From Naegleria gruberi (lineage: Eukaryota): a DNA stretch of 64,000 nucleotides. The stretch lies in the NCBI GenBank assembly GCA_000004985.1, contig GG738888.1. The stretch is one strand, 5' to 3'. Below, piece after piece: positions 1 through 64,000 of the stretch. The notes under the pieces are model-generated. The model saw nothing but the letters and a program-made list of their open reading frames with translations. It was not told where the DNA came from and did no database searches. Position numbers and translations under genes: made by a program. Within the stretch, counting starts at the first letter, position 1. Each line of letters starts with the position of its first letter.

Positions 1-86
1 TGTAGATCATTTCGAACAGAAAACTAAAAAACGAAAATAAAAATCATGAAATATCTTAATTATAATTTTAATGAAACATTGTTGTT

Positions 87-2388
87 TTGTACGCCTTTCG
101 AAATTCACTGAGAGTGACTCAACATCATCTCCTTAAAAATCAACTGTCATCAAACAACAAAAAAATGGGAAAAAAGAAGAAGCCAGCTACCACTAATACA
201 AGTGCCTATCAACAAGTGGATGATGATGGCGATTCTCTCTTGATACAGGAACCTGTTGTACTTCAATCAACAACACCAAAACAAGAACCAATTTTTAGTC
301 AGGGAGGAAGTGTTCCTATTGATGATCAATTAGATGATGTTTACAATAATTCTCAAACATACAACAACAATACTTCATCATCGGTTTTTATTCCATCCTC
401 CTCATCTAATGGAAACAATCCACCAAATAACAATAATAAGAATGATTTCGATGATGATGGAACTAAAGTAATGACCTTTGAAGAGGCTGTCGAATATATT
501 GGATTTGGATGGTATCAAATATTCCTAATGAATATTTGTGGTGCTGGTAAGTGACAATCTAATAATGTGTTGGGAGATTTTAATCCTATTAGGTTGGTTA
601 TTTGATGGTATCGAGTTGACAATGATTAGTTTTATTATTCCACAATTAACTGATGAATGGTCAATGACTCCAGTCCAAGCTGGATCTTTGGGAAGTGCTG
701 TTTTTGCAGGCATGATGATTGGAGCTTGGTTGGGAGGTTAGTTTTTAAAAATCAAAATTTAGTATTAATTGCTTAATTCTAAATCATGTTTGAAAATAGG
801 AATTGTTTCTGATAAGGTTGGAAGAAAAGTAAGTTTATTAATAATTGAGGAGTTTTCTGAAAATTGTAAAGTGGATCTTTTGTGGCAGTGTATTTATTAG
901 TGCAACATTTGGGCTTGCCTCTTCATTTTCTAATGGATACATAGCTTTTATTTTCCTTAGATTCTTTGTTGGATTGGGTTTAGGTGCGATGGTTCCAGGT
1001 TTGTATCAAGTTGATTGGCTGCTTAAATTTATCAAATTCATATCATTTATTTAAATAATTAATAGTTGATTTTTCATTATGTGAGTATGAAAATATTTCA
1101 AAGTTTTCTAATTATCATGTTAGTTATGGAATTCATTCCACCAAAGAATAGAGGTGCTATTTTGGGTGTTTTGAACATTTATTGGAGTATTGGAGCTGCT
1201 TTCGAGTGTTTAATTGCCTGGATCTGTTTACAAGCTGGTGGTTTCAGTTTAGAGACCTCATGGAGATGGGTTGTTGCTTTGAGTTCAATTCCTGGTTTTG
1301 TAATATTTATTTCACGTTTATTTGTTCCAGAAAGTCCAAGATTCAATGCTCTCAGAAATAAGGCATCTGAAGTTCACAAGGTTATCAACACTATGGCTGA
1401 GGTCAATTGTATTTCTAGAGATGATCCAAAGAAGGGATGGATTTTCAGAAGATCCAAGTGGAGACTCAGACTTCCAAAAGTTGAAAAGCAACTGAGTCCT
1501 TGGGAACAATTGAAGAATTTATTCGCTAAAGATTACATTCTTGGTTCATTCCTGTTGTGGATTATTTGGTTCTTTATGAGTTTTGGTGGCTGGGGATGTA
1601 AGTATAATATTAATTTCCATATCAAGTTAACGTATTTTAATAGTTAATTGTAAGTATTCCATTATTACAGCGATTATTTAACAATTATACAGTCTTGTTA
1701 CCAATTGTATTTATCAAATTGCAGAACAATAACGTGTATTTGAATACTTTCTATGTAACTGGTGTAGGATTCATCTCAAACATTTTCACTTTATTTATTA
1801 TTGATAGAATTAGTAGAAGAGCCTTGATGAGTAGTACATTTATTATTACTGGTTTATTAACAGCAGTTGTTGGTATTAGTGAAGATCCAATCTATGTATT
1901 GGTATTTTCAATGTTGAGTAATTTCTTCTCTTCATTCCCATGGGCAGGTAAGTTTGTCACTTTACAAAAATTATCAATTCTTCACATCTTCTTCAGTTGT
2001 TTACACGTATACACCGGAATTTTACCCAACCTCTTTCAGAGCTACTGGTATGGGAACATGTTCTGCATTTACAAGATTGGCTGGTACAATTACTCCAATT
2101 GTTGGTGAAGTCTTGTTGAAGGAGAATTACTTTATTCCATTCCTTGTGTTTGGTATTGCATTCTTCATTAGTGGTGTGGCTGCAATCTTCCTTCCAAGAG
2201 AAACACTTGGTCAAGCTCTCGAAGACGTTTCAGGAGAATCTCACTTTTTGCCAAACTCAAAGAGCCACTTCCAAGTTGAAACTTTGGGCACTCCATCAGT
2301 TCCATCCTCAAGTACTGATCTCACTTCATCTCTTTTGGAAGAAGATAAGATTTATACTGCTTCCAATGATACAGCTATTAATGTTTAA
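87..2388 (+). CDS. Major facilitator superfamily transporter, SV2/SVOP-like (sugar-transporter family), 7 exons
   Basis: The ORF-track pieces 87..554, 538..741, 845..1054, 1066..1647, 1695..2108 and 1954..2388 join into one reading frame through short introns with GTAAGT/GTTAGT/GTTTGT donors and AG acceptors. Approximate exons: 87-546, 593-736, 800-828, 872-998, 1124-1597, 1693-1947, 1997-2388 (introns 43-125 nt). MFS signatures are present: D-K-V-G-R-K after TM2, F-L-R-F-F-V-G-L-G-L-G, E-F-I-P-P-K-N-R-G, and I-D-R-I-S-R-R in the second half. About 12 hydrophobic helices. Confidence 0.6.
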
Positions 2389-2488
2389 TAAAACAAAGTT
2401 GTGTAAAAATTATTTCTAATCATTATCCCATTATTCAATTGGAATTACATTCGCAAATTGTTTTTTCAATTTATTAAAGTTAAGTATT

Positions 2489-2606
2489 GACTACGGCCAT
2501 ATCACGATGAATGCACCTCATCCCGTCCGATTTGAGAAGTTAAGCATCGTCGAGCCACATCAGTACTGAGGTTGGAGACAACTTGGGAACCTGTGGTGCT
2601 GTAGTC
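2489..2606 (+). rRNA. 5S ribosomal RNA (copy 1)
   Basis: A 118-nt sequence GACTACGGCCATATCACGATGAATGCACCTCATCCCGTCCGATTTGAGAAGTTAAGCATCGTCGAG...GGTGCTGTAGTC matches the eukaryotic 5S consensus (CCATA.CAC, CATCCCGTCCGAT, AAGTTAAGC, GTACT, GGGAGAC-like blocks). The 5' GACTACGGC pairs with the 3' GCTGTAGTC to form helix I. It is followed immediately by a T5 run. Confidence 0.8.
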
Positions 2607-2611
2607 TTTTT
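2607..2611 (+). terminator. Pol III terminator T-run after 5S copy 1
   Basis: TTTTT lies directly 3' of the 5S helix I. Confidence 0.5.
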
Positions 2612-3283
2612 CTTAGTGTTAAAGAAAAAAGATATTGATTGCTTAATAAAAGTCTTTTTCAAACTAACACTTTTAATCCAACTTTTATGTAAAATATTAA
2701 AAATGACTCGCATTGAATTTCTATTATTTAACAGAGCGAGAAATCATACCAGATGAATCCTCACAGGAAAAAATTGAGAAGGAGGGCAACAACCACTTTG
2801 ATTATTGACCAAACTCTGGCTACTCATCCTCAGAGTGCAAGGAGGAGAGTTTCCAGATTCACATTTCAGTCTGCATGATCACTGAAATGTCCTTCAAGGT
2901 AAGTATGAAGAAACCAAAGAGTGGAAATTCGAACAAATCTTAAAAACCTTTCTCGATGGATGTTTTTTGAAAACTGAATTATGGTCGTTGTTTGTTTTTT
3001 CATGATTAGACTTCTTTGAAATAGTTGAACATGGAGCAAACACAGAGTGACATTATTACATTGAACTTTAATTGCGAGAATTGAACAAGGAGTTCAATAG
3101 ATAATAAAGAAAATGGGTCAAAAAATGTTCAACTGTGCATTATTGAATATTTCCATTTTGGTTTTTATTTACAATGATTGCCAAGGTTTACAACATTTTG
3201 AAGTCTTTTTGTAATGTCATTAAGGTTCTATTATTTGAGAATTGTTTCATTGCAATATTATTAAAAATACCAAATGTGTGAAA

Positions 3284-3353
3284 TCGGGTGTGGTATAGTG
3301 GTAGCATTCCAGACTGTCACTCTGGCGACCCGGGTTCAATTCCCGGCACTCGA
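3284..3353 (+). tRNA. tRNA-Asp (anticodon GTC)
   Basis: A cloverleaf can be drawn. The acceptor stem TCGGGTG/CACTCGA has one G-T wobble. The anticodon stem CCAGA/TCTGG carries the loop CTGTCAC, giving anticodon GTC. The T-stem is CCGGG/CCCGG with loop TTCAATT. An A-box (TGGTATAGTGG) and a B-box (GGTTCAATTCC) are present. The sequence resembles the conserved eukaryotic tRNA-Asp(GUC) family. A T5 run sits 7 nt downstream. There is no intron and no encoded CCA. Confidence 0.8.
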
Positions 3354-3359
3354 GATTAA

Positions 3360-3364
3360 TTTTT
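3360..3364 (+). terminator. Pol III terminator T-run after tRNA-Asp
   Basis: TTTTT lies 7 nt after the acceptor 3' end. Confidence 0.45.
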
Positions 3365-3723
3365 GCTTCCATAGCAGGTATTTACGTTTTGATATTTTTA
3401 CCATATGTTCAATTCAATTTAATCTATAAATCCATCATTTATTACAGTTTCATATCTTAAAACCATTAGTAAAATAGCCTCAGCTTTGGGTCTATTTTTT
3501 TGATTTTTTATCCATTTTTAAAAAAATATTAAAGTAAAAAAACTATTTTTTGAGATATCTCCCAAAGGTTCACCTAATATTTATAAATAAACAATTTAAT
3601 GAAATTCCTCAATTCATGGTATCTTAATTCTACGCACGACCACCAAAATAACGATTCTGCTCATCCTTCCACCACAAGGCATTCTCAAAGAAACTTAAAT
3701 AAAGCCAAGCACTCTTAAAAAAA

Positions 3724-4632
3724 ATGAGAAGAACAATCATCAGCTCAATCTCGAGAATTTCATCATCAACAAGGAAATCATCATCACTAACCGGATCATC
3801 ATCTTTAAATTATCATTATAATTTTACTAGATTGGATGCCAGAAAGGAGATGTTCCCTGAGGAAGCAGCAATTTTTGAAAAGATCGTTCTTCAAAGAAAA
3901 GCCATCAAATCTTTCAATTCCGATAAACCAGTTCCAATGGATGTATTAAATCATATTCTTGCACTTACTCAACGTGCACCAACTGGATATAATCTTCAAC
4001 CTTGGACTGCTGTTGTTGTTTCGGATCCAGAAAAGAAGAAGGCTCTTCATGAAGCTGCATTATCTCAACCCAAGATTTTGGAAGCACCAATCACAGTTGT
4101 TTTTGCAGCAAATCTTAATGCATTGGCCAATCAAAGTAAAGTGATCTCAATGAATGTACAAAATGGAATGATGAGTGAGAATGAAGCTGCCACCATGTCT
4201 AGAAACACAACTGCATTGCTCAAATCTGATCCAACCTGTATTATACAAGCTGCCAAATTTGTTGTTGGTTCAGTGTGGAGTTTATTTAAACCAATGATGG
4301 TTCCTCCAATCAATATGAAGGCTTATGTGTGGAAACAAACAATGATGCCAGTTCAAACGTTCATGTTGGCTGCCAGTAGTCATGGATTAGATACTTGTCC
4401 AATGGAAGGATTTGATGAGAGAAGAGTTAGACAAGTTGTTGGACTCCCTTGTAATTATTCTATTCCAATTATTGTCTCACTTGGTTATGCATCTGATCAT
4501 GCCATTAATCAGAGACCTCAATCTCTCAGATTGAATCCAGAAGATCAATTCTTTGACAATACTTTTGGAAATCAAAAGAAGGATATCAAATCATTCAATG
4601 AATCTATTCTGAATAAGAAGAATTCTCAATAA
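3724..4632 (+). CDS. Nitroreductase-family flavoprotein, probably mitochondrial
   Basis: Single exon, ATG confirmed at 3724. The N-terminus (MRRTIISSISRISSSTRKSS) is basic, Ser/Arg-rich and presequence-like. The nitroreductase-fold motif ...APTGYNLQPWTAVVV...PITVVFAA... and a C-terminal ...GLDTCPMEGFDE... are present. Confidence 0.6.
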   Translation: MRRTIISSISRISSSTRKSSSLTGSSSLNYHYNFTRLDARKEMFPEEAAIFEKIVLQRKAIKSFNSDKPVPMDVLNHILALTQRAPTGYNLQPWTAVVVSDPEKKKALHEAALSQPKILEAPITVVFAANLNALANQSKVISMNVQNGMMSENEAATMSRNTTALLKSDPTCIIQAAKFVVGSVWSLFKPMMVPPINMKAYVWKQTMMPVQTFMLAASSHGLDTCPMEGFDERRVRQVVGLPCNYSIPIIVSLGYASDHAINQRPQSLRLNPEDQFFDNTFGNQKKDIKSFNESILNKKNSQ

Positions 4633-4733
4633 ATATAATACTATGATTTTATCATAGAAGAATAATTTATTAAATTGATTAATTTTTGAATTAATTGAAC
4701 ATCAACATTCAATAATTTATAATTTACAAAAAA

Positions 4734-6365
4734 ATGCAAACAAGCAAATTGTTATCAACATCGAGGATTTTCCTTCTCGGATCAAGCAAATTATTTACTT
4801 GTGGTTCTAGAGTTGTTATTAGTCAACAACCGATTTTTCAATCAACAAGACCATTTAGTACTCAATTGAATAAGTTATGCTCGGAATCATCAATAAGAAA
4901 ATCCAAGCCTTCGTTCAAGAAGGAAAAATCCTTTGGAGCATCATCATCGGAAAAGAAGAATAAACCAATCAATATGGAAAAGAAAGATTTTCAGAAAAAC
5001 AAGGTTGCACCATCAACAATAGAAAAGAAAGAAAAGAAATTAACCTATTCACCAGAGGAGAAGAGTCACTACTTTCAACAAATTATATTTCCTTTAAGAA
5101 AAGCATTGAAAGAAAGAAATATTGAAAAGTGTTTATGGTTTTTTGAAAGTGAAGCACCAAAATATTTAGTGAGCATTCCAATTCAAGAAACCAATGAAAT
5201 GTTAGTTCTTTTGGGTGGTGTTGGTAATTTCAAAAAAGCTTATGAGATGTACTCTAAAGTTTTGGAAAAGTATCAAAGTAGTGGTGGAGCCAAACCTGAT
5301 ATTAACACTGTTGAGAGTTTGTTCTTTGCTGCCAAACAAAATAGAGATTTATCATCATTGAATATGTTGAAAAGATTGGAGGTAGTATTGTTGGACGACA
5401 TGGAAGCTCTTAATCTTAAATTGAATAATAGAATTTTCCACGATTTGATTGCTGTTATATTATATGGACTTAGGGGTTCACATAGTGCTGATTTAAAGTC
5501 AGCTCTCAATGGAGAAGAAGTAAGAGGAACTCCATACTTGGAATTAACATCTAAAACTATTTTGGAATTATATAACAAACTCACTAATAAGACCAAGTTT
5601 GTACATACTACAATGATTCAATATCTCCAAAAAATGGGTGATGTTGAATATATTTTCCATATCTATGATGAATTGAAGAAGGGAGAAAATTCTGTTGCTT
5701 TAGATACTACATTTTACAATACTTTAATTATGTGTTTAATTTCAAACAAATTTGAAACCTATGACGATGTTCTTTTCATGTTTGAAGTCTACAGAGAAAT
5801 GGTTGAAGTTGGTGGATGTAAACCTTCGTGTCACACATATAACATGATGCTTTCTGCTCTCAAAGTAGCTCATGAAAAAAACATGTTTGAAAATAGAATT
5901 GAGTACAAAGAAAAAGTTTATGGCCTCTATAAGGAAATTAATTTCAGATTGAATCCAATTGAAATAGATCCTCCACTATTGAACCTTCTTTCTCAATTGT
6001 TGAGCTATATAGGAAAGTTAAAAGAGTCTAGAGAGTTAATTAACGCACAACCTTTAAATATTACACCTTTAACCGTTCAATTTTTATTGAGAAAGGCCGT
6101 TACAGTTGAATGTGAATCTATTGGGGACTTTAAGGCTAATGTAGCTCCATTACTTGGCTTGCTTTCTGATAAGGGGTATAAGATGACTTCTGAATTTTTG
6201 AACTTTTTGGTATTGAGAATGTTAGATACCTACAAACCACTCAGAATTATTGAAATACTTGTTCAATATGTATACGAACATTTTGGAGTTAAAATAACGA
6301 TAGAACCAAGAACAGTCGAAAAGAATAAGATGGATTTCATTAAAAAATTAAGAGAGACCGTTTAA
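4734..6365 (+). CDS. Helical-repeat (PPR-like) protein, putative organellar RNA-binding
   Basis: Single exon, ATG at 4734. The N-terminus is basic and Ser-rich. There are repeated ~35-aa helical units with PPR-like spacing (...YNTLIMCLISNKFETYDDVLFMFEVYREMVEVGGCKPSCHTYNMMLSAL...). Its stop codon overlaps the stop of the convergent SCY1-like gene. Confidence 0.4.
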   Translation: MQTSKLLSTSRIFLLGSSKLFTCGSRVVISQQPIFQSTRPFSTQLNKLCSESSIRKSKPSFKKEKSFGASSSEKKNKPINMEKKDFQKNKVAPSTIEKKEKKLTYSPEEKSHYFQQIIFPLRKALKERNIEKCLWFFESEAPKYLVSIPIQETNEMLVLLGGVGNFKKAYEMYSKVLEKYQSSGGAKPDINTVESLFFAAKQNRDLSSLNMLKRLEVVLLDDMEALNLKLNNRIFHDLIAVILYGLRGSHSADLKSALNGEEVRGTPYLELTSKTILELYNKLTNKTKFVHTTMIQYLQKMGDVEYIFHIYDELKKGENSVALDTTFYNTLIMCLISNKFETYDDVLFMFEVYREMVEVGGCKPSCHTYNMMLSALKVAHEKNMFENRIEYKEKVYGLYKEINFRLNPIEIDPPLLNLLSQLLSYIGKLKESRELINAQPLNITPLTVQFLLRKAVTVECESIGDFKANVAPLLGLLSDKGYKMTSEFLNFLVLRMLDTYKPLRIIEILVQYVYEHFGVKITIEPRTVEKNKMDFIKKLRETV

Positions 6366-9208
6366 TATTCGTCATCAGAATCAGCTGCATGTCTAGACAA
6401 TAAAGCGTCGAAATCGTCCTCGACAACATTTGATTTTCTGCTTGGGAAATTGTAAGTACTTCTTTGTGGAATTACAGGGCTAGCATCATCGTCATTTTCA
6501 GAATCATGATGTAAGAAAGAGGTTGGAGAAAGAGGTTTGGAAATTGCTGGTTGGTAGGTAGTAGTTGGTTGAGGAGTATCTTCGTCATCAGAATCATCTG
6601 CAAACTTGTTCAAAATAGAGTCCAAACTACCTGGTTCTGGTTTAGAAGGAGCCAATTCAACTACTGGTTGACTGATTGGAGACTTTCTTGGAGAAATCTT
6701 AGTTTCTGATGAACGTCTTCTATCGTTATTTGTTACAACTGGTTTTGGTGGTTCATCATCTTCAGAGTCAGAATCAGCAAACTTCATTCTGGCAGCCATT
6801 TGATCCAAATGGATTTCTCCTGAATTGACTGCTGAAGTAACAGGCTTAGTTGCAGCAGGTTGAGAACTGAACACTGAGGAAGACATTTTCTTTTCTTTAG
6901 GAGATTCCTCATCGTCTCCTCCCCAATGTTTATCCATCAAAGAGTCAAAAAGCTTTGCATTTTCACGTTGAATTCTTTGTCTTTCCTCTTCTTCCTTTCT
7001 CAATCTTTCTTCTTCTCTTCTCAATTCTTCTTCTTCTTCTTGTATTCTGAGCAAGTTTTCCTTTTCTTGTTCATCCATAAACAAATTATTTTGATCTACA
7101 ACATTTGCTGGAACCTCATTCAAAATATTTTGAATAACATTTGGTTTCTTTGGATCTTGTGTTTGTGGTTTCTTTACAGTTGTTACAGGAGTTGGTTGAT
7201 TAAATGTTGGAGTTGGTTGGTTGAATTGAGGAGTAGGTGGATTAAAGGTTTGAGGAGGGTTAAAAGGTGGAGATGTAATTGCACTTGTTGGTGAGTCTTG
7301 AGGAATAAGTTGTGGCATATCAGGTACAGTGCTACCTGCCTTTCTATATTCATCATACCTGATCATTTCCATCATTTCAATCATGGTTTTCATGGCCTTT
7401 AAATATTTAGTAAATTGGTCAACATTCAAAGATGTTTGCACGGCAATTGGAGAAATTGAAGGCATTATTCTACATGCTATAATCTTAGTCAATCCTGGAT
7501 CATTTCTCTTTTGTAAAAGTTTAGAAATCTTAAGATAAACACCAACACAGGTAATTAAAAGTGGTGCAGAGAGTTGAGCACCAGATCTTTCAGCTCCATA
7601 AAGAGGAGCAAGAGATGATTCTAAAATTGGTATAATTGTAGCAGATATTACAGAGGTTTCAAAATGTGGTAAAATTTTGCCAAGACAAACAATACCATTA
7701 ATTCTTACACTTTGATTGTTAGTATTGTGACAAATCAACTCAATAGGTGGCAATAAAGTAGATTTGAAATCATCATAGGTCATTCTCTCTTCGTTCAAAC
7801 ATTCTTCACATCTCTTCATGGCTTCATTTTGAATTTCTGGGAACTTGCTATCTAGACATCTAATCAAGAATGGAATTAAACAAAGTCTATGGTCTTCATC
7901 AGTTGTCTTATTCCACATCAAGTTGAAACTTTCCAGAATTTTCAATGGAATTTTTGCAGGAGTGCTTTGCATCAATGCAAACTTTGAAAGAGTAGGCAAA
8001 ACTTGCTTACTAAATTCCTTGACTGTCATTCTTTCACTCAATACAAGTACGTTTGGCAATGCATGTAATAACATCTTTAAATCTTTGCATTCATTCAATA
8101 ATGGAGGTAAAATTTTAGAAAAGACAATACTGTTGGAAAATCCTTCATCTGGAATGTCTTCAACTCCATTAATCAATTGTTGAGGTTTAGGTGCTTTAAG
8201 CATAGGAGCAAGTGTAGACAAGAATTGTGCCTTCTTGACAGGCTCTCTAAGCTCCATACTGGCAAGATATCTCAATGCCCTAACTTCATTTCCGAATAAT
8301 AGTTCACAATTTGAAAGAAGGAAATGTGAGGTAGGTCTTTCCTGGTGTTTCAATGAGCATGAACTCAATAATGATTCTCTGATTTCTTGTGGAAGCTTGT
8401 TAATGTTCTTTACAACTTCATGCAATCTAGAAACGTTATTGGTGTATGCATTAATATCTTGATCAGATTCCAAAATAGAATGTGATTTTTCAAGAAGTAT
8501 TTGCAAATAAATAAGGGTAAAAGAAAAAATATCGGAAGAATTACAAGGATTTTGTTCTAACACATATTCAGGTGCTGTATAATCCAATGATGGAAGGAAA
8601 TCTCTTTTTTGAAAGTTTCTTTTGAAGAGAGTCGGTGCAGAGTTTGTTTCCGTAGATCCTAATGCTGTAAATGAAAAGTGAAATCCACTAATTTTCCAAT
8701 GACCATCAGTTGTAATATAAATATTATTTGGATGCAATCCAGCGTGAGTTAGTTTTGCATTTTGATGGCAAAAAGTTAAAGCTTCCATTACTTGACACAT
8801 TCCATACTTTAATTCCAACTTGGTTAAACGATAATTCTTCATCATTGGTGATACGTCAGGAATGTTTTGATGATTTCTAAACACTAAATTGTTCAATGAT
8901 CCTAGTATCGGTTCGGTTATCATCGCCAACATTGTTTTTGTTTCAAAGAATTGTTGTTGGGGAGACAGTATTAGAGGATGCCTGAGTTTTTGTAGCATTA
9001 GGCTTTCATTCTTGAAGTAATTTATCACAGTTTGAAGATTATTTCTTCCATAGACAGCTTCAATATCTTTAAAAGCACAACAAAACACAGAAACTTCCTC
9101 TCTTGTTTGTCTGTGAGTTCCGTTATGTATTCTCCAAAGGCAAAAAGGACCACCAGTTGCAAATGGTTTTTCTCCAATAGTATAATCCTTTTCTAATTGA
9201 TTGCCCAT
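6362..9208 (-). CDS. SCY1-like protein (N-terminal pseudokinase + HEAT repeats + coiled-coil/acidic tail)
   Basis: 948-aa single exon, ATG at 9208. The N-terminal kinase-like domain lacks canonical catalytic motifs (..QKLRHPLIL..., ...HAGLHPNNIYIT...). A HEAT region carries the SCYL-conserved ...NGIVCLGKILPHF... block. A charged coiled-coil (EEEEELRREEERLRKEEEERQR) and an acidic Ser/Asp C-terminus follow. Confidence 0.65.
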   Translation of the reverse strand: MGNQLEKDYTIGEKPFATGGPFCLWRIHNGTHRQTREEVSVFCCAFKDIEAVYGRNNLQTVINYFKNESLMLQKLRHPLILSPQQQFFETKTMLAMITEPILGSLNNLVFRNHQNIPDVSPMMKNYRLTKLELKYGMCQVMEALTFCHQNAKLTHAGLHPNNIYITTDGHWKISGFHFSFTALGSTETNSAPTLFKRNFQKRDFLPSLDYTAPEYVLEQNPCNSSDIFSFTLIYLQILLEKSHSILESDQDINAYTNNVSRLHEVVKNINKLPQEIRESLLSSCSLKHQERPTSHFLLSNCELLFGNEVRALRYLASMELREPVKKAQFLSTLAPMLKAPKPQQLINGVEDIPDEGFSNSIVFSKILPPLLNECKDLKMLLHALPNVLVLSERMTVKEFSKQVLPTLSKFALMQSTPAKIPLKILESFNLMWNKTTDEDHRLCLIPFLIRCLDSKFPEIQNEAMKRCEECLNEERMTYDDFKSTLLPPIELICHNTNNQSVRINGIVCLGKILPHFETSVISATIIPILESSLAPLYGAERSGAQLSAPLLITCVGVYLKISKLLQKRNDPGLTKIIACRIMPSISPIAVQTSLNVDQFTKYLKAMKTMIEMMEMIRYDEYRKAGSTVPDMPQLIPQDSPTSAITSPPFNPPQTFNPPTPQFNQPTPTFNQPTPVTTVKKPQTQDPKKPNVIQNILNEVPANVVDQNNLFMDEQEKENLLRIQEEEEELRREEERLRKEEEERQRIQRENAKLFDSLMDKHWGGDDEESPKEKKMSSSVFSSQPAATKPVTSAVNSGEIHLDQMAARMKFADSDSEDDEPPKPVVTNNDRRRSSETKISPRKSPISQPVVELAPSKPEPGSLDSILNKFADDSDDEDTPQPTTTYQPAISKPLSPTSFLHHDSENDDDASPVIPQRSTYNFPSRKSNVVEDDFDALLSRHAADSDDEY

Positions 9209-9491
9209 CCCGTGTGATGAAGATTGATGATTGGAACAATAAATTTAATTTTTTTTAATAAATAATTTTTGTATTTTTAGATTTTATGTGTTGGCAATTA
9301 GAAATTATAATGAATGCACAAAGGAACATTACGTTGTTTCTCTCTTTGCTTTGTCAGGCAAAGGAGTAATTAGAATGTGAGCACTTCATACATCCATCTC
9401 CGATAGCAATATCATATTTATAATAATCACTCCTCATTCCGAAATCATATTTACATTTTATTTACAAGCACCATTTGAACATATTCAACAG

Positions 9492-10004
9492 TTATTCTTG
9501 AGATTGAATATCAATAGATCTAACCTTTGGAGTTTGTTTTTGTTCAGTCTTAATCTTTTCCAAAATAATCTTCAATTGACCATCTTTCATTTGAGCTTTG
9601 AGTTGTTCAATCTTGACATCATCTGGAATTGTGAATCTTCTCTCAAATGAAGATGAGCTTCTCTCCTTGATGTGATACTTTCCTTCCTTATCTTTCTCTT
9701 CCTTTTCATTCTTGGTTTCTCCTTTGAGAGTGAGTGTTCTTGTTTCTTCGTCCAAATCCAATTTAATGTTATCTTTTGTGAAGCCTGGAACATCAGCAGT
9801 TAACTCGTAGCTAGTTTCATTTTCCTTGACATCGACAGCTGGTGCATTGAAAGATCGTTGTTGAGAGAATGGAGAAAGTGAATCGAATTCTTTGAAGAAT
9901 GAATCGATATGTGGATCATTGAAGAAGTTGGCTGGAAAACCAAATGGTTTTCTATACACTGGATTCATAACCTTGTTAACGTTTCTTACTAGCTTATCAA
10001 TCAT
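9492..10004 (-). CDS. Small heat-shock protein (alpha-crystallin/HSP20 domain)
   Basis: 170-aa single exon, ATG at 10004. The alpha-crystallin domain pattern ...SYELTADVPGFTKDNIKLDLDEETRTLTLKGE...FERRFTIPDDVKIEQLKAQMKDGQLKIIL is present. Confidence 0.7.
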   Translation of the reverse strand: MIDKLVRNVNKVMNPVYRKPFGFPANFFNDPHIDSFFKEFDSLSPFSQQRSFNAPAVDVKENETSYELTADVPGFTKDNIKLDLDEETRTLTLKGETKNEKEEKDKEGKYHIKERSSSSFERRFTIPDDVKIEQLKAQMKDGQLKIILEKIKTEQKQTPKVRSIDIQSQE

Positions 10005-10235
10005 TTCTATTTAGTTGTAATTGAAAATTTCTTTTTGATTTGGTTTTACAAAGTGCGCAATGTGTAAGTCAATTTATTGTTTGTAAATTCCGAAAACAAA
10101 CAACTTCCGATAAGATCTAAAAATGTTTTTCAATTTTTGATTGAACACTCTTTTGGGCTTGCTTCATATTCGGAACAAGTGAAAATAGACTCATTAGTTT
10201 GGTAATAGTAAGACGAATGGCTGATTCAGATTGAA

Positions 10236-11987
10236 TCAAGATAAATCTCTTCTGTCTAACAGTAATTGAACGAGTAGTTTGTTATGATGTGAAATGGCTT
10301 GGACAGAGACAAATGGCAGATACATTGTATAGAGTTCAAAATGAGAACGAGCATACTTCAAGTTATTTCTGGTCATTTTGAGTTCAAGCATCTTTTCATC
10401 TTCAAACCATTCCTTGAACCAATATTGAACTCCCTCACCACAAACTCCAATTTCTGTATAACCTTCATCTCTGTATTGTTGAAGAGTAAAGCACATTTCC
10501 CAAACTTTCTTTTTCAAAAAGGCGACTTGTTCTTCATCATTCTTTTGGTTGGTATTAATTGTATTGAGAGGAACAATTCTTGGTGCAAAAACTCTATTGT
10601 AAATTCGATCTACTAAAATAAAATGTATCAACCCAGGACAGTAATGGAGATAGCTAAGCATGGTGACATGTGACTCGGCCTTAATTTTCAAAAATGAAAA
10701 TCTCTTAAAGTTTGAAATTTCTTCATTGACTCTTATAGCTGCCTCTTTCAATTGATCATGAACTGTTTCCTTATTTTGTTCTTCATCAATTGGTTGTTGT
10801 TCAACTTCTTTGAATGATGCTGCCATTGTTAGTGAAGAGGCAGATTGGTAACTACCAACAGAGGATGGAATCACTTTGGTAGTCTGTTGCTGGATATTGG
10901 TAATATTGGACTCGCAAATCAACATTAAAGTCATATCTTGGTCCTTGTCATATTCGAAATAGACTCCATATCGTCCAAGTTTTTGATCATGATCTCCTCC
11001 ATTCTCTGTCACATGGAAATTCAAATACTCGAAAATAGATCTTGTAATATTATCAGATTCATCACTTGTTCCATTCTTACCCATTTGTTTTGGTTTTTCT
11101 CCGTAGAAAGCACTCTGAGTAAAAACAATCAAACACAAAATATCTCTTGGAAGCAATATCCAAGTCTTTTCTCTAGAGTGTACAGCAGCCAATTTAGTAC
11201 CAACAAGTAAGACTGCATGCAAAATATATGGGTAAGGTTCAGTACCTTTCTTCAGTGCTTCAATAATTGAACCTCTATTGAATTGATTCAAATCTACATA
11301 TTCAATTCCTTGCACGAGAACACTCTGTTGTGTTCTATACAGCCTTTTCATTGTTTCTACAAGTGGTTTCATTAAATTGTAAATAGCAGATTGATTCAAA
11401 GATCTGTTGTTGAAACCATGTTGATTGAAAGGATTCAACATGATGCAAAAGTTTGTCAAATCGTGTAATAAACTAATTTGTCTGTACAAGGCTGCTGTTG
11501 ATTCTTTTGGTTCCTCTTCAAAATCTTCATTATCAAAAACTTCTCCCTTCTTTCTCTTTTCAACTTCTCTAATATAAATAATACAATAATGCAACTCTCC
11601 ACATTGATGTGTCAATAGTACTTTATCATTTCCAAGTGTATGAATTTGTCTACATGTTGTACTATAACAATTCTTTAACGTTTGTTGAGCAACACTCAAA
11701 ACTGGAATGCCAAGCTTTGCAGCTGGGTGATCCGAGAATAATTCCATTGAAGTTTGAGCAATAGTAAAGTATTTGTGAGAAACCACCCTGGAAACATATT
11801 GATTATCTTGTTGATTCTTTGAATATAATCCATCACCACCACTATTATTCTCACCATTAAATCTTATCGAAGCTAGTGGAGAAACAGGTGTCTGATTTCC
11901 ATTCGATGACAATCCACCACCAACACTCAAAAAATCAGATCCTCGCCCACTATTCAACACTGTCCCTCCATTGTTATTGTTTAACAT
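10236..11987 (-). CDS. Hypothetical 583-aa protein; weak resemblance to the longin-domain Rab-GEF subunit Mon1 (uncertain)
   Basis: Single exon, ATG at 11987, with an N-terminal Asn/Gly/Ser low-complexity segment. The size and the C-terminal block ...ARSHFELYTMYLPFVSVQAISHHNKLLVQL resemble the Mon1/SAND family from memory only. The gene is transcribed divergently from the RGP1 homologue. Confidence 0.35.
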   Translation of the reverse strand: MLNNNNGGTVLNSGRGSDFLSVGGGLSSNGNQTPVSPLASIRFNGENNSGGDGLYSKNQQDNQYVSRVVSHKYFTIAQTSMELFSDHPAAKLGIPVLSVAQQTLKNCYSTTCRQIHTLGNDKVLLTHQCGELHYCIIYIREVEKRKKGEVFDNEDFEEEPKESTAALYRQISLLHDLTNFCIMLNPFNQHGFNNRSLNQSAIYNLMKPLVETMKRLYRTQQSVLVQGIEYVDLNQFNRGSIIEALKKGTEPYPYILHAVLLVGTKLAAVHSREKTWILLPRDILCLIVFTQSAFYGEKPKQMGKNGTSDESDNITRSIFEYLNFHVTENGGDHDQKLGRYGVYFEYDKDQDMTLMLICESNITNIQQQTTKVIPSSVGSYQSASSLTMAASFKEVEQQPIDEEQNKETVHDQLKEAAIRVNEEISNFKRFSFLKIKAESHVTMLSYLHYCPGLIHFILVDRIYNRVFAPRIVPLNTINTNQKNDEEQVAFLKKKVWEMCFTLQQYRDEGYTEIGVCGEGVQYWFKEWFEDEKMLELKMTRNNLKYARSHFELYTMYLPFVSVQAISHHNKLLVQLLLDRRDLS

Positions 11988-12090
11988 TTTTTAAATTAAT
12001 GAAAAATCTAAAAATTTGAAAAAAAGCAAAAAATTCATTGTCATCAAGAATTGACACAAAACAACAGAATCCACTAAAGAGGAGAATATA

Positions 12091-13617
12091 ATGGTACTTG
12101 TAGCTCATGTTGCACTGAAGGAGGGCTGTGTATTCTCGGGATCTAATGTATCATTCTCTGTTCAATTGATGAATGTTCCGAAGGAGAGTGTGAGTGAGAG
12201 TGGTGGACCCTATTATTCGAATTTGATAGAGGTTTTTAATGATGAATTGGAGGTTTTTAAACCATTTAATACATTAACTAAATCATCATCGGATTTAAGT
12301 ACTACCATTAGTAGTACTTCTTCAAGTACAAATGGTAGTAGCAGTGGAGGTGGTGGATTATTCTCTTGGTTTTTCTCATCATCAGAAAGTAGTGAAGAGG
12401 ATAAGAGGAAGGTTGATATTTGGAATGTTGATTGTATGAGTGCCCAGATATTTGGAGTTTGGATTGGAGATTCTACATGTTTAAACATTCCGATTAATAA
12501 TTCTAGTCAGACAATTACTTATAATGATGATTTAACCAATCAATACAAAATTACAGATGAAAAACTGACACATCTCATGGGCCAAAAGAATGGTAAATTA
12601 ATATTTGCCTCTAAACCATATACAGTCATGGAAAATCAACCATTTTCATCATTGGAAAAGTCCATGTTAAATGTAAATGTTTTGATACCGAATGAAATTC
12701 CTCCGAGCTTTAATGGAACTCTCATACGATATACCTACCACATTTCTGTAACGATACAAGTATCTGATAGATACAATACTGTATATAAGAAAACAATTTC
12801 GATACCTTTCAAAGTTTATAATCCACTTTCATCAATTTGTAGTATTGCTTCTTCCTATGTGGATTCATTTGAATTTAAATGGAATGTACAAAATTCCTTA
12901 GAGGAACCAATACCTAAATTGGAAGATTATACTCACAAATATATGCTCTCTTCAGGAAATAATGATTCATCAGCTGTATCACCATTCTATTATTCATTTA
13001 GGCAAATTGAAAATATTGTCTCACTCAATTCAAAAACAAGTCATTATGATATTGCAGATGATACTCAACTTGTTTGTAGAGTTTCACTTTCCAGTTCTGC
13101 ATTTTACATTGGAGATACAATATCAGGAATTTTTGATTTCACAAAGAGTGAAAAATTATGTACCAAAGTTCAATGTAAATTAATTTATGAAGAAAAGGCA
13201 GCATCCAAAATTATTTCAGATTATTACAAACACAAATCAACTGAAATCAGCTCGGAATACTTTCAACCATTAAAGAATAAGAGCACTTATTCCAAGGTTG
13301 CAAGATTAGACAGATATACACTGAATAATATCACTTCAGACTTTAGAATTATCATACCTCCACACACACCATCCCAATTCTCCTCCGACCTAATCAAGAT
13401 CAATTGGTTTTTGAAATTCAAATTCTACTTGATTGAGGGAGATTTAGTTGATGATAGAATTCAAGTTATAAGCACTAAGGATTTATCTGAAAAGAAGGAT
13501 CGTTTTAAAGTCAACTCAATGACCTGGCTTTTACCGATTCACGTTTTTGTACCAACCAATTTTCGTCCACTCCATGAAAAGAGCCAACACAAAGAGCAGT
13601 GCATTGTTGTGCTGTAG
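12091..13617 (+). CDS. RGP1 (Ric1-Rgp1 Rab6 GEF subunit) homologue
   Basis: 508-aa single exon. The N-terminus MVLVAHVALKEGCVFSGSNVSFSVQLMNVP parallels the conserved Rgp1 N-terminus (V.L..G.VF..G....C.V.V.N.P). The internal ...IPPSFNGTLIRYTYHISVTIQV and C-terminal ...INWFLKFKFY...WLLPIHVFVPT blocks also match Rgp1 conserved regions. Inserted Ser-rich low-complexity loops are present. Confidence 0.5.
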   Translation: MVLVAHVALKEGCVFSGSNVSFSVQLMNVPKESVSESGGPYYSNLIEVFNDELEVFKPFNTLTKSSSDLSTTISSTSSSTNGSSSGGGGLFSWFFSSSESSEEDKRKVDIWNVDCMSAQIFGVWIGDSTCLNIPINNSSQTITYNDDLTNQYKITDEKLTHLMGQKNGKLIFASKPYTVMENQPFSSLEKSMLNVNVLIPNEIPPSFNGTLIRYTYHISVTIQVSDRYNTVYKKTISIPFKVYNPLSSICSIASSYVDSFEFKWNVQNSLEEPIPKLEDYTHKYMLSSGNNDSSAVSPFYYSFRQIENIVSLNSKTSHYDIADDTQLVCRVSLSSSAFYIGDTISGIFDFTKSEKLCTKVQCKLIYEEKAASKIISDYYKHKSTEISSEYFQPLKNKSTYSKVARLDRYTLNNITSDFRIIIPPHTPSQFSSDLIKINWFLKFKFYLIEGDLVDDRIQVISTKDLSEKKDRFKVNSMTWLLPIHVFVPTNFRPLHEKSQHKEQCIVVL

Positions 13618-13929
13618 ATAACAGAATAAGTATGGAACGTTTAAAGGAGAGAGCAAATAAAGTTGGGATACTGATTGAGTTACTACTACATTTCAACTGA
13701 TTAAAAATTGTCGTTCTCATTTCAGTATTTTAGTCTGTTTTATCTAACTCAAGCTCATTCTATCTTTTCTAGCCCCTTATCTATTTAATGAATAATCTTT
13801 GAATAATTCTTTTATCAAACATCTTAAATTATGTAAAGCGTGTTGTGAAATTGAATGTTTGTTCTATTATTAGAGGATTAGTACGCCTTAAAAAAAAAGA
13901 TTTCTATCCATTTCTTTCACAATCAAAAA

Positions 13930-14889
13930 ATGTTCACACTCAAAAAGCTATCATCCCTTCCGTTGCAGTCTGCTCTTCGGAGGAGTGTTTTCGATTTCCT
14001 TAAATTCAATGAAGGTTATTGTGGATTATTGGTCGGAAATTTATTCTTGAATGGAGACAGTATTAAAGAAGGCCAAATTTATTCAGGTGATTACAAGGTT
14101 TTTGTTTCTGATGAATGCAAACAATCAAATGAATTTAATCAAGTAGGAGGAGTTTATTGTCATTTTGTTGCTGGCAACTTGTTATTTCAATTTAACCCAC
14201 AAATAGATGAACATGTTAAGAAATCCCTGATTGATCAAATGATTCAAGAAACACTTCAAGATGGTATTCAATTAACAGGGTAGGTTGCTTGAATTGATAT
14301 TATTTGAAAATAATCCTGAAGTGTGATTGGAGAATATTCTATTGCTAATTCTATTGTTGAAAAGTTGTTCGAAACGAATGTGTGGAATAGGGATCGTTTA
14401 ACACTCTTCCAAAAAGAGAATTTATATCAATATGATCTTTCTTCCTTTGACGAGTCTGTTTTCCTTTCACACCCTGAACTTTTAACTCGTAAAGTTACTG
14501 AACTTGATCATGAACAAAATTTCATATGTATGCAACTATTTGAAACAGATATATTTGGAGAGCCAAAATCTACAAAGGACCATTCAGATTATCTTTTAAA
14601 GAATAGCACTACTTTTGGTGCATTTGTTGGAGAAGAGCTTGTTTCTACTGTTAGGATTAACTCACATTCTGATAAGCACTGTACTTTGGGATTTGTATTC
14701 ACCAAACCAGAACATAGAAGAAAAGGTATTGCAAAAATATTATTCAAGCATCTATTTGAAGAATGTATTAGAATGGGATTCTCTCATGTTGACCTATTTA
14801 CCAATTTAGACAACTCTGCCAATCACTTCTATCAAAATTTGGGTTTTAAGAATATTGGCGAGATGGGATTGTTTATCGTTTCAAAATAA
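13930..14889 (+). CDS. GNAT-family N-acetyltransferase, 2 exons
   Basis: Exon 1 is ~13930-14279 and exon 2 ~14322-14889, joined by a 42-nt GTAGGT...AG intron. Exon 2 holds the acetyl-CoA-binding motif ...LGFVFTKPEHRRKGIAKILFKHLFEE...NSANHFYQNLGF. Confidence 0.6.
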
Positions 14890-14913
14890 ACTTAATAATA
14901 CATCTTAGATTCC

Positions 14914-15915
14914 TCAAAAAATAATTTCCATATCTGAAAGTTGATTATTAATCTGTTTTAAAGCCAAATTGCTAACAAAGGTTTCTCCACTTTTTCTCAA
15001 ATATTCAAACAGTAGAAACTTTAGGGAATAAAAGGTGATATCATATTGAGAATTATTGCCATGCGAAAAACCATACCAAGGAGTAAACATGACCTTATTG
15101 TTTTTGTGAACTAACCATGAAACTCTATCTTTACCTTGATAGTCTGAACTTTCAGCTAAAAAGTGCCAATCATCTTTTCTTGTCAATGTTGTAACCACAA
15201 CTCCACACATATATGTATCAGACAAATAAATACAATTTGGTGTAAGTATTGTTTCTGTTGGACTACTTTCTTGAATGTTATCTTTCAAATTCATTTTTTG
15301 TCTATTGATCAAAACCTCCAAACTTTTTTGGTTAATTTGTTTGATTTTGTCAACCTTTAATGCAATATCACCAGTAATAAATTCTATAAATCCATCTGTT
15401 CGTCCCAAAGAATATCCAAGTTTAAAGGGCATTGCTTGTTCACTTCCTCTCAAAAACAGTACAGCAATTTGATTTGAATCAATCAATTGATGGAAAATTG
15501 ATAAAGTCTCCTGATCCCACATTCTTGTACCTGTTCCAGCATAAAGAGTAAATACCAATAGATCATAATTTCTCAGCAAGGACTTTATCACTCCAGGTCT
15601 GCAACTACATAAATCTGTTTGAGCAATCAAATCCACTGCTTTAAATATCAAATCTTTCTCACTCACTGTCTCAAGCCACGGAATTGAAACATTCGGATCA
15701 AGAAGGCTAATTTGTTGTTCCAAATAGATCGGAGCTCTCACAAACGAACACAACTTCTCTCTAATTGTTTTCATGAAATGAGAAGGTTCTCCTGAATCAG
15801 CTGTGATGATTAGTGTTGATTTTAATTGTTTCAATTCTTTGAAGGAGAGAAAAGATTCATCACTTTTGGCGAGATGAATTAAATGTTCTACTTGTTCCCG
15901 GTTGTGGAGTTCCAT
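14914..15915 (-). CDS. Hypothetical protein (333 aa), function unknown
   Basis: Clean single ORF with ATG at 15915. It is convergent with the GNAT gene with about 25 bp between stops. No motif could be assigned with confidence. Confidence 0.5.
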   Translation of the reverse strand: MELHNREQVEHLIHLAKSDESFLSFKELKQLKSTLIITADSGEPSHFMKTIREKLCSFVRAPIYLEQQISLLDPNVSIPWLETVSEKDLIFKAVDLIAQTDLCSCRPGVIKSLLRNYDLLVFTLYAGTGTRMWDQETLSIFHQLIDSNQIAVLFLRGSEQAMPFKLGYSLGRTDGFIEFITGDIALKVDKIKQINQKSLEVLINRQKMNLKDNIQESSPTETILTPNCIYLSDTYMCGVVVTTLTRKDDWHFLAESSDYQGKDRVSWLVHKNNKVMFTPWYGFSHGNNSQYDITFYSLKFLLFEYLRKSGETFVSNLALKQINNQLSDMEIIF

Positions 15916-16057
15916 TTTTTTTTGTAAAGTTTAACAAGCTTTTATTAGAATTATCCCACAAGAAATCGCAAACAAATTGGATTCTTTAATCATAAAACTT
16001 GATATCAGAAGAGTGTTGTTTGAAGCTCATCAGCTCATTGCAATGAATTAATTGAAT

Positions 16058-16840
16058 TTAAGGAACTTGAACCACAACTGACCTCATAGTCAATGAAACT
16101 CTTCTGAACTTGTTTTCATCGAAATCTTCACTTCCAAAAGCCAAAGTTTTCCACGATTCACCTAAATACTTTTTCCAAAGACATTGTTTTGGTATTTCGT
16201 GTTGCCACAAGTATCTGGCCTTTCCATTCAGCACTAACAATGAGCCAGGCTTTAACACGAGGCACATCTTCTTTCCTGTCGCTTGCAAATTCTGAATTGG
16301 AATAATTTCATTGGCATTCCATGTAGCATTTGGATCTTTAGGTGTTCTTTCGTGTAGAACAATGAGGCATGGATCTCCAAGTGAGATAATTGCCACAGTA
16401 GGTCCAAAATCCAATGAATCAATATGTTTTGAAATGTAAGTCTCCAATCCCTTATATTCATTCAAGATTATTTGTGAAATTTGAGGATAGTGCCAACATG
16501 AACCATCCTCCAATTGTTCAATTCTTTCCATCACTGGTTTTAAATAATTCGGAATTTCCTCTTGCAATTTTCTCAAACCTCCTCCATGAAGATAATTAAA
16601 GTGATAACCATATTGAAGTGTTCTTCGGGAATTAATTTCACTCTCCCATTCATTTCTCTCATCAATTTCGTTCAACAAGTCTAAACTTTGTTTCTCACTC
16701 AAAAAATCTGGGAAATATCTCAAGCCTTCAATTGATTCTTCCAAAGATTTAATCTCTGATTCAATATTTTCCAACCCCATGACAGTCGTGGTGGTAGTTG
16801 ATGAATTCTGCAGCTGCATCGAAGATTGCATTTTCAACAT
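16058..16840 (-). CDS. AlkB-family 2OG-Fe(II) dioxygenase, ALKBH6-like
   Basis: 260-aa single exon. An HxD...H iron-binding arrangement is present (...KHIDSLDFGPTVAIISLGDPCLIVLHER..., ...LWQHEIP...) with an R.SLT.R 2OG-binding tail (RVSLTMRSVV). The order of conserved blocks follows ALKBH6. Confidence 0.65.
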   Translation of the reverse strand: MLKMQSSMQLQNSSTTTTTVMGLENIESEIKSLEESIEGLRYFPDFLSEKQSLDLLNEIDERNEWESEINSRRTLQYGYHFNYLHGGGLRKLQEEIPNYLKPVMERIEQLEDGSCWHYPQISQIILNEYKGLETYISKHIDSLDFGPTVAIISLGDPCLIVLHERTPKDPNATWNANEIIPIQNLQATGKKMCLVLKPGSLLVLNGKARYLWQHEIPKQCLWKKYLGESWKTLAFGSEDFDENKFRRVSLTMRSVVVQVP

Positions 16841-17338
16841 TGCACTTTTTTATTCTCTTGATAAATTTGCCTTGTTTCTTCCATTATCTTTGTTGTGCAA
16901 CACTCGAAAACTATCTTCTATTGGTGCAATTTAAAAATATCATCACGGAGATCTATTTTTAAAACCCTTCAAATGTATGAATGCAGCTGAGGTTGAGGTT
17001 CTTATTTGCAACAAAACCTAAAAAAATTTTACGGTCATCATCGTCATCAACACTTGACAACAATAACAAGAATTAGAATTGCACCTTCTATTATTTGAAG
17101 AAGCATAGTAATATCACACACAAACTAGCATCTATACGCTTTAAAATACAAATTGCCACAAAGGCCAAATACATCATCACAAATTTTTAGCTTTCTACTG
17201 AAATTTTAATATCACTAGCAAGCAACCAAATAATTATTTACTAATAACAATACATCAGAAAGCGGAACACAAACAATACGAACGCTTTTTGAACAAACTA
17301 TTATCATCAAAACAACAATCTATTTATTAATCACAATT

Positions 17339-17869
17339 TTGCGCCAAGTGCAAAATAATCAATTATACTTCATGTTCTTTAACGCCAATAACACTACTAA
17401 TAACATTAATAACAACAATACCGCCATCGTTGCCGTCTCCAATAACACTGTCTTTACTACTAATAACACTACTACTACAACAACAACAACTACTACACCT
17501 GCCACCGCAGCATTTGCGGTCCATCACCACCATCACCATCATCAACACAACTCTATTCCAATTCCACCTCCACCCATTCCAATTCAACAACAACAACAAG
17601 ACCAACAACAACGAAAGATTTCATCCTCCTCGCTCTATTCATCAGATTTAGACGATTTACTTTTGGATACTTTACTGAAACAAGTGTTTTTGGGGGAGGG
17701 AAAACAAACCAAACGCTTTTATTCTGTTTGTGGCTTGGAAGAAGTATTTGAAGAAGGAGGAGAAGAAGAAGAAGAATCATTTAGAGGCTCTAGTAGAGGA
17801 TCTAGAGGCAGGAATATCATAGTAAATAGTAATAGTTATTGGACTAGTTGCTGGCAATACTGCTATTAA
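17339..17869 (+). CDS. Questionable low-complexity ORF (Asn/Thr/His/Gln runs)
   Basis: The track ORF begins at a TTG; the first in-frame ATG is near 17372. The content is poly-N/T, an H7 run and a Q-rich segment, and the ORF overlaps the DIS3L2-like start in another frame. It could be a real low-complexity gene, a 5' UTR, or noise. Confidence 0.2.
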   Translation: MRQVQNNQLYFMFFNANNTTNNINNNNTAIVAVSNNTVFTTNNTTTTTTTTTTPATAAFAVHHHHHHHQHNSIPIPPPPIPIQQQQQDQQQRKISSSSLYSSDLDDLLLDTLLKQVFLGEGKQTKRFYSVCGLEEVFEEGGEEEEESFRGSSRGSRGRNIIVNSNSYWTSCWQYCY

Positions 17870-17901
17870 ATAGCGTTTCTAAAATTTTCAAAACAATCCC
17901 A

Positions 17902-20349
17902 ATGAGCTCAGCAGCAGTCCTGCCAAACACAAGTGGAGACTCTTTGAAAAAGAGACAACAACCAAGCAAGCCAAGTATTAAAAAAGAACCTGGTTGCGAT
18001 GACGGTAATGTAAATGAAAACAAACGACGTGGAGACAGAAAGAATCACAAAAGTAGTAGCTCTAAGTCAAGGTTTGTTGAATACATTACACCTTCAGAAG
18101 TACAAGAGGGTTTAAAGAGTGGAACACTCTTTGAAGGTATTCTTCATGTAAATCAACAAAACAGACAGTTAGCTTTTGTTGTTTTAGATGATCCAGTTAA
18201 ACAAAAACTTCAACATGACATGGATGTCAGAATTAGTGGAGAAGCAAGAAGAAACAGAGCTCTCCATGGTGACAAGGTAGTTATTAAAATTGATGAAAGA
18301 AGTGAGTGGACAGAAAGAAAAATCTCACTCAATCAACACCAAAGGTGTGACGAGCCTGGAGGTGAATATGAAGATGAAGCTAATGACGGTAATGAAGAAG
18401 AAAATGTACCTTCTGATAGTTTCAAGAAGGTATTCCAACCAACAGGTAGAGTCGTAGCAATCAAAGAAAAGTCAAAGAAAAGAGATTTTGTTGGTTTCTT
18501 GACAACCTCCAGAGAAAATGGAGTAATTGACCAAGCAGATCAACACTGTATCTTTATTCCATTAGATAAGAGATGTCCAAGAATGGTTGTTCCATTATCT
18601 CAATGCCCTGAATCATTTAAGACTAATCCAAATGGTCATGGTATGGAGTTATATGTAGTACAATTTGTTACTTGGAATGAAAAGTCAACACTTCCATATG
18701 GTAAATTGATCAAACATTTGGGAAGAGCTGGTAATCTTGAAACAGATTTAGAATCAATCATTATTGATTTTGAAGTTGATACATCTTCTTACACAGAGAA
18801 GGTTATTGATGAAATCAAATCAGATTTAAATATCCAGTCCACCAATGATTGGACAATTCCAGTAGAGGAATTAGAAAAGAGAAAGGATGCTAGAGGTGAA
18901 AGAGTTTTCACTATCGATCCTAAACATGCAAAGGATTTGGATGATGCCATTTCCATTAGCAAGTTAAATGATAATCTTTTCAGAGTTGGTATCCACATTG
19001 CAGATGCCTCTTATTTTGTAGCAGCTGGTTCAAAGCTCGATAGAATTGCTCAACGTAGAGCAACTAGTGTCTATTTGGAACACTTAATTGTTCCAATGCT
19101 TCCTCACTTCCTTTCAGATGATATTTGCAGTTTATTGCCTTCAAAGGACAGATTGGCATTCAGTATTTATGTTTTATTGGATGCCAATGGTGAATTGGTC
19201 AAAGATCAAGAATCTGTTTTCCAAAAATCTGTTGTGAGATCATGTGCCAAATTGAGTTATGAAATTGCTCAACAAGTTATTGGTGGTGAAATCAAATCAG
19301 ATTCTGAAATTTCTCAAGATATTTGTCCAAGAGAAGGAGATATTTTCTGCCCAAACCTTGGTGGATCTTTAGTAGAAGATATCACCATGCTTCATAAACT
19401 TGCAATGAAGAGAAGAGAGAGTAGACTTGAAAGTGGTACTCTCTCCCTCAACAAACCAAGAATTCAACTCGAATTATCAGAGGACAATCAAAGTGTCAAA
19501 TCCATCAATGTAAAGGAAGAAAAGGAAAGCAATAATATGATTGAAGAGCTTATGCTTTTGGCTAACTATTTGGCAGCTGAAAAGTTATTGAAATCATCCA
19601 ATGATACTGTTTTACTTCGGTCACATGGAAGTCCATTGGAGAAGAAGATGAGTGATTTTATTGACTTTTGTAACAGTGCCAAGTTAGACATTAATGTAGA
19701 GTCTGCAGCAGAACTTGATAACAGTCTTAGAAGCATTACTGACACTGAAGTTTCAGCAGTAGTTAATCTTGAGGCAACAAAAGCAATGCAAACAGCCAAA
19801 TATTTTGCTTACTCTGATAAGAATAACTGTCTTTCAACCCATCACTATGCTCTTAACGTTCCATACTATACTCACTTTACATCGCCTATCAGAAGATATT
19901 CTGATATTATTGTACATAGACAATTAGAATCAGCTCTTTTTGCATCACCAATTCCTTATACATATGAATTGAAGAAACTTATTGATATTTGTAATAAGAA
20001 ATCAACATTGGCAAAGAAGGCTGAAGAACAAACCAAACATATTTATTTTTGCCGTTACATTGAAGAAAATCCAGAAATTGCTAAAGTTTCAGGTATTATC
20101 AGAGGTTTGAGTGGCAAGACCATTAGAGTAGTAGTTCCACATTTTTCTTTGGAATGTAAACTTCCAATTGATTCTTTCAGATCTAGAATCAAGGACAAGA
20201 AACATGACAAGGAAACAGGAATTCTACACTGGACTTGGACTGAAACTGAACAAGAAGAAAAATTACGTCTCTTTGACAAACTTCCTGTTAGACTTTATGT
20301 TAAGAGATTTAATCCAATTCCTGAAATTTGCATTTCCTTGGATAAATAG
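17902..20349 (+). CDS. DIS3L2-like 3'-5' exoribonuclease (RNase II/RNB family, no PIN domain)
   Basis: The track ORF starts at TTG 17848; the first ATG is at 17902 (MSSAAVL...). A basic N-terminus is followed by cold-shock-like domains and an RNB catalytic core (...VFTIDPKHAKDLDDAISI...GIHIADASYFV...TSVYLEHLIVPMLP...) and a C-terminal S1-like region. Single exon. Confidence 0.65.
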   Translation: MSSAAVLPNTSGDSLKKRQQPSKPSIKKEPGCDDGNVNENKRRGDRKNHKSSSSKSRFVEYITPSEVQEGLKSGTLFEGILHVNQQNRQLAFVVLDDPVKQKLQHDMDVRISGEARRNRALHGDKVVIKIDERSEWTERKISLNQHQRCDEPGGEYEDEANDGNEEENVPSDSFKKVFQPTGRVVAIKEKSKKRDFVGFLTTSRENGVIDQADQHCIFIPLDKRCPRMVVPLSQCPESFKTNPNGHGMELYVVQFVTWNEKSTLPYGKLIKHLGRAGNLETDLESIIIDFEVDTSSYTEKVIDEIKSDLNIQSTNDWTIPVEELEKRKDARGERVFTIDPKHAKDLDDAISISKLNDNLFRVGIHIADASYFVAAGSKLDRIAQRRATSVYLEHLIVPMLPHFLSDDICSLLPSKDRLAFSIYVLLDANGELVKDQESVFQKSVVRSCAKLSYEIAQQVIGGEIKSDSEISQDICPREGDIFCPNLGGSLVEDITMLHKLAMKRRESRLESGTLSLNKPRIQLELSEDNQSVKSINVKEEKESNNMIEELMLLANYLAAEKLLKSSNDTVLLRSHGSPLEKKMSDFIDFCNSAKLDINVESAAELDNSLRSITDTEVSAVVNLEATKAMQTAKYFAYSDKNNCLSTHHYALNVPYYTHFTSPIRRYSDIIVHRQLESALFASPIPYTYELKKLIDICNKKSTLAKKAEEQTKHIYFCRYIEENPEIAKVSGIIRGLSGKTIRVVVPHFSLECKLPIDSFRSRIKDKKHDKETGILHWTWTETEQEEKLRLFDKLPVRLYVKRFNPIPEICISLDK

Positions 20350-20415
20350 AAAAAATTAAAATCTGTGAATAAAAAATTAATTAATTCTAGATGTTTGATA
20401 TTATTAACATTAAAA

Positions 20416-21271
20416 CTACAAGATGATACACTTTTTCTTCTTAGGTTTTGGCTTTGGAGTTGTGGAAGCTTTGGTTTCTTGTTGATCTCCAGTTGGTTGG
20501 TTAGCTTGTTGAGCTTCAACGTGATGATCTTCCTCTTCAACTCCTTCAACTGTGTTGATCATACGAACCAATTCTTCGAAAACGTTATCCACATTTTCTC
20601 TTGTTTTAGCTGATGTTTCAATACATTTACAGAAATCTCCAAACTTCTTAGCTTGTTCTTCACCTTCTTCCTTTGAAACTGCTCTTTCTTCTTCCAAATC
20701 GAGCTTGTTACCAACAAGGATGATTGGTACCTTTTCCCCTTCTTCGGCAGCCTTTGCTTTAAGGATTTCCTCATAATACTTTGGAGTATCTTCGAATGTT
20801 TGAACATCTGTAATACTGTACACAATCACAAAGCCTTGATTTTAGAAACAATAAGTAATTATTTATCTTATTAAGAACCTACCATGTCCCTTTCCCATAT
20901 ATTCACCAGCAAGTGAGTGATATCTAGTTTAACACATCAATAAATATTTAAATTATCATCATCACAACTTACTCTTCCTAATTATAAATAATCATTAGAA
21001 TTAAATTTTAATTTAAATAACTTACTTGTCCTGCAGTATCCAAAATATCTAGCATAACAGCTGAACCATCAACTTCAACTTGTTTTCGGTAAGAGTCCTC
21101 TATGGTTGGATCATATCTTTCGACAAAGGTTTGTTGAATATATTGGATAGTGAGACTTTATTAAGGAAATTAAAACAGTGTTTGTTGACCTTATAGTTTT
21201 AAAGTTTGAATTACTTACGCGCTTTTACCAACACCTCCTGAACCTACGACAATTATTTTATATTCAGCCAT
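20416..21271 (-). CDS. Ras-family small GTPase (Rap/Ras-like), CAAX box CIIL
   Basis: At least 4 exons on the minus strand. Exon 1 is ~21271-21219 ([18 protein letters not shown]-loop). Exon 2 is ~21155-21026 (...[44 protein letters not shown]). Exon 3 is ~20930-20884 (..[14 protein letters not shown]). The last exon ends at 20416 (FVIVYSITD...ILVGNKLDL...ETSAK...polybasic-CIIL). The exon 2/3 junction phase could not be resolved cleanly. Confidence 0.8.
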
Positions 21272-21880
21272 GGATCTTAATTCTTGTTAATTTTTTTTAA
21301 AATAAGAGAAGCACTTAGTGCTGCTTGGGGCTGAGTTTATTGTCCGTTTACAAAGCAGATTGTATTGACATTTGTACTGTGATGGAAGTACTTCCTCAGA
21401 AGATCGCACCATGTTCGTTTTCTTATTGCGTATAATCACCTATTGAGGTTGAGGATGTGAAGAAAATTGATGAATGGAAGATTAACCTTCCTATGAAATA
21501 AGTTAGATCCATATAATATCTGAAATATAGTGATTGTTGTATTCAAAGTTGTTTTTCTAGGATCTTAATAAAGAATCTTATTGATCTTTTAAGGCATCCA
21601 TAATATTATTGATTCTTCATCATCTTGGTTTCTATTTAATAGTTAACTTTAAATCTATCAATTCACGCATTGCCAATCAAACACTCTGCACCTCAGCGAT
21701 ATTCCAAGTTGGTCTATGAAGATCACAATTTTTCTCGAAACAGCAGTTGCAACTCCCTTAAGCTGAATGTTTTAGAGCTGAAACAAAGTCGGTTAAAAAC
21801 TTTTAAAAGTTCCATTATAAAATTATTATTATTTCATAACGTTTCCAGTAGATGTTTAGGCGGCAACCAAACAGAATAAA

Positions 21881-23389
21881 ATGAAAACACGGGGCATTCG
21901 GGAAAGTAACTGCTGTGGGTCTTGCCCGTTACTGACCATCAAAACAAATTCTTCATTTTCATCATCATCGAGGAGTAATCATCACGATTATTCATCAAGC
22001 AATGCTATTAGCCATCAAAACAATGTAGTAAATACTCTAGGAAGCAAAAATCAACAAGTAACTTATCTAGGCAGCAAGAGAAACAGCTTTATTTATTCCC
22101 TAATGTTTATAATATTATTCTGCTTTATGATACACCACGTATCATGTCAGTTTTACGATCCACCCACAAATTTACAATACTTTACTTCATCAAAGAACTC
22201 TAGGCGTTGGATAATTGCTGGCAATTTCACTTCGATATATGTAAATAATAAGACTGCAACCTACACAAATCTAAATAACATTGCTGTTTGGAATGGAAAT
22301 TCATGGAAAGGACTAGGAACAGGAACTAATGGCTTGGTAAGAACCCAATTCATTGATACCTGTTATAATTTATATATTGGTGGCGATTTTAGTAGGGCAG
22401 GAAATATATCAACTGGACCACTCGCAAGATGGTCAATACCTAAACAACGATGGGAGTCAATAACGGATAATGTAGTCTGGGGTAAGGATAGTAAGGTTAA
22501 TTCCATCTCTGTGGATTGCTACAATACACCCTCAGAAGCATCAAGATGTAACTGTAATGTGTGGGTTGGCGGTTCTTTCGAACTTACAATTACCAACTCG
22601 ACGCATAAGGCAACTAATTTAGCAATGTATGAGGCCCGTACCAACACTTGGTATTCCCTTAAAGATACAAACGGACACAACTTGACCCTCTCAAATAGTG
22701 TAAGGACTGTTTTCAAGAGAGACTTTGGTCAGACTTTTAACTCTAGAAAGACATTTGTTGGTGGTGAGTTTCCATACATTCTCACATGGGATCCATACTA
22801 CAAGATTTGGGACAAGATTGATTTGGGTAATTCTAGTCAATCTGTTGTGAATCACATTCATTTCCATAAGGGTATTTTGAATACTGATTTCTTTGATTAT
22901 TGGAACTATGTAGTTGCTGGAGAGTTTGACTTTTCTGTGAACTATACAAGTACAGCTTCTAACAAAACTGTGAGCTGTCGTAATTTATGTTTTCTTGATT
23001 TTAGACATGGTGTGTGGTCTTCAGTCCTGTCAGACCCAATTCTTGAAGGATATGTTGCACACGTCTCAACCAGTGATGGAAATTTATGTGCAGTTGGTAA
23101 CTTTTCCACGGATGCAATCACAAACTTGGTTTCAATAACTTCAGATGGAATTGATTACACCCTATTTAACAATACAATGTCAGGGGAACCGTTTAAAAAC
23201 ATATACTTATGCAAAGAGACAGATCTTGAATGTGCAACAAAGAGTGCTGGCTTATCTGATTCTAATGGTGTTGTTTGGTTTTTTGATTCAGAAACGAGTA
23301 CCTTTACTGAATTTGGAAGAGTCAATGATGGTGGTGTTGTGGAATCGATCAATTCGATTTTTTTATATGGAATTGCTGATAAAATGTAG
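21881..23389 (+). CDS. Membrane/secreted beta-propeller-like glycoprotein (kelch/galactose-oxidase-like G-G-x-F repeats)
   Basis: 502 aa with an N-terminal hydrophobic anchor (FIYSLMFIILFCFMIHHV). It has repeated ...W.G..W..LG.G.NG.V..., ...IGGDF..., WVGGSF, VAGEF and AVGNF motifs, many N-glycosylation sequons, and Cys pairs. Confidence 0.4.
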   Translation: MKTRGIRESNCCGSCPLLTIKTNSSFSSSSRSNHHDYSSSNAISHQNNVVNTLGSKNQQVTYLGSKRNSFIYSLMFIILFCFMIHHVSCQFYDPPTNLQYFTSSKNSRRWIIAGNFTSIYVNNKTATYTNLNNIAVWNGNSWKGLGTGTNGLVRTQFIDTCYNLYIGGDFSRAGNISTGPLARWSIPKQRWESITDNVVWGKDSKVNSISVDCYNTPSEASRCNCNVWVGGSFELTITNSTHKATNLAMYEARTNTWYSLKDTNGHNLTLSNSVRTVFKRDFGQTFNSRKTFVGGEFPYILTWDPYYKIWDKIDLGNSSQSVVNHIHFHKGILNTDFFDYWNYVVAGEFDFSVNYTSTASNKTVSCRNLCFLDFRHGVWSSVLSDPILEGYVAHVSTSDGNLCAVGNFSTDAITNLVSITSDGIDYTLFNNTMSGEPFKNIYLCKETDLECATKSAGLSDSNGVVWFFDSETSTFTEFGRVNDGGVVESINSIFLYGIADKM

Positions 23390-23432
23390 TAAAGCTTCTT
23401 TAACCAGTCAGCTTTAATGAAATATCTAGGGT

Positions 23433-24200
23433 TTATTTAGTTTTTGTCATTGTTAATCTTTCAAGTTCTTGAGAATATTGTTGGTTTTGCTTCTTTAAGA
23501 AGGCAATTTCTTCTTCGAATTTCTTCTTTTCCTGTTTGCTCTTTTCTCTTTCTCTCTTTTCTGTTGCTTCACATTTGGCCTGCCATTCCTTAACTTGTTT
23601 ATCCAATTCAGCCTTTTCCTTTTCTAATTGCATAATCTTCAATTCCATTTCAGTTTTTCCGTCTTCGGCGTGAAGTGATTTTCTCATACCAAAAGCCACA
23701 CTACTTTCATACAATTGCTTATATGCTTTGATTGTCATTTTGATTTCATTCCTTACTCGCAGCATCAATAAACCTCTTTGTTGGCAATTTACAGTAACTT
23801 GTCTGATGAGTTCATCAAAGCATTGAGAATATAATTCTTCTCTCACTGGACAAATACCAGTTTCCTTAGCTTTTCTTTTCAAAAGATTTGAATCTAATTG
23901 TTCCTCAAGATTTGTAACATCCAACCTGGTGGCAGGCGTGGATGATACATATTGTATCCATTGTTGACTATTTTCGGAGAAGACTACTGGTGGGAGTATT
24001 GAATTTAAAATATCTTCTGTTTGTGTTAGTCTTTCAGATCCTGTTGTTTGAAGAGGTGGTAAGGCTTGTTTATTCTTTCCTGAAACTCCCATCAAAGCCT
24101 TATTTCCCTTCTTCTTTATTGCCTCCGACAGAAGAATTGGTGTATCATATTTTACAAGTGTATTGGCAGGTGATATATTTTCTTGCTCTTGTTGCATCAT
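23433..24200 (-). CDS. Axonemal inner-arm dynein light chain p28 / DNALI1-like coiled-coil protein
   Basis: 255-aa single exon. ...LVKYDTPILLSEAIKKKG..., ...NSILPPVVFSENSQQWIQYVSSTPATRLDVTNLEEQLD..., ...KETGICPVREELYSQCFDELIRQVTVNCQQRGLLMLRVRNEI...YKQLYESSVAFGMRK... and the C-terminal ...CEATEKRE... coiled coil track the conserved blocks of the p28/DNALI1 family. The comparison is from memory and needs database confirmation. Confidence 0.55.
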   Translation of the reverse strand: MMQQEQENISPANTLVKYDTPILLSEAIKKKGNKALMGVSGKNKQALPPLQTTGSERLTQTEDILNSILPPVVFSENSQQWIQYVSSTPATRLDVTNLEEQLDSNLLKRKAKETGICPVREELYSQCFDELIRQVTVNCQQRGLLMLRVRNEIKMTIKAYKQLYESSVAFGMRKSLHAEDGKTEMELKIMQLEKEKAELDKQVKEWQAKCEATEKREREKSKQEKKKFEEEIAFLKKQNQQYSQELERLTMTKTK

Positions 24201-24591
24201 TTTTTATAGTTTTTATTTGTACAACTCTTCAGCATACAACAGTAGATTTTTGCTTGGCGCCAAAATTTCAAAATGTAATTTTTCAACGTCCAAGTTCGCA
24301 CTTGTTGCTACTCAGCTTGCTCAATATTAAATATATTAAAAGCAAAATTACCCTCACAGAATTATTTCTTGTCCTTATTAAATTCAATAATAATAATATT
24401 AAATAAATAATTTAACAAGAAGTTTTTCAGATTAGATGCGAAAGTCTGTATTCCTCACTTATTCTTCAGAGTGTACAAAGGTTAAATATAATGTCATCAC
24501 TATCTCTTCATGAGAGAAATCCTCACTCAAAAAGCAAGCAAACAAGCAAAATAATTCATCACTATGGTTTTGCATTAAATTTTAAAAAAAA

Positions 24592-26339
24592 ATGGAAAAT
24601 GTCAACACTAGGTTCAAAAAGATTTTGCTGAAGGCCTTCTCACTTGCAGAGAATTGGCAACAATTGCACAAGGAGAATTGTGAATGTTTTATTGCAATGA
24701 TTAGAGATTTATCGAGTTGGACTTTAATGTCGGGAATGAGTGGAGAAACACAACAAGCCTCGGAAATGGATTCATCAAAATTTGGTATTTTTCAATATTT
24801 TCCCAAGACAACAACACTCATACAGGGAACATATGTTAAAAAGCTGGAGGAGAGTTATAGTAGTATTTATAATAGCTTGTAGGTTTTGATATTTAAATAT
24901 TATTGGAATTAAATGTTGTGGAAAGAACAAAATTCGAAAATATTTGTCACCAATTAGATGTTATTCAACAGGAGGCTGATTCTTTCTATCATCAGTCCCA
25001 ATCGGAATTATTAACATCCATGGAAAGAAAAAGAAATGACAATTCACAATATAATTTTGCCATTGTTGAGGAATATGTGGCAGGAGTTCGAGAAATATAT
25101 ATAATGTTTAAAAAAGAATTATTGAGATATCAAGATTTATTTAAGAACAAATTGAATTATATTGGTCAATCACATGAGGAAATTCAGGACTTGTACAGAC
25201 AATACTCGACACACAAATTTATTAACATTAATAGAGGTAAGTCAACAAATTTAAAATTGTAAATTAATATTTCAATAGTTGTTCAAATTTTGGAAACTTC
25301 AGAACGAGAAACGCACCTCGACAAGGTTGACAAACACAGGTAGAACTCATACTTCCTCAATAAATGATTCATCTATTGATGATAATGATGATGTCATATC
25401 TTGTTGTAAAATTAAATCAAAAAAATGTACAAAAACGACTTTATTGGAGAGGCAACAAGAATGTTGTTCGGCAAGAGATCGAGTGTATCGAGCACACATT
25501 CGGAACAATCCCAACCATCACAACAACAACAACACGATATTAAACAAGCAATGAATGTTGTTGAACAAATAACTAATTTAATGTATACTATTGATCAGGC
25601 TGTTCAACGTATTCAATTATCAATTTCTATCATTCCTTCGATAGATGCCTTGAAGGGTGATATTGCAGAGGGATTATCAGAATCGGAGAAGAAAATTGGA
25701 GAGTTGGAAAGATATTGTGAGGAGAGAATTAAACAACCAACTGGTACTGATGCTGATGAAATTGGATTAGGAAGAATATTGGAAAAAACAACAAACTTGA
25801 AGAAACAATTATCTAGTTTGCAAGTGAAATTTAGAAAGGCTGTACAAATATATAGTAATAAGGAAAATGAATCGAAATTAAAGAGAGAAAAATTGGTAGG
25901 ATTTGAAAATGTTCAAATATCAAGAAAGTCATCACAAAATATTAAACAACAATCGAGACAATCTAGAAAAGTAACAGATTCACTCAAAAGAACAAAAGCC
26001 ATTGTTTCATCAAATTTAGAACGAACTTCATACTCTATGGAAAAATTATCGGAACAAGCATCAATTTTTGAGAGAGCTATCAATACTCAAGAAGGATATC
26101 AAGACAAAGTGAAACAATCAACCATGCTTATCAAGGATTTGAAATGGAAGGAAAGAAGAGATCACTTTATCACTATTGGATGCTTTTTATTCTACTTATT
26201 GGTTGTATTGATAGTATTTAATCATAGAATTCCAGTCTTTACACTGACCTATTATTTTGGAAATTTAATATTTGGAATATTTGGAGGTAGTACAGCTGCA
26301 ACTGACTCAATTATTACAAACGAACCAACGATAAATTAA
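24592..26339 (+). CDS. Tail-anchored coiled-coil protein with C-terminal SNARE-like heptads (Sec20/BNIP1- or Use1-like?), multi-exon
   Basis: It is assembled from track ORFs 24592..24882, 24903..25262 and 25425..26339. A GTAAGT...AG intron lies near 25237-25278. The frames between the pieces do not fully reconcile. The C-terminus has a heptad region ...VTDSLKRTKAIVSSNLERTSYSMEKLSEQASIFERAINTQEGYQDKVKQSTMLIKDLKWKERRD followed by a single TM (ITIGCFLFYLLVVLIVF). Confidence 0.35.
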
Positions 26340-26340
26340 T

Positions 26341-27663
26341 TTATTTCTTCTTCTTAGTTTGAGGAGCAACAGTTTCCTTCTTTTCGAACAAACGTTCAAA
26401 TTGTTGAATTTTCTCTTGTTTTGCCAAAATTTCAAAGAACGAGTCCAGTATTTCACCATCCATCATCTTATCCAAACCAAATTGTGAAAATGAAATTCTG
26501 TGGTCAGTAATTCTATCTTGAGGGAAGTTATAAGTTCTAATCTTGTCTGATCTATCACCTGAACCAATCTGTTCTTTTCTTTCAGATGACATTTTCTGAA
26601 TTTTCTCGTCTTGTTGCTTTTGATAGAGTCTCGAATGCAAAATCTTGAAAGCTTTTTCCTTATTTCTATGTTGTGACCTTTCATCAGCAATACAAACAAC
26701 AGTACCAGTTGGAATGTGGGTTAATCTGACAGCAGAGTCAGTTGTGTTAACATGCTGACCACCAGCACCTGATGCTCTCATAGTATCAATTCTGACATCT
26801 GCAAGATTAATCTTGACATCTGCTTCTGTAACTTCTGGTAAAACCACAATAGATGCTGATGAAGTGTGGACTCTACCTTGTGATTCTGTTGCAGGTACTC
26901 TTTGAACTCGGTGAACTCCACTTTCAAATTTCATACATCCATAAACTCCCAATCCTTCATCGTCTCCATACGATGATCCAGAAATGAGTGCAATTCCTTC
27001 CTTACATCCTTCACCTCCATTATTTGCACTCAAACTCAAAACTTCAAATTTCCAACCTCTTTTAGTTGCATAAAATTCATACATTTTAAATAATTCCATA
27101 GCAAAAAGAGAAGCTTCATCACCTCCTGTTCCAGGTCTAATTTCAATAATAGCATTTGAATTTGGTGAAATTTGATGGTCTTCTGTATCAGATACTGGAG
27201 CATTCAAAAGAACACTAATTAATCTTTCTTGAGTTTTCGAATATTCAATTTCAGTTTCAGAATATTCTTCCTTAGCTAATTGCTTTAATTCTGGATCCTT
27301 TTCCGTATTCATCATTTCTTTGAGTTGTGTAAGTTGAGTTTTTAAATTTTCATACTTGTCTTTTAATTCAACAACATTGTTCAACCATTTTAATTCAACA
27401 AATTGTGATTGTTTTGTTGCTTGACCTGAATAGACAGATTGCGATAATACTTGATGTTTTTCTTGTGCTTTGGCAAGAAATTGAGCAACTTGTTCATTGA
27501 CTGCGAAAGTATACTTTCCGATGGACTCATCATTATCTTCCGAATTGTATTTTATACGTGTAGTGTGAAATCCAACACTTTTAGAGAATGCTGATGATGA
27601 TTTTAATATTCTACTATTGTGTGAATAAAATTGTAATGCTGTCTTTTGAAGGTTTCGTAACAT
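26341..27663 (-). CDS. Mitochondrial peptide chain release factor 1 (class I RF, GGQ)
   Basis: 440-aa single exon with a presequence-like N-terminus. The RF-1 domains are present, including ...RASGAGGQHVNTTDSAVRLTHIPTGTVVCIADERSQHRNKEKA... Confidence 0.85.
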   Translation of the reverse strand: MLRNLQKTALQFYSHNSRILKSSSAFSKSVGFHTTRIKYNSEDNDESIGKYTFAVNEQVAQFLAKAQEKHQVLSQSVYSGQATKQSQFVELKWLNNVVELKDKYENLKTQLTQLKEMMNTEKDPELKQLAKEEYSETEIEYSKTQERLISVLLNAPVSDTEDHQISPNSNAIIEIRPGTGGDEASLFAMELFKMYEFYATKRGWKFEVLSLSANNGGEGCKEGIALISGSSYGDDEGLGVYGCMKFESGVHRVQRVPATESQGRVHTSSASIVVLPEVTEADVKINLADVRIDTMRASGAGGQHVNTTDSAVRLTHIPTGTVVCIADERSQHRNKEKAFKILHSRLYQKQQDEKIQKMSSERKEQIGSGDRSDKIRTYNFPQDRITDHRISFSQFGLDKMMDGEILDSFFEILAKQEKIQQFERLFEKKETVAPQTKKKK

Positions 27664-27696
27664 TTTTTTACATAATATTTATTTTTATTTTTTCAT

Positions 27697-30600
27697 TTAA
27701 TAATTTGAATACTTGCTCTTTGAGCGAGAGGATGAACCCAAATCTTCATAAGGATCATAATCAAACTCAGTCGATCTGTTTAAAATTTCTTCAACAGTCA
27801 TTCTCTTATTTGGTCTACCAGGACTAGTAATCTTTCTTGCTGGACTGCTTGTACTCATACTCAAACTGTTTTGGAGTTCGGCAAGGTGAGCTCTGGCATT
27901 CTTAAGTTCCTTATCTAATTCTTGGACTTCTCTGCTAGTCTTGGCATTTGATTCGTTCAAAGTCTTCATAATCTTATGACTGGCTGACAAATCTCTTTCA
28001 ACCTTTTTCTTGACAGATCCAAAAGCGGATGTTGGAGTTTTAGAAATTGAGGAATAAGCTGATGGAGTTGCCTTTGGAGTTTGTTCTTCTTTTTGAAGAG
28101 TAGTATTCAATGTTGGTTTGCTAGCAAATCCTGATGTATACTTAGAGGTGGTGTTGGTAGAAGAAATACTAGTATTAGTAAGAGAGTCAGAGTCACTGAA
28201 AATAGAAGCATCCTTTGGCTTCTTGAAAAGCTTTTGTCTGAGGTCTGAAACCATATTTTCATACTTGCTCTTTTCTCTTTCTAATTCTGAAAGCATTTCA
28301 CTGGTCTTCTTAGATGTATTGAAAAGCTTGCTACACTCGTCTCTCTTCAATTCAAGTTCTCTTGAGGCAGAATCTAACTTTTGAGTCTTTTCAGAGAGTT
28401 GATCTTGGAGTTCTTGAAGGTCGGATCTATATTGGTTAAGTTGGCTTAATTGAGATTCAAATTCTTGCTTGAATTGTTCCTTTTCGAATTGAACAGTAGT
28501 ATAGTTTGATCTGAGTTTTTCAACTTCCTTCTTCAACATGTCGAACTTTTCAGGTTCAATAAGATTGAGATTTTCTTCCTCTAGATCATTGATTCTATTT
28601 TCCATGAAAGATACCAATTCAGATTTCTTCTTGATGATTTCTTCCATTTCTTCAGCTCTCTTGGAAACTCTTTCAACTTCTTCTGTCAATTGGACACACT
28701 TCTTTTGCAAACTGCCCTTTTCAGACTTCAATTCTCTCAAAGACTTGACAACACCAACAGTTGTTTGTTGAACAACACTAAGACCTCTCTTTTGAGGGCT
28801 TGAATGTACAATGGTCTTTAGTTGCTTCTTGATTGGAGTACTGAAAGAATCATTTCCGTTATATTTGTATCCAGTAATGAGTTGTCTGTTAATGGTGGCT
28901 TGGAGTCCGTCGTGGAGACTTCTCATCAATGACAGATCTTCTCTTGGTTCGTCAAATTCATTATCAAGTTGACCAACAAGTTGGAGGTAAGCATGAATGG
29001 ATCCCTTGTATTCGTCCATTGGAATTTGCAATTCTCTATTATCATTGATAGCTTCAGGGGCCAACAAACCTAATCTGTCCCCACCAACAGTGTAATAGAG
29101 AGTTGATCCTTCCTTTTCTTCTCTCTTTTGAAGAAGAAGCTTGTTGAATCTGTTACCAATAATTACAGCCAAAACAGCAGCTCTGAAAGATGTCTTTGGT
29201 TTTTCAGAAGAGTATTCTCTTGGGAATTCAAATTCAGAAACAACTTCAAATTCAGTTGAAAGTGACTTGACAGTTTCATAAACACCTTTGAGGAGTCTTT
29301 CATATTGTCTAAGTTGAGATTTGAGAACAACCTTGTGCATCTTGAGGTCATCAATTCTATCCTTCATTGGTCTGATACCTCTGGCCAACAACTTCAATCC
29401 ATTATGAAGCTTGTTTTGATCAATTTGAGAGTCTCTAAGCTCAGTCTTCAAAACTTCAACAATCATAGTAGATTTCTTCAACTTTCCAGTAGTATCTGAC
29501 AATTGTTCTTGAGTTTCACGAAGAGCTTCTTCTAGTTCTTTAACCTTTTCAGTGTAATCAATTTCGAGCATTTCAATTTGATGTTCAAATTTGCTTCTTT
29601 GCTCATCAATTTCACCTTGATAGTTCTTTTCTAATTCGCTTCTTTCGGATTCATACTTTTCCATATTGGCCTTCATTGTCTTGTTTGCTTCTTCAAGTCT
29701 GGCATTAAGATCGGCAATTTTTTCCTTTTGAGCAGCAGCTTCCTTCTTCAATGATTCTCTTTCAACAAGGTGAGCAGTAACTTGTTCAGAGAATAAAGAT
29801 TGGAATGTTTCCCAGCTGATAGGTTCGTCACTATCAGAGCCTTGTGGTCTTCCTCTGAGTGGTGATCCGTTTCTTCTATCATTTGTTGGTGTATCCTTCA
29901 ACATCTTGTACAAAGAATAGACATATCTCAATCTGTTCTTTTCTTCTTCTTGGTGAGAGTCAAGGAGTTCTTCCAATTCATTAACAGAATCTTCGAGTTC
30001 TTGCTTTTGTTCCTTAAGAGCTCTGTTGACCTTTTCACCATCAGATAATTGCTTCTTAAGATTGATCAATTCCTTGTAAGTATCAGAGTGATCATGATTC
30101 AAGTTTTGGAAGTTGCTTGACAAACCATCGAGTTCATCTTGCAAAATCTTACACTTGTCTCTACTTACAATGAGATCATCAAGAGCGTCGAGAACCTTAG
30201 ATTTAAGAGCCTTATAATTTGGTTTGACAGCTTCAAGAGCCTTCTTGTTGAGTTGAGAATCATCTTCATTTCTAGAATATTCGTGACCTTCCAAGACATG
30301 TTCAACAGTCTTCATCATTGCATAGAAATCAGAAGCCAATGATCCATGAGCAGAACCGACTTCGCTTTCCTTAAGATCTCTTTGAGAAACAGCCGAATTG
30401 TATTGTTCAGTGATTCTTTCAGATGTATCCTTATAGTGGGAAAGTTCTCTTTGGAGGAAATCATTTTCTGCCTTAACTTTTGAAAGTTCATCAAGTCTAT
30501 CCTTCAATTGATCATTTTCATCCTTCAAATCAGCAATATAAGCTTCCAAGTTGTCATTGATTTCGTTCATCTTTCTCAACTCTTCAGTAACCAATTGCTT

Positions 30601-31938
30601 TCCGTGATTTTCCTTATCAAGTTGATTTTGAACTTCTTCCAATCTCTTACGAGTATTTTGAATTTCATTCTTGAGTTCAGGAATAATACTGAGATCCTTC
30701 TTCAATTCAGAAACCAAAGTTTCTTCAACGTTCAATTCAGTGACTCTATCTTGCAAAGAGAGAATATTGTTTTGAAGTTGGCTGAGGGTTGAACCTTGTT
30801 CTTGCTTTTCCATTTCAAGTCTATCAATCTTTCTCTTCAGCTTGTCAATTTCAAGGTCCTTATCTTCAGAAACCTTTTGTCCCTTTTTGATTCTCATATC
30901 GGATTCATTAATTCTCTCAGTAAGCTCGGATCTAGTATTAAGAAGGATTTCAATTTGTTCTTGAAGCTTTTCAGCCAATTCCTTTTGACTCTTAGTCTTC
31001 TTATCTTGAAGCTCGTTTTGTTCTCTCAAAGAGATTGACAAATCTTGTAATTCTTTTTCGAGATTTGCTCTTTGATGTGCAGAAATCGCAATTTCTTCTC
31101 TTGATTGATCGAGTTCCTTCTTGAGTTGGGAAATTTCAACATCTCTCTTACCCTTTTCTTCAGTCAGAACTTGTTGAAGTTGAAGTAATTCTTCTCTCAA
31201 TTGCTTTTCAACACCCTTTTGTGTTGTAATACGATCATTAGCTTCTGATTCAAGTCTCTTCATTTCTTCTTCCTTACCTCTGGAACGTTCTCTTAGGATA
31301 CTAACTTCGTTTCTTAATTGTACAGTATCATCCCTATATTGAAGGAGATCATCGACTTGTCTTTGCAAATCATTAATAATTTTTTGTTTTTTCTGATTTT
31401 CAAACTTAATTTGTTGGACCTGGGTTAATTGTTGTCTTAAGAGTCTAACAGAATCATCGTCATCACCACCCTTCTCCATATTTAGTTTGCTCTTCTCTAA
31501 CAGCTTTTGGAATTCTCTAAATTCAGTTTCTTCATCTTGTATATCTTGTTGATATTGTTGATGTTGTTGCTGTTGTTGAAGCTCGGCCTCCTCGGAAAGT
31601 TTTCTATAGATCTTCTCACCAGTTGGGCTAAGGAATTTGGCAAAATCATCAGAAGGTTGTTCTCTCATAGAATCTCTAGGGTCTTCTTCTATCATTGATG
31701 ATGATGTTTGTCTTCTAGAAGTACTGTTTGATCTTCTTTTTGGAGTTTTATAATAAGAGTTTGAGCCTCTAATAGGAGATTCTTTAAGGGAAGTTGGGCT
31801 TGATACTGGGTCAATCATTCTTGATGATGCCTTAGTTGTGCTAATAGACATTGAACGATTATTAGTATTATTTGCGTTTGGAGTAAAACTCGTTCGCCTC
31901 TTAGGGGTTGATTCATACATGAAAGAGTCTTGATCCAT
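27697..31938 (-). CDS. Large coiled-coil protein (1413 aa), S/T-rich ends
   Basis: A single uninterrupted ORF with almost continuous heptad coiled coil (E/K/L/Q-rich) between Ser/Thr/Asn-rich N- and C-terminal segments. No motor or catalytic domain is recognisable. Confidence 0.6.
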   Translation of the reverse strand: MDQDSFMYESTPKRRTSFTPNANNTNNRSMSISTTKASSRMIDPVSSPTSLKESPIRGSNSYYKTPKRRSNSTSRRQTSSSMIEEDPRDSMREQPSDDFAKFLSPTGEKIYRKLSEEAELQQQQQHQQYQQDIQDEETEFREFQKLLEKSKLNMEKGGDDDDSVRLLRQQLTQVQQIKFENQKKQKIINDLQRQVDDLLQYRDDTVQLRNEVSILRERSRGKEEEMKRLESEANDRITTQKGVEKQLREELLQLQQVLTEEKGKRDVEISQLKKELDQSREEIAISAHQRANLEKELQDLSISLREQNELQDKKTKSQKELAEKLQEQIEILLNTRSELTERINESDMRIKKGQKVSEDKDLEIDKLKRKIDRLEMEKQEQGSTLSQLQNNILSLQDRVTELNVEETLVSELKKDLSIIPELKNEIQNTRKRLEEVQNQLDKENHGKQLVTEELRKMNEINDNLEAYIADLKDENDQLKDRLDELSKVKAENDFLQRELSHYKDTSERITEQYNSAVSQRDLKESEVGSAHGSLASDFYAMMKTVEHVLEGHEYSRNEDDSQLNKKALEAVKPNYKALKSKVLDALDDLIVSRDKCKILQDELDGLSSNFQNLNHDHSDTYKELINLKKQLSDGEKVNRALKEQKQELEDSVNELEELLDSHQEEEKNRLRYVYSLYKMLKDTPTNDRRNGSPLRGRPQGSDSDEPISWETFQSLFSEQVTAHLVERESLKKEAAAQKEKIADLNARLEEANKTMKANMEKYESERSELEKNYQGEIDEQRSKFEHQIEMLEIDYTEKVKELEEALRETQEQLSDTTGKLKKSTMIVEVLKTELRDSQIDQNKLHNGLKLLARGIRPMKDRIDDLKMHKVVLKSQLRQYERLLKGVYETVKSLSTEFEVVSEFEFPREYSSEKPKTSFRAAVLAVIIGNRFNKLLLQKREEKEGSTLYYTVGGDRLGLLAPEAINDNRELQIPMDEYKGSIHAYLQLVGQLDNEFDEPREDLSLMRSLHDGLQATINRQLITGYKYNGNDSFSTPIKKQLKTIVHSSPQKRGLSVVQQTTVGVVKSLRELKSEKGSLQKKCVQLTEEVERVSKRAEEMEEIIKKKSELVSFMENRINDLEEENLNLIEPEKFDMLKKEVEKLRSNYTTVQFEKEQFKQEFESQLSQLNQYRSDLQELQDQLSEKTQKLDSASRELELKRDECSKLFNTSKKTSEMLSELEREKSKYENMVSDLRQKLFKKPKDASIFSDSDSLTNTSISSTNTTSKYTSGFASKPTLNTTLQKEEQTPKATPSAYSSISKTPTSAFGSVKKKVERDLSASHKIMKTLNESNAKTSREVQELDKELKNARAHLAELQNSLSMSTSSPARKITSPGRPNKRMTVEEILNRSTEFDYDPYEDLGSSSRSKSKYSNY

Positions 31939-32094
31939 CCTAGTTAATATGTAATGGTATTTTTTTGAATAATTTTGTGAAACGACTATCGTTTTTGGCG
32001 CAAATTAAATCTGTAAAGATTTTTCGTAGTTTTTACAATATTAAACGGTTTCAGCCAGTCGGATTCGATGGGACATCATAAGGCATTAAGTTAT

Positions 32095-35000
32095 TTATTT
32101 CTTCTTCTTCATCGACTGCTTAACCTTCTTTGTGGATGGTCCATCATCGTTGGTAATATCCTCTGATTGGCCCTTTTTACGTTTGTTAGAAGCGCCATTC
32201 TTCTTGTCAGTGAGTGTTGTTTTTTCATCTCTTGTAGTAGTTCTTTGATTGTTATTGTTGTTTGTTGTTGTTGTTGGAGTAACAATAGATGGAGGTTGAA
32301 TTTCGGTTGAGAAAGGCGCTAAAGGAGACTCTTGATTTACTTCAACCTTGGAAATAATACCTTCTCCCATTGTCTTTATCTCGAACATGAGTTGAGGAAT
32401 GTTCAATTCCAACATTAATCCTGACTTTTTCTTATCAGTACCAGTTGTACTATTGGCAACATTTGGTGCTGGCTTCATACAATAGGTATTACTGATTGAA
32501 GATTGTTTGGCGGAGAGAACTTCTGGATTAATGGCCATAGTAATCATTGTATTATTGCAATCCTTAAAGATGAGGCCAAAACGAGAGAATCTTTGTTTAA
32601 GGTCACTGTAGAGTAAATCATAAGGATTGAATCCTGTTGGTAATTTTCTATCAATATTTTGTTTGAGGTGAATGATTAAATCATAACTATCCATGTCAGT
32701 GGATACAAACAGTGATGGCAATTCAGTGTTTGAGGTTTGTAAATATTCAATAAGCTCAATTTCAGTGTTCATGGCGAATTGAATCATTCTGTGAACAATG
32801 ATAGCTGGTGGATTCTTTCTGGTCCAAACATAATCCATATTGTAGGAGGCAACAATGTACATGCTTGGCTTTTCATCTAAATCTTCATAGGTATTCAAAC
32901 ACTTGGCAAATTCTTTTTGTACATTTTCTTCATCTTCTGTTGAAGTATTTACAAAGAGTGGAGTATCAAACCAGGAGTGAGTACAAATCAAATTCAAAAA
33001 TCTAAAGAATCCGCAAATGGCAGTCTTTGGTGCACGATATGGTGAATTTGGATCTGTAAAAATGTGCATACACATCAATTCAACAACTGCATCCTCAAGA
33101 TAATCAGACATAAAGTGAGTATTGACCCATGATTTGGCAAGTCTAACTGTTTCAGAATATTCCTTATGGTTACTCTTAAAGATACCAGAGTATTTGTAGT
33201 GCAATGGCAAAACTGTAAGAGTCTTTTCCAATTCGTGAACATTTGGATTGAGAGCTTGACCAGATCTCTTAATAATATTAATTTCCTTTGAGACAAAGAT
33301 AACAACACGGAAAGTGAATCCTTCACAAACAATATCAATCCATCTTCTTGTTGGAACTGTCTTCATTTGCAAAGTTTCACTATATTTCAAATAAATTAAT
33401 TGTTTCAATCTGTCCAAAGCTTCGACATCATCTGGCCATCTAGCATTACTTCTGAATTGCAAAACTGTCAAAATTGGAGAACTAACACTTGGAGAAGAAA
33501 CAGAGACATTGTAATATTCTGGTGAAATAACAGAAATATTTTCAACAACCAAGTTGATATCTGTTTCCATTATAATTTCCTCGAGTCTACTAAAAGCATG
33601 AGTTACCTTTGCATTAATTTCCTCAGATTCCTTCTTATTGGTCTTCAAAATGGAGTAAACATCTGAAGCAGAAACTGTACATTCAATATTCTTATCGAGA
33701 TGTTTTTGTAAAATGTAACTACAAACACTTTCTAAAAGCTTGACAGAACATTCCGTATCCTTGATGGTCCATTCAGTACAAACATGGAGAGTACCATTAA
33801 AGTCCTTAGTGGTTGTCTTTTTTCCCCAGAAGGTTTTAAATTCTTCAGTCTTTTCCTTGTTGAGTGGAGAAGGACCAACAGTGACTGGTTCAAACCATTT
33901 CTTCTTTAAAATAAGACCAACAAAAACTGTATCATCATTGCTTTCAACAATTCTCAAATATTTAACTCTTTCATCGAGAGCCTGTACGAGAGTGCTTGAA
34001 ATGAGTTGAGATGTTGACTTTTCACCGTCATTCTTGAATGAAGTTGGAATCTTGACTGACAAGATTGCATCAAACTTGTACCAAAAGTTGTGCTTGGTCA
34101 AGAAAAGTAATTCAACACCTTGGGTACTCTTTTCGTCTTTCATGTAGGCGAGAGTATTGTTGGCTTCAGATTGAATTTCTCTCCAAGCATTCTTAGTAAC
34201 TCTGTTGAAAATATTGAAATCACCATCAGCATCAAGCAAAACCAAATCAAAGGCCTTTGTAAAAACAGGATCGACTGGCTTACCAGAAAGAGACAAACCC
34301 TTGGCAATAGAGTCATCTGATTTAACAATCCAATTCATAAATAACTTGATCATTTGGAAGGAACTCATTGTCTTGTTAATCTTTCTGATGGAGAGCAAAT
34401 AATTTACCAGCATTGAAATTAAAAATCCGTTCAAACTATCATCAGATTGATAAATATTTCTATTTCTTGCCCAAACACGCAATAAAATTGCTGTCTCTAC
34501 CAAAACTGGGCAATCCTTCATTTCCTTGTGCAGTATTTCCAAATGTTTTTGATAATATTGATCCTCAGCAATTCTATGGTATTCCACAATTCCTTCTGGC
34601 TTCAAATGTTTGCCAAAGATAGTGTTTTCTATTGACGGTATAATTCTAATCTTGAAAGCATTCTTTCCAACTTTAAAGTTGATAGAAATTATTGGTTTCC
34701 AAAGATCTCCTCTGAATGGTACAATTTCCAAGTTTTCAAATAATTCGTTAGATTTAATATTTTCTGCAATAGCACAGAGATAGTAAGCTCTCTTCTCGAA
34801 GTATGTTTTTCCGTAATCTTTTGATGAAATATAATTCTAAATGGCTGTTATAACGATAAATTCTAATACTATCTCCTTACCTTTGGCATGACTACAGAAA
34901 TATCAATATTCTTATATGGTTTAGCAATAGTTCTCAACAAATAAGAACCAACAATTGCAATATTTTGAGGTGCGTTACATTGCAACTTTTGGACCTTATC

Positions 35001-35518
35001 TGAAATTTTGATAAACTTTGAAGGATAAATTTCACTAAGATTTTTAACCTTATATGATGAAATTGTATCGAAAATTTCCTTCAAACCTCTTAAACCATCT
35101 TCAATTTTAGTGCACTTCTTCCAATCAACTGATGCCTTTTTCAAAACTTCAGCAAACTATAATCTATAAGTAATTAATTCCGAATCACACTTACAGAAAA
35201 ACGAAAGAGTGGAGACTGAAACAAATTTTTGGTATCTGTCAAATTTCTAATTTCCTCCTGTGTGAAATGACTTCTCTTTTCTTGTTTTTTGTCATCAATA
35301 ACATATTCATCTCCCATCTGTTCTCTCATAATTCTAATTTTTTCCTCATCTGTTAAACCAGAATCTTCCCCTCCAAATTCTTCATCCAACATTTCAGCTG
35401 GTTTAAATCCATCATCGTCATCTTGTGTTACTTGTTCTTCTTCAACAACATCCTCTTCAATGTTTGTTTCTTCCTCTTCGTCCTTTGTTCCGAGAGATGA
35501 TAAATAATCGTCAGACAT
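32095..35518 (-). CDS. Nucleolar protein 6 (NOL6/Nrap/Utp22) homologue, 3 exons
   Basis: Minus-strand exons are ~35518-35195, ~35156-34881 and ~34763-32095, with introns of ~38 and ~117 nt and GTAAGT/GTAAGG donors. The N-terminus is acidic. A nucleotidyltransferase-like segment ...IAIVGSYLLRTIAKPYKNIDISVVMP... is followed by the long Nrap body (...LLRVWARNRNIY...), and the C-terminus is basic. Confidence 0.55.
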
Positions 35519-35719
35519 TTTCTTCCACTTATTTTTTTAAAATCAAATTTTCGAAATTTTTATTGAACAAGCCTTTTAATTTGATATTCAAACAATTGGA
35601 TAATTAAAATTGAGGACCTTCAATAAGAAAACGTTAAGTTAGACGTCTCTTATCATAAAAGGAGTTTTGATATAACAATTTTCTCAAGTTTCCTTTGTAA
35701 TTGAACCACACATTGTTTC

Positions 35720-37894
35720 TTGCTCAGGAATTCTTCTTGTTCAATATTTTTAGCTCCTGCCGTTAATGAAAAAATGAATGAAATCTTCTCTTCATCACGA
35801 TCAGGTGTTTACCACACAACCAACAAGAAGAAGGGACTGATGAATTCATCATCAACATCCTCAACTCATCACACAACAAGATGGCTCATATCTTCATTGC
35901 TATACTTGTTGATGTTCATTATTTTGTATAGAGTCAATGCTATGACACCCCAACAACAACAACAAACAATTCCTATCCACAACAATCTAAATGATAATAC
36001 TACACCATCTTCTTCGGATTCAATGTCCACTTCTACATCATATGACTACTTACAACATACACTCTCGAAGGAAAATGTAGCAGTTGTAGCAACAACATTG
36101 GCCACTCTAGCCTATGGATACAACAAACGTTTTGCTGATCAGACAGGAAGACTTTGGGATGGTCTTCAATCCTTTGTTTCTACTTCTTCCAAGTTAGCAA
36201 GTGATAGTGGTGTTGGTCCGGATGCTGCCTTTATTCAGAACAAGGAGTTTCTTGTTGGAAAGGCACAATTCGTGAAGAGTATTCTGGAGAAGAAGATTCA
36301 TCTATTGTTCTCGTGGAAAAACATGTTTACAGTGACCAAATGGGCTGTTATTGCAACTTCATCTGCTCAGACTGTCAAACTTGTTTATGAATTGTGGATT
36401 TATGAAGACATCTTTCAACATGCTGGGGAAACTTTACATAACTTTAAACATGATCAGAGGGAAATTTATGATCGGTTGAACGAACTCATTGATGTTTTGG
36501 AACAAATGTCCAATCTTGTTGTTACACAGGAAAGGTTTATTCCTTCATCATCGACTCCTTCAAAGTTATTTACAAGGTTGGGAGAGGCTACTAAATTAGA
36601 TGAAAGCTTTGAAAAGAATTTCATTAAATTGACCAAAAAGTTTACCAAGATTCAAGCCACTCTCCAAAAGGACATTGAAGGAATGCAAGCACAAATGGAA
36701 GAATTGAAGAGTAAGGTTCAGCAAGACTCTGCATTCTTTAAGAAGAGACAAGAGAAATCACTTACTAATACTTTTGTTGGAGCTTCTTGTTTGGCATTAA
36801 GTGTTGGAGCTTCTTTATTGTTCCCTCCAGCAGCACCTGCAATTCTTGCTTCACATGCTGGTGGTATTATCAGTTTATCAGTAGCTGGTATCAATTATGG
36901 TCTCTACTATTATTCAAACTCAAAGAAGGATAAGGCAGAATATAGATTGAAAGAAGTAGTAAAATTGCAAGAGCAAATTGGAAGTATTCGAAACCAATCA
37001 ATGGAATATTTGAATCATTATGAAGCTCAAAAGGCAGAAATTGTCAAATATATGAAGAAGTTGAGATCTGAGGACAAGAAGAAGAAATCCTTGTCGACAC
37101 TTTTACTACCAGCTATGCATGATTTCAACCCACTGGAGACTGAAAACTTGGAGCAACGACTTTGGAATATTGTGGGAATATACCAAGCAAATACTCTCCT
37201 GTTATGGTATCACTCTTTCCATTTCATTTTCCTAATGATGACACTTTTCACATTTGCCAAAAATGGGTTGAATATGTCAGCCAAGACATTGGTTGTATTG
37301 TTCTTCTATTGCGCTATCCTCCTCACCCTAGATATGGCTTACGATTTTAAAGAGAGCCGACAAACAACCTTAGATATCCATTTAGATACTTCCATTCTTT
37401 TTATTAAGGTTACTAAGCAAACATACGAGGAAAGATATAGGCATGAATGTATTTGGTATGAGCTTCCAGTCAGAAAACAATTAGAATTGGATTTAAAATC
37501 ATTGGTTCTTAAATTTGTTCCAGGATATTCAGATGTGGCAGATAGTCTTACTGCCACCAATGCCAGTGGTCATTTAATTCACAGCTCTAAATGTCTTCAC
37601 TACAAACAAGTTATGGAAAGTAATGATGATAGTGTGACCTCTAATTTGATTCAAACCAGTACTCATTCAATTGTTGGTGTTGATGTTAAACAAATCAACA
37701 ATCCATCAGAGATGTCCGGCAGTACATATTTTGATTTCATAAGCTCTGTATTTTTCAGACTAATCCGAACAGCAGCTGACTGTTGTGAAATTGTTTATGA
37801 AAGGACATCAATTGGTGCCAAGCTTTGCTTGGGAATGGCGCTAGCTTCCGTTCTATTTATTATTGCAAAGAGGATTGTTTGTTGTGGCTTGTAA
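35720..37894 (+). CDS. Hypothetical multi-pass membrane protein with coiled-coil segment (724 aa)
   Basis: Single ORF with an N-terminal signal anchor, a long helical/coiled segment, a hydrophobic hairpin (SCLALSVGASLLFPPAAPAILASHAGGIISLSVAGINYGLYYY), and further TM helices including a C-terminal one. No family was recognised. Confidence 0.5.
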   Translation: MLRNSSCSIFLAPAVNEKMNEIFSSSRSGVYHTTNKKKGLMNSSSTSSTHHTTRWLISSLLYLLMFIILYRVNAMTPQQQQQTIPIHNNLNDNTTPSSSDSMSTSTSYDYLQHTLSKENVAVVATTLATLAYGYNKRFADQTGRLWDGLQSFVSTSSKLASDSGVGPDAAFIQNKEFLVGKAQFVKSILEKKIHLLFSWKNMFTVTKWAVIATSSAQTVKLVYELWIYEDIFQHAGETLHNFKHDQREIYDRLNELIDVLEQMSNLVVTQERFIPSSSTPSKLFTRLGEATKLDESFEKNFIKLTKKFTKIQATLQKDIEGMQAQMEELKSKVQQDSAFFKKRQEKSLTNTFVGASCLALSVGASLLFPPAAPAILASHAGGIISLSVAGINYGLYYYSNSKKDKAEYRLKEVVKLQEQIGSIRNQSMEYLNHYEAQKAEIVKYMKKLRSEDKKKKSLSTLLLPAMHDFNPLETENLEQRLWNIVGIYQANTLLLWYHSFHFIFLMMTLFTFAKNGLNMSAKTLVVLFFYCAILLTLDMAYDFKESRQTTLDIHLDTSILFIKVTKQTYEERYRHECIWYELPVRKQLELDLKSLVLKFVPGYSDVADSLTATNASGHLIHSSKCLHYKQVMESNDDSVTSNLIQTSTHSIVGVDVKQINNPSEMSGSTYFDFISSVFFRLIRTAADCCEIVYERTSIGAKLCLGMALASVLFIIAKRIVCCGL

Positions 37895-37935
37895 ATAAAA
37901 ATTATGTTTTATACTATGTACAATTTTATTCTTCT

Positions 37936-38148
37936 CTAGTTTTTCGTTGTTGATGTTGATGTTAATTGTTTTTGTTTTTCCTTTTCAGCAAACTTTTTCA
38001 CACACTCATTGTAGTTCCTCATTTCATCCTCACATTGATTTTGATTGAAATTATTCTTTGCTAAACATCCTTGAATTTTACATGCCAAAGTATGACAAGG
38101 ATCGTCACTTGATTTATCTATATTCCACATTCCGACAGTATTTTTCAT
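37936..38148 (-). CDS. Twin Cx9C (CHCH) protein, CMC4/MTCP1-p8-like
   Basis: 70 aa. Two Cx9C pairs, CHTLACKIQGC and CEDEMRNYNEC, are spaced as in the mitochondrial IMS proteins Cmc4/p8 (C...AC.IQ.CL..N.......C). Confidence 0.6.
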   Translation of the reverse strand: MKNTVGMWNIDKSSDDPCHTLACKIQGCLAKNNFNQNQCEDEMRNYNECVKKFAEKEKQKQLTSTSTTKN

Positions 38149-39864
38149 GTCACCACATTATAAATCGATGAAGACAACCAACCTCTATTAATTGCAGTGT
38201 TTCCCATTTTTTTAATTTATTATTAATTATTATCATCCCGAATAACTTGTTTGGTCCGTGTTTTGGTCGTTTTGGTGTAAATTTTTCATTCTGGCCACCA
38301 ACTTTGATCGATTTTTAATTTTAAATTCAGAGAAAGAATGGGACCATACTGTTCTTAATGGTTATCAAGCTATGAAATCAGATGTTATTTACACATAAAC
38401 AGCTGTCAACCCGACTGCTATTATCATCATAAGGTGATGATTCATCAATAAGCTTCTTATTCGATCCATCTTCATCTACCTCATTGCGATCATCAGTATG
38501 AGTGAGTGGATCTTAGCGCCTTATTTCAAAGCCTAAAAAAATGGGGAAAACACCAACACAAAGGAACGCTCCATACGTTTGAAAATGGAGGATGATTTGA
38601 TTGAGAGAGCTTGATTCTGATCCTCGGAATCAGATGATGAGGAGCAATTCATAATGGATCAGCAAGAAGAGGAAGTAATTCGACATTACTCGGTGAGTTG
38701 TTTGATGATAACGGAGGTTTTGATCGAGCTTTTGGATCCATTCCTAATTTTCATATCAGCATGATAATGATGAAAGTCTAAACAAGCCTGTTCATTACAT
38801 GAAGGAGACGGACCAAATGCAAGTGCTGGACCTAATCAACAAGCATGTACGTATATCTTTAATGTATCATTCAACTGTATCAGTGTTTACACTCAAAGGG
38901 TAAGATCGTTCACACCATGTTGGATGGCTCTTGTTATGGAGAAAACTCTCCACTCCAATAACATTGTTCAACTCGCAAACAATAGGTATGTTTTCTATTC
39001 ATTATAATTTATTCATCAAGAATTGACATAACGGAATTCATTAGTTGGTATTCATTGATATTAATTCATTCATATTTCAGGTAAGTTTAATGTATTTGAT
39101 TCATATGTAAACAAACTGGTCACGTAAAATATTTATTCATGTAGGAATAGTGTTGGCCAATGACAGCCACTCCATTTCTCCTAATGAAGTGCTTGGTCCT
39201 GCTGTGCTTGTCAAGGATATCAATGAAAAGCTTATTGTTAGACCCTTACTTAAATGTCATGCAATGCTATTGAGATGATTTTCTTCTAGTAAGTTACTTT
39301 AATAGATAGTTGAAATCTGATACTTGTTGATGTACTATAATTGTAATACCTATCATCTTGAATTTATTTAAATGCAGAGTTATCATGCTCCTTTGTTGAA
39401 ATCTTGAATGTAATCTTGACTTGGAGAAATTTCTCTAAGTCAGGACATTGTGAAATAATAAACTTATTAATTTATTAAAAAACTTTGGTCCAATAATTTA
39501 ATTTTGAAAATTAGGTACCAAATTTTGGTCAATTTTAAAATTTAAGCCTTGCCACCTAATCTGTACAGCGATGAAAATTTAAAAACGACCAAAAGTGGTC
39601 AGCAAAATTGAAAATCAATAGAGCAAACTCCATTAAAAATAATGTCATTTTGCACCAATTTATGGTACCACAGCAACTCATTCGGGATGAGTTAATCAAA
39701 TGAAAAATTAAAGAGGTTGTGATTTTGACTCAAATTATCAATATTTCGAATTGTGTTGGCATAATCTCAGCTTTATCATCTTTGGTTTATCAGAATATTT
39801 TATAGAATTGATTTACTAAACAAGGGTTGAACTGATTCATATTTCACAATTTAAAATAATGTTT

Positions 39865-39982
39865 GGCTACGGCCATATCACGATGAATGCACCTCATCCC
39901 GTCCGATTTGAGAAGTTAAGCATCGTCGAGACACATCAGTACTGAGGTTGGAGACAACTTGGGAACCTGTGGTGCTGTAGTC
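39865..39982 (+). rRNA. 5S ribosomal RNA (copy 2)
   Basis: 118 nt. It is near-identical to copy 1 apart from two substitutions (position 2 is G instead of A; CGAGACACAT instead of CGAGCCACAT). It has the same helix I pairing and is followed by a T6 run. Confidence 0.8.
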
Positions 39983-39988
39983 TTTTTT
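39983..39988 (+). terminator. Pol III terminator T-run after 5S copy 2
   Basis: TTTTTT lies directly 3' of the 5S sequence. Confidence 0.5.
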
Positions 39989-40392
39989 ATTCAATTTTAT
40001 TATTTCGCTGTTGTGGATACAATTTAATTACTGAACCAACAATCAATAGATTCGTTGCCTTCACTGTTCATACAGTCAAAGACTGTAGCGGGATAGTCGA
40101 GGCTTCCCGTCTAATTATTAAGCGAAGATTTAATTAAAAAAAACATTACCTCTGAACAAGTCAAAATCTCCAACATAGAGACAACAATGAATACTAAAAA
40201 AGAAAACGACTAACCAATACCAATCTCAACAACAACTGTTCGCCTCCAGCTGGTTTTGGAAGTCTTATTAGCATTATTGGTATTATAATTATGGCAATAA
40301 CTCTCACCAAGCAATTGTCTAAATTATTTTTTTTGTTAACAATAATTATTCATGTTTCAATCCCAGAACTGACATTTAAAAATCTTTAAAAA

Positions 40393-42007
40393 ATGATCAC
40401 ACAACCAAACCATTCCATCACATCAAAGGGCACTGAAAATTTCCTATTCTCTGATGATTCTCTTTTTGAAATTTTATCTTTTCACAATGATTTTACATTT
40501 GTTGTAACCAGTTGTGCATTAGTTTCTAAACAGTGGTTTAATGTCGTTAAATATAATTGTAAACACCTCTCCCTATCACGTAATAGTGATGATCGGGAAA
40601 TGGTTGGTCAATTTTTGGAAAATATTGCAAATCTTGCAGTGAGAATGAATGGAGAAATTGGATTTAATTTACAGGTTTTGGATTCGATGAAAGAATTGAA
40701 AAAACTCAATTTAGAATACAATAATATTGATCCAAATGGAATTAAGTATTTAGGTTCACTGAAACAATTGACTGATCTCAATGTATCTTGCTGTTACATT
40801 GGATTGAATTTGAGTCATTTAATATTATTGAAAGCATTAACTCATCTTAATATAACTAGTAATAATATTCGTGCAGAAGGAGCCAAATACATTGGTGAAA
40901 TGAAGCAATTGACTAAACTTTCTATTGGCTCCAATGATATTGGCCCTGAAGGAGCCAAGTATATTAGTGGTCTTGAACAATTAACTTATCTTAATATCCG
41001 TTCAAATGATATTAAAAAAGATGGAGCAAAGCACATTAGTGAAATGAAACAGTTGACTTACCTTAATGTTGTTGGAAACCATATTTGTGATGGTGGAGCT
41101 AGATTTATAAGTGAAATGAAACAATTATCTAATCTTAGTGTTGGATACAATGATATTGGTGAGGAGGGAGCCAAGTATATCAGTGAATTGATGAATGTAA
41201 GCATACTTGATATTGGTGGCAATTCTATTAATGAGAAGGGAGCCAAGTTTATTGGTGAAATGAAACAATTAACGGATCTTAGAATTTATTGTTGCAACAT
41301 TGGAGTAGAAGGAACACAATACATTTCATCACTGAATCAATTAACTCATCTTTCTATAAGTACAAATAATATTGGGGATGAGGGAGCCAAGTACATTGGT
41401 CAAATGAAACAATTAACAGATCTTAGCATACGTGAAAATAAGATTGGAATTGAAGGAGCAAAATCTATTGGTCAATTGAAAAATTTACTTAACCTTTACA
41501 TTTCTGGCAATGAAATTGGAGATAATGGAGCCCAATTTATTAGTGAAATGAATCAATTGACTATACTTGATATTTCTAGTATTAATATTACACCAATAGG
41601 CATAAAATATATCAGCAACATGGAGTATTTAACTGACCTAAGGATTATTGATAATAATATTGATTCGATGGGTGCAAAATATCAGTCAAATGAAGCAATT
41701 AACAAGTCTTGATGTCTATAACAATACCATTGGTGTTGAAGGAGCTAAATATCTAAGTGAAATGGAACAATTAACTAATCTTGAGATACCAAACAATGAA
41801 ATTGGTGACAAAGGCGTACAATTCTTAAGTAGAATGAAGCAATTAACCAGACTTGACCTAAATGAAAATAAGATAAGCGATGAGGGTGCCATATTTATTC
41901 TGGAAATGAAGAATTTGATAGATCTAAGTGTATATCATAATGAGATCAGTGAGGATTTCACTGAACGTTTAAGAGAAATGAAACAGTTAACTTATCTTGA
42001 TATTTAA
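40393..42007 (+). CDS. F-box-like / leucine-rich-repeat (RNI-type LRR) protein, interrupted by an apparent frameshift near 41681
   Basis: The N-terminus ...LFEILSFHNDFTFVVTSCALVSKQW... is F-box-like. It is followed by about 17 tandem ~24-aa LRRs of the form N-x-I-G-x-E-G-A-K-Y-I-S-x-M-K-Q-L-T-x-L. Track ORFs 40393..41712 and 41648..42007 are the same repeat array in two frames. The switch lies in ggtgcaaaatatcagtcaaatg, where GAKY-ISQMKQLT requires 'tat atc' but only 'tatc' is present. Confidence 0.55.
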
Positions 42008-42134
42008 AATAGGAAAATCATTTTTCTAATAATCCCATTTCTCTTTGTAAACTGAGAAATACGTTTCGTACAAAATATTTGAAACAAGGATTTGGGAACT
42101 TGGCTTTTACTTCAATAATGCACTTTGATTTATT

Positions 42135-44915
42135 TCAAGTAAAAATTTTGGTGAGTGTCTCTGTTAGTATTCTCTTGGTTTCATCCAACAAATTTCCGTC
42201 TATTGGAGTCGAACGAACAGTCAACACTGAAACTGATTCTACCAACTTGTTTGATTTCTCAGTTAGTACAAAGTTAATGACAGGAATCTTGTTAATCTGA
42301 CATGCAGTGGCAACAGCTAATGTGCTTGGTGTTGGCGAACTTCCAACTAGAATAACAGCTGTTGCTTGTTGTTGTTGGATAGACATGTCAAAGTGATACA
42401 TGGTTTCAGCTGCAGAGCTCAGATTTGTTTGAGCTGTATCAAACTCTCTGCTCAACATGAAGTCATTGAACGACTTGAATTTTGTAATCTTGGATAATTC
42501 ATCCGAATCTATTTGGGCAATGGATTGATCGGCAACTCCCAGGCTATATTGAATAGTGAATGGTAACTCTAAACTACTTAACATTTTAAGAATAGTTCTT
42601 CCTTCATTTTGATTACTCAGGAAAACGAAAGCAGTTCTCAGATCATTATTTCGGTAAGAGTTCATTAATCTATTACCTCTCTGAGTTTCCTTTTGAATAA
42701 TAAGAGATCTTGCTTCACTGGTGCCTTGTACTCTTCCAGTTGTATCTCCATTATTACTAATTTGCATATAATCACCTGAATATGAATTTGTTTCTAGTGT
42801 TCGAGAAACTGGCATGACGAAACATCTTATATTGGCGTACTTTCTTGCATTGGAACATAGATGCCAGTCCTCTCCAGTGGCCCATGAGAACATCTTTTCT
42901 CTGAACAATAGTTTAACCCACTCCCTCTCCATGAACCAACTTCCACCGACAACATCCACCTCAATGATCTGTTCTGAACCAGAGACAGGTCCATAAAAAT
43001 AATCCTCAGCTGTTGGAGTTCCTTTCGTTCCAAGAATTCCTCTGTAATTATTGGTATTGATAGTGTGAATGGCTGCCTCTAAAAATCTCTTCTCAGGAAT
43101 GCAATCATCATCAAAAACAGCAATATACTTGGTTGGTGATTGTAGCGCAAGTTGAAATCTTCCAAAATATTTGAGCTGCATTTCTCCCTTATTGATAAAG
43201 AGTGAAATATTATTGGATGTGGCAAGTAACTTGGCCTCTTGTATTTCATTTTCAATCTCCTCTGCTTTAGGCGATGCAAAAAAGACCATCCAAACTACTT
43301 TAGGTTGATGAGTTTGTGAGAGGAGAGCTTGCATCCATCTCTTCACTAGACCTGTTCTCTTATACAAACCAACAACGACAGTGACAGAAAATTCATCAGA
43401 GGTCTTCGTTGCTGGAGTGTATGCGCTAGGTAATGCGAATAATTCTTGCATGGTGAGTGGATCTTTTGGTTTTGATCTTTCCAATAATTCCTTCTTTCTA
43501 CTTTCGAATGGTAAGAAATTTTGAGAGTAAACACTTTCTGCAATTGAATCTTGAATGAATTGAGTGGAACATTCACTAGATTCTGGTAATTTGGAGGTGA
43601 CAAAATCACGAACAATTTTTGAAATTCTCATGCTAGCTTTTCCATCTCCAAATATGTGTTTTGAAAGAATTAGTTTCGAATTTTGTGAATCCTTGATTGC
43701 GTCGGTCATGGCTTTCACAATGTGATGATAATTAACACCTATCTTTTTAATAGTTCCAATGTATATTCCCTCTGGTCTCTCAGTTGTATCTCGCATGAGT
43801 ATAACAGGTTTTCCAATACTTGCTGATTCCTCTTGAATGCCACCAGAGTCAGTAACCACAATGTCAGCTTCACTAATGACATGTGGAAAGATGTCATAGG
43901 CAATTGGATCAACTAGTTGGACATTATCCAAAGAAGATAACACTTCATGTACTACACTCTTAGCATTTGGATTTGGATGAACAGGTAGAATGACCATGAC
44001 GTTCTTACCAAATGTGTTGGAAATTGTTTTGATGGCATTACACATCTCTTTAAAGTGTGGAATGTTCTCTCTTCTGTGCATGGTAACAAGAATTACAGTT
44101 CGATGTGAAGATGTAGTCGCATCAACATGCTTGGTTTTAAAACTTCTGATGTTTTGAAGCAACTCTGGAATTATTTTTGGTGGGAGAGACTTTAAGGAAT
44201 AGAACGAATCAATACCAGTGTTACCAGTGACATGCACATGCTGTGGACAGATGCCTTCTCTAACAAGAGCTGCTTTAGAAAATTCTGTTGGAGCGAACAA
44301 GAGACTGGCAAACGAGTCAATCACTTTACGATTCAACTCCTCTGGGAATGGACTATTGAAATCATAAGATCTCAATCCAGCTTCTACATGTCCAACTGGT
44401 ATCTTTAAATAACTGGCTGCAAGGGCAGCAACAAGAGATGTAGTTGTGTCGCCTTGAACCAACACCATGGAGATTGGCCCTTGCTTTTCAAATTCTAAAC
44501 TAATCTTTTGGAAGGCAAGTGTGAAGAAAGAGGAGATGCTTTGATTGGGAGTCATTAACTTCAAGTCAATGTCCACATGTTGATGAAATACACCAAGAGT
44601 TTGCTTTAAAATCTCACTATGTTGACCAGTACTCAACACAATCACCTCCAATTCAGAGTGATGGTTTGACTTGAGATGTGAAATTAGTGGAGCACATTTG
44701 ATAGCTTCTGGTCTTGTTCCCAAAACTATGACTACTCTTGGCATGTTCTTCTTGTGAGGAATGAGAACACTTTCATGGTTTTCATTGGAATGTGGTCTGA
44801 CCAGAACAACATCTGAATCAATAGCTGACTTGTTAGTTCTCAATAGAAAAAAGAAAACGAAACTAATCACCAATAATGTTGCACACACAATAGCGAGCTT
44901 AAATATCTTACTCAT
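42135..44915 (-). CDS. Type II membrane protein: UDP-GlcNAc 2-epimerase (non-hydrolysing, WecB/MnaA-type) fused to a GT-A (GT64/EXT-C-like) glycosyltransferase domain plus an unknown C-terminal domain
   Basis: 926-aa single exon with an N-terminal signal anchor (LAIVCATLLVISFVFFFLL). Epimerase_2 hallmarks are present: ...VVIVLGTRPEAIKCAPL..., ...STGQH..., ...HVEAGLRSYD..PFPEE.NR..., ...HRREN..., ...DSGGIQEE..IGKPVILMRDTTERPEG... A second domain follows, with ...FSVTVVVGLYKR...KYIAVFDDDCIPEKRFLE...VDVVGGSWFM...ATGEDWHLC... It resembles the GT64 (EXTL2/EXT C-terminal) DxD fold. Confidence 0.75.
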   Translation of the reverse strand: MSKIFKLAIVCATLLVISFVFFFLLRTNKSAIDSDVVLVRPHSNENHESVLIPHKKNMPRVVIVLGTRPEAIKCAPLISHLKSNHHSELEVIVLSTGQHSEILKQTLGVFHQHVDIDLKLMTPNQSISSFFTLAFQKISLEFEKQGPISMVLVQGDTTTSLVAALAASYLKIPVGHVEAGLRSYDFNSPFPEELNRKVIDSFASLLFAPTEFSKAALVREGICPQHVHVTGNTGIDSFYSLKSLPPKIIPELLQNIRSFKTKHVDATTSSHRTVILVTMHRRENIPHFKEMCNAIKTISNTFGKNVMVILPVHPNPNAKSVVHEVLSSLDNVQLVDPIAYDIFPHVISEADIVVTDSGGIQEESASIGKPVILMRDTTERPEGIYIGTIKKIGVNYHHIVKAMTDAIKDSQNSKLILSKHIFGDGKASMRISKIVRDFVTSKLPESSECSTQFIQDSIAESVYSQNFLPFESRKKELLERSKPKDPLTMQELFALPSAYTPATKTSDEFSVTVVVGLYKRTGLVKRWMQALLSQTHQPKVVWMVFFASPKAEEIENEIQEAKLLATSNNISLFINKGEMQLKYFGRFQLALQSPTKYIAVFDDDCIPEKRFLEAAIHTINTNNYRGILGTKGTPTAEDYFYGPVSGSEQIIEVDVVGGSWFMEREWVKLLFREKMFSWATGEDWHLCSNARKYANIRCFVMPVSRTLETNSYSGDYMQISNNGDTTGRVQGTSEARSLIIQKETQRGNRLMNSYRNNDLRTAFVFLSNQNEGRTILKMLSSLELPFTIQYSLGVADQSIAQIDSDELSKITKFKSFNDFMLSREFDTAQTNLSSAAETMYHFDMSIQQQQATAVILVGSSPTPSTLAVATACQINKIPVINFVLTEKSNKLVESVSVLTVRSTPIDGNLLDETKRILTETLTKIFT

Positions 44916-45768
44916 TTTTTTGAAACTTAACTTTCAGTGTTAGTGCATTAACGTTGTGGAGTTTACAAGAACAGGAGTTGGCACAACAATACTCTCTACC
45001 AAGTATTTCTAACAGGTTAAAAAAACAATTGTTTGCACTCCAACGATCATCTTTGGAAGATATTGTTTCAGAAATCACAAATATGGCTACGAATTAACGG
45101 TTATGGCATCCATACTGTACTTCCAATTCCCATTTTATCAAACCACCGAAAAACAAAAGGAATTGAAATCCAACTCTCTGGAAAACTATCATCTTGTACT
45201 GCATTTCATCCTTTGTTCACTATTCCATTCCTTGACGAAATTCAAGCAATTTCTAATTAATGATTGGAAAAAGAGTTCGAGTTAGAGGAAGATTCAACAG
45301 AGTGTTGAATAATTTAGAAACGATGCATTCGTTGAATCATTCTCTTGCTTATTTAGGATTAGCTGTGGACTAGATATTAACCTTTCATTGTTGGTAAGTT
45401 CGTATGTTATGTTACTGGCCACCAAATTGGGAACAGCGAAAGGAAATATGTGTGGGCTTTGCTGTGCCAAACTACTGAATACCCATTCTCAATCAATGAT
45501 GATTAGTAAAGGTTTTTCTTCTCATTGTTGTTGTTACGGATGTGCATTCTAGAACTCTTTAAGGTGATTTCCTATTCGAAAGTTGAACTTTTAAGATCAT
45601 AGAGTGAGAATTCTTGAGAGTTGAATCCTAGATGGAATAGAAACACAATGTCGTTTCAGAATATTGGATAGGTTTGCAGATTTTTCAATCATTTAAGAAA
45701 ATATTCAACAGAGCTCACAAATTATTTATGATTGATACAAAATTTTTGATTCAAAATTGAATATTCAG

Positions 45769-46170
45769 TTATTTACGCTTGTAGAGATCGAATTTCTTGT
45801 TTCTCTTTCCACCTCTTCTATTCTTTCTATTCTTTCTATATTTTCTATTCTTCTTTCCATAAGTATCAAATCTTCTCTTTCTATTGTAATTTCTCTTCTT
45901 CTTTCCATAGACATCAATCTTCTTTCTGATAACTCTCTTCTTTCCATATCTTCTCTTCCAGCCCTTTCTCTTTCCGTAGGTGTCCAAATATTTGTGAACC
46001 TTTCTATTCTGTCTGTTTCTTCTCTTAACTCTGTACTTTCCCTTATTGTTCTTTCTAATGTACAAGGAGAGAGTTGATGCTTGTTCTTCAGCACTTACTT
46101 CACTAGTGAATGAGAGTGCAAACACAAGCAATGTCAAGGCAATCAATAGAATTGAGACGAATCTTTTCAT
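45769..46170 (-). CDS. Small secreted polycationic repeat protein (signal peptide + K/R/Y-rich tandem repeats)
   Basis: 133 aa. It begins with a signal peptide MKRFVSILLIALTLLVFALSFTSEVSA and a short acidic spacer. About 5 tandem repeats of the form D-x-Y-G-K-K-x-R-x-Y-x-x-x-R-R follow, roughly 50% Lys/Arg with regular Tyr. The DNA shows the matching ~50-60-nt direct repeats (ttctattctttctat...). Confidence 0.5.
   Translation of the reverse strand: MKRFVSILLIALTLLVFALSFTSEVSAEEQASTLSLYIRKNNKGKYRVKRRNRQNRKVHKYLDTYGKRKGWKRRYGKKRVIRKKIDVYGKKKRNYNRKRRFDTYGKKNRKYRKNRKNRRGGKRNKKFDLYKRK
45780..45960. repeat. Tandem direct repeats (coding) underlying the K/R/Y repeat protein
   Basis: Visible reiteration of tcttctattctttctattctttctatattttctattcttctttccata-like units. 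The nested antisense ORFs 45757..46077 and 45765..46094 are artifacts of this repeat. Confidence 0.5.
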
Positions 46171-47089
46171 TTTTTTTGTTAATGTTTTAAGATTCTCTTT
46201 TTTGCTTTGTCAATTTATAGTTTTCCTGATATGATTGTGAAAGTATTCTTTTTTAATGTGGTATGAAAGTGGATGAGTAGAATTGAAAGATTTTCCTATC
46301 TGGTGCTATACCTGTTTCGAATAGGATATAAATGGACAATGGAAAATCAAATCTCTTGAACAACAGTAAAGAAGTTCATAATTTTGAGTTGGTTTTCAAC
46401 TGGTGGAATATCTTTATTCTTTAAAATTTCCAATCTTTCTTGCACGATTTCAATAGTTGCAACGCATTTGTCCAAGAACTAATACGAAAGTTGACTGGAT
46501 TCTTCATGTTCTCAAACTGGAATAGGTTATTTTTGAACTCTAACTATTTGATTCTCAAAAAGTAAAACTCTTTCCACAAATATTAAATCTGAAATGAGTA
46601 AAATTTAACATTGTCAACCTCTTCATTATTAAAACCTTACGTGAACATGTTTGTATCGAAGAATTGAAAACTCGAATCGTAAATTATTAATAAAATTAAT
46701 ATAAAAAAAATGATTTGCAAATCGGGATTGGCTTTTTTGCTCTCAAATAATCATGAGGGTGATTTGAATTATTTTGTCAAGAAAGGATGAGAAATTTACA
46801 TGCATGCCTACACATATATATTGTTGCATTATAAGAAATATTATTCAAGCATTAGAAAATTTAATTGATACATCACTCGGATGATGTTGACGAGATTTCG
46901 TTCATACCATAATGATAACTGTTCGAACATGTCCAAATCTATTCAGTCATGACATCTCCTTTCCCTGCACCTAAAGAGAAGTTGGCCACAGTATTGTAAA
47001 ATAATTACATTATCCACAAACAAAAAAATAGAAGCACCTTTCTAATCGACAAACACATCAATTAACTGACTATTCAATATAACATCAGC

Positions 47090-50000
47090 ATGTTAAAGTG
47101 GTGTGTCCTCATAATTATTCTTCTCTCAACCATTTTCACATCACATGCACAATATGTCACACAAACAGTGGCAGGTAATGGAATTTCCCAAAGTTTGGGA
47201 GATGGTTTTCTTGGAACACAAGCGAGTTTAAACAGTCCAAGAGATGTTGCTCTTGACATGTATGGTAACATGTACATAGCTGAAGAGAAGGCACACAAGA
47301 TTAGATTCATAAACAAGACAACAGGTATTATTTCAACATTGGTTGGAAATGGCATTGCTGGAAGTGTTGGAGATGGTGGATTGGCTATTAATGCACAATT
47401 ACATTTACCATTCTCTCTAGCAATTGATTCGACTGGTCAAAATTTGTTCATTTCTGACAGTGGAAACCATGTTATTCGTCACATTAACATGACAACACGT
47501 ATCATTTCAACTGTTGCTGGAACAATGCGTAGTCCTGGATTTGGTGGTGATGGAAATATTGCCACACAAGCACTATTAAACACTCCTAGAGGAATTAGAC
47601 TTGATTGGAAGGGAAACATTTATATTGCAGGTAGTGTAGTTTATTGACAATTTAATACTTACAATAATGCAAGATACTTCAAATTGTGCCATTAGAATGG
47701 TCAATAGAACTAATGGGCTCATTTCAACCATTGCTGGTAAGGGATCAATTTGTGGAACTAAATTATTAGGAAATGGTGGATTAGCAAATAGTACAACACT
47801 TTACAATCCGTTTGGTGTTGCGGTCGACTCATTTTTCAATGTTTATATTGCTGAGAGTTCTGCAAGTGTTATTCGATTTGTTGATAAATCAACAGGTATT
47901 ATTTCAACATATGCAGGTGATGGCTCTCCAGCATATAGCGGGGATGGTGTATTGGCAAGTCAAGCTAAATTGAATTATCCTAATTTTGTAACTATTGACA
48001 ACTTGTCAAATAATCTTTTAATTGCTGACACTGCTAATTTTGTAGTAAGATATGTGAATAGAACAACTAGAATTATATCGACCATTGCAGGATATAATGT
48101 TAATGGAAATAGTGGTGATGGTCTTCCAAGTAAGCAATCATCCTTTTCTTCCTTATTTGGAATAACAACAGACATGGAAGGAAATGTATACATTGTAGAT
48201 GCACCGAATTCTGTTGTTAGAATACTAATCAAAACATGTGATAGCTTATTATTTACCTGTAATAATCATGGTTCATGTCTTTCATCCCAAACTTGTAAAT
48301 GTAATTATGGATGGAGCACAGAAACATGTATCCAACCAACTTGTTTTGGTATTTTAGCAACCACTAATGTGGCATGTAGTGGACATGGAAAATGTTCATA
48401 TGTGGATTTATGTGAATGTGATATGGACTTTTTTGGTAATGAATGTGAATTCTTTAAATGTTATGGAATTAATTATAATAATCAATCTGTGTGCAGTAAT
48501 GGTAGAGGAAACTGTTCTTCACCAAATAATTGTACTTGTCAGAATAATTATTTTGGTAATGAATGTGAATTAACAACTTGTTATGGAATTGAAAGTAATA
48601 ATTCCAAAGTATGTTCTGGAAATGGTAAATGTATAGGAAAGGATGAATGCTCATGTATGAATGGGTATGTTGGCGACTATTGTCAGCATACTGTTTGCTT
48701 TGGTATTTATGGAAACGAAACATGTTCTTCTAGAGGAAGTTGTATAGCACCTGATAATTGTGAGTGTTTGGATGGCTACGGTGGCAGAGATTGTAGACAT
48801 TATGAAGTTTTTATGGATTTTGAAACTGTTTCCATTCATTCATCTCATCATCTGTTAATGAGAAAGTTAACAAGTGACTTATTGGAGTGTGGAGAGATAG
48901 TATCAGAATCGGATATATTAAAATTGGGGGAGAAAGATTCCCTTAAATGTTATTGGAGGGAATTAAGTGGATTTAGAATATATTTAGGCTATAATCATAA
49001 TATAACACATGGTTCAGTTTTAAATATCATGAATAATCTATTGACCATACATGTTAATGCATCTATTTCAGATCAAATTAGAAAAAGTAATGAAAATGGT
49101 GTTGTAATAGGATTTCCACTTGATGTATTTCCAACTAACAAGGATTTATTAATTAGATCTCAACATGATCAACACTATAATAATTTTAAATCAGTTTCCC
49201 AGAATTGGAAATTTTCTACAGTTATTCGTAATACAATTCATCCAATTCAAGAATTACTAGATAGAAACGATAACAAACCGATCGTTATCATTCCATCAAT
49301 TAATATTTCGGATCTTCAATCACTAACCATATCAACATTGACAATCAATGATTTATCAATTCAATCAACAAGTGAAAGAACATTTGCATTTGAGAAATCA
49401 AAGGATATTCCATCACAATTTAATATTTGGAATGAAATTAGTTCACAATCTTATTACCAAGATTGTATAGGACATAATTGTATAGTTGAATCAACATTAA
49501 TTGGAATGAAAACATCACTCACTTATTCTTTTAATGGATTTTTAATTGTAAAAAGTAAAGAATTTCAAAATAGACAAATATTTAGAATTACAAACAAAGT
49601 TGAAAATGATTTATTGAAAGAAAATTACAAAGGAACAATGCAAGTAGTAGGATTGAATTTAAATTCATACTCTTCTTCTTATTATCAAGTTGATTTGACA
49701 TATTCATCATTTGACATGTTGGATATTTATCTTGTTGGAATTAACAAGACATATTCTAGAAATGAGGCTATTGTTTTATCTACTTCTATTATTGATCCCT
49801 TTGTGTTTACCTACTCAGATATTAATAGTTTTAAACAAAGATGGTCATATCAAAATTCAATTACTAAACAATATGATTCAATTTTTGGAAGTCAGCTCTA
49901 TATTGCACCGCTACCTGTTGGATTATATGATATTTCGTTAAACGTAACTACGAAGTCCAATGTTTATACTTTTTATGGTAAAATTGATATTGTAAATTTT

Positions 50001-53000
50001 GAAAATATTCCATCTATTAACATTAAGCACGTTCCAGCAATTTATCCCTTTGGATCGAATATATATATTGAAATGTCTATAAAGAGCGACATTCCAATCA
50101 AGAAAATTCAATGGAAGTTACTAGAGGGAAAATTTGATAGCAAGCAATCACTAACTAACAATTATAATGAAATTCTAGAACAATCATTTAATCCAATCCC
50201 ACATTTTGTAAATACGCAACAATATATGTTAAATATTGAAAAAAAATATTTGATTGAGGGTGAAAGATATCAATTTCAAATAGTGGCATGGAATGAAAAT
50301 GGTCAATATGCTATCTCTAACATTTCAACACGTATTGATATGTCTCCTAGATTTTGGTGTGATATTTATGATCCAATTGGAGAAAATAAGGCATTTACCA
50401 GTACGTTTGTCGTTAATTGTGTGAATACTATTGCGGAGAGTGTATCTAGTTATTGGATTGATGTTTGGGATAATGATACAAGATTGATGATCTTGTCAAA
50501 TACTCAAAAAAGAACTTTTATTACAAAATTACCATTTACCAAATCTGGTTATTTGAATATTGGTATTAAACTTATCAATATGAATGGTTCATTTTCAAGA
50601 ATATTTAGAAAGGTGAAGGTTAATAATCCTATTTCTGATCTTTCACTACAATCTAGAATTAATTTTATTTTTTTAAATTTTAATATTATAATTGAAGAAC
50701 CTATTTCCATAGATACTATCATTAAACTATCTTGTCTTCTTTCTCTAATTGATAAGAATGATGATTTTACAGAATTAAATTCTGTTGATAAGAATATACT
50801 TGTAAAAAGTTTAACATTATTAATAACAAACTTGGATAAAATTCAACAAATTGCATTAAATGTTGATGACAAGCTAATTCAAATCATTCTTCCACTCCTT
50901 TCCAAAGTTACAACAATTATTCAACACATATCATTACAATCTATTAGTGAAACTGTATTATTACAAAATATTAAGTGGATAATAAGTGGTTACAAAAATA
51001 GTTTTCAATATTATTCTCCTTATATTATGAATCATTTATTAGATTTTACTCATGCTCAAGAATTGGAAACATTGTTTAAGACGTTATTGGTTAAAGGAGG
51101 TGGAATGAAGTCAACAGAAATGCTTCCGAATGTTGTTAATATTATACGCAGGTCCTATTTCAGTAGTGGGCTGGGTTTACAAAATCAAACAATTTCTAGA
51201 ATTTTCAATTCATTTGGAGCGAAGGGATTTTATGAAGAAATTGATACTGCATTACATTTATTAAATGGAAAACAATTCAATTTCCATTCTAATCAAGAGG
51301 ATATTCAAATAGATTTCAAAGTTTTAAACGATGTTCAATATAATCTAATTACTCCTTACAAAGTTAATTTGATTTCATATACTACCAAATCATATTTGAA
51401 CGTATCAGATAGTGTATCTTTGGCATTCATGTATGAGACTGGTGAGATAATACCTACTACAAGTTCTAAATATTCCACAGTTCAAATCAAATTCAATAAT
51501 GTGACACTAACTCTCGAAGAGGATAACATTTCATTATTGAAAGTTTTTTGTGTATCATATGATTATAGTAAGGATACTTGGAACACTGATGGAATTGAAA
51601 CGATATTTAATATTACACAAATCATGAATAGAACTATTACATTAAATGTAACTTGTCAATATCTATCATCTGTGGGCTTGACAACAATATCAATTCAAAA
51701 AGGTTTTTCAACCTACAGAAATACAAGTAGTAGTATTATTCCAAATACTCCACAATCAGATAAGATAATAGCGATTGTAGTGCCTATTTCAATATTGTTA
51801 CTCATTTCCATTTTAGTAATTCTAATATGTATAGGAATTTACTATTACAGAAGTAGATATTGGAGCAAAAGATTGAAAAATGAAAAAGAAATGGAACAAA
51901 AACTCTTAGAAATTGAATTGGAATTGAATGATAAAAACCCTCAACCCATATCCTATCTAATTCCCATTGAAGAATTGGAGTTGATAAAAAAGATTGGAGA
52001 AGGAGGGTTTGGCCAAGTTTACCTTGCAAAATGGAAACATGTTCAAGTTGCAGTGAAATGTGTCAGTAATTATGAAGATGAAGAACAAATAGAACAATTC
52101 AACGGAGATGATATGGAAGATGCATTTGAAAAGGAAGTTTTATTGTTAAATAGTTTAAAACATCCAAATGTTATTCACTTTTTTGGAGTTTGTCTTACTC
52201 AAACTAAAAAGTTAATGATTATGGAATATTTGGAAGGTGGGTCATTGGATAGAATTGTTTCAGAACTTCGTTTAAAAAGAAGGAAAATGTTATTGAGAGA
52301 AAAGATTAGAATATTGTTTGGTGTTTCGAATGGAATGAGTTATTTACACAATTTGAAACCTTCATCTATTATTCATAGAGATCTCAAGACGGCAAATATT
52401 CTACTTGATAATTACATGCAACCAAAAGTGTGTGATTTTGGATTATCAAAATTGATTGGAAATAATAATTCAACAACAATGACTACTAATTTAGGAAGTA
52501 TTTTTTATATGGCAGTAAGTGTTACTATATTACTATTTGCTAATTATGGATAGCCTGTAAGTTTTTTGTCGATATGGATGCGATTTAAATATTAAGGAAT
52601 TAATTGGAGATGGCTATCAAAATATTACAAACAAACTTGATGTGTACAGTTTTGGAATTATCATGTATGAACTCTTCTTTGAGGAAAATCCATTCCTTAA
52701 TCAAAATTCAAAGAAAATTCATCGGTTCTCCTCCAATTCATCATCTTCATCAAGCTCGTCAGAACAATCAATGGAATTGAATAGTTTTAGCGTACCTGTT
52801 CGAGTATTGAATGGAGTTAGACCTAAAATACCCTTCTCTAATATGATTGAACAAAGACAGTGGATATCAGAGTTTATGAGTGACGATTATGACCATGAAA
52901 AGAAGAGTGATATGAAAACAATCAATGATTTGTGTAAACTTGTGGATGATTATATCATGTTGATGAAAATGTGTTGGGATGTTGATCCTGAAAAAAGACC

Positions 53001-53058
53001 ATCTTTTGATGAAATAGGACAATATTTGGCTGATGTAATGTCTAACTATCAACTTTAA
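47090..53058 (+). CDS. Receptor-like protein kinase (TKL-type) with extracellular NHL-repeat beta-propeller and tenascin-type EGF repeats, 3 exons
   Basis: Exon 1 is ~47090-47630 (signal peptide MLKWCVLIIILLSTIFTSHAQ plus NHL repeats). A 43-nt GTAGTG...AG intron follows. Exon 2 is ~47674-52514 (more NHL repeats, about 6 EGF-like Cys repeats of the form C..HG.C....C.C..G..G..C, a long extracellular region, TM IIAIVVPISILLLISILVILICIGIYYY, and kinase subdomains I-VIII: IGEGGFGQVY..VAVK, HPNVIHFFG, IIHRDLKTANILLD, CDFGLSK). An 82-nt GTAAGT...AG intron follows. Exon 3 is ~52597-53058 (...DVYSFGIIMYEL... to the end). Confidence 0.65.
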
Positions 53059-53122
53059 TATTTAGGTGGGTCTTTTCTTAATTGTTTTTTGGAGTGGTAG
53101 ATTATCTTGAATTAGATTTGGT

Positions 53123-55186
53123 TTACAATAGAATGAAGGTACATCCAATTAGGACGAAACAAAGTGCAAAAACTATGAGTGATCCCACGATCAGTGTTAC
53201 ATTGGAATCATTTCTCTTTGTTTTAGTTTGTACTTTGGTATATTCTCTCATTAAATCATCATCAGAAAATCCATAAAGCTCATCAATAGATTCATCATTT
53301 CCTTCTCCTTCACCTTTGCTCGTGCTAACAACTTGCTTCCATTTACTTCTCAATTCTCTAACCTTTCCCAATATCATACCATAAACCTCTTCCTGCCGCT
53401 CTCTACCATAAGTGTTCACACTAACATCTTTCAGATATTTGTCTTTGAAATCGTTAGGTAGTTGATTTTTGGGAGTGTCAAAATCTCCAATAAGATCAAA
53501 CCTAACGACATGCTGAGCGGGAACCACTTGATATGTGTTTTCATCTCGCAAAATTGAATCAACTTGTTTTTCTGTTGAATATTTCACTGTGAAATTGGGT
53601 GAGTTACTGGTGGGCTGATATGAGAAGACACCAGTTGTTGTTATTTGAGCTTTGTCTGTACGTTTTTTGAATTTGTAATCAAATAGAACCTTCATTACTT
53701 CGTTGCTTTCATTAACATGTAAATCGTCAGTTGTTCCTCTTTTAGATTGAATAAAGTGAACTAAATGTTTGTCATTACCCACAAATATGATGCATGAATC
53801 AGCACTTGGTGTCTGAGGAGCATTCTTTCTCATTGTAAACTCTTTTGGAGTGCTCTGAATGACATCATGAACAGAACCAAAAGCATTTCCTTCAAGAACT
53901 TTGAAATTCTTTGGACAATAATAGTCAACACCATCTTTCCTCATTATCAAAGAACTATTGTTGATATGTTTGGTAACATATGGCCAATACTCTTTCAAAA
54001 ATCTCAAACCTACATCGCATATTTCATTGGCGTCTGGGCTATATTCTGGAGATAATATTGCAAGATCAATTGGTAGGACTGGAAGACAACGAATGAGCTC
54101 TGTAATAGTAATGAGAGGTGTTCCCTTTTCATTTAAATGAATCCAACCATTTCTATTCATTCTCTCCTTATCAATGGACTCAATTCGCAAATTATTTGAT
54201 AGATAGTCACTGTAAATTGCTTCATACAGCAGATTCATCAAAAATAAAGGCTTTTCAGGGTTCAAATTTTTCCAATTTAAACAGAATGTTGTGAAACCAG
54301 TTTCGTATTTTGCTGCAATTTTACATAAATATTTCCAACATTTGCCTTTCGCAAAATCAAAACGATCCTCAGTCTCAGTCATTTTCTTAACTCTGTCTGA
54401 TGCCCTGCTATAAATTCTTTTTGGTAACGTCCAACCATTATAAATTGTTTCAACATGCTCGAATACTGTTTTGGTGTCAGAAATGCCAGTGGATTTCCCC
54501 CAACTCCAGCTTTTAACAAACTCTGTACACAAACCAGGATGTCCTCTTAGTAAATTGAAACAAAGTTTGAATAGGTAGGTCAGTATTGAATTTGATGGAA
54601 AGGCCATGTTTTGTAAAAAGATATTAATTTGATCATCATTCCAATAAGCAAGCCTGATCCATTCTGTTATATCTGGATTCAAATATTCAAACATAACTGC
54701 TGATTGACTAGTAATTGCAATCAGAACAAATGTTTGTTCACACAAGAATTGGAGCATCTTTCGGATAGTTTCTTGTCCAAAACGTTCAACAATTCTATCC
54801 AAATCATCAAATTGTAAGAGTAGATCATTGGCTGTTCCTTTTAAATTTGTCAAAAGTGTCAAGAGATTTTTATCATCTAAATTCACCGATGGTTGACTCT
54901 TCAATAATTTAAATACTAATTCCTCTTCATTTCTCACAGAAGCCAAGTCTAACAAAGAAACTCTATCAAATGATATGTTAACAATGGAAAGTTTATCACT
55001 ATTTGATGTATGATATTCCTGAAAGAAACGACTCTTTCCAATTCCCTTCACACCACAACAAACAAATATACGTTTCTTATTGGCGATGGATTTGGCTAGA
55101 AGTGTAGATTGAGTAGCATTCTCAATGTAGGTTAACGTTGGTGGTGCCATTTTTTTTAAAGTGTCATCATCTTTACTAATCGCCAA
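53123..55186 (-). CDS. Tail-anchored P-loop NTPase of unknown family (687 aa)
   Basis: Single exon. Walker A is FVCCGVKGIGKSRFF and Walker B-like is LLLQFDDLD. A large C-terminal region holds the conserved RGHPGLC and ...LPIDLAILSPEYSPDANEICDV... blocks, and a C-terminal TM anchor (LIVGSLIVFALCFVLIGCTFILL) follows. A tandem paralogue lies immediately upstream. Confidence 0.55.
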   Translation of the reverse strand: MAISKDDDTLKKMAPPTLTYIENATQSTLLAKSIANKKRIFVCCGVKGIGKSRFFQEYHTSNSDKLSIVNISFDRVSLLDLASVRNEEELVFKLLKSQPSVNLDDKNLLTLLTNLKGTANDLLLQFDDLDRIVERFGQETIRKMLQFLCEQTFVLIAITSQSAVMFEYLNPDITEWIRLAYWNDDQINIFLQNMAFPSNSILTYLFKLCFNLLRGHPGLCTEFVKSWSWGKSTGISDTKTVFEHVETIYNGWTLPKRIYSRASDRVKKMTETEDRFDFAKGKCWKYLCKIAAKYETGFTTFCLNWKNLNPEKPLFLMNLLYEAIYSDYLSNNLRIESIDKERMNRNGWIHLNEKGTPLITITELIRCLPVLPIDLAILSPEYSPDANEICDVGLRFLKEYWPYVTKHINNSSLIMRKDGVDYYCPKNFKVLEGNAFGSVHDVIQSTPKEFTMRKNAPQTPSADSCIIFVGNDKHLVHFIQSKRGTTDDLHVNESNEVMKVLFDYKFKKRTDKAQITTTGVFSYQPTSNSPNFTVKYSTEKQVDSILRDENTYQVVPAQHVVRFDLIGDFDTPKNQLPNDFKDKYLKDVSVNTYGRERQEEVYGMILGKVRELRSKWKQVVSTSKGEGEGNDESIDELYGFSDDDLMREYTKVQTKTKRNDSNVTLIVGSLIVFALCFVLIGCTFILL

Positions 55187-55337
55187 TCAAACTGTTGAGA
55201 GGTTTCCACTTTCGATAGACCTGAAATTTGATAAACAGGTTCATCTTATCAACACTACAATTTTCAACCAGACACATTGAAATGGTGTGAATTTATTTTT
55301 CCATTAAGCTTTTCAACACTCGTTGTCATTCCTTAAT

Positions 55338-58212
55338 TTACAAAACAAGAGCAGCAAAAATCAAGCAGAAAACTATAGCAAAAATTAACAAGTACCACAA
55401 GAATGAACCAACACTTGAAGGTTTCGTCTTTTTGCCATGAGATTTTTGATAATATTTGTCAGTTTCGAAATTGTCATCAGAAGCAGAACTATAATAATCT
55501 GAATCTCCTTCTTCATCCTCCATTTGAGCGACCACCTCACTGCTGCTAGCTTTTGGAATTGGTGTGTTATTAACATACTCATCGATCATCTCATTACTTT
55601 CTACAGTTTCAAGTTTAGGATTAGTATCATTCTTCTTTCTTCTTCATCTCTAGGTGATTCCCAAGCACTACTCAATTCTCTCAACAGGCTTAATAATGGC
55701 CCATAAACTTCTGTACTCTTACTCTTTCCATGAACCTCAATCTTGATAGATGGAAAGATTTTCTTCAATTTTAAAATCGATTCAGTAAAATCATTATCAA
55801 AATCTCCAATCAATTCAAATAAAATGTTAGCTTCGAGTGGTGTTATTTCTTCATAAGCTCCATTTTTTTTGCCTTCTTTAATTTCTTCACCCTTACTTCC
55901 ACTGGAAGAACCTTGCAGTCTTACTATATGAAAGTTGTTTGTGTTTGTGTGAAAAACTGAGTAAATTTCACTTCCCTTGGTTGTGAACTTTACTTTTTCC
56001 AAGAGAGGTTTTGGTGGTTCCTTTGCGTTTGTTGTCAATCTTTTAGATTTTCTTCCTATAAACAGTTCATCTACAGCTTGTTGTTTTTGTGTTTCCTCCT
56101 TTTTCTTTAAGTTTTTAAATGAGACTACTTGAAAAACATAGTCAAATAACGTCTTGAAAACCTCATCTTCCAAGCTAACAGCAGCATTTGAAGCACTTGT
56201 GAATCTTTTAGATTGAATCAAATGTAGTGAGTTTCCTATTTTACAAAAAGAATCTGCTCCTGATGCTTTTTCAGCATTCACATAGAGCATGTATTCATCT
56301 GGTTGTACCAACATTCCATAAACATCAAGTTTTGATAGAGAGTTCATAACTGAGAAATTTGTTGGAATGCTATTTCGAATTCCATCTATCGTTAAGGAGA
56401 TTGTATTTGCATTTTCGTCCTTTTGAATATGTGGCCAATAATGTTTCAAAAATCTCACACTGACATCCGTTATTTCATTTGCATTTGGGCTGTATTCTGG
56501 TGCCAGAATTGCAATATCGATAGGCAAAAAAGGAAAGAGACTAATGAGCTCAATAATTGTCAACACTGCAACTCCTCCACTTTCATATAATTGTCCTTTC
56601 TTTCCCATCTTAATAGCTCTCTTACTGGTTCGATAATTTTCATAAATTGACTTGTTGGGATCATATTTCTTTTTCTTTTGGGTGGCTGTTTCGTCCTTAC
56701 TCGAAGTCAACTTTCTTTTGACATCTGTTGTTGTGTCAGAACTAGTTTGATTGGAGTCTTTGGATTGTTTGCTATCTTTCTCACCGTTTGCAAACAGTGC
56801 ATCATGCAGGATATTCATCAACAAGAACTTTTTCATCGCATCCATTCCTGAACTAAACTTTTCCACAATTGGAGAACTATAACGAGCAGCAATTTGATGG
56901 AAATAAATCCAACACCTTCTTTTGAGAAATTTCTTGAATTTCTCTACTTCAATTTCTGAGGAATCAACTTGTCCCTTTCTGTATTCTTCCATAATTTTAG
57001 TGAATGAAATTGAGTTTAGATTTCCATCTGTCCAACACTTTACAAACTCCCAACACAATCCAGGATGTCCTTTCAATAAGTTTAAAGCAATCCAAAATAC
57101 ACTATAAACACATTTGTCTTCCCTTGAAGTATTGTCACTATTAAATCCCAATAATTTTTGTAAAAACTCCTTAATATCAGTAGTGTTCCAATATTTGTGA
57201 ATGATTATTGTCTGCTTGACATCAACTTCTTCTGGTTGACCTTCATCTGTTCTCATCAATACATCATATTCATCCTCATCAACATTATCTTCATCACCAT
57301 CAACATCATCTTCTGTTTGACCTTCTGTTAATGTGGCTATTGATTGTTTCGCATTAAACTTTTGTTTTTTTATAATAACGGCTACCTTATCAGTTTCATC
57401 AGTAGTGGCTTGTGATGAGGTGGTGGTAACGTGCTTTTTTCTGTATTATTTCTTATAACACTTGATGGAATACATTCACCAACAATAGTTTGATCTCTGG
57501 ACGAAAGTGCAATTCTAATTTTTTGAATGGGAAGAGTCAATAACAATGCAATAGATTCCTGCAATAGAGAATTTCCTCCCTGCTTGTAAAACGCTTGGAC
57601 ATCATCAAAATGAATAAGAATGATACTTGAAGAATCGAATAATTGTAAGAGAGCGTATACTCGGCGCTGATCTGATAACGAATCATAATTTTCAGGAAGG
57701 TTTCTTGCATCATCAGAGAGCTTACTAATTAAAATTCTTTCAATAAATAATCGTTTGTTTGAATTTTCGATTGGAATAAGATTTTTTTCATAATCAGAAA
57801 GTTCAATTCGCAAATATCGAACAGGAACCCATGGAGATTGTGTTTTGTTGTACAGTTCAACTCCTTCTCTGAAAAAATGTGTTTTTCCAATTCCCTTCAC
57901 ACCAAAATTGTAAATTACTTTAACTTGAGGTGTTTTGAGAAATTCGAATAAAGTTTGATTATTTCGTTGAAGTGGTTTGTCACCAACAGCTACTGCTGAA
58001 GAGGAGGATGAAGCTGATGATGAAGACGAATCTGATGATGATTGTACACCAGTTGCCCGTGACATTTTTAAACGAGAGTGTGAAAGATTGTTGTGAAATC
58101 TAATCATCATCATCATTGACCTCTTAATCGTTTCTGGAACAACGACACAATTTATGGAGTTGAGTTTACTATTAAGATTTACCGAGTTGAAATGGAAAGT
58201 GATTGAGTGCAT
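55338..58212 (-). pseudogene. Tandem paralogue of the tail-anchored P-loop NTPase, split into three ORFs by apparent frameshifts
   Basis: Track ORF 57382..58212 carries the N-terminal P-loop part (GVKGIGKTHFF; ILIHFDDVQ). ORF 55601..57259 carries the middle region (KGHPGLCWEF; ...LPIDIAILAPEYSPNANEITDV...). ORF 55338..55589 carries the acidic linker plus the C-terminal TM. These align collinearly with gene 53123..55186. Frame breaks lie near 57400-57430 (an A6/T6 run) and 55592-55630. They are too close together to be introns. Confidence 0.45.
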
Positions 58213-58295
58213 CAGTTCCTTCCTTGGGCGGATAAACTATTTCATGTTAACACAGATGAAATACCTCTGTTCTGTGAATTGGTCTGATAAAAATC

Positions 58296-59394
58296 ATGTT
58301 GTTGTGGTACGATTTAGTGTGGATGGTGTTGTTGCCTCTCTCTTTCTTGTTGTTTGCTTTCTACTATTTAAAGAGAGAACAATTAGTGGAGAAATCGAAT
58401 AGAAATTTTGAGTATGAGGGAGAAGATAGACTCTTTCTTATTAAACCACCAAGTAGAATAGTGGATCTCCCAAAGAATAGGTCTATAGATGAAGTTTTAT
58501 CTAGTGTGAAAATTAAAATGTTATCCTATAATAAATTATCATTGGACCAGGGAAAGAAACTAGTCGAAAGGTTATCGGAAAGAAGATATTTCAATTCTCT
58601 TCAATATTTGTGTTTAGTAAGTGTGTAATTATCTATGGAATTTATTGAATAACATCTTTCAACAGTCAAGACCTCAATATACTTGCTCATGTTCTCTTAC
58701 AACTTTGACATCTGTTTGGAATTATTTATTTACTTCAATGGGATGTGGTGATTTACCTCCATTATGTCAGGAAGATGTTATTTCATTAATGGGATTTGAT
58801 GAACCTTTCGATGATATTAGTTTTGGTAAATTGGCTTCAAACAAACGTAAGTTTAGTTTAGTTTAGTTGTAAATAATTGGAAATAGAGGATGCTTTAGTA
58901 AGTTGATCAAACAATGTGGAATTATTAATTTTATCAAAAAGTGGTTCTATACATTGTGTTCTTTATTCAAAGTTAGAGGAAGATCTTCCATGGTGTGGAA
59001 GAAACAAGGCGAAAACAATACGAAAGGTAGAACAAGAGAACAGGTAATGTCTATCATTAAACAAGGACTGAAATCAAAAACTTGTTCATTTGTCTATCAC
59101 ATGCACCATCATGTTTGTTTAATTGTAGGCTATGAAGAAACACCCATTGATCCGACACTATCCTATTCTAAACTAAACCTTTCATCAGATGAAAAGAACA
59201 CTTGGCTCATTGTTGGTGATATTTCATCCAAACTCTCACCTCTAATCTCTGTTTCATTGGATGACATAGAAAGAGACTTGTCAACTCAACCTCCTCAATA
59301 CCTCGACGTTAGACATTTGAATGATGGTTTGAAATTTGATGAAACGTTAAGCTCAAATCCCAACTGCATCATAATGTATGAGCATTGTGTGTGA
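58296..59394 (+). CDS. Phytochelatin-synthase-like papain-fold protein (half-size, N-terminal TM), 3 exons
   Basis: Exons are ~58296-58616, ~58666-58846 and ~58889-59394, with GTAAGT donors. Collinear matches to the PCS catalytic domain are seen: ...GKKLVERLSERRYFNSLQYLCLVS|SRPQYTCSCSLTTLTSVWNYL (Cys-nucleophile region), ...ISFGKL..., ...KTCSFVYHMHHHVCLIVGYEE (His region), ...TWLIVGDISSKL (Asp region). There is no Cys-rich C-terminal domain. Confidence 0.5.
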
Positions 59395-59493
59395 AAATAT
59401 GTAGCACAACGATGAAGAATAAAGCTATCACTTACTTTAAATTTTCACATATTCCGAAATGAGATTAGTCCGATTTCTCTTACAAAAAAAAAG

Positions 59494-61579
59494 ATGAACA
59501 CTATTCAGAAGCTCATCTTTGTATTGTTATTGGGTCTACTTGTTAGTGTTGTGTATTCATCCACATTATCATCAACATCTGGAGATTCGTCCAGTTTATC
59601 TTCACTTTGTACTCAAATTCCAATCTCTATAACAAATATTGGTGAGTGTGTTGAAACCGAATGTAAAGCAACTATCAGCACATTAACCAAAACTCTCTCA
59701 TCCAAATCAAATTGTTTTCTTTTAACTGTCGAAAATCAAATTGTCGGTCAAATTAATATTGACATGCAAAACGGTTTCAAAACACAACAATCTAATGAGT
59801 GTTATTATTCTGATGATTATGCTTTCAATACTACTATTAAATGTAGTAGATCCTCTCGTTTGACTTGTAGTAATTGTCCAGGTTTCTCTTCGAATAATCC
59901 CTATTCGAAATGTGTTTTTGGAAGAGGTATTGAAAATCAGTCCTGGTGTGGATATACAACTTATTTTATGGGAAATTTGAGATATAAAGTTTGTCATCTC
60001 AGTGAACCTTCTCCACCATCCATAATGATGAAAGTTTCTACTAGTCAAAATTCCATTCCTTTCTACGTTAATTATACGAAAGATGTCAATCAATATACTA
60101 ACTCTGATGGTAGTATTACTGTTTCTGTTGATAATGTGAAAACTACTGATCCAGAAGTCAAGCAATTCATTGCCTATGATTCAGCAAATCCAACCGATTT
60201 CTTTTATTTACCTTTTCACTTGGTTAATATGGGAAACGAGTTTAATTATTCCAAATTGGGATGGGTCAAATCATTCCCTAAACCTAGTATTGGTCATCCA
60301 GATTATCCACCAACTAATTTCATGACTATTGGTTGTGAAACTCAAAATGGTATTGCAACAACTTCAGCTGTCTATAATTCTGACATTTTGACTTCCTCTT
60401 ATGCAGCTTCCAAAATTGGAGGCATGTCTTTACAAGATGCAGAATATAACACTTTACAATTATCAAACTTCCCTGGATTGGGTTACAATTATCAACCTTA
60501 TCATTATATTAAGGATGGTATCATGAGCATTTTTTACAAAACTCCGTCTCGTGTTACCTTTATTGGAATAACTCCTGATCTCCATATAGTTCCAATGCAA
60601 TATAATGCAATTCCTGCAAGTGTTAATATCAAGACTAATAGAGGTTTGGTTGAAACATTTACAAGTCCAGTAGCTCACTGTGATTATGTTTATACTCCTG
60701 AAGGTGGAGCATGTACTCAAGTGTGTCTTATTCGAAACTCTGATAGTGTTTCCTCATATGGATTTGCAAGAATGAATAGCTGTCAATTTAATCATCATTC
60801 TTTGGTTGGATTATCCGATTTTTCAATCACTGCAATGAAATGGCCTGAAATGCAATGGTATTCTTACACATTTAAAAAGAATATTACATCTACTAGAGTT
60901 AATACCCCTTCTCTAGTGTCAAGTGTCACAATTAATTCATTGACTGTTAGTTTGAATTATCAATTAACATTAAGAAACTTTACAATTTCATTCAAATCAA
61001 GTTCAATCATTCCAACCATTGGAAATTGTACTCAAGATGGAAATCAATTATCATTTACATTGGGAAGTTTATCCTATCCTGGAAAAATTCTGGTATACTT
61101 TTCAGATTCAAATATTCCTTCATTATCACCAGTTGTTGGTCTAATTCCATCTGTGTCAACTGTCCAATTGACCGATTCACAAGTTAAAACTCAAGATTTG
61201 GTTGTCATTGCAAGAAATGGAGATTATCAATCAACTTGTATCATTTCAATGAAAGGTGTGTTATCAACTGAACCATTTGTATCTAGACAATATTGTAAAC
61301 TTAGAGTCAACCACAAATTCAACTGATAGTGGAAATAACAATGGAAACAATGGAACTACAACTTCAGAATGGGTTGACAAGGTTTCTGCCAAGTTGGGAC
61401 TTTCAATTTCCCAATACGATTCAACTACTCAATTGGCGATTGTTGTTTCAATACTTTTGGCTATTTCATTGGCATGCACTGTTGTAATTGTTGTTATTGG
61501 AAGATTCGTGTTCAACAAGTACTTTTCCAAAAAGAAGAAATCAAGAAAATATAAGAAATATTACAATAAATATGATTAA
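59494..61579 (+). CDS. Cys-rich type I membrane glycoprotein (paralogue A), C-terminal part in a shifted frame
   Basis: Track ORF 59494..61326 has a signal peptide and a large N-glycosylated Cys-containing ectodomain. ORF 61256..61579 in another frame holds the Gly/Asn-rich stalk, TM (LAIVVSILLAISLACTVVIVVI) and basic tail. Both parts are collinear with paralogue B. A single-nt frame change lies within about 61280-61320. Confidence 0.5.
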
Positions 61580-61593
61580 ATAGTTGTAATGCT

Positions 61594-63834
61594 TTATTGC
61601 TGTTTCTCCTTCTTCTTTTTTCCTTTTAATGAAATGGCACACTTGACAATAAGAATAATGAATCCAATAGCCAATCCAATTGCCAACAAGGAACCAATAG
61701 CAATTCCAATAAATACTAGAACTGTAATGAAAATTTGAATTGGTTCTGTGAATCCCTTCAATGCTTCAGACAATGAAGGACTAAATCCATTCAAGAATGA
61801 TAGAATTCCAGATAATCCACTTCCACCTCCACCACCACCATCAGTGTTGTTAATTACAATTGGAGGATCATTAATTGTTACATTATAATTAATAGTGATG
61901 GCACATTGATCCTTGTAGTCACCATTTTGGACATAAATAACCACAATAGCATTCTTGTAAGAGCCAGATATGGAAGTGGAATAAGTTTGTGAAACGAGAC
62001 CAATAGTTGGATTTGATGAAGGAATGGTTGGAGATGAAAAATAGACCAATACTTTACCAGAATAGGATAAACTCTTCAAATCATAGAATACTTGATTATC
62101 TTTCTGATTGCAATTGGAAATTTTTGGCATGATAGAGTCAGATTTGAATTTAACTGTAAAATTATTCATGGTAAGTGTAAATGAAACATAGGCGGTTGTT
62201 GAAGCAATATTAACTGAAAGAGGAATAGTTGAAGTGCTTATATCATCATATGGAGTTGAGGTGATTTTCAATCCTGAATATTCATATTTGTAAGGTCTAA
62301 AATCTGGATATTTCATAACAATAGCACTTGTAAATGGAATGAGTTTTGATGAGTCAAATGTACAACTGTTCATTAAGGCGAATCCATACTCATTTACTGC
62401 GCCAGGTGTTTTTGTAATGACACATGCTTGTGTACAAGTATTCTTTTCCTTATATATTTGAATGAAATCACAATGAGCATAGGAAGGAGACCATTGAATA
62501 TTTGTTGCCAAGTTGGTATTTAATGTAAATGGAGTAGTAATAACATGGTATAAGTAAGGAACAATTTCCTTTTGAATAGTCAATCCAATAAATGAAACTT
62601 TGGACATGTCACTTGGATTATAACTCATGAAACCCTGACCAATTGACCAATATGGATTGTAAACTCCCAAATTGGTCCCACTCTGAGCTAGTCCACTAAA
62701 AAATGAGGGATCATATAATTGAACACGATAGTTTAACTTGGAAGCTCTATACTGTTCCAAGAGACTGCTATACACAGGAGCAGCTTTAACTTCCAATCTA
62801 CCTCCCATATTATCTCTACAGACAAAATCAGTAATCTTGAAACTTGAATCGAACCTAAAACCTGCATCATTACCATATGATTTGAACCAACCAATTCTGT
62901 CATAATTATACTCAGTTTTTCTGTTTGTAGTAATTGCTGGAAGATAGTAGAAATCATCTGGTTTGGCAGTTCTATACATGACAAAAGTGGAAGGTTGAGG
63001 ATCATCTCCAGAGACTGACGAAACTGTAAAATTCAATGACCTTTCTGGAGAGAGAAATGTTTTAACAGTATCCTTATATTCAATATTCAACTCTTCCATT
63101 GGTGTTGTAATGTGCAAAACAACATTCTTAGCACCTGGAGATCCCAATTGACAAACTTTGTAATCGTAACCACCTGAAACCCAAACTTTGGCACACATGG
63201 TTCCTTCATCTTTAAATATACATGGACCCCAATTAGCTAGATTTCCCCAAAATCCCCAATCAGACCAAGAACTTGTAAAACAATATGCTGTTCCTGGATA
63301 CTTTGAAGAATCGATTGGACAATATGCTCCAGATCCACATCCAAGTGACTCCTGATTATGACATCTACAAGTTGATTCCCATGTATATTGTGGATCTGCT
63401 GTGTAATAACATCCATCGGTGGTTGCTGTTTGAATTTTATACGAATCTAACAATGATATATTCACAGTACCTAAACTAGTGTCATCCAAGAAGAGTTCCA
63501 TACACATTTTTGAATTACTTCCCGTACTAACAGATCCAGCAACTACAATATTTGCCTGACACACATTTGCAACACAATTTTGAATGGAACTCACAGCAAT
63601 GGGTGTTGATTTACATGCCATGGAATTTTGACCATTCACAAATCTGAAATTTGTTGTGAGTTGATTTAGAACTATTAGTATGGATAGTAAAAGTACACCA
63701 CATATTGATCGTGCTTTGAATAAATGAAAGAAGGACATTAAAGATGAATGATGGCAGCTAGCCAGATGTGTGTGTGAAGAATATTTTTTGAAAAACAACA
63801 GCATTATAGCTATGTGGAGAACTGACATTGTCAA
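61594..63834 (-). CDS. Cys-rich type I membrane glycoprotein (paralogue B, intact)
   Basis: 746-aa single ORF with a signal peptide. Its ectodomain is homologous to paralogue A (..CYYT.D...., ...DFYYLP...NYDRIGWFKSY..., ...YKVCQLG.P...). A poly-Gly stalk, a TM (IFITVLVFIGIAIGSLLAIGLAIGFIILIV) and a KKKKEKQQ tail follow. Confidence 0.6.
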   Translation of the reverse strand: MTMSVLHIAIMLLFFKKYSSHTHLASCHHSSLMSFFHLFKARSICGVLLLSILIVLNQLTTNFRFVNGQNSMACKSTPIAVSSIQNCVANVCQANIVVAGSVSTGSNSKMCMELFLDDTSLGTVNISLLDSYKIQTATTDGCYYTADPQYTWESTCRCHNQESLGCGSGAYCPIDSSKYPGTAYCFTSSWSDWGFWGNLANWGPCIFKDEGTMCAKVWVSGGYDYKVCQLGSPGAKNVVLHITTPMEELNIEYKDTVKTFLSPERSLNFTVSSVSGDDPQPSTFVMYRTAKPDDFYYLPAITTNRKTEYNYDRIGWFKSYGNDAGFRFDSSFKITDFVCRDNMGGRLEVKAAPVYSSLLEQYRASKLNYRVQLYDPSFFSGLAQSGTNLGVYNPYWSIGQGFMSYNPSDMSKVSFIGLTIQKEIVPYLYHVITTPFTLNTNLATNIQWSPSYAHCDFIQIYKEKNTCTQACVITKTPGAVNEYGFALMNSCTFDSSKLIPFTSAIVMKYPDFRPYKYEYSGLKITSTPYDDISTSTIPLSVNIASTTAYVSFTLTMNNFTVKFKSDSIMPKISNCNQKDNQVFYDLKSLSYSGKVLVYFSSPTIPSSNPTIGLVSQTYSTSISGSYKNAIVVIYVQNGDYKDQCAITINYNVTINDPPIVINNTDGGGGGGSGLSGILSFLNGFSPSLSEALKGFTEPIQIFITVLVFIGIAIGSLLAIGLAIGFIILIVKCAISLKGKKKKEKQQ

Positions 63835-64000
63835 AGTGCATCAAAGATGATCTGAAGAATGAACAATGTATTTAAAGTGTAGTGTTGACATATTAAGCTC
63901 AACAATTGGGTAGATGTGTGAAAAGTAAACGATGTGCGTAATTGAGCTGTTAAAAAAATATGTCTGAAAAAGTTGACCTAGAAAGAGCAAAAGATTTGTT

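Follow-up and report, generated by a model that had tools for sequence, protein, structure and literature searches.

Light chain p28 and the flagella of Naegleria

The light chain p28 of the inner dynein arms is a coiled-coil dimer that attaches, along with an actin monomer, to the N-terminal tails of some of the single-headed inner-arm dyneins. In Chlamydomonas the dyneins that carry p28 are a, c and d, and they need p28 to assemble stably on the doublet. Naegleria gruberi is the textbook amoeboflagellate, which makes basal bodies and a pair of motile flagella from scratch. The conserved set of flagellar motility genes in the Naegleria genome has already been published, and two papers from 2010, one in Cell and one in J Cell Sci, reportedly catalogued the flagellar genes of this organism.

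Loss of DNALI1, the p28 of mammals, disrupts inner-arm assembly and sperm motility in human and mouse (PMC9932082, PMC9885801). Naegleria flagellates possess two basal bodies, which template motile flagella (PMC4819266). Axonemal dynein heavy chains of both the inner and the outer arm are encoded in the N. gruberi genome, and five of the six inner-arm dyneins and three of the four outer-arm dyneins are specific to differentiation, according to a transcriptome study (10.1101/2024.01.08.573270); the Pfam family PF10211 is among the microtubule-related domains listed in the same paper. The partners that p28 binds elsewhere are thus present in the Naegleria genome. Among the supplement rows listed, a search for “82719”, the number in the locus tag of the gene described below, gave two matches, in both of which the digits fall inside numeric values, and no jgi_82719. 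Literature searches by locus tag and accessions, and with Naegleria combined with DNALI1, found nothing.

The open-reading frame and its product

In the window, that is the whole 64,000-nucleotide stretch of N. gruberi DNA that was analysed, an uninterrupted ATG-to-TAA open-reading frame on the minus strand occupies exactly 23433..24200. It is a single exon of 255 codons, corresponding to 255 amino acids, plus the stop.

23433..24200, minus strand: p28/DNALI1 coding sequence, NAEGRDRAFT_82719 (open-reading frame, PF10211 match, exact N. gruberi protein identity)

The frame is convergent with an upstream open-reading frame of 502 amino acids, and the two stop codons lie 43 bp apart.

The protein carries a conserved N-terminal motif, SPANTLVKYDTPILLS, spanning residues ~9–25, followed by a variable linker (residues ~26–58) and the PF10211 core (residues 62–248), which ends in a charged coiled-coil tail. 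Its translation includes KYDTPIL, QWIQYVSSTPATRLDV, ETGICPVREELYSQCFDELIRQVTVNCQQRGLLMLRVRNEI, LYESSVAFGMRK and CEATEKRE. These blocks had been quoted in the initial annotation as hallmarks of p28 and all of them are present, while two further strings quoted there turned out to be the human consensus. The string given as ILPP..W reads ILPPVVF in the window, as opposed to ILPPREW in human and Chlamydomonas, and that given as PVRRELY, the human form, reads PVREELY. Both mismatches are cosmetic and the observation itself is confirmed.

Family assignment and orthology

A Pfam search assigned the protein to a single family, PF10211 (Ax_dynein_light), with a score of 280.9 bits (E 7.1e-84) against a curated gathering cut-off of 26.4 bits, and the match covers all profile positions, 1–187 of 187. 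Among all PDB chains the best match, at E 1.4e-84, is the “28 kDa inner dynein arm light chain” of Chlamydomonas in 7ju4/8glv, and the “axonemal dynein light intermediate polypeptide 1” of human is matched in 8j07 (E 1.2e-81) as well as in 9fqr and 9d2f. The alignments to the Chlamydomonas and human chains extend from query residue ~9 to 250. These top matches are proteins seen in situ in axonemes by cryo-EM, and p28/DNALI1 is present as multiple chains in each cryo-EM entry, which fits several copies per 96-nm repeat.

Pairwise BLASTP gave 60% identity and 78% similarity to Chlamydomonas p28 over 240 aligned residues, and 58% identity and 75% similarity to human DNALI1 over 252. The initial annotation had proposed an inner-arm dynein light chain of the p28/DNALI1 type and had named a BLASTP or profile comparison with such proteins as the way to check it; the identification is borne out by both kinds of comparison. 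In a six-way alignment of the window protein, the three sequences of its Naegleria cluster, Chlamydomonas p28 and human DNALI1, 115 columns are invariant across Naegleria, Chlamydomonas and human. In all the aligned proteins a conserved Y-D-x-P motif at the N-terminus and a variable linker precede the conserved core, and a charged coiled coil forms the tail. Judged by its forward best match and its architecture, the open-reading frame at 23433–24200 is a canonical p28/DNALI1 orthologue.

PF10211 holds several paralogous lineages, and the protein might instead be a divergent member of the family, such as the extra light chains of trypanosomatids or an AXDND1-type protein, rather than a true p28 orthologue. 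Six divergent chains of this kind are found in PDB entries 9e5c and 9y6s, and they score only e-20 to e-30 against the Naegleria protein, whereas the scores of canonical p28-type chains, aligned over almost their full length, are e-71 to e-84, and e-71 to e-74 for those within the same two entries. This gap places the window protein in the canonical p28/DNALI1 lineage. The size of the protein, 255 amino acids against 253–258 for canonical p28/DNALI1 chains, argues in the same direction, as does the N-terminal KYDTP motif, which lies outside the Pfam core and is common to Naegleria p28 and the canonical chains. The identity as a divergent paralogue is very unlikely, and was rejected on the gap in PDB scores.

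Comparison with named relatives

The p28 of Chlamydomonas reinhardtii (IDA4; PDB 7JU4, 8GLV) is nearly equal in length to that of Naegleria, 253 as against 255 residues, and is built in the same way, with an N-terminal YD.P motif, a variable linker, the PF10211 core and a C-terminal coiled coil. Unlike it, the Naegleria protein has an eight-residue N-terminal extension, MMQQEQEN, its ILPP is followed by VVF instead of REW, and its C-terminal tail is slightly longer.

Human DNALI1 (PDB 8J07, 9FQR, 9D2F) is near-identical to the Naegleria protein in ETGICPVR.ELYSQCFDELIR, LYESSVAFGMRK and KCEATEKRE, while its linker (residues ~20–60) is longer and rich in proline. It is the human protein for which disease and sperm phenotypes are described in PMC9932082 and PMC9885801.

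The closest relatives are the orthologues from N. fowleri (FDP41_003434) and N. lovaniensis (C9374_002645), which are 91–93% identical to the N. gruberi protein and fall with it into one 90%-identity cluster. A cluster member from the Logan/ENA assemblies is likewise 91–93% identical. The N. fowleri and N. lovaniensis proteins differ from that of N. gruberi only in a handful of residues at the very N- and C-terminal ends and in scattered conservative changes, and their level of identity indicates purifying selection.

Genomic setting

The protein is residue-for-residue identical to N. gruberi EFC41066.1 / XP_002673810.1 / UniProt D2VQ87 (NAEGRDRAFT_82719). Nine neighbouring open-reading frames were also looked up, and two of them are exact N. 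gruberi proteins from the same 351,708-bp scaffold as p28.

14914..15915, minus strand: exact match to N. gruberi protein EFC41063.1
59494..61326, plus strand: exact match to N. gruberi protein EFC41008.1

The other seven of the nine mechanically called frames submitted gave no exact database match. The annotated gene models presumably have other start codons or introns, and these seven frames are not counted against N. gruberi since the two matches besides p28 share its scaffold. The GC content is uniform along the window, ~0.28–0.37 and about 33% overall, which is well above the roughly 22% of D. discoideum. The lineage of N. gruberi is Eukaryota; Discoba; Heterolobosea, and dictyostelids belong to Amoebozoa, a supergroup unrelated to Heterolobosea.

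The source had initially been described as an otherwise dictyostelid-like genome, a description that is overturned by three open-reading frames identical to N. gruberi proteins of one scaffold and by the heterolobosean lineage of that organism. The impression presumably came from an AT-rich, compact and intron-poor sequence with amoeba-type gene content, and the likeness is superficial. A second suggestion, that the DNA might come from a flagellated relative of the dictyostelids, was correct as to the flagella and mistaken as to the kinship, the two groups being in different supergroups.

The same misjudgement of the source organism produced an apparent paradox, an axonemal gene without flagella. 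One solution offered was that the axonemal component had been retained and had taken on a new role, possibly associated with cytoplasmic dynein. An interaction of mammalian DNALI1 with cytoplasmic dynein has been reported, but nothing in the present analysis supports a non-axonemal role in a host without flagella. The host, N. gruberi, does have motile flagella (PMC4819266) and inner-arm heavy chains induced at differentiation, and identities of 58–60% together with 115 invariant columns are what an unchanged axonemal function predicts. A repurposed p28 in a flagellum-less host is refuted by the identity of the organism, and the probability left to a non-axonemal role is very small. There is next to no chance that the stretch is contaminant or horizontally acquired DNA in an unrelated genome. 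The open-reading frames at ~15 kb, 23.4 kb and 60 kb all match N. gruberi proteins of one scaffold exactly and have neighbouring accessions, the GC content shows no break within its range of ~0.28–0.37, and two other Naegleria species, each sequenced independently, have orthologues. The N. gruberi matches spread over the scaffold, together with the orthologues in N. fowleri and N. lovaniensis, effectively refute contamination or horizontal transfer.

Proposed role of p28 in Naegleria

In view of its sequence, its place in the family, and a source organism that has flagella and inner-arm heavy chains, the Naegleria gene is very probably a canonical p28/DNALI1 with the usual axonemal inner-arm role. 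By orthology, the protein would form a coiled-coil homodimer. The dimer, together with an actin monomer, would bind the N-terminal tail of single-headed inner-arm heavy chains of the Chlamydomonas a/c/d type, and p28 is expected to be required for the pre-assembly of these inner-arm motors and for their docking at sites in the 96-nm axonemal repeat. By analogy, it would be made during the differentiation from amoeba to flagellate and be incorporated into the two motile 9+2 flagella. Naegleria amoebae are without cytoplasmic microtubules, and it seems improbable that p28 is also expressed in amoebae and has, besides its axonemal job, a second role outside the flagellum.

The presence of p28 is expected, since N. 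gruberi grows two beating flagella; it is an ordinary and already known gene of a flagellated organism and is nothing new. The public records for the N. gruberi, N. fowleri and N. lovaniensis proteins nevertheless carry the names “hypothetical” or “uncharacterized” protein despite the 58–60% identity. This is a gap in annotation and not a finding about biology, and the records could safely be renamed to inner-arm dynein light chain p28/DNALI1. The main value of the result is a negative one, in that it does away with the supposed paradox of an axonemal gene whose host has no flagella.

Other features of the window

Pfam scans of 20 large open-reading frames revealed no further axonemal genes in the window. 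Eukaryotic ciliary genes are unclustered, so a single axonemal gene in the window is to be expected. The other families found include Sec20, the class I release factor domains PCRF/RF-1, Nrap/UTP22, Dis3/Rrp44 (RNB) and an Rgp1-like protein, and the window also encodes a 2OG-Fe(II) oxygenase, a nitroreductase, a PPR protein, protein kinases and an LRR protein. Seven large open-reading frames of 502–1413 amino acids have no Pfam match at E <= 1e-5.

21881-23389, plus strand: open-reading frame without Pfam match
27697-31938, minus strand: open-reading frame without Pfam match
10236-11987, minus strand: open-reading frame without Pfam match
35720-37894, plus strand: open-reading frame without Pfam match
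53123-55186, minus strand: open-reading frame without Pfam match
55601-57259, minus strand: open-reading frame without Pfam match
61594-63834, minus strand: open-reading frame without Pfam match

Four of the frames with Pfam matches are listed below.

26341-27663, minus strand: 440-aa bacterial-type class I peptide chain release factor (PCRF and RF-1 domains, Pfam)
25425-26339, adjoining the release factor frame: open-reading frame with a Sec20 domain (Pfam)
42135-44915, minus strand: 926-aa open-reading frame, UDP-N-acetylglucosamine 2-epimerase (PF02350, 320 bits) fused to a family-2 glycosyltransferase-like region
47667-52553, plus strand: 1628-aa open-reading frame, teneurin-like NHL and EGF N-terminal part and C-terminal protein kinase (Pfam)

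The PCRF/RF-1 protein is presumably a mitochondrial release factor. The architecture of the epimerase–glycosyltransferase frame looks bacterial, and Naegleria may have acquired this gene horizontally, while the domains of the 1628-residue protein suggest a receptor-kinase-like architecture.

Two 5S rRNA genes, both complete (Rfam RF00001, 106 and 99 bits, respectively), lie ~37 kb apart in the window, with a tRNA gene ~680 bp downstream of the first of them.

2489-2607, plus strand: 5S rRNA gene
3284-3354, plus strand: tRNA-Asp (GTC)
39865-39983, plus strand: 5S rRNA gene

The two 5S copies differ at two positions and have unrelated flanks, indicating that they are dispersed single-copy genes and not members of a tandem array. 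In the genus Naegleria the ribosome-encoding DNA is located on an extrachromosomal circular element (PMC10112140), which makes the dispersed chromosomal 5S genes a small point of genome organisation.

What the first reader, a model, noticed from the sequence alone, without database searches (positions are those of the whole stretch)
45769..46170. Secreted polycationic Tyr/Lys/Arg tandem-repeat mini-protein
A canonical signal peptide is followed by about 100 residues that are roughly half Lys/Arg with regularly spaced Tyr and Gly in five DxYGKKxRxYxxxRR-type repeats. The matching DNA shows recent tandem amplification. This composition recalls antimicrobial or nucleic-acid-condensing peptides and Tyr/Lys adhesive proteins. 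It has no obvious homologue and is the sort of gene that annotation pipelines discard as low complexity.
Basis: seen in the sequence. Interest (0 to 1): 0.5.

Follow-up and report, generated by a model that had tools for sequence, protein, structure and literature searches.

The report
Secreted hyper-cationic repeat protein, Naegleria
The ORF is a real, already-annotated but uncharacterised Naegleria gruberi gene for a small secreted, disordered protein that is nearly half Lys/Arg; it belongs to a small Naegleria-only gene family whose function is untested, most plausibly a charge-driven binder of bacteria or other polyanions.

Summary
Window 45769-46170 (-) is an intact 133-aa ORF. It has a canonical N-terminal signal peptide followed by a 106-aa mature part with 46% K+R, net charge about +43, pI 11.6, no Cys and four [ILVF]-D-x-Y motifs (0 of 200,000 shuffles reach four).

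The window is Naegleria gruberi nuclear DNA. The ORF is identical to the GenBank 'predicted protein' NAEGRDRAFT_71069 (XP_002673814.1, D2VQ94), so annotation did not discard it.

It does have homologues. There are four N. gruberi paralogues and two environmental relatives, but nothing outside Naegleria-like organisms among 1.84 billion representative proteins.

Compared with a paralogue's DNA, dN/dS is 0.19 at dS 0.60. Third codon positions carry 42 of 79 substitutions, and every indel inside the ORF is a multiple of 3. The K/R frame is therefore the selected one, not the antisense Ser/Leu ORF.

'Recent tandem amplification' is true only for a 9-nt (RKN)n array. The larger repeats predate the paralogues.

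There is no Pfam or PDB match, AlphaFold finds no confident fold, and there is no amphipathic periodicity.

Function is inferred, not shown. The best guess is an extracytoplasmic polycation that binds polyanions such as bacterial prey or nucleic acids. A dibasic-processed peptide precursor is the more novel alternative. Interest is modest.

The parts
45769..46170 (-). Complete single-exon CDS including the TAA stop, 133 aa. It equals N. gruberi NAEGRDRAFT_71069 / XP_002673814.1 / D2VQ94.
   Evidence: 100% identity over the full length; dN/dS 0.19 against the paralogue
46090..46170 (-). Signal peptide, residues 1-27 (MKRFVSILLIALTLLVFALSFTSEVSA). The predicted cleavage after VSA is by inspection only. 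It is the most conserved segment of the family (MKR[FI][VI]SILLIALTL invariant).
   Evidence: the only AlphaFold segment with pLDDT 84-86; dN/dS 0.20 in this segment
46057..46080 (-). Conserved N-terminal motif of the mature protein, A-S-T-L-S-L-Y-I (residues 31-38), preceded by the acidic EE(Q). S-T-L-S is invariant in all family members.
45772..46056 (-). Polycationic, low-complexity domain predicted to be disordered (residues 39-133). It contains 27 dibasic sites.
45976..45987 (-). hDxY motif 1 (LDTY, residues 62-65), followed by GKRK
   Evidence: read
45907..45918 (-). hDxY motif 2 (IDVY, residues 85-88), flanked as RKK-IDVY-GKKK. Invariant in the N. gruberi paralogues P0001-P0004, not in P0007.
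45859..45870 (-). hDxY motif 3 (FDTY, residues 101-104), flanked as KRR-FDTY-GKK. D-T-Y is invariant across the whole family.
45781..45792 (-). hDxY motif 4 (FDLY, residues 127-130), followed by the C-terminal KRK and the stop. The five family members with a known 3' end (P0001-P0004 and L002/L003) end hDxYK[KR]K; the end of P0007 is unknown because of the gene-model fusion.
45816..45852 (.). 9-nt tandem array (TTCTATTCT on +; AGAAAGAAT = R-K-N on -), 4.1 copies. It is 15 nt longer than in the paralogue and is the only recent amplification.
45831..45923 (.). 48-nt (16-aa) unit x2 at 81% identity: IDVYGKKKRNYNRKRR / FDTYGKKNRKYRKNRK. This duplication is old, because both units are present in register in all paralogues.
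45714..45768 (-). Probable 3'UTR. It carries two short motifs conserved in the paralogue and in the distant environmental relative: CAATTTTG at 45752-45759, extended as CAATTTTGAATCAA (45746-45759) in this window only, and a TTG(T/C)GAG core within 45714-45723 (window reads AATTTGTGAG).

Best explanation
This is a real, expressed-type nuclear gene of Naegleria gruberi. It encodes a small protein that enters the secretory pathway through a cleavable signal peptide. The mature product is a 13.5-kDa, cysteine-free, intrinsically disordered polycation of about +43. It is one of at least five paralogues of a Naegleria-restricted family, defined by a near-invariant signal peptide, an STLSxY motif, 2-5 hDxY 'stickers' embedded in K/R/N spacers, and a C-terminal hDxYK[KR]K. 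The proposed mechanism is inferred, not shown. The protein would act outside the cytosol (medium, cell surface or food vacuole) as a high-charge-density binder of polyanions, with the spaced Tyr/Ile/Val/Phe residues adding cation-pi or hydrophobic contacts. For a bacterivorous amoeba the likeliest targets are bacterial envelopes (LPS, teichoic acids) and released nucleic acids, so the effect would be agglutination, permeabilisation or condensation in the manner of protamine, polylysine or histatin, not amphipathic pore formation. Shown: the gene is real, the correct frame is under purifying selection, the family exists and its charge is conserved. Inferred: secretion, disorder, high expression, the target and the biological role.
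For: Gene reality: dN/dS is 0.185 at dS 0.60 against the paralogue in L001. Substitutions per codon position are 19/18/42 of 127 each (chi2 17.7, p 1.5e-4). All four indels inside the ORF are multiples of 3 (6, 12, 3, 15 nt), while the one outside is 7 nt. DNA similarity between paralogues begins about 10 nt before the ATG and ends about 56 nt after the stop. Family: four N. gruberi paralogues plus ENA environmental relatives. Charge is the conserved property. Net charge is +32 to +44, or 0.36-0.41 per residue, in members only about 50% identical, and K<->R is the commonest replacement (5 of 23). Secretory signal: the N-terminus is conserved, with acidic residues straight after the hydrophobic core. 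Disorder: outside the signal peptide, no 10-residue block averages above pLDDT 59, and there is no Pfam or PDB match. Codon bias typical of well-expressed genes: AAG makes up 82% of Lys codons here and 93% in the paralogue, against 51% in 13 neighbouring ORFs (p 1e-3 and 3e-6), and TAC is 50% against 24%. Two transcript-sized contigs of a relative from two separate samples share both ends, and one abuts an Illumina adapter. The hDxY motif is non-random (0 of 200,000 shuffles).
Against: There is no experimental evidence of transcription, secretion or activity for this gene. Its identifiers appear in no searchable paper and not in one N. gruberi proteomics supplement. There is no amphipathic helical or strand periodicity beyond shuffles, so it is not a classic membrane-lytic AMP. 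A pure charge function does not explain why every Asp sits in an hDxY motif, nor why spacers such as GKKRIIRKK are invariant among paralogues. No annotated homologue was found in N. fowleri or N. lovaniensis, so any role is not genus-wide, or the small ORFs are unannotated there. The 18-residue hydrophobic core could act as an uncleaved type II anchor instead of a cleaved signal peptide.
Confidence: 0.4

Rival explanations
1. Polyprotein precursor. A kexin/furin-like convertase cuts at the many dibasic sites, carboxypeptidase trims the basic residues, and several copies of very short hDxY peptides are released (LDTY, IDVY, FDTY, FDLY). Those followed by Gly could be C-terminally amidated. The peptides would act as secreted signals and the basic spacers would be discarded.
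For: Three of the four hDxY motifs here are bracketed by two or more basic residues on both sides; the first (LDTY) has HKY upstream and GKRK downstream. Most motifs in the other family members are bracketed the same way. Three of four here have the Y-G-K-K/R arrangement that in animal prohormones signals cleavage plus amidation. The protein ends hDxY-K-R-K. hDxY copy number varies from 2 to 5 among members while the motif itself is kept. One paper infers a P-proprotein (convertase) domain in 'Excavata', species unspecified (PMC2770060).
Against: The Gly is not conserved at homologous positions: FDTYG here is IDTYR in three paralogues, and class-2 motifs are hDxYK. Among the four closest paralogues (P0001-P0004) spacers are conserved as strongly as the motifs, and 46% K/R is far more than processing sites require. 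Precursor spacers in known systems are usually acidic or neutral. Tetrapeptide products would be unusually short. No literature links an amidating enzyme to Naegleria. The presence of a convertase or PAM in N. gruberi was not tested here.
Confidence: 0.15
2. Structural or adhesive matrix component of the cyst wall, pore plug or substrate glue. Lys/Tyr-rich chains would coacervate with acidic polysaccharide and be cross-linked through Tyr, as in mussel foot proteins or dityrosine walls.
For: It has a signal peptide, regularly spaced Tyr (10 of 106), Gly and Lys, no Cys, and is disordered. Naegleria encysts and adheres to substrates (general knowledge). Strong codon bias is compatible with bulk production.
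Against: Tyr is 9%, not the 20-30% of mfp-3/5 (figure from memory). There is no carbohydrate-binding domain and no evidence for cyst-specific expression. The neighbouring epimerase/GT2 gene is not a conserved neighbour, because the paralogue in L001 sits between unrelated genes.
Confidence: 0.15
3. Membrane-anchored (uncleaved signal-anchor) protein that displays the polycationic tail on the lumenal or extracellular face. It would serve, for example, as a capture surface for anionic particles during phagocytosis.
For: The hydrophobic core is long for a signal peptide (18 residues, F4-F21) and unusually conserved.
Against: There is a good small-residue cleavage site (V-S-A; G-V-S-A in the paralogues) directly after the core, and the acidic C-flank is typical of cleaved signals. 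No predictor was available to decide.
Confidence: 0.1
4. It is not a protein-coding gene. On this view it is a purine-rich low-complexity tract that happens to be open, or the antisense Ser/Leu ORF or an antisense RNA is the functional product.
For: Both strands carry ORFs of more than 100 aa, and the same is true in the paralogue. The sequence is low-complexity.
Against: Third-position excess in the K/R frame corresponds to first-position excess in the antisense frame. dN/dS is 0.19, indels are in-frame, the ATG, signal peptide and stop position are conserved in all relatives, and there is no Rfam match.
Confidence: 0.03

Closest known systems
Histatins (human salivary cationic His/Tyr/Lys/Arg peptides, e.g. 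histatin 5)
   Same: Both are secreted through a signal peptide, Cys-free, disordered and cationic, with interspersed Tyr and K/R clusters. Histatins act without amphipathic pore formation. Paralogue P0007 is also His-enriched (…RKHKKRHLHKRRPHKY…).
   Different: There is no sequence homology. This protein has 1 His in 106 residues, is 3-4 times longer, and has a much higher charge density. The comparison with histatin composition is from memory.
Protamine / polylysine-type polycations and the Arg-rich 'cationic killer/cell-penetrating' peptides (e.g. PR-39)
   Same: Both have extreme K/R content and a charge-driven binding mode to nucleic acids and anionic surfaces. PR-39 is reported to be taken into N. 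gruberi food vacuoles and to induce encystment or death (bioRxiv 10.64898/2026.08.23.746575), which shows that such polycations are bioactive in this organism.
   Different: Protamines are nuclear and lack a signal peptide. PR-39 is Pro/Arg-rich. There is no homology, and the hDxY motifs have no counterpart.
Hydra arminins / C. elegans NLP-caenacin-type lineage-specific host-defence peptide families
   Same: These are taxon-restricted, multi-copy small genes built as signal peptide, then a short acidic stretch, then a cationic or Gly/Tyr repeat region. They have no homologues elsewhere (recalled from memory).
   Different: No sequence relationship exists. Those families are processed to peptides of 20-40 residues, and activity has been demonstrated for them but not here.
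Multi-copy prohormone / pheromone precursors (e.g. yeast alpha-factor, cnidarian/placozoan amidated peptide precursors)
   Same: Both have a signal peptide and repeated short motifs bracketed by dibasic sites. Some copies here carry the Gly-Lys-Lys/Arg arrangement.
   Different: The spacers here are themselves polybasic and conserved. The Gly is not conserved, the products would be only 4 residues long, and the processing enzymes have not been demonstrated in Naegleria.
Mussel foot proteins mfp-3/mfp-5 and diatom silaffins (secreted Lys/Tyr or Lys/Ser repeat polycations)
   Same: Both are secreted, repetitive, disordered, Lys-rich proteins with Tyr and Gly, and they form coacervates with polyanions.
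   Different: Tyr here is 9% (mfp is much higher). The basic domain contains no Ser (silaffins are Ser/Lys-rich and phosphorylated). It is Arg-rich, and there is no homology.

Membership tests
Unnamed Naegleria hDxY polycationic secreted-protein family (NAEGRDRAFT_71069, 71365, 68008, 68479, 50395 N-terminus; ENA relatives) | Significant full-length sequence similarity to the other members | tested here: met
   E-values of 6.6e-39 to 1e-08 against the paralogues and environmental relatives; alignments A1 and A2
Unnamed Naegleria hDxY polycationic secreted-protein family | N-terminal MKR[FI][VI]SILLIALTL signal peptide followed by the STLSxY motif | tested here: met
   Invariant columns in A5. 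It is absent only in P0004, whose N-terminus looks mis-modelled.
Unnamed Naegleria hDxY polycationic secreted-protein family | Two or more [ILVF]DxY motifs in K/R-rich spacers, and a C-terminus of hDxYK[KR]K followed by the stop | tested here: met
   Four motifs here and 2-5 in the relatives. The C-terminus is conserved in P0001-P0004 and L002/L003; it cannot be assessed in P0007, whose model is fused.
Classic amphipathic cationic antimicrobial peptides | Net positive charge and a secretory signal | tested here: met
   Net charge +43; signal peptide identified by inspection
Classic amphipathic cationic antimicrobial peptides | Amphipathic helix or beta structure (high hydrophobic moment) | tested here: not met
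   The maximum 18-residue hydrophobic moment at 100 and 170 degrees is no higher than in shuffles (69% and 77% of shuffles reach or exceed it). AlphaFold predicts a helix only at pLDDT about 50.
Classic amphipathic cationic antimicrobial peptides | Demonstrated antimicrobial activity | not testable with these tools
   Needs a synthetic or recombinant protein and MIC or agglutination assays
Histatins | His-rich composition and homology to the HTN1/HTN3 family | tested here: not met
   1 His in 106 mature residues (sequence). There are no non-Naegleria hits in the exhaustive HMMER search and no Pfam hit.
Dibasic-processed, amidated multi-copy peptide precursors | Signal peptide plus repeated candidate peptides bracketed by dibasic sites | tested here: met
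   RKK-IDVY-GKKK, KRR-FDTY-GKK and NKK-FDLY-KRK
Dibasic-processed, amidated multi-copy peptide precursors | Conserved Gly amidation donor after each peptide copy | tested here: not met
   FDTYG here aligns with IDTYR in P0002, P0003 and P0004. The C-terminal and several P0007 copies are hDxYK.
Dibasic-processed, amidated multi-copy peptide precursors | The organism encodes a kexin/furin-type convertase and PHM/PAL | not tested
   The N. gruberi proteome was not searchable as such. The literature search found no Naegleria PAM report. There is only an unspecific statement about a P-domain in 'Excavata'.
Mussel-foot-type Tyr/Lys adhesives | Very high Tyr (DOPA) content with Lys/Gly | tested here: not met
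   Tyr is 10 of 106 (9%) and Arg is 21%. DOPA modification cannot be tested here.
Silaffin-type polycationic repeat proteins | Ser/Lys-rich repeat units | tested here: not met
   There is no Ser in the basic domain, residues 39-133 (sequence)

The most novel reading that the evidence does not exclude
The family would be a heterolobosean peptide-signal precursor. Convertase cleavage at the dibasic sites would release multiple hDxY tetrapeptides, some Gly-extended and possibly amidated, that act as secreted cues for density, encystment or differentiation. This would be multi-copy prohormone-style peptide signalling in a lineage far from animals, fungi and plants.
Probability: 0.1. Interest if true: 0.75.

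Novelty: new member of a known kind. Interest (0 to 1): 0.3.

Why it matters
If the protein is secreted intact, it would be one of the most charge-dense secreted proteins described in a free-living amoeba. It would also be a candidate effector for how Naegleria handles bacterial prey or builds extracellular material, areas where almost no molecules are known apart from the saposin-like naegleriapores (that comparison is from memory). A practical point follows from the sequence. With 27 dibasic sites it is nearly invisible to standard tryptic proteomics, because only EEQASTLSLYIR and a few 6-7-mers are usable. Absence from proteome lists therefore says little. The gene is nonetheless an annotated orphan family with no functional data, and secreted cationic low-complexity proteins are a familiar class, so the finding is modest unless the peptide-precursor reading proves true.

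Tried and rejected
- Pfam scan of the ORF gave no family. A PDB profile search returned only a chance hit at E 0.99. The Rfam scan found nothing at the locus.
- The profile search with A2 against 5.8 billion proteins added no new members and was capped at 8000 low-complexity candidates. A profile of the N-terminal 46 residues returned only a chance bacterial hit at E 0.2.
- Two JGI metagenome scans, one with peptide patterns and one with the conserved signal-peptide DNA pattern, found nothing.
- Exact look-ups of the N. gruberi paralogues' DNA failed. Only the environmental contigs L001-L003 gave DNA.
- Literature searches for the gene, protein and UniProt IDs gave zero papers. The IDs were not in the two held supplements of an N. 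gruberi copper proteomics paper. Searches for Naegleria with peptidylglycine/amidating, kexin, cyst-wall proteome and secretome gave nothing specific.
- I skipped a fold search on the AlphaFold model because pLDDT of 57 would make any matches meaningless.
- Functional linkage to the neighbouring UDP-GlcNAc 2-epimerase/GT2 gene or the NHL-EGF-kinase gene is rejected. The paralogue in L001 has unrelated neighbours (RCC1/WD40-like and a membrane protein), and there is no second family copy in the window.
- The non-coding and antisense readings are rejected.

Full report
**What is there**

Window 45769..46170 on the minus strand is an intact ATG-to-TAA ORF of 133 aa. The sequence is MKRFVSILLIALTLLVFALSFTSEVSA|EEQASTLSLYIRKNNKGKYRVKRRNRQNRKVHKYLDTYGKRKGWKRRYGKKRVIRKKIDVYGKKKRNYNRKRRFDTYGKKNRKYRKNRKNRRGGKRNKKFDLYKRK.

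- The first 27 residues have the three-part layout of a cleavable signal peptide: a basic MKR, an 18-residue hydrophobic core, and V-S-A at -3 to -1. I judged this by inspection, because no predictor was available.
- The remaining 106 residues contain 27 K and 22 R (46%), 10 Y, 10 N, 8 G and no Cys. The pI is 11.6, the net charge about +43, and there are 27 dibasic positions.
- All four Asp residues of the basic domain sit in [ILVF]-D-x-Y motifs (LDTY, IDVY, FDTY, FDLY), each followed by G/K-K/R-K/R. None of 200,000 shuffles gives four such motifs.

**Where it comes from**

The window is eukaryotic nuclear DNA at about 33% GC. Its genes are long and mostly intronless, including kinases, NHL/EGF, LRR, Dis3/RNB and Nrap. 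It also carries two dispersed 5S rRNA genes and a tRNA-Asp.

The ORF is 100% identical over its full length to a GenBank/UniProt entry of Naegleria gruberi: 'predicted protein' NAEGRDRAFT_71069, XP_002673814.1, D2VQ94.

**Is it a real gene, and on which strand?**

An environmental contig (L001, ENA) carries a near-identical allele of the paralogue NAEGRDRAFT_71365, which gives DNA to compare.

- Nucleotide similarity between the two loci starts about 10 nt before the ATG and ends about 56 nt after the stop. The flanks are unrelated.
- Over 125 aligned codons, dN is 0.11 and dS is 0.60, so dN/dS is 0.19. The value is similar for the signal peptide (0.20) and the basic domain (0.18).
- An alignment made at the nucleotide level, without regard to frame, puts 19, 18 and 42 substitutions at codon positions 1, 2 and 3 (chi2 17.7, p 1.5e-4). 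The four indels inside the ORF measure 6, 12, 3 and 15 nt, while the indel in the 3' flank is 7 nt.
- In the antisense Ser/Leu ORF (45757..46077 +) the variable position would be codon position 1, which is not a coding pattern. That ORF, and a similar one in the paralogue, is simply the complement of AAG/AGA codons.
- No Rfam family matches the locus.

The K/R reading frame is the one under selection.

**The family**

Word-indexed and exhaustive HMMER searches find four further N. gruberi proteins.

- NAEGRDRAFT_71365: 133 aa, 68% identity.
- NAEGRDRAFT_68008: 114 aa.
- NAEGRDRAFT_68479: 110 aa. Its N-terminus is aberrant and lacks the signal peptide, so the gene model probably has the wrong start.
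- NAEGRDRAFT_50395: 565 aa. The first ~135 residues are a family member with five hDxY motifs. The rest is Q/N-rich and looks unrelated, which suggests a gene-model fusion.

Two ENA metagenome proteins from different samples (P0006 and P0008; contigs L002 and L003) are about 50% identical to the query. They come from a related organism. Their gene calls read through a TAG, and with the standard code they end ...VD[FL]YKKK like the rest.

Nothing else in 1.84 billion representative proteins reaches E 1e-3. Profile searches and two JGI metagenome scans added nothing. As annotated, the family is restricted to N. gruberi-like amoebae. No N. fowleri or N. lovaniensis protein was hit, though small ORFs may be unannotated there.

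Features conserved across the family (the C-terminus cannot be judged for NAEGRDRAFT_50395, whose model is fused):
- the signal peptide MKR[FI][VI]SILLIALTL;
- acidic residues immediately after it;
- an S-T-L-S-x-Y motif;
- K-Y-I-(D/G);
- one universally conserved R-R-I/F-D-T-Y;
- the C-terminal hDxYK[KR]K.

The number of hDxY motifs varies from 2 to 5. Charge density stays at 0.36-0.41 per residue even at about 50% identity, and K<->R is the commonest replacement.

**'Recent tandem amplification'**

TRF reports a 9-nt array (AGAAAGAAT = R-K-N on the coding strand) x4.1 at 45816-45852, and a 48-nt unit x2 at 81% identity at 45831-45923.

Relative to the paralogue, the window copy has 15 extra nucleotides exactly in the 9-nt array (KNRKYRKNRKNRR versus KNRKIRR), so that expansion is recent. 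The larger hDxY units are present in register in all N. gruberi paralogues and therefore predate them.

**Hints of expression (indirect)**

- Lys codons are 82% AAG here and 93% in the paralogue, against 51% in 13 neighbouring ORFs. TAC, CTC and TTG are also enriched. From general knowledge of AT-rich eukaryotes, this G/C-ending bias usually marks well-expressed genes. I did not calibrate it on Naegleria ribosomal-protein genes.
- The two environmental contigs (616 and 636 bp, from different samples) end at the identical 3' base and begin within a few bases of each other. One starts with an Illumina adapter. That is what transcript-derived contigs look like, but assembly breaks at paralogue boundaries could mimic it.
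- A short 3'UTR stretch (a CAATTTTG core and a TTG(T/C)GAG core) is conserved even in the distant relative.
- The gene identifiers occur in no searchable paper and not in one N. gruberi proteomics supplement. With 27 dibasic sites the protein would be almost invisible to tryptic proteomics (inference from the sequence).

**Structure**

AlphaFold2 with the family alignment gives mean pLDDT 57. Only the signal-peptide helix is confident, at 84-86. The basic domain is modelled as a long helix, with 10-residue block means of pLDDT 46-59, which amounts to no reliable fold. The hydrophobic moment for helical or strand periodicity is no higher than in shuffled sequences. There is no Pfam or PDB relative.

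**Mechanism**

What is shown: a selected, signal-peptide-bearing, hyper-cationic and probably disordered protein family in which bulk charge and the hDxY motifs are the conserved properties.

What I infer (confidence about 0.4): the mature chain acts outside the cytosol as a polyanion binder. The K/R provide electrostatics, and the spaced Tyr/Ile/Val/Phe act as 'stickers'. In a bacterivore, the obvious polyanions are prey envelopes and nucleic acids in food vacuoles or the medium. This resembles protamine, polylysine or histatin action more than amphipathic pore formation. The conserved acidic residues right after the hydrophobic core would help keep the N-in, C-out orientation despite the cationic tail (inference).

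Rivals:
- **Dibasic-processed precursor of hDxY(-Gly) tetrapeptides (0.15).** This is attractive because three of the four motifs here are bracketed by basic pairs on both sides and three of four here are followed by G-K-K/R. It is weakened by the non-conserved Gly, the conserved polybasic spacers and the untested presence of a convertase or PAM.
- **Cyst-wall or adhesive matrix protein (0.15).**
- **Uncleaved signal-anchor display protein (0.1).**
- **Non-coding or antisense (0.03).** Effectively excluded.

Genomic context does not help. The neighbours here are an epimerase/GT2 fusion and an NHL-EGF kinase, and they differ from those of the paralogue.

**Comparison with known families**

In kind, this resembles taxon-restricted secreted cationic peptide families (histatins, Hydra arminins, nematode NLP/caenacins) and polycations such as protamine. 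An exogenous Arg-rich peptide, PR-39, is reported to enter N. gruberi food vacuoles and trigger encystment or death (bioRxiv 10.64898/2026.08.23.746575), so such molecules are bioactive in this organism.

Membership in any named family fails. There is no homology. It is not His-rich, so not a histatin. Tyr is only 9%, so not mfp-like. There is no Ser in the basic domain, so not silaffin-like. There is no amphipathic moment, so it is not a classic AMP.

**Verdict**

This is a real orphan gene family of secreted polycations, already present in databases as 'predicted protein'. It is of modest interest (0.3) unless the peptide-precursor reading (about 10%) proves correct.

Noticed in passing
window 2489-2607 (+) and 39865-39983 (+); 3284-3354 (+): Two dispersed 5S rRNA genes (106 and 99 bits) lie 37 kb apart among protein-coding genes. 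A tRNA-Asp(GTC) lies near the first one.
   Followed up: no
window 42135-44915 (-): A 926-aa ORF fuses a UDP-GlcNAc 2-epimerase domain (E 2e-95) to a family-2 glycosyltransferase. This is a bacterial-style sugar-pathway fusion in a eukaryotic genome and a possible horizontal acquisition. It lies immediately 3' of the target gene, but no functional link is supported.
   Followed up: partly
window 47090-52553 (+): ORFs 47090-47647 and 47667-52553 are in different frames, yet both carry teneurin-type NHL repeats. A roughly 43-nt GT...AG segment near 47631-47673 looks like a short intron, which would make one large NHL-EGF-transmembrane-kinase gene transcribed divergently from the target gene.
   Followed up: partly
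N. gruberi proteins P0007 (NAEGRDRAFT_50395) and P0004 (NAEGRDRAFT_68479), not in the window: Two paralogue gene models look wrong. P0007 fuses a complete family member (residues 1 to ~135, five hDxY motifs) to an unrelated Q/N-rich 430-residue C-terminus. P0004 replaces the signal peptide with an unrelated N-terminus.
   Followed up: partly
L002 1-616 and L003 1-636: Two environmental contigs from different ENA samples carry the same relative of this gene. They share the identical 3' end and nearly the same 5' end, and L003 begins with the Illumina adapter CGACGCTCTTCCGATCT. Their 87-nt 3' flank is 100% identical, whereas the 5' flank differs at 21 of 103 positions. The ENA gene calls read the TAG stop as sense (163 and 164 aa instead of 139 and 140).
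   Followed up: partly
window 45714-45759 (-); L001 about 1600-1650; L002 about 540-610: Short motifs in the 3' flank, CAATTTTG and TTG(T/C)GAG, are conserved between paralogues and in the distant relative, although the rest of the flanks is unalignable. They may be a 3'UTR regulatory or polyadenylation element.
   Followed up: partly
window 45732-45758: A 14-nt direct repeat (TTGATACAAAATTT x1.9, 92% matches) lies just 3' of the stop codon and overlaps the conserved CAATTTTG motif region.
   Followed up: no

What the first reader, a model, noticed from the sequence alone, without database searches (positions are those of the whole stretch)
47090..53058. Receptor-like TKL kinase about 1950 aa long with an NHL beta-propeller plus tenascin-type EGF ectodomain
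A signal peptide is followed by about 6 NHL repeats split by a 43-nt intron, then about 6 Cys-rich EGF/tenascin-like repeats, a very long extracellular region and a single TM. An intracellular dual-specificity-type (TKL) kinase domain is then interrupted by an 82-nt intron between subdomains VIII and IX. NHL+EGF ectodomains are typical of teneurin- or tenascin-like adhesion molecules. Coupling one to a kinase gives a candidate cell-cell or particle recognition receptor. The kinase has YMAE where the canonical APE motif is expected.
Basis: partly seen in the sequence, partly recalled or inferred. Interest (0 to 1): 0.55.

Follow-up and report, generated by a model that had tools for sequence, protein, structure and literature searches.

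The report
Naegleria receptor kinase with GAIN-like stalk
One Naegleria gruberi gene encodes a 1,947-residue single-pass receptor kinase whose outer part joins a six-bladed propeller, EGF repeats and a stalk resembling the self-cleaving GAIN domain of animal adhesion receptors; I found no description of this pairing, and its function is untested.

Summary
Exons 47090-47630, 47674-52514 and 52597-53058 (+), joined across GT..AG introns of 43 and 82 nt, give one 1947-aa ORF. It encodes a signal peptide, six NHL blades, five 6-Cys teneurin-type EGF repeats, about 980 aa of further ectodomain, one TM helix and an intact TKL-like kinase.

The window is Naegleria gruberi NEG-M, not a social amoeba. 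The public model NAEGRDRAFT_80821 (1759 aa, "predicted protein") is 100% identical to aa 189-1947. It therefore uses the 82-nt intron but lacks exon 1, the signal peptide and 2.5 propeller blades.

The "very long extracellular region" resolves into two parts:
- An FN3-like beta-sandwich array.

This copy has lost the HL|S/T cleavage triad that five paralogues keep. The family appears confined to Naegleria.

The gene is a mosaic. Its cytoplasmic part, including YMAE, is 62-65% identical to N. lovaniensis EGF-TM-TKL kinases. Its ectodomain paralogues carry CAMK/NEK/STE-like kinases or pseudokinases.

Function is inferred only. I rate it a new variant of known kinds, of moderate interest.

The parts
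47090..47630 (+). Exon 1: start codon, signal peptide (aa 1-20, nt 47090-47149), NHL blades 1-2 and the first half of blade 3. Absent from the public gene model.
   Evidence: ORF, sequence, spliced translation. The public model P0130 starts at aa 189.
47631..47673 (+). Intron 1: 43 nt, GT..AG, phase 1. It interrupts NHL blade 3.
   Evidence: The best Pfam NHL match (aa 163-187) spans the junction. No transcript evidence is available.
47674..52514 (+). Exon 2: the rest of the propeller, the EGF repeats, the beta-sandwich region, the GAIN-like domain, the TM helix and kinase subdomains I-VIII.
   Evidence: Identical to the public model.
47153..48236 (+). Six-bladed NHL beta-propeller (aa 22-368; contains intron 1).
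   Evidence: Pfam TEN_NHL E 2.5e-30 and NHL. Six repeats of about 58 aa are listed, and internal repeat hits appear.
48237..48797 (+). Five teneurin/tenascin-type EGF repeats with 6 Cys each (aa 369-555).
   Evidence: Pfam EGF_TEN, EGF_2 and EGF_Teneurin. Cys spacing.
48798..50627 (+). Family-specific beta-rich region (aa 556-1165) with invariant Cys pairs, probably an array of FN3/Ig-like sandwiches.
50628..51722 (+). GAIN-like domain (aa 1166-1530): a helical subdomain followed by a beta subdomain.
51549..51710 (+). Degenerate GPS motif (aa 1473-1526: CVSYDYSKDTWNTDGIE...VTCQYLSSVGLTTISIQ). It lacks the HL|S/T triad.
   Evidence: Pfam GPS E 0.066, covering model positions 3-22 of 45 only, versus full-length GPS hits in five paralogues. 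The family profile hits only the ADGRF1 GPS in the PDB. Alignments.
51765..51845 (+). Single transmembrane helix (aa 1545-1571), followed by the basic stretch RSRYWSKRLK.
   Evidence: Sequence. The ectodomain has 27 N-x-S/T sequons.
51978..53019 (+). TKL-like protein kinase domain (aa 1616-1935; contains intron 2). Key residues: GEGGFG 1622, VAVK K1642, HRDLKTAN D1750, DFG 1768, YMAE E1795, CWDVDPEKRP 1920.
   Evidence: Pfam. PDB sequence search. Motif positions. 62-65% identical to N. lovaniensis P0128/P0135.
52515..52596 (+). Intron 2: 82 nt, GTAAGT..AG, phase 0, between YMA and ELIG.
   Evidence: The same splice is used in the public N. gruberi model. The intron position is conserved in N. 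lovaniensis: P0128 is spliced, while P0135 retains 60 nt in frame.
52597..53058 (+). Exon 3: kinase subdomains IX-XI with a Ser-rich insert, and the stop codon at 53056-53058.

Best explanation
This is one Naegleria gruberi gene: NAEGRDRAFT_80821, extended at its 5' end by one exon. It encodes a type I, single-pass receptor-like protein kinase.

Shown here:
- The domain order is signal peptide, six-bladed NHL propeller, five teneurin-type EGF repeats, a beta-sandwich (FN3-like) array, a juxtamembrane GAIN-like domain, a TM helix and a TKL-like kinase.
- The GAIN-like domain's GPS motif is degenerate and lacks the HL|S/T cleavage triad.
- The kinase has every catalytic residue, with a conserved YMAE in place of APE.
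- The gene is a mosaic. The ectodomain belongs to a family found only in Naegleria, whose other members carry CAMK/NEK/STE-like kinases or pseudokinases and an intact HL[ST] GPS. From the cytoplasmic juxtamembrane onward it matches a second Naegleria family (EGF-TM-TKL).

Inferred:
- The propeller and EGF head bind an extracellular ligand or surface.
- The FN3 and GAIN stalk hold that head away from the membrane. In this copy the stalk stays uncleaved.
- Ligand-driven clustering activates the TKL kinase by trans-phosphorylation of its Ser/Thr-rich activation loop (NNNSTTMTT).
- In paralogues with HL[ST], the GAIN domain probably self-cleaves, as in adhesion GPCRs and PKD1.
For: - Gene model. 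Domains.
- The best NHL match spans the splice junction.
- The window is 100% identical to N. gruberi XP_002673750 over aa 189-1947.
- The architecture is colinear with N. gruberi and N. fowleri paralogues over about 1500 aa.
- An exhaustive HMMER search of 1.84e9 cluster representatives found only Naegleria proteins.
- Kinase: the best PDB matches are TKL kinases and the motifs are intact.
- Mosaic origin: 62-65% identity to N. lovaniensis P0128/P0135 from 'RYWxKRxKxEKEMEQKLLEIELEL' to the C-terminus, including YMAELIG. Identity to the paralogues' kinases is only 23-29%, and those match CAMK1, ULK, NEK and STE20 best.
Against: - No transcript evidence supports the 43-nt intron, whose donor GTAGTG is weak.
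- The GAIN model is only moderately confident (pLDDT 63.9, MSA of 6 sequences).
- Foldseek against the PDB found no significant hit and no GAIN domain in its top 50.
- Every Pfam GPS hit is below the gathering score of 22.5 bits. The window's copy scores 14.2 bits and matches half the motif.
- The missing Pro of APE could affect substrate binding.
- A 98.3%-identical metagenome contig carries 1-nt and 8-nt deletions in this ORF. The gene may therefore be dispensable in a related strain, or that assembly may be wrong.
- Ligand, localisation and kinase activity are all untested.
Confidence: 0.7

Rival explanations
1. The public annotation is right. The gene starts at Met189 (47697), and 47090-47647 is a separate small gene or a decayed exon.
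For: The JGI/NCBI model XP_002673750 starts at MVNRTNGL. The 43-nt intron is short, has a weak donor, and has no transcript support here.
Against: - That model has no signal peptide yet contains 30 EGF cysteines, 27 sequons and a type I TM.
- It begins in the middle of NHL blade 3, leaving 3.5 blades.
- Exon 1 supplies a signal peptide and exactly the missing 2.5 blades.
- The junction recreates the best-scoring NHL repeat in the protein.
- All full-length paralogues start with a signal peptide followed by NHL repeats.
Confidence: 0.07
2. The juxtamembrane region (aa 1166-1530) is a lineage-specific helical plus beta domain unrelated to GAIN, and the GPS-like motif is convergent or a chance match.
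Against: Three independent lines point to the same family at the same place, directly before the TM:
- Pfam GPS is the top hit in 6 of 6 members, full length in five of them.
- The ADGRF1 GPS is the only PDB sequence hit.

The C...W...G...C-x3-HL[ST]xF pattern and the C1-C3 pair also match the crystal-structure description.
Confidence: 0.22
3. The protein resides mainly on endocytic or phagosomal membranes, with the 'ectodomain' in the lumen, and signals about vesicle contents rather than the outside. This is what is reported for Dictyostelium VSK3 (my own recollection, not checked here).
For: The topology is identical for surface and lumenal exposure. Naegleria is a phagotroph. No localisation data exist.
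Against: Nothing in the sequence discriminates between the two. This refines the localisation and does not change the architecture.
Confidence: 0.2
4. It is chiefly an adhesion molecule, and the kinase is catalytically impaired because YMAE replaces APE.
For: Loss of the APE proline. Two paralogues (P0047, P0134) are clear pseudokinases with HAN/HGN.
Against: The G-loop, K1642, the alphaC Glu, HRD D1750, N, DFG, the APE Glu E1795, the subdomain IX Asp and the XI Arg are all present. YMAELIG is conserved in N. lovaniensis kinases at 62-65% overall identity, which implies selection.
Confidence: 0.1

Closest known systems
GAIN domains of adhesion GPCRs and PKD1-like proteins (e.g. BAI3 4DLO, latrophilin 4DLQ, ADGRF1)
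   Different: It is followed by one TM helix and a protein kinase, not a 7TM or 11TM channel-like module. Only one of the two canonical disulphide pairs is kept. In the window's copy the HL|S/T triad and the second half of the GPS motif are lost. All sequence scores are below curated thresholds.
Naegleria paralogues: N. gruberi NAEGRDRAFT_70317 and NAEGRDRAFT_49308, P0005, P0047; N. fowleri FDP41_013523
   Same: Colinear NHL, EGF, beta-array, GAIN-like and TM architecture. 26-32% identity over about 1000 aa of ectodomain.
   Different: Their kinases are CAMK/NEK/ULK/STE-like (HRD[IV]KPSN, SPE) or pseudokinases (HAN/HGN). They are 23-29% identical to the window's TKL kinase. They keep HL[ST] and have many more NHL and EGF repeats (2167-2807 aa).
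N. lovaniensis C9374_001521 / C9374_001518 (EGF-TM-TKL receptor kinases)
   Same: The cytoplasmic part is 62-65% identical, including the juxtamembrane coiled stretch, YMAELIG, the Ser-rich insert position and the intron position. They also have teneurin-type EGF repeats.
   Different: They have no NHL propeller, beta-array or GAIN-like domain. A different, unannotated 430-aa N-terminal domain is present, and the EGF repeats abut the TM.
Mycobacterium tuberculosis PknD-type bacterial receptor kinases (recalled from my own knowledge; one bacterial hit is named PknD)
   Same: An extracellular six-bladed NHL beta-propeller sensor coupled through a single TM to a Ser/Thr kinase. The window's NHL blades are 40-47% identical to bacterial NHL proteins.
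   Different: The topology is reversed: PknD has an N-terminal kinase and a C-terminal propeller. It is a bacterial Hanks kinase with no EGF, FN3 or GAIN domains, and the whole proteins are not homologous.
Teneurins and tenascins
   Same: Pfam's teneurin NHL and teneurin EGF models are the best matches for the head of the ectodomain.
   Different: The topology is type I, not type II. No YD/RHS shell, Tox-GHH or fibrinogen globe was detected, and a kinase is present. It is not a member of either family.
Receptor-like TKL kinases of plants (RLK/Pelle, e.g. CERK1 and LYK3) and of Dictyostelium (DrkA-D/VSK; recalled, not tested)
   Same: A single-pass receptor with a TKL-group Ser/Thr kinase. CERK1 and LYK3 appear among the PDB hits.
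   Different: The best kinase matches are the Raf/MLK/TAK1-like MAP3K types (CTR1, TAK1, MLK), not RLK/Pelle. The ectodomain is unrelated.

Membership tests
Eukaryotic protein kinase, catalytically competent | Gly-rich loop, VAIK Lys, alphaC Glu, HRD Asp with downstream Asn, DFG, APE Glu, subdomain IX Asp, subdomain XI Arg | tested here: met
   GEGGFG 1622, VAVK (K1642), FEKEV, HRDLKTAN (D1750), DFG 1768, YMAE (E1795, Pro missing), DVYSFG, CWDVDPEKRP. Pfam Pkinase E 3.6e-52.
TKL group kinase | Closest similarity to MLK/Raf/TAK1/RIPK/IRAK-type kinases; HRDLKxxN catalytic loop; CW..P..RP in subdomain XI | tested here: met
   The best PDB sequence hits are CTR1 (1.2e-35), TAK1, TNNI3K, MLK1/4, RIPK and ZAK. 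PK_Tyr_Ser-Thr E 3e-48. No formal kinome-HMM classification was run.
Metazoan-type receptor tyrosine kinase | HRDLAARN/HRDLRAAN catalytic loop and the TK-specific P+1 loop | tested here: not met
   The catalytic loop is HRDLKTAN. TK structures score below TKL ones.
NHL beta-propeller | Six NHL blades forming a closed propeller | tested here: met
   Six repeats of about 58 aa, aa 22-368. Six are present only with exon 1 included. The fold itself was not modelled.
GAIN domain | Helical subdomain A followed by beta-sandwich subdomain B, about 320 aa | tested here: inconclusive
GAIN domain | GPS motif integrated at the C-terminal end | tested here: inconclusive
   Pfam GPS is the top hit in all six family members but below the gathering score: paralogues 16-21.8 bits over model positions 2-44 of 45, the window copy 14.2 bits over positions 3-22 only. 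The family profile hits the ADGRF1 GPS at E 0.01.
GAIN domain | Autoproteolytic triad H-L|S/T | tested here: not met
   The window has ...VTCQYLSSVGLTT... with no His-Leu-Ser/Thr at the aligned site. Five paralogues have HLS or HLT. Cleavage is not universal among accepted GAIN domains; BAI3 is uncleaved.
GAIN domain | Position immediately N-terminal to the first TM helix | tested here: met
   The motif ends at aa 1526 and the TM starts at aa 1545.
Adhesion GPCR | 7TM domain after the GAIN domain | tested here: not met
   There is a single TM helix followed by a kinase.
PKD1/REJ family | REJ module, 11 TM and a PLAT domain after the GPS | tested here: not met
   No REJ, PLAT or PKD-channel Pfam hit, even at E 10. 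Only FN3-like folds were found.
Teneurin | Type II topology, YD-repeat shell and a C-terminal toxin-like domain | tested here: not met
   An N-terminal signal peptide gives type I topology. There are no YD/RHS or Tox-GHH hits.
Naegleria NHL-EGF-GAIN-like receptor kinase family (defined here) | Colinear, conserved ectodomain of about 1000 aa between the EGF repeats and the TM | tested here: met
   E 2e-87 to 2.3e-69 to four full-length Naegleria proteins. Nothing outside Naegleria among 1.84e9 representatives. Alignments.

The most novel reading that the evidence does not exclude
Naegleria carries a small family of receptor kinases and pseudokinases in which a genuine, probably self-cleaving GAIN/GPS domain sits directly in front of a single TM helix and a protein kinase. 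After 7TM adhesion GPCRs and 11TM PKD1-like proteins, this would be a third kind of membrane signalling module coupled to GAIN. It would also place GAIN in Discoba, and it suggests that shedding or a tethered-peptide mechanism can gate a kinase. The window's gene would be a derived member: it swapped in a TKL kinase from another family and lost the cleavage site.
Probability: 0.5. Interest if true: 0.7.

Novelty: new variant of a known kind. Interest (0 to 1): 0.5.

Why it matters
Three points follow if the reading is right.

- **Annotation.** The public N. gruberi model is truncated. It lacks the signal peptide and 2.5 propeller blades. Two paralogue models (P0005, P0123) also end in an unspliced kinase intron.
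- **GAIN biology.** GAIN domains are studied almost entirely as the activation switch of adhesion GPCRs and PKD1. A GAIN-like domain wired to kinases in a distant protist would extend the domain's phylogenetic range. The family would also offer natural variants: cleavage-competent, cleavage-dead, active kinase and pseudokinase. These could test what the domain does when no 7TM is present.
- **Domain shuffling.** The locus shows one ectodomain scaffold carrying kinases of different groups. This is how receptor repertoires can diversify in a free-living amoeboflagellate related to the pathogen N. fowleri, which has a single family member.

Tried and rejected
- **Word-indexed homology searches.** Searches with the mid region alone and with a six-sequence alignment of it returned nothing, although homologues exist. 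The exhaustive HMMER search found them. Both calls were wasted.
- **Exact look-ups.** The spliced protein, a neighbouring ORF and P0130 were not on record, so no public contig with gene calls was obtained for this locus.
- **Direct Pfam scans.** Scans of the mid region and the GAIN region at E 10 gave nothing useful. GPS appeared only when short pre-TM segments were scanned.
- **Structure searches.** Foldseek of the GAIN model against the PDB gave no significant hit. The afdb50 library was unavailable. The mid-region model was too poor (pLDDT 54.5) for more than an 'FN3-like' call.
- **Literature.** I found no paper on Naegleria receptor kinases, on GAIN-kinase fusions or on this locus tag. 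The N. gruberi genome paper is not held. I could not obtain N. gruberi intron-length statistics.
- **Metagenome contig L001.** It does not reach either intron.
- **Alternative splice.** A 40-nt intron (donor at 47634, giving IYIA-GN-TSN) is in frame but fits the NHL consensus worse than the 43-nt version (IYIA-D-TSN).
- **Readings considered and rejected.** Social-amoeba origin, teneurin or tenascin membership, receptor tyrosine kinase, and pseudogene (the 5.8-kb ORF is intact and all catalytic residues are present).

Full report

Yes. The + strand carries three ORFs in series: 47090-47647, 47667-52553 and 52642-53058. At the first junction the reading frame runs '...ATT TAT ATT GCA G|GTAGTG...GCAAG|AT ACT TCA...'. 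At the second it runs '...TAT ATG GCA|GTAAGT...ATTAAG|GAA TTA ATT...'. Removing 47631-47673 (43 nt) and 52515-52596 (82 nt) yields a 5844-nt CDS with a single terminal stop, encoding 1947 aa.

Pfam finds the following:
- Pkinase at aa 1616-1935 (E 3.6e-52) and PK_Tyr_Ser-Thr (E 3e-48).
- Teneurin-type NHL (E 2.5e-30) and NHL.
- Teneurin-type EGF models.

The N-terminus is a typical signal peptide. A single hydrophobic helix (aa 1545-1571) is followed by RSRYWSKRLK. The region before it has 27 N-glycosylation sequons and 30 regularly spaced EGF cysteines.

**2. Which organism, and what does the public annotation say?**

An exhaustive HMMER search with the non-repeat part of the ectodomain found only ten proteins among 1.84 billion cluster representatives, and all named ones are Naegleria.

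One cluster contains N. gruberi XP_002673750 / EFC41006 (NAEGRDRAFT_80821, 'predicted protein', 1759 aa). It is 100% identical, without gaps, to aa 189-1947 of my model. Three things follow:
- The window is N. gruberi NEG-M.
- The 82-nt intron is the one already used in the public model.
- The public model starts at an internal Met and omits exon 1 and the 43-nt intron.

The extension is well supported by sequence logic:
- The public model lacks a signal peptide despite an obviously secreted ectodomain.
- It begins inside blade 3.
- Exon 1 supplies the signal peptide and exactly the missing 2.5 blades.
- The best-scoring single NHL match in the whole protein (aa 163-187) straddles the splice junction at aa 180/181.
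- All full-length paralogues begin with a signal peptide followed by NHL repeats.

There is still no transcript evidence for this intron. Its donor (GTAGTG) is weaker than that of intron 2.

**3. What is the 'very long extracellular region'?**

It is conserved and colinear with four to five other Naegleria proteins of 2167-2807 aa that share the overall architecture. It has invariant cysteine pairs.

*The last 370 aa before the TM.* This part is more informative. In the five paralogues, the segment just before the membrane reads C[VIF][YF].D....W...G......(Y/F).(L/M).C...HL[ST].F[ST][VI]. This is the pattern of the GPCR proteolysis site. Three independent tests agree:
- A profile of the six family members, searched against all 177,635 distinct PDB sequences at E up to 10, hit only adhesion GPCR F1. 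The hit was exactly at its GPS motif (E 0.01), with HLS aligned to HLT.
- Scanning the 76-82-aa pre-TM segment of each member against Pfam gave GPS (PF01825) as the top family in all six. It was full length in the five paralogues (E 2.8e-4 to 0.018; 16-21.8 bits against a cut-off of 22.5).

The single retained cysteine pair corresponds to C801-C832 of latrophilin, as described by Araç et al. (PMC3321182).

The caveats are real:
- Foldseek found nothing significant.
- All Pfam scores are sub-threshold.

I therefore call the domain GAIN-like, with about 75-80% confidence for the family.

**4. This copy differs from its paralogues in two ways.**

*The GPS motif is half-decayed.* Pfam matches only model positions 3-22 of 45. 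Where the paralogues have HL[ST], this protein has ...VTCQYLSSVGLTT... with no His. If the domain is a GAIN domain, this copy should not self-cleave. Uncleaved GAIN domains such as BAI3 are known.

*The kinase belongs to a different group.* The window's kinase matches CTR1, TAK1, TNNI3K, MLK and RIPK best, which are TKL kinases. It is only 23-29% identical to the paralogues' kinases. Those match CAMK1, ULK, NEK and STE20 best. In two cases they have HAN/HGN instead of HRD and are predicted pseudokinases.

By contrast, the window's protein is 62-65% identical to two tandem N. lovaniensis genes from the cytoplasmic juxtamembrane 'RYWxKRxKxEKEMEQKLLEIELEL' to the C-terminus. These genes (C9374_001521 and C9374_001518) have an unrelated N-terminal domain and EGF repeats abutting the TM, with no NHL, beta-array or GAIN-like part.

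The gene is therefore a mosaic of two Naegleria receptor-kinase families, with the junction at or just after the TM helix.

**5. The YMAE motif.**

The first codon of exon 3 is GAA, directly after the AG acceptor, so no Pro can be encoded. N. lovaniensis P0128 has the identical 'GSIFYMAELIG'. Its neighbour P0135 has the same sequence interrupted by a 60-nt in-frame retained intron at the same place.

The motif and the intron position are thus conserved across species and are not an artefact. All other catalytic residues are present. The public models of paralogues P0005 and P0123 terminate by reading into an intron after '...FM' at nearly the same position.

**6. How it probably works.**

Shown here:
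- A secreted, glycosylation-rich, disulphide-rich ectodomain.
- One TM helix.
- A kinase with all catalytic residues.

Inferred:
- The NHL propeller and EGF head form the ligand- or surface-binding part. NHL propellers serve as extracellular sensors in bacterial PknD-type kinases and as interaction modules in teneurins. I recall this and did not test it.
- The FN3-like array and the uncleaved GAIN-like domain form a stalk of roughly 1000 aa.
- Clustering activates the TKL kinase through its Ser/Thr-rich activation loop.

Substrate specificity (Ser/Thr versus dual), the ligand and the site of action (plasma membrane versus phagosome) cannot be decided from sequence.

A 98.3%-identical environmental contig (L001) shows 16 synonymous and 18 non-synonymous differences, 19 of 34 at third codon positions. 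This pattern suggests moderate purifying selection. The contig also carries 1-nt and 8-nt deletions that break the ORF. These are either assembly errors or decay in that strain.

**7. Comparison with known families, and novelty.**

It is not a teneurin or a tenascin: the topology is wrong and there is no YD shell or fibrinogen globe. It is not a receptor tyrosine kinase (HRDLKTAN catalytic loop). It is neither an adhesion GPCR nor a PKD1-like protein, because it has a single TM and no REJ or PLAT domain.

It works like a receptor Ser/Thr (TKL) kinase. Its stalk resembles the GAIN domain known from adhesion GPCRs and PKD1.

The literature I could search describes GAIN only with 7TM and PKD1-type proteins, and in Dictyostelium and Tetrahymena. 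I found nothing on GAIN-kinase fusions, on Naegleria receptor kinases or on this locus. That library is incomplete, and automatic domain annotation in InterPro or UniProt could not be checked.

The gene itself is already public as an uncharacterised, truncated model. I rate it a new variant of known kinds, of moderate interest (0.5). The more interesting object is the small Naegleria family, rather than this particular, derived member.

Noticed in passing
Related proteins P0005 and P0123 (N. gruberi), P0135 (N. lovaniensis): The public models of two paralogues end a few residues after '...GTP[IL]FM' by reading into an unspliced intron, so their kinase domains are truncated at subdomain VIII. 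N. lovaniensis P0135 retains a 60-nt intron in frame at the equivalent site, whereas its neighbour P0128 is spliced.
   Followed up: partly
L001:1-2687, equivalent to window 47819-50515: A metagenome contig (ENA ERZ929261, ERR1078381, k127_249005) is 98.3% identical to this gene. It carries deletions of 3 nt, 1 nt (window 48015) and 8 nt (window 49299-49306) that split the ORF into three gene calls. This is either an assembly error or pseudogenisation in a related strain. There are 34 substitutions, 16 synonymous and 18 non-synonymous.
   Followed up: partly
Paralogues P0047 and P0134 (N. gruberi): Their kinase domains have HAN/HGN instead of HRD and a degenerate Gly loop. They are predicted pseudokinases behind an ectodomain with an intact HLS GPS motif.
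   Followed up: partly
window 47153-48236 (NHL region): The NHL blades are 40-47% identical to repeats of very large bacterial NHL proteins (Acidobacteria/Bryobacterales-type, annotated 'sugar lactone lactonase YvrE'). These outscored every eukaryotic hit in the first search. The cause could be repeat-consensus similarity or an old bacterial origin.
   Followed up: no
window 42135-44915 (-): A 926-aa ORF fuses a UDP-N-acetylglucosamine 2-epimerase domain (E 2.4e-95) to a family 2 glycosyltransferase domain.
   Followed up: no
window 45650-46250, ORF 45769-46170 (-): A 133-aa ORF has a signal peptide followed by Lys/Arg/Tyr-rich repeats (…YGKK.R.Y.RK…). It lies in a stretch of extreme strand skew (GC skew -0.5, AT skew -0.48), just upstream of the receptor kinase gene.
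   Followed up: no
window 53123-55186 (-): A convergent 687-aa ORF ends 65 nt from the kinase gene's stop codon. It has a weak P-loop (AAA_22, E 5e-4) and a C-terminal hydrophobic tail, and it has a TTG 'start', so an upstream exon is likely.
   Followed up: no
window 6362-9208 (-): A second, unrelated protein kinase gene (948-aa ORF, Pkinase E 7e-18) lies in the same window.
   Followed up: no
window 52515-52596 versus the paralogues' kinase intron: The kinases of the two different groups (TKL here, CAMK/NEK-like in the paralogues) carry an intron within one codon of the same place, after YMA here and after FM in the paralogues. The shift coincides with the lost Pro of APE. This could be intron sliding or coincidence.
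   Followed up: no

Follow-up and report, generated by a model that had tools for sequence, protein, structure and literature searches.

Gene structure of the locus

The window, a 64,000-nt stretch of Naegleria gruberi nuclear DNA, carries on its plus strand three open reading frames (58296-58628, 58621-58866 and 58903-59394 in the ORF listing) that join in frame through two introns with GTAAGT donors to form one gene. The locus has a base composition of 33.6% GC and a stop frequency of 0.074 per codon. From this stop rate, the chance of a frame remaining open over 110, 81 and 163 codons is 2e-4, 2e-3 and 4e-6, respectively, and runs of more than 140 codons were rare in shuffled windows. Open frames beyond chance, GTAAGT introns and a family HMM that spans all exons (described below) together bear out the three-exon gene that the original prediction had proposed here.

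Exon 1 (58296-58616, 107 codons, phase 0) is delimited by its ORF and by the gap-free alignment of the family HMM across the junction; it contains the ATG, a hydrophobic segment, a linker and the beginning of the BIVM core at residue 93 (58572). Intron 1 (58617-58665, 49 nt, GTAAGT...CAACAG) is likewise backed by the gap-free profile alignment, the exon 1/2 junction QYLCL-SRPQY (hyphen at the splice point) being a match without gaps to the family motif RWxCxSRPQY. Exon 2 (58666-58846, starting in phase 0) encodes the RPQY..SC motif, the invariant Asn126, ISFG and the invariant Asn166, with the codons of Gln111 at 58675-58677 and of Cys116 at 58690-58692, and it matches the family profile even though it was not used in the family search. 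Exon 3, with a preferred start at 58889, runs to 59394, where TGA (59392-59394) ends the frame; it encodes the WF helix, Lys205, Tyr237-His238, His242 (codon 59110-59112), Asp278 (codon 59218-59220), Asp297 and Arg309 in the numbering of the 335-aa product. Given that an in-frame TGA lies 21 nt 5' of the ATG at 58296 and that a divergent upstream gene starts only 84 bp from this ATG, we take 58296 to be the natural start. At the other end, the protein stops about 15 residues past the domain, so that the Cys-rich metal-sensing C-terminal half is missing, as had been predicted.

The second intron was examined by taking all in-frame GT..AG pairs as candidates and scoring each product with the family HMM. 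The preferred intron, 58847-58888 (42 nt, GTAAGT...ATAGAG), yields 236.8 bits and leaves a 14-residue insertion ahead of the WF helix relative to the family. An alternative of 81 nt with a GTTTAG donor (58861-58941) scores highest (246.1 bits), and its product agrees best with the family in length, but we rank it second because all three other introns considered here use GTAAGT. A 126-nt intron (58847-58972; 214.0 bits) was rejected, since it deletes the near-invariant WF helix (WFxxLxxxFxVxG) at a cost of about 23-32 bits. Homology shows the frame upstream of its acceptor to be coding: FIKKWFYTLCSLFKVRGR aligns with the family motif TLxxWFxxLNxHFxVxG, in which W and F are each 97% conserved. 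Very short GTAAGT introns also occur in an upstream kinase gene, where we infer introns of 39 and 40 nt around a 3-nt micro-exon (CCT), since these are needed to restore the canonical ...GSIFYMAPELIGDG... motif; their presence in this genome favours the 42-nt model. On these sequence grounds, intron 2 is most likely 42 nt long, giving a product of 335 aa (322 or 307 aa with the alternatives), and the catalytic residues are untouched by every alternative.

A divergent member of the BIVM family

Family membership was established by an exhaustive phmmer search in which the exon-3 peptide (58975-59391) was the sole query and 1.84 billion representatives were the target. It returned 138 homologs at E ≤ 1e-3, 63 of them at E ≤ 1e-10, which were 30-38% identical over the whole query, the best match reaching just 37-38%. 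None was detected at E ≤ 0.01 when the whole protein was run through a word-indexed search, a limit of the sensitivity of that tool given that relatives do exist. Homologs named BIVM came from Ptychodera, Lymnaea, Corticium, Styela, Blepharisma, Dysidea and Nematostella, all carrying PF28452, and precomputed annotation attaches PF28452.1 to 54 of 54 relatives. One match, a fusion protein of 1676 aa, also contains XPG_N and XPG_I domains; we take it to be the known BIVM-ERCC5 read-through product. Closer to Naegleria, a transcript of the heterolobosean Pharyngomonas kirbyi is a member of the family, and a homolog has also been described in Leishmania (PMC12567135).

The homologs share the core RWxCxSRPQYxxSCGISSLVSCWNYL...FGPFTGN.TL..WF...YHCxNHYxxPIGYE...WxLIGD.S...D...R....G. 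An HMM of 229 positions, built from the homologs of the exon-3 search, aligned with the spliced Naegleria protein over positions 1-228 of 229 at E values of about 1e-73 to 1e-76 for all plausible isoforms. This HMM also covers the end of exon 1 and the whole of exon 2. Neither had contributed to the search for homologs, so that the alignment independently ties the three exons into one gene, and the end-to-end match agrees with the splicing of exon 2 to exons 1 and 3 on which the original prediction depended. In the family alignment, the Naegleria protein is 26-37% identical to its relatives and retains the BIVM signature, namely RPQY..SC(G), WN, GN, K, YH(C)x(N)H(Y)..(P)xG, an acidic D/E, D and R....G, where residues in brackets are substituted. 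Judged by these sequence comparisons, the locus is a divergent Naegleria gruberi member of the BIVM family.

It shares with other BIVMs the 229-position core, the invariant residues and the order of secondary structure elements. Most other members, however, have long low-complexity N- and C-terminal extensions, whereas the Naegleria protein has a hydrophobic N-terminal segment instead and perhaps, depending on intron 2, the 14-residue insertion before the WF helix. A scan of the spliced protein against Pfam-A gave no family at E ≤ 10 with a copy of Pfam that lacks PF28452, and for that reason bona fide BIVMs also returned no family. No match was obtained when PDB sequences were searched with the spliced protein, and no paralog was detected by tblastn within the window. 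The BIVM profile matched a single PDB sequence, an antibody V domain (E = 0.37, YYCARHY against YHCxNHY). We regard this match as the "Ig-like variable motif" resemblance from which the name BIVM stems, and not as homology.

Predicted papain-like fold

The fold was predicted for a 294-aa sponge BIVM (AF2, with an alignment of 48 sequences) and for the contiguous exon-3 fragment of the Naegleria protein. In the sponge model (pLDDT 88.7, pTM 0.82), the core helix begins with the cysteine of the SCG motif, a long strand begins with the histidine of NHY, and the next long strand ends with the acidic residue; the Naegleria exon-3 peptide (pLDDT 90.3) presents its elements in the same order. The arrangement is that of a core alpha-helix with the presumptive nucleophile, after which comes an antiparallel beta-sheet that carries His and Asp/Asn. 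For the sponge model, six Alr0975 entries stood at the top in Foldseek (E 1.3e-4 to 5e-4), and structure matches of the exon-3 fragment were solely to papain-like enzymes. The core of about 230 residues is thus modelled as a papain-like (clan CA) Cys/His/Asp domain, in which, going by topology and the homolog model, the three residues would be juxtaposed in the Naegleria protein as well. In this respect the predicted structures support the initial proposal, which had placed Cys, His and Asp at these sites of a papain fold.

This assignment accords with the work of Ozhelvaci and Steczkiewicz (JBC 2023, PMC10318531), who assigned human BIVM and six other human proteins to the papain-like class for the first time and put BIVM into cluster I, which also includes papain, calpains, C39, C70, BtrH_N, GUCD1, UFSP2 and phytochelatin synthase (PCS). 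C39/C39-like double-glycine peptidases, staphopains (C47), UFM1-specific proteases (C78) and GUCD1/Guanylate_cyc_2 belong to cluster I like BIVM (PMC10318531), but their structural scores fall below those of PCS, they show no sequence-level match to the Naegleria protein, and they occur in other domain contexts (ABC transporters, secreted virulence factors and UFM1 pathways). A further structure, "P210 CD lyase" (PDB 22oc, released 2026), is only 8-13% identical, and no paper on it was found in the searchable literature. In these models, the nearest solved fold is that of primitive PCS, a relation that lies at the level of the superfamily and not of the family.

Relation to phytochelatin synthase

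A closer relation had originally been predicted, in which the protein would be a half-size PCS-like, membrane-anchored glutathione hydrolase or gamma-Glu-Cys dipeptidyl transpeptidase comparable to the cyanobacterial Alr0975. We consider this reading very unlikely. Resemblances do exist: PCS (C83/PF05023; AtPCS1, Nostoc Alr0975, PDB 2BTW/2BU3) also has a Cys/His/Asp triad with an upstream Gln and a similar nucleophile-helix motif, its half-size cyanobacterial representatives are of matching size, and ISFGK is common to the Naegleria protein and AtPCS1. When the two family profiles were compared, hhalign paired the nucleophile helices (SCGISSLvSxWNyL with FCGLxSLxvVLNAL), and its greedy alignment was collinear over 165 columns, matching Gln, Cys and Asp and revealing a D-x-x-[KR]...P..H pattern in common. 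The probabilities attached to these alignments were, however, 4% (over 16 columns) and 6.8% (greedy), and the global mode was uninformative.

Direct searches pointed the same way. The Pfam scan gave no match to PF05023 at E ≤ 10, and an HMM of the PCS N-domain, made from an alignment of 24 PF05023-labelled proteins and searched with all filters off (--max), scored -1.1 bits on every Naegleria isoform. Across the two families, this HMM did not exceed 4.9 bits on 185 BIVM proteins, nor did the BIVM HMM exceed 4.4 bits on 120 PCS. BLASTP against the AtPCS1 N-domain, a sequence whose PCS identity is backed by a 1e-33 match to Alr0975, gave E = 0.65 over 72 residues around the Cys helix and ISFGK. 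Furthermore, the PCS-invariant KGPWRW, QTGxGHFSP and DxARFKYPPHW have no counterparts in the alignment of BIVMs with the Naegleria protein, and the BIVM family has an invariant polar set of its own (Arg, Asn, Asn, Lys, His, Asp, Arg), which implies a binding pocket different from that of PCS.

Structurally, PCS and BIVM are 14% identical in the structural alignment with no detectable family-level sequence relationship; His and Asp are 36 residues apart in the Naegleria protein, where a long beta-hairpin is inserted, against 18 in PCS, and the Phytochelatin_C domain is absent from the Naegleria protein. The taxonomic spread of BIVM also tracks cilia (PMC5850483) and not metal detoxification. 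Taken together, the original prediction was right at the level of the fold and wrong at that of the family: membership in PCS fails in the absence of any PF05023 match and with a negative PCS score, and glutathione hydrolase or gamma-Glu-Cys transpeptidase activity of the Naegleria protein is not supported, nor is a link to metals. The collinear alignment with PCS that had been reported has no significance at the sequence level, but its Cys helix, His strand and Asp strand are, by structure, true equivalents in topology, consistent with the papain-like BIVM domain described above.

Conservation of the active-site residues

Conservation was counted over 108 full family cores, with positions given in the 335-aa numbering (those of the 322-aa product are 13 lower after intron 2). 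Asn126 and Asn166 are conserved in 100% of cores, Gln111, Lys205, Tyr237/His238, His242 and Asp297 in 99%, and Cys116 and Arg309 in 97%; the column of Asp278 is acidic (D/E) in every core. The Naegleria protein retains all of these residues, including Gln111, Cys116, His242 and Asp278. The predicted catalytic Cys and His are present whichever intron 2 is used, in line with the initial proposal. At the same time, no other member departs as far from the family at several near-invariant positions beside the active site, where the Naegleria protein has the substitutions G117S, C239M, N241H, Y243V, P246I and W291L (G117S, C226M, N228H, Y230V, P233I and W278L in the 322-aa numbering). Going by their position, these flanking substitutions could alter or abolish activity in Naegleria.

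Such changes bring up the possibility of a pseudoenzyme, that is, a catalytically dead papain-like scaffold that binds a partner at the basal body or the membrane. Inactive relatives are known within clan CA, among them UFSP1-like and androglobin domains, and the active-site flanks SCG to SCS, YHCxNHY to YHMHHHV and PIG to IVG are unique to Naegleria. Enzymatic activity or a substrate has not been demonstrated for any BIVM protein in the searchable literature, which would also fit a scaffold. We nevertheless consider a dead scaffold unlikely, given that conservation of Gln, Cys, His and the acidic residue stands at 97-99% in the 108 cores and that Naegleria keeps all four; their persistence from metazoans to Discoba is expected if catalysis is under purifying selection. 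In addition, three of the seven newly recognised human papain-like proteins were reported to lack catalytic sites, and BIVM is not among them (PMC10318531).

The N-terminal hydrophobic segment

Upstream of the domain, residues 7-25 (58314-58370, plus strand; LVWMVLLPLSFLLFAFYYL) form a predicted transmembrane or signal-anchor segment with a Kyte-Doolittle 19-mer mean of 2.17, in agreement with the hydrophobic N-terminus noticed originally. A comparable N-terminal segment was found in none of the 185 other family sequences. The 74 codons that precede the next Met are all open, which has a chance of about 0.0035 given the stop rate. By its hydrophobicity, the segment is a probable membrane anchor for the catalytic domain. 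An acidic residue stands before it and KRE after it, so that the positive-inside rule would place the N-terminus outside and the C-terminus inside, with the catalytic domain in the cytosol. A transcript starting 3' of 58296 could instead be translated from Met75, and the product would then have no membrane anchor.

Putative activity and substrate

Considering the family, the predicted fold and the N-terminal segment together, we think it likely that the locus encodes a 335-aa BIVM papain-like protein, proposed to be a cysteine-dependent hydrolase or transferase with a probable membrane tether and, as the family suggests, a cilium-linked substrate. In the proposed mechanism, Cys116 at the N-terminus of the core helix would act as the nucleophile, and Gln111, five residues before it, would be the oxyanion-hole residue. 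His242, which opens the central beta-strand, would be paired with Cys116, and Asp278, after the next long strand, would orient this pair. The Cys116/His242 pair would attack a peptide or isopeptide carbonyl to give a thioester acyl-enzyme, and this intermediate could be resolved either by water or by an amine.

Primitive PCS, C39 double-glycine peptidases and UFM1 proteases cut beside Gly or another small residue, either in small peptides or in C-terminal tails, and many cluster-I enzymes cleave after Gly-Gly or at the C-termini of modifiers. Since the closest solved folds act on such substrates, that of the Naegleria protein would by analogy probably be a short peptide, a C-terminal tail or a modifier linkage and not bulk protein. 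The published link of the family with cilia and basal bodies further suggests, again by analogy, that the substrate is related to the cilium.

A more specific version of this proposal is that BIVMs are PCS-like enzymes that strip Gly/Glu units, at the C-terminus or on side chains, off a cilium-specific substrate, for example an axonemal tubulin-tail deglycylase or a related editor of glycylated or glutamylated tails. The idea comes from the best structural neighbour, PCS, whose first step is the deglycination of gamma-Glu-Cys-Gly, and from a family that tracks cilia, sits at the ciliary base and has strongly conserved catalytic residues. We mention it as speculation and consider it highly improbable in this form.

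Ciliary association of the family

Naegleria gruberi is an amoeboflagellate that takes about 1 h to assemble its basal bodies and flagella de novo, and its BIVM gene fits the occurrence of the family in eukaryotes that bear cilia or flagella. This rapid assembly makes Naegleria a good system in which to study cilium-linked proteins such as BIVM. In work by Nevers et al. (MBE 2017, PMC5850483), the phylogenetic profile of BIVM was found to be ciliary, and the mouse protein, Bivm, was located at the ciliary base. BIVM is a conserved, cilium-correlated eukaryotic protein with its papain-type active-site residues intact. Both this link and the papain-like classification of BIVM (PMC10318531) are already known. 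What is new here is modest, namely the recovered Naegleria gene, PCS as the nearest solved fold in the models, and a lineage-specific probable membrane anchor, which together offer starting points for the biochemistry of BIVM.

Annotation status and neighbourhood

No protein containing any of the three exons was found in a collection of 15 billion sequences in which neighbouring genes are present, so that the Naegleria BIVM gene is apparently unannotated. As it seems to be absent from the annotated proteome, it would have escaped proteome-based phylogenetic profiling and expression studies of differentiation. Absence from the collection, an ambiguous boundary of intron 2 and the unusual divergence of the protein (only 26-37% identity to its relatives) could also be expected of a decaying or non-expressed relic. 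This explanation strikes us as improbable in the extreme: none of the three exons is interrupted by a stop, the donors are canonical (GTAAGT), the family-invariant residues are all intact, and the exon-3 fragment has a predicted fold at pLDDT 90.3. Automated annotation, moreover, often overlooks short multi-exon genes.

The original prediction had drawn attention to the adjacent genes for secreted proteins as an unusual context. We do not retain a functional reading of these neighbours, which have no Pfam domains and stand in a eukaryotic genome without operon logic. Immediately downstream, the ORF at 59494-61323 (plus strand) is identical to XP_002673752.1 (NAEGRDRAFT_71075).

Annotation status of the BIVM gene

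The published N. gruberi annotation seems to lack the BIVM gene, the three-exon, papain-like gene at 58296-59394 (+), because no protein carrying its exons is found in a collection of 15 billion proteins in which the flanking N. gruberi genes are present. The gene would therefore have counted as "absent" in proteome-based ciliary phylogenetic profiles and in differentiation expression studies.

Misleading motif resemblances

When the BIVM family profile (alignment A1) was compared with PDB sequences, the only match, which was sub-threshold, was an antibody heavy-chain V domain. The alignment runs through ...YYCARHY... in the antibody and ...YHCxNHY... in BIVM, the latter motif holding the predicted catalytic His of the family. 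This likeness is due to chance and is the source of the misleading BIVM name, 'immunoglobulin-like variable motif'.

Under the 42-nt model of intron 2, the stretch 58889-58941 (+) holds a lineage-specific insertion (...KQCGIINFIKKW...). It loosely resembles the nucleophile motif SCGISSLVSCW, probably by coincidence, and MAFFT wrongly placed it at that motif.

Other genes in the window

Within the receptor-kinase gene (47667-53058, +), the motif of kinase subdomain VIII (GSIFYMAPELIGDG; 52509-52600, +) is intact only if a pair of introns with GTAAGT donors, one of 39 nt (52515-52553, +) and the other of 40 nt (52557-52596, +), is spliced out. Between the two introns, the micro-exon at 52554-52556 (+) then consists of just 3 nt, CCT (Pro).

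The stretch 53123-58212 (-) is occupied by tandem paralogs. Each has near its N-terminus a P-loop (GVKGIGKS/T), which matches AAA_22 weakly, under the Pfam cut-off, and they have in common a C-terminal region with LL[KR]GHPGLCxEFVKxW and ILAPEYSPxANEIxDV. The ORFs 57382-58212 and 55601-57259 (-), which combined match the single 687-aa ORF at 53123-55186 (-), look like halves of one gene separated by an intron or gap (57260-57381).

Downstream of the BIVM gene lies a convergent pair of Cys-rich paralogs, 59494-61326 (+) and 61594-63834 (-), neither of which contains a Pfam domain. Both begin with a signal-like segment and share long collinear motifs, e.g., YKVC.L..P, NYSK/DRIGW.KS and GDY...C.I; the protein at 61594-63834 also carries a C-terminal Gly-rich stretch, a TM segment and a Lys-rich tail.
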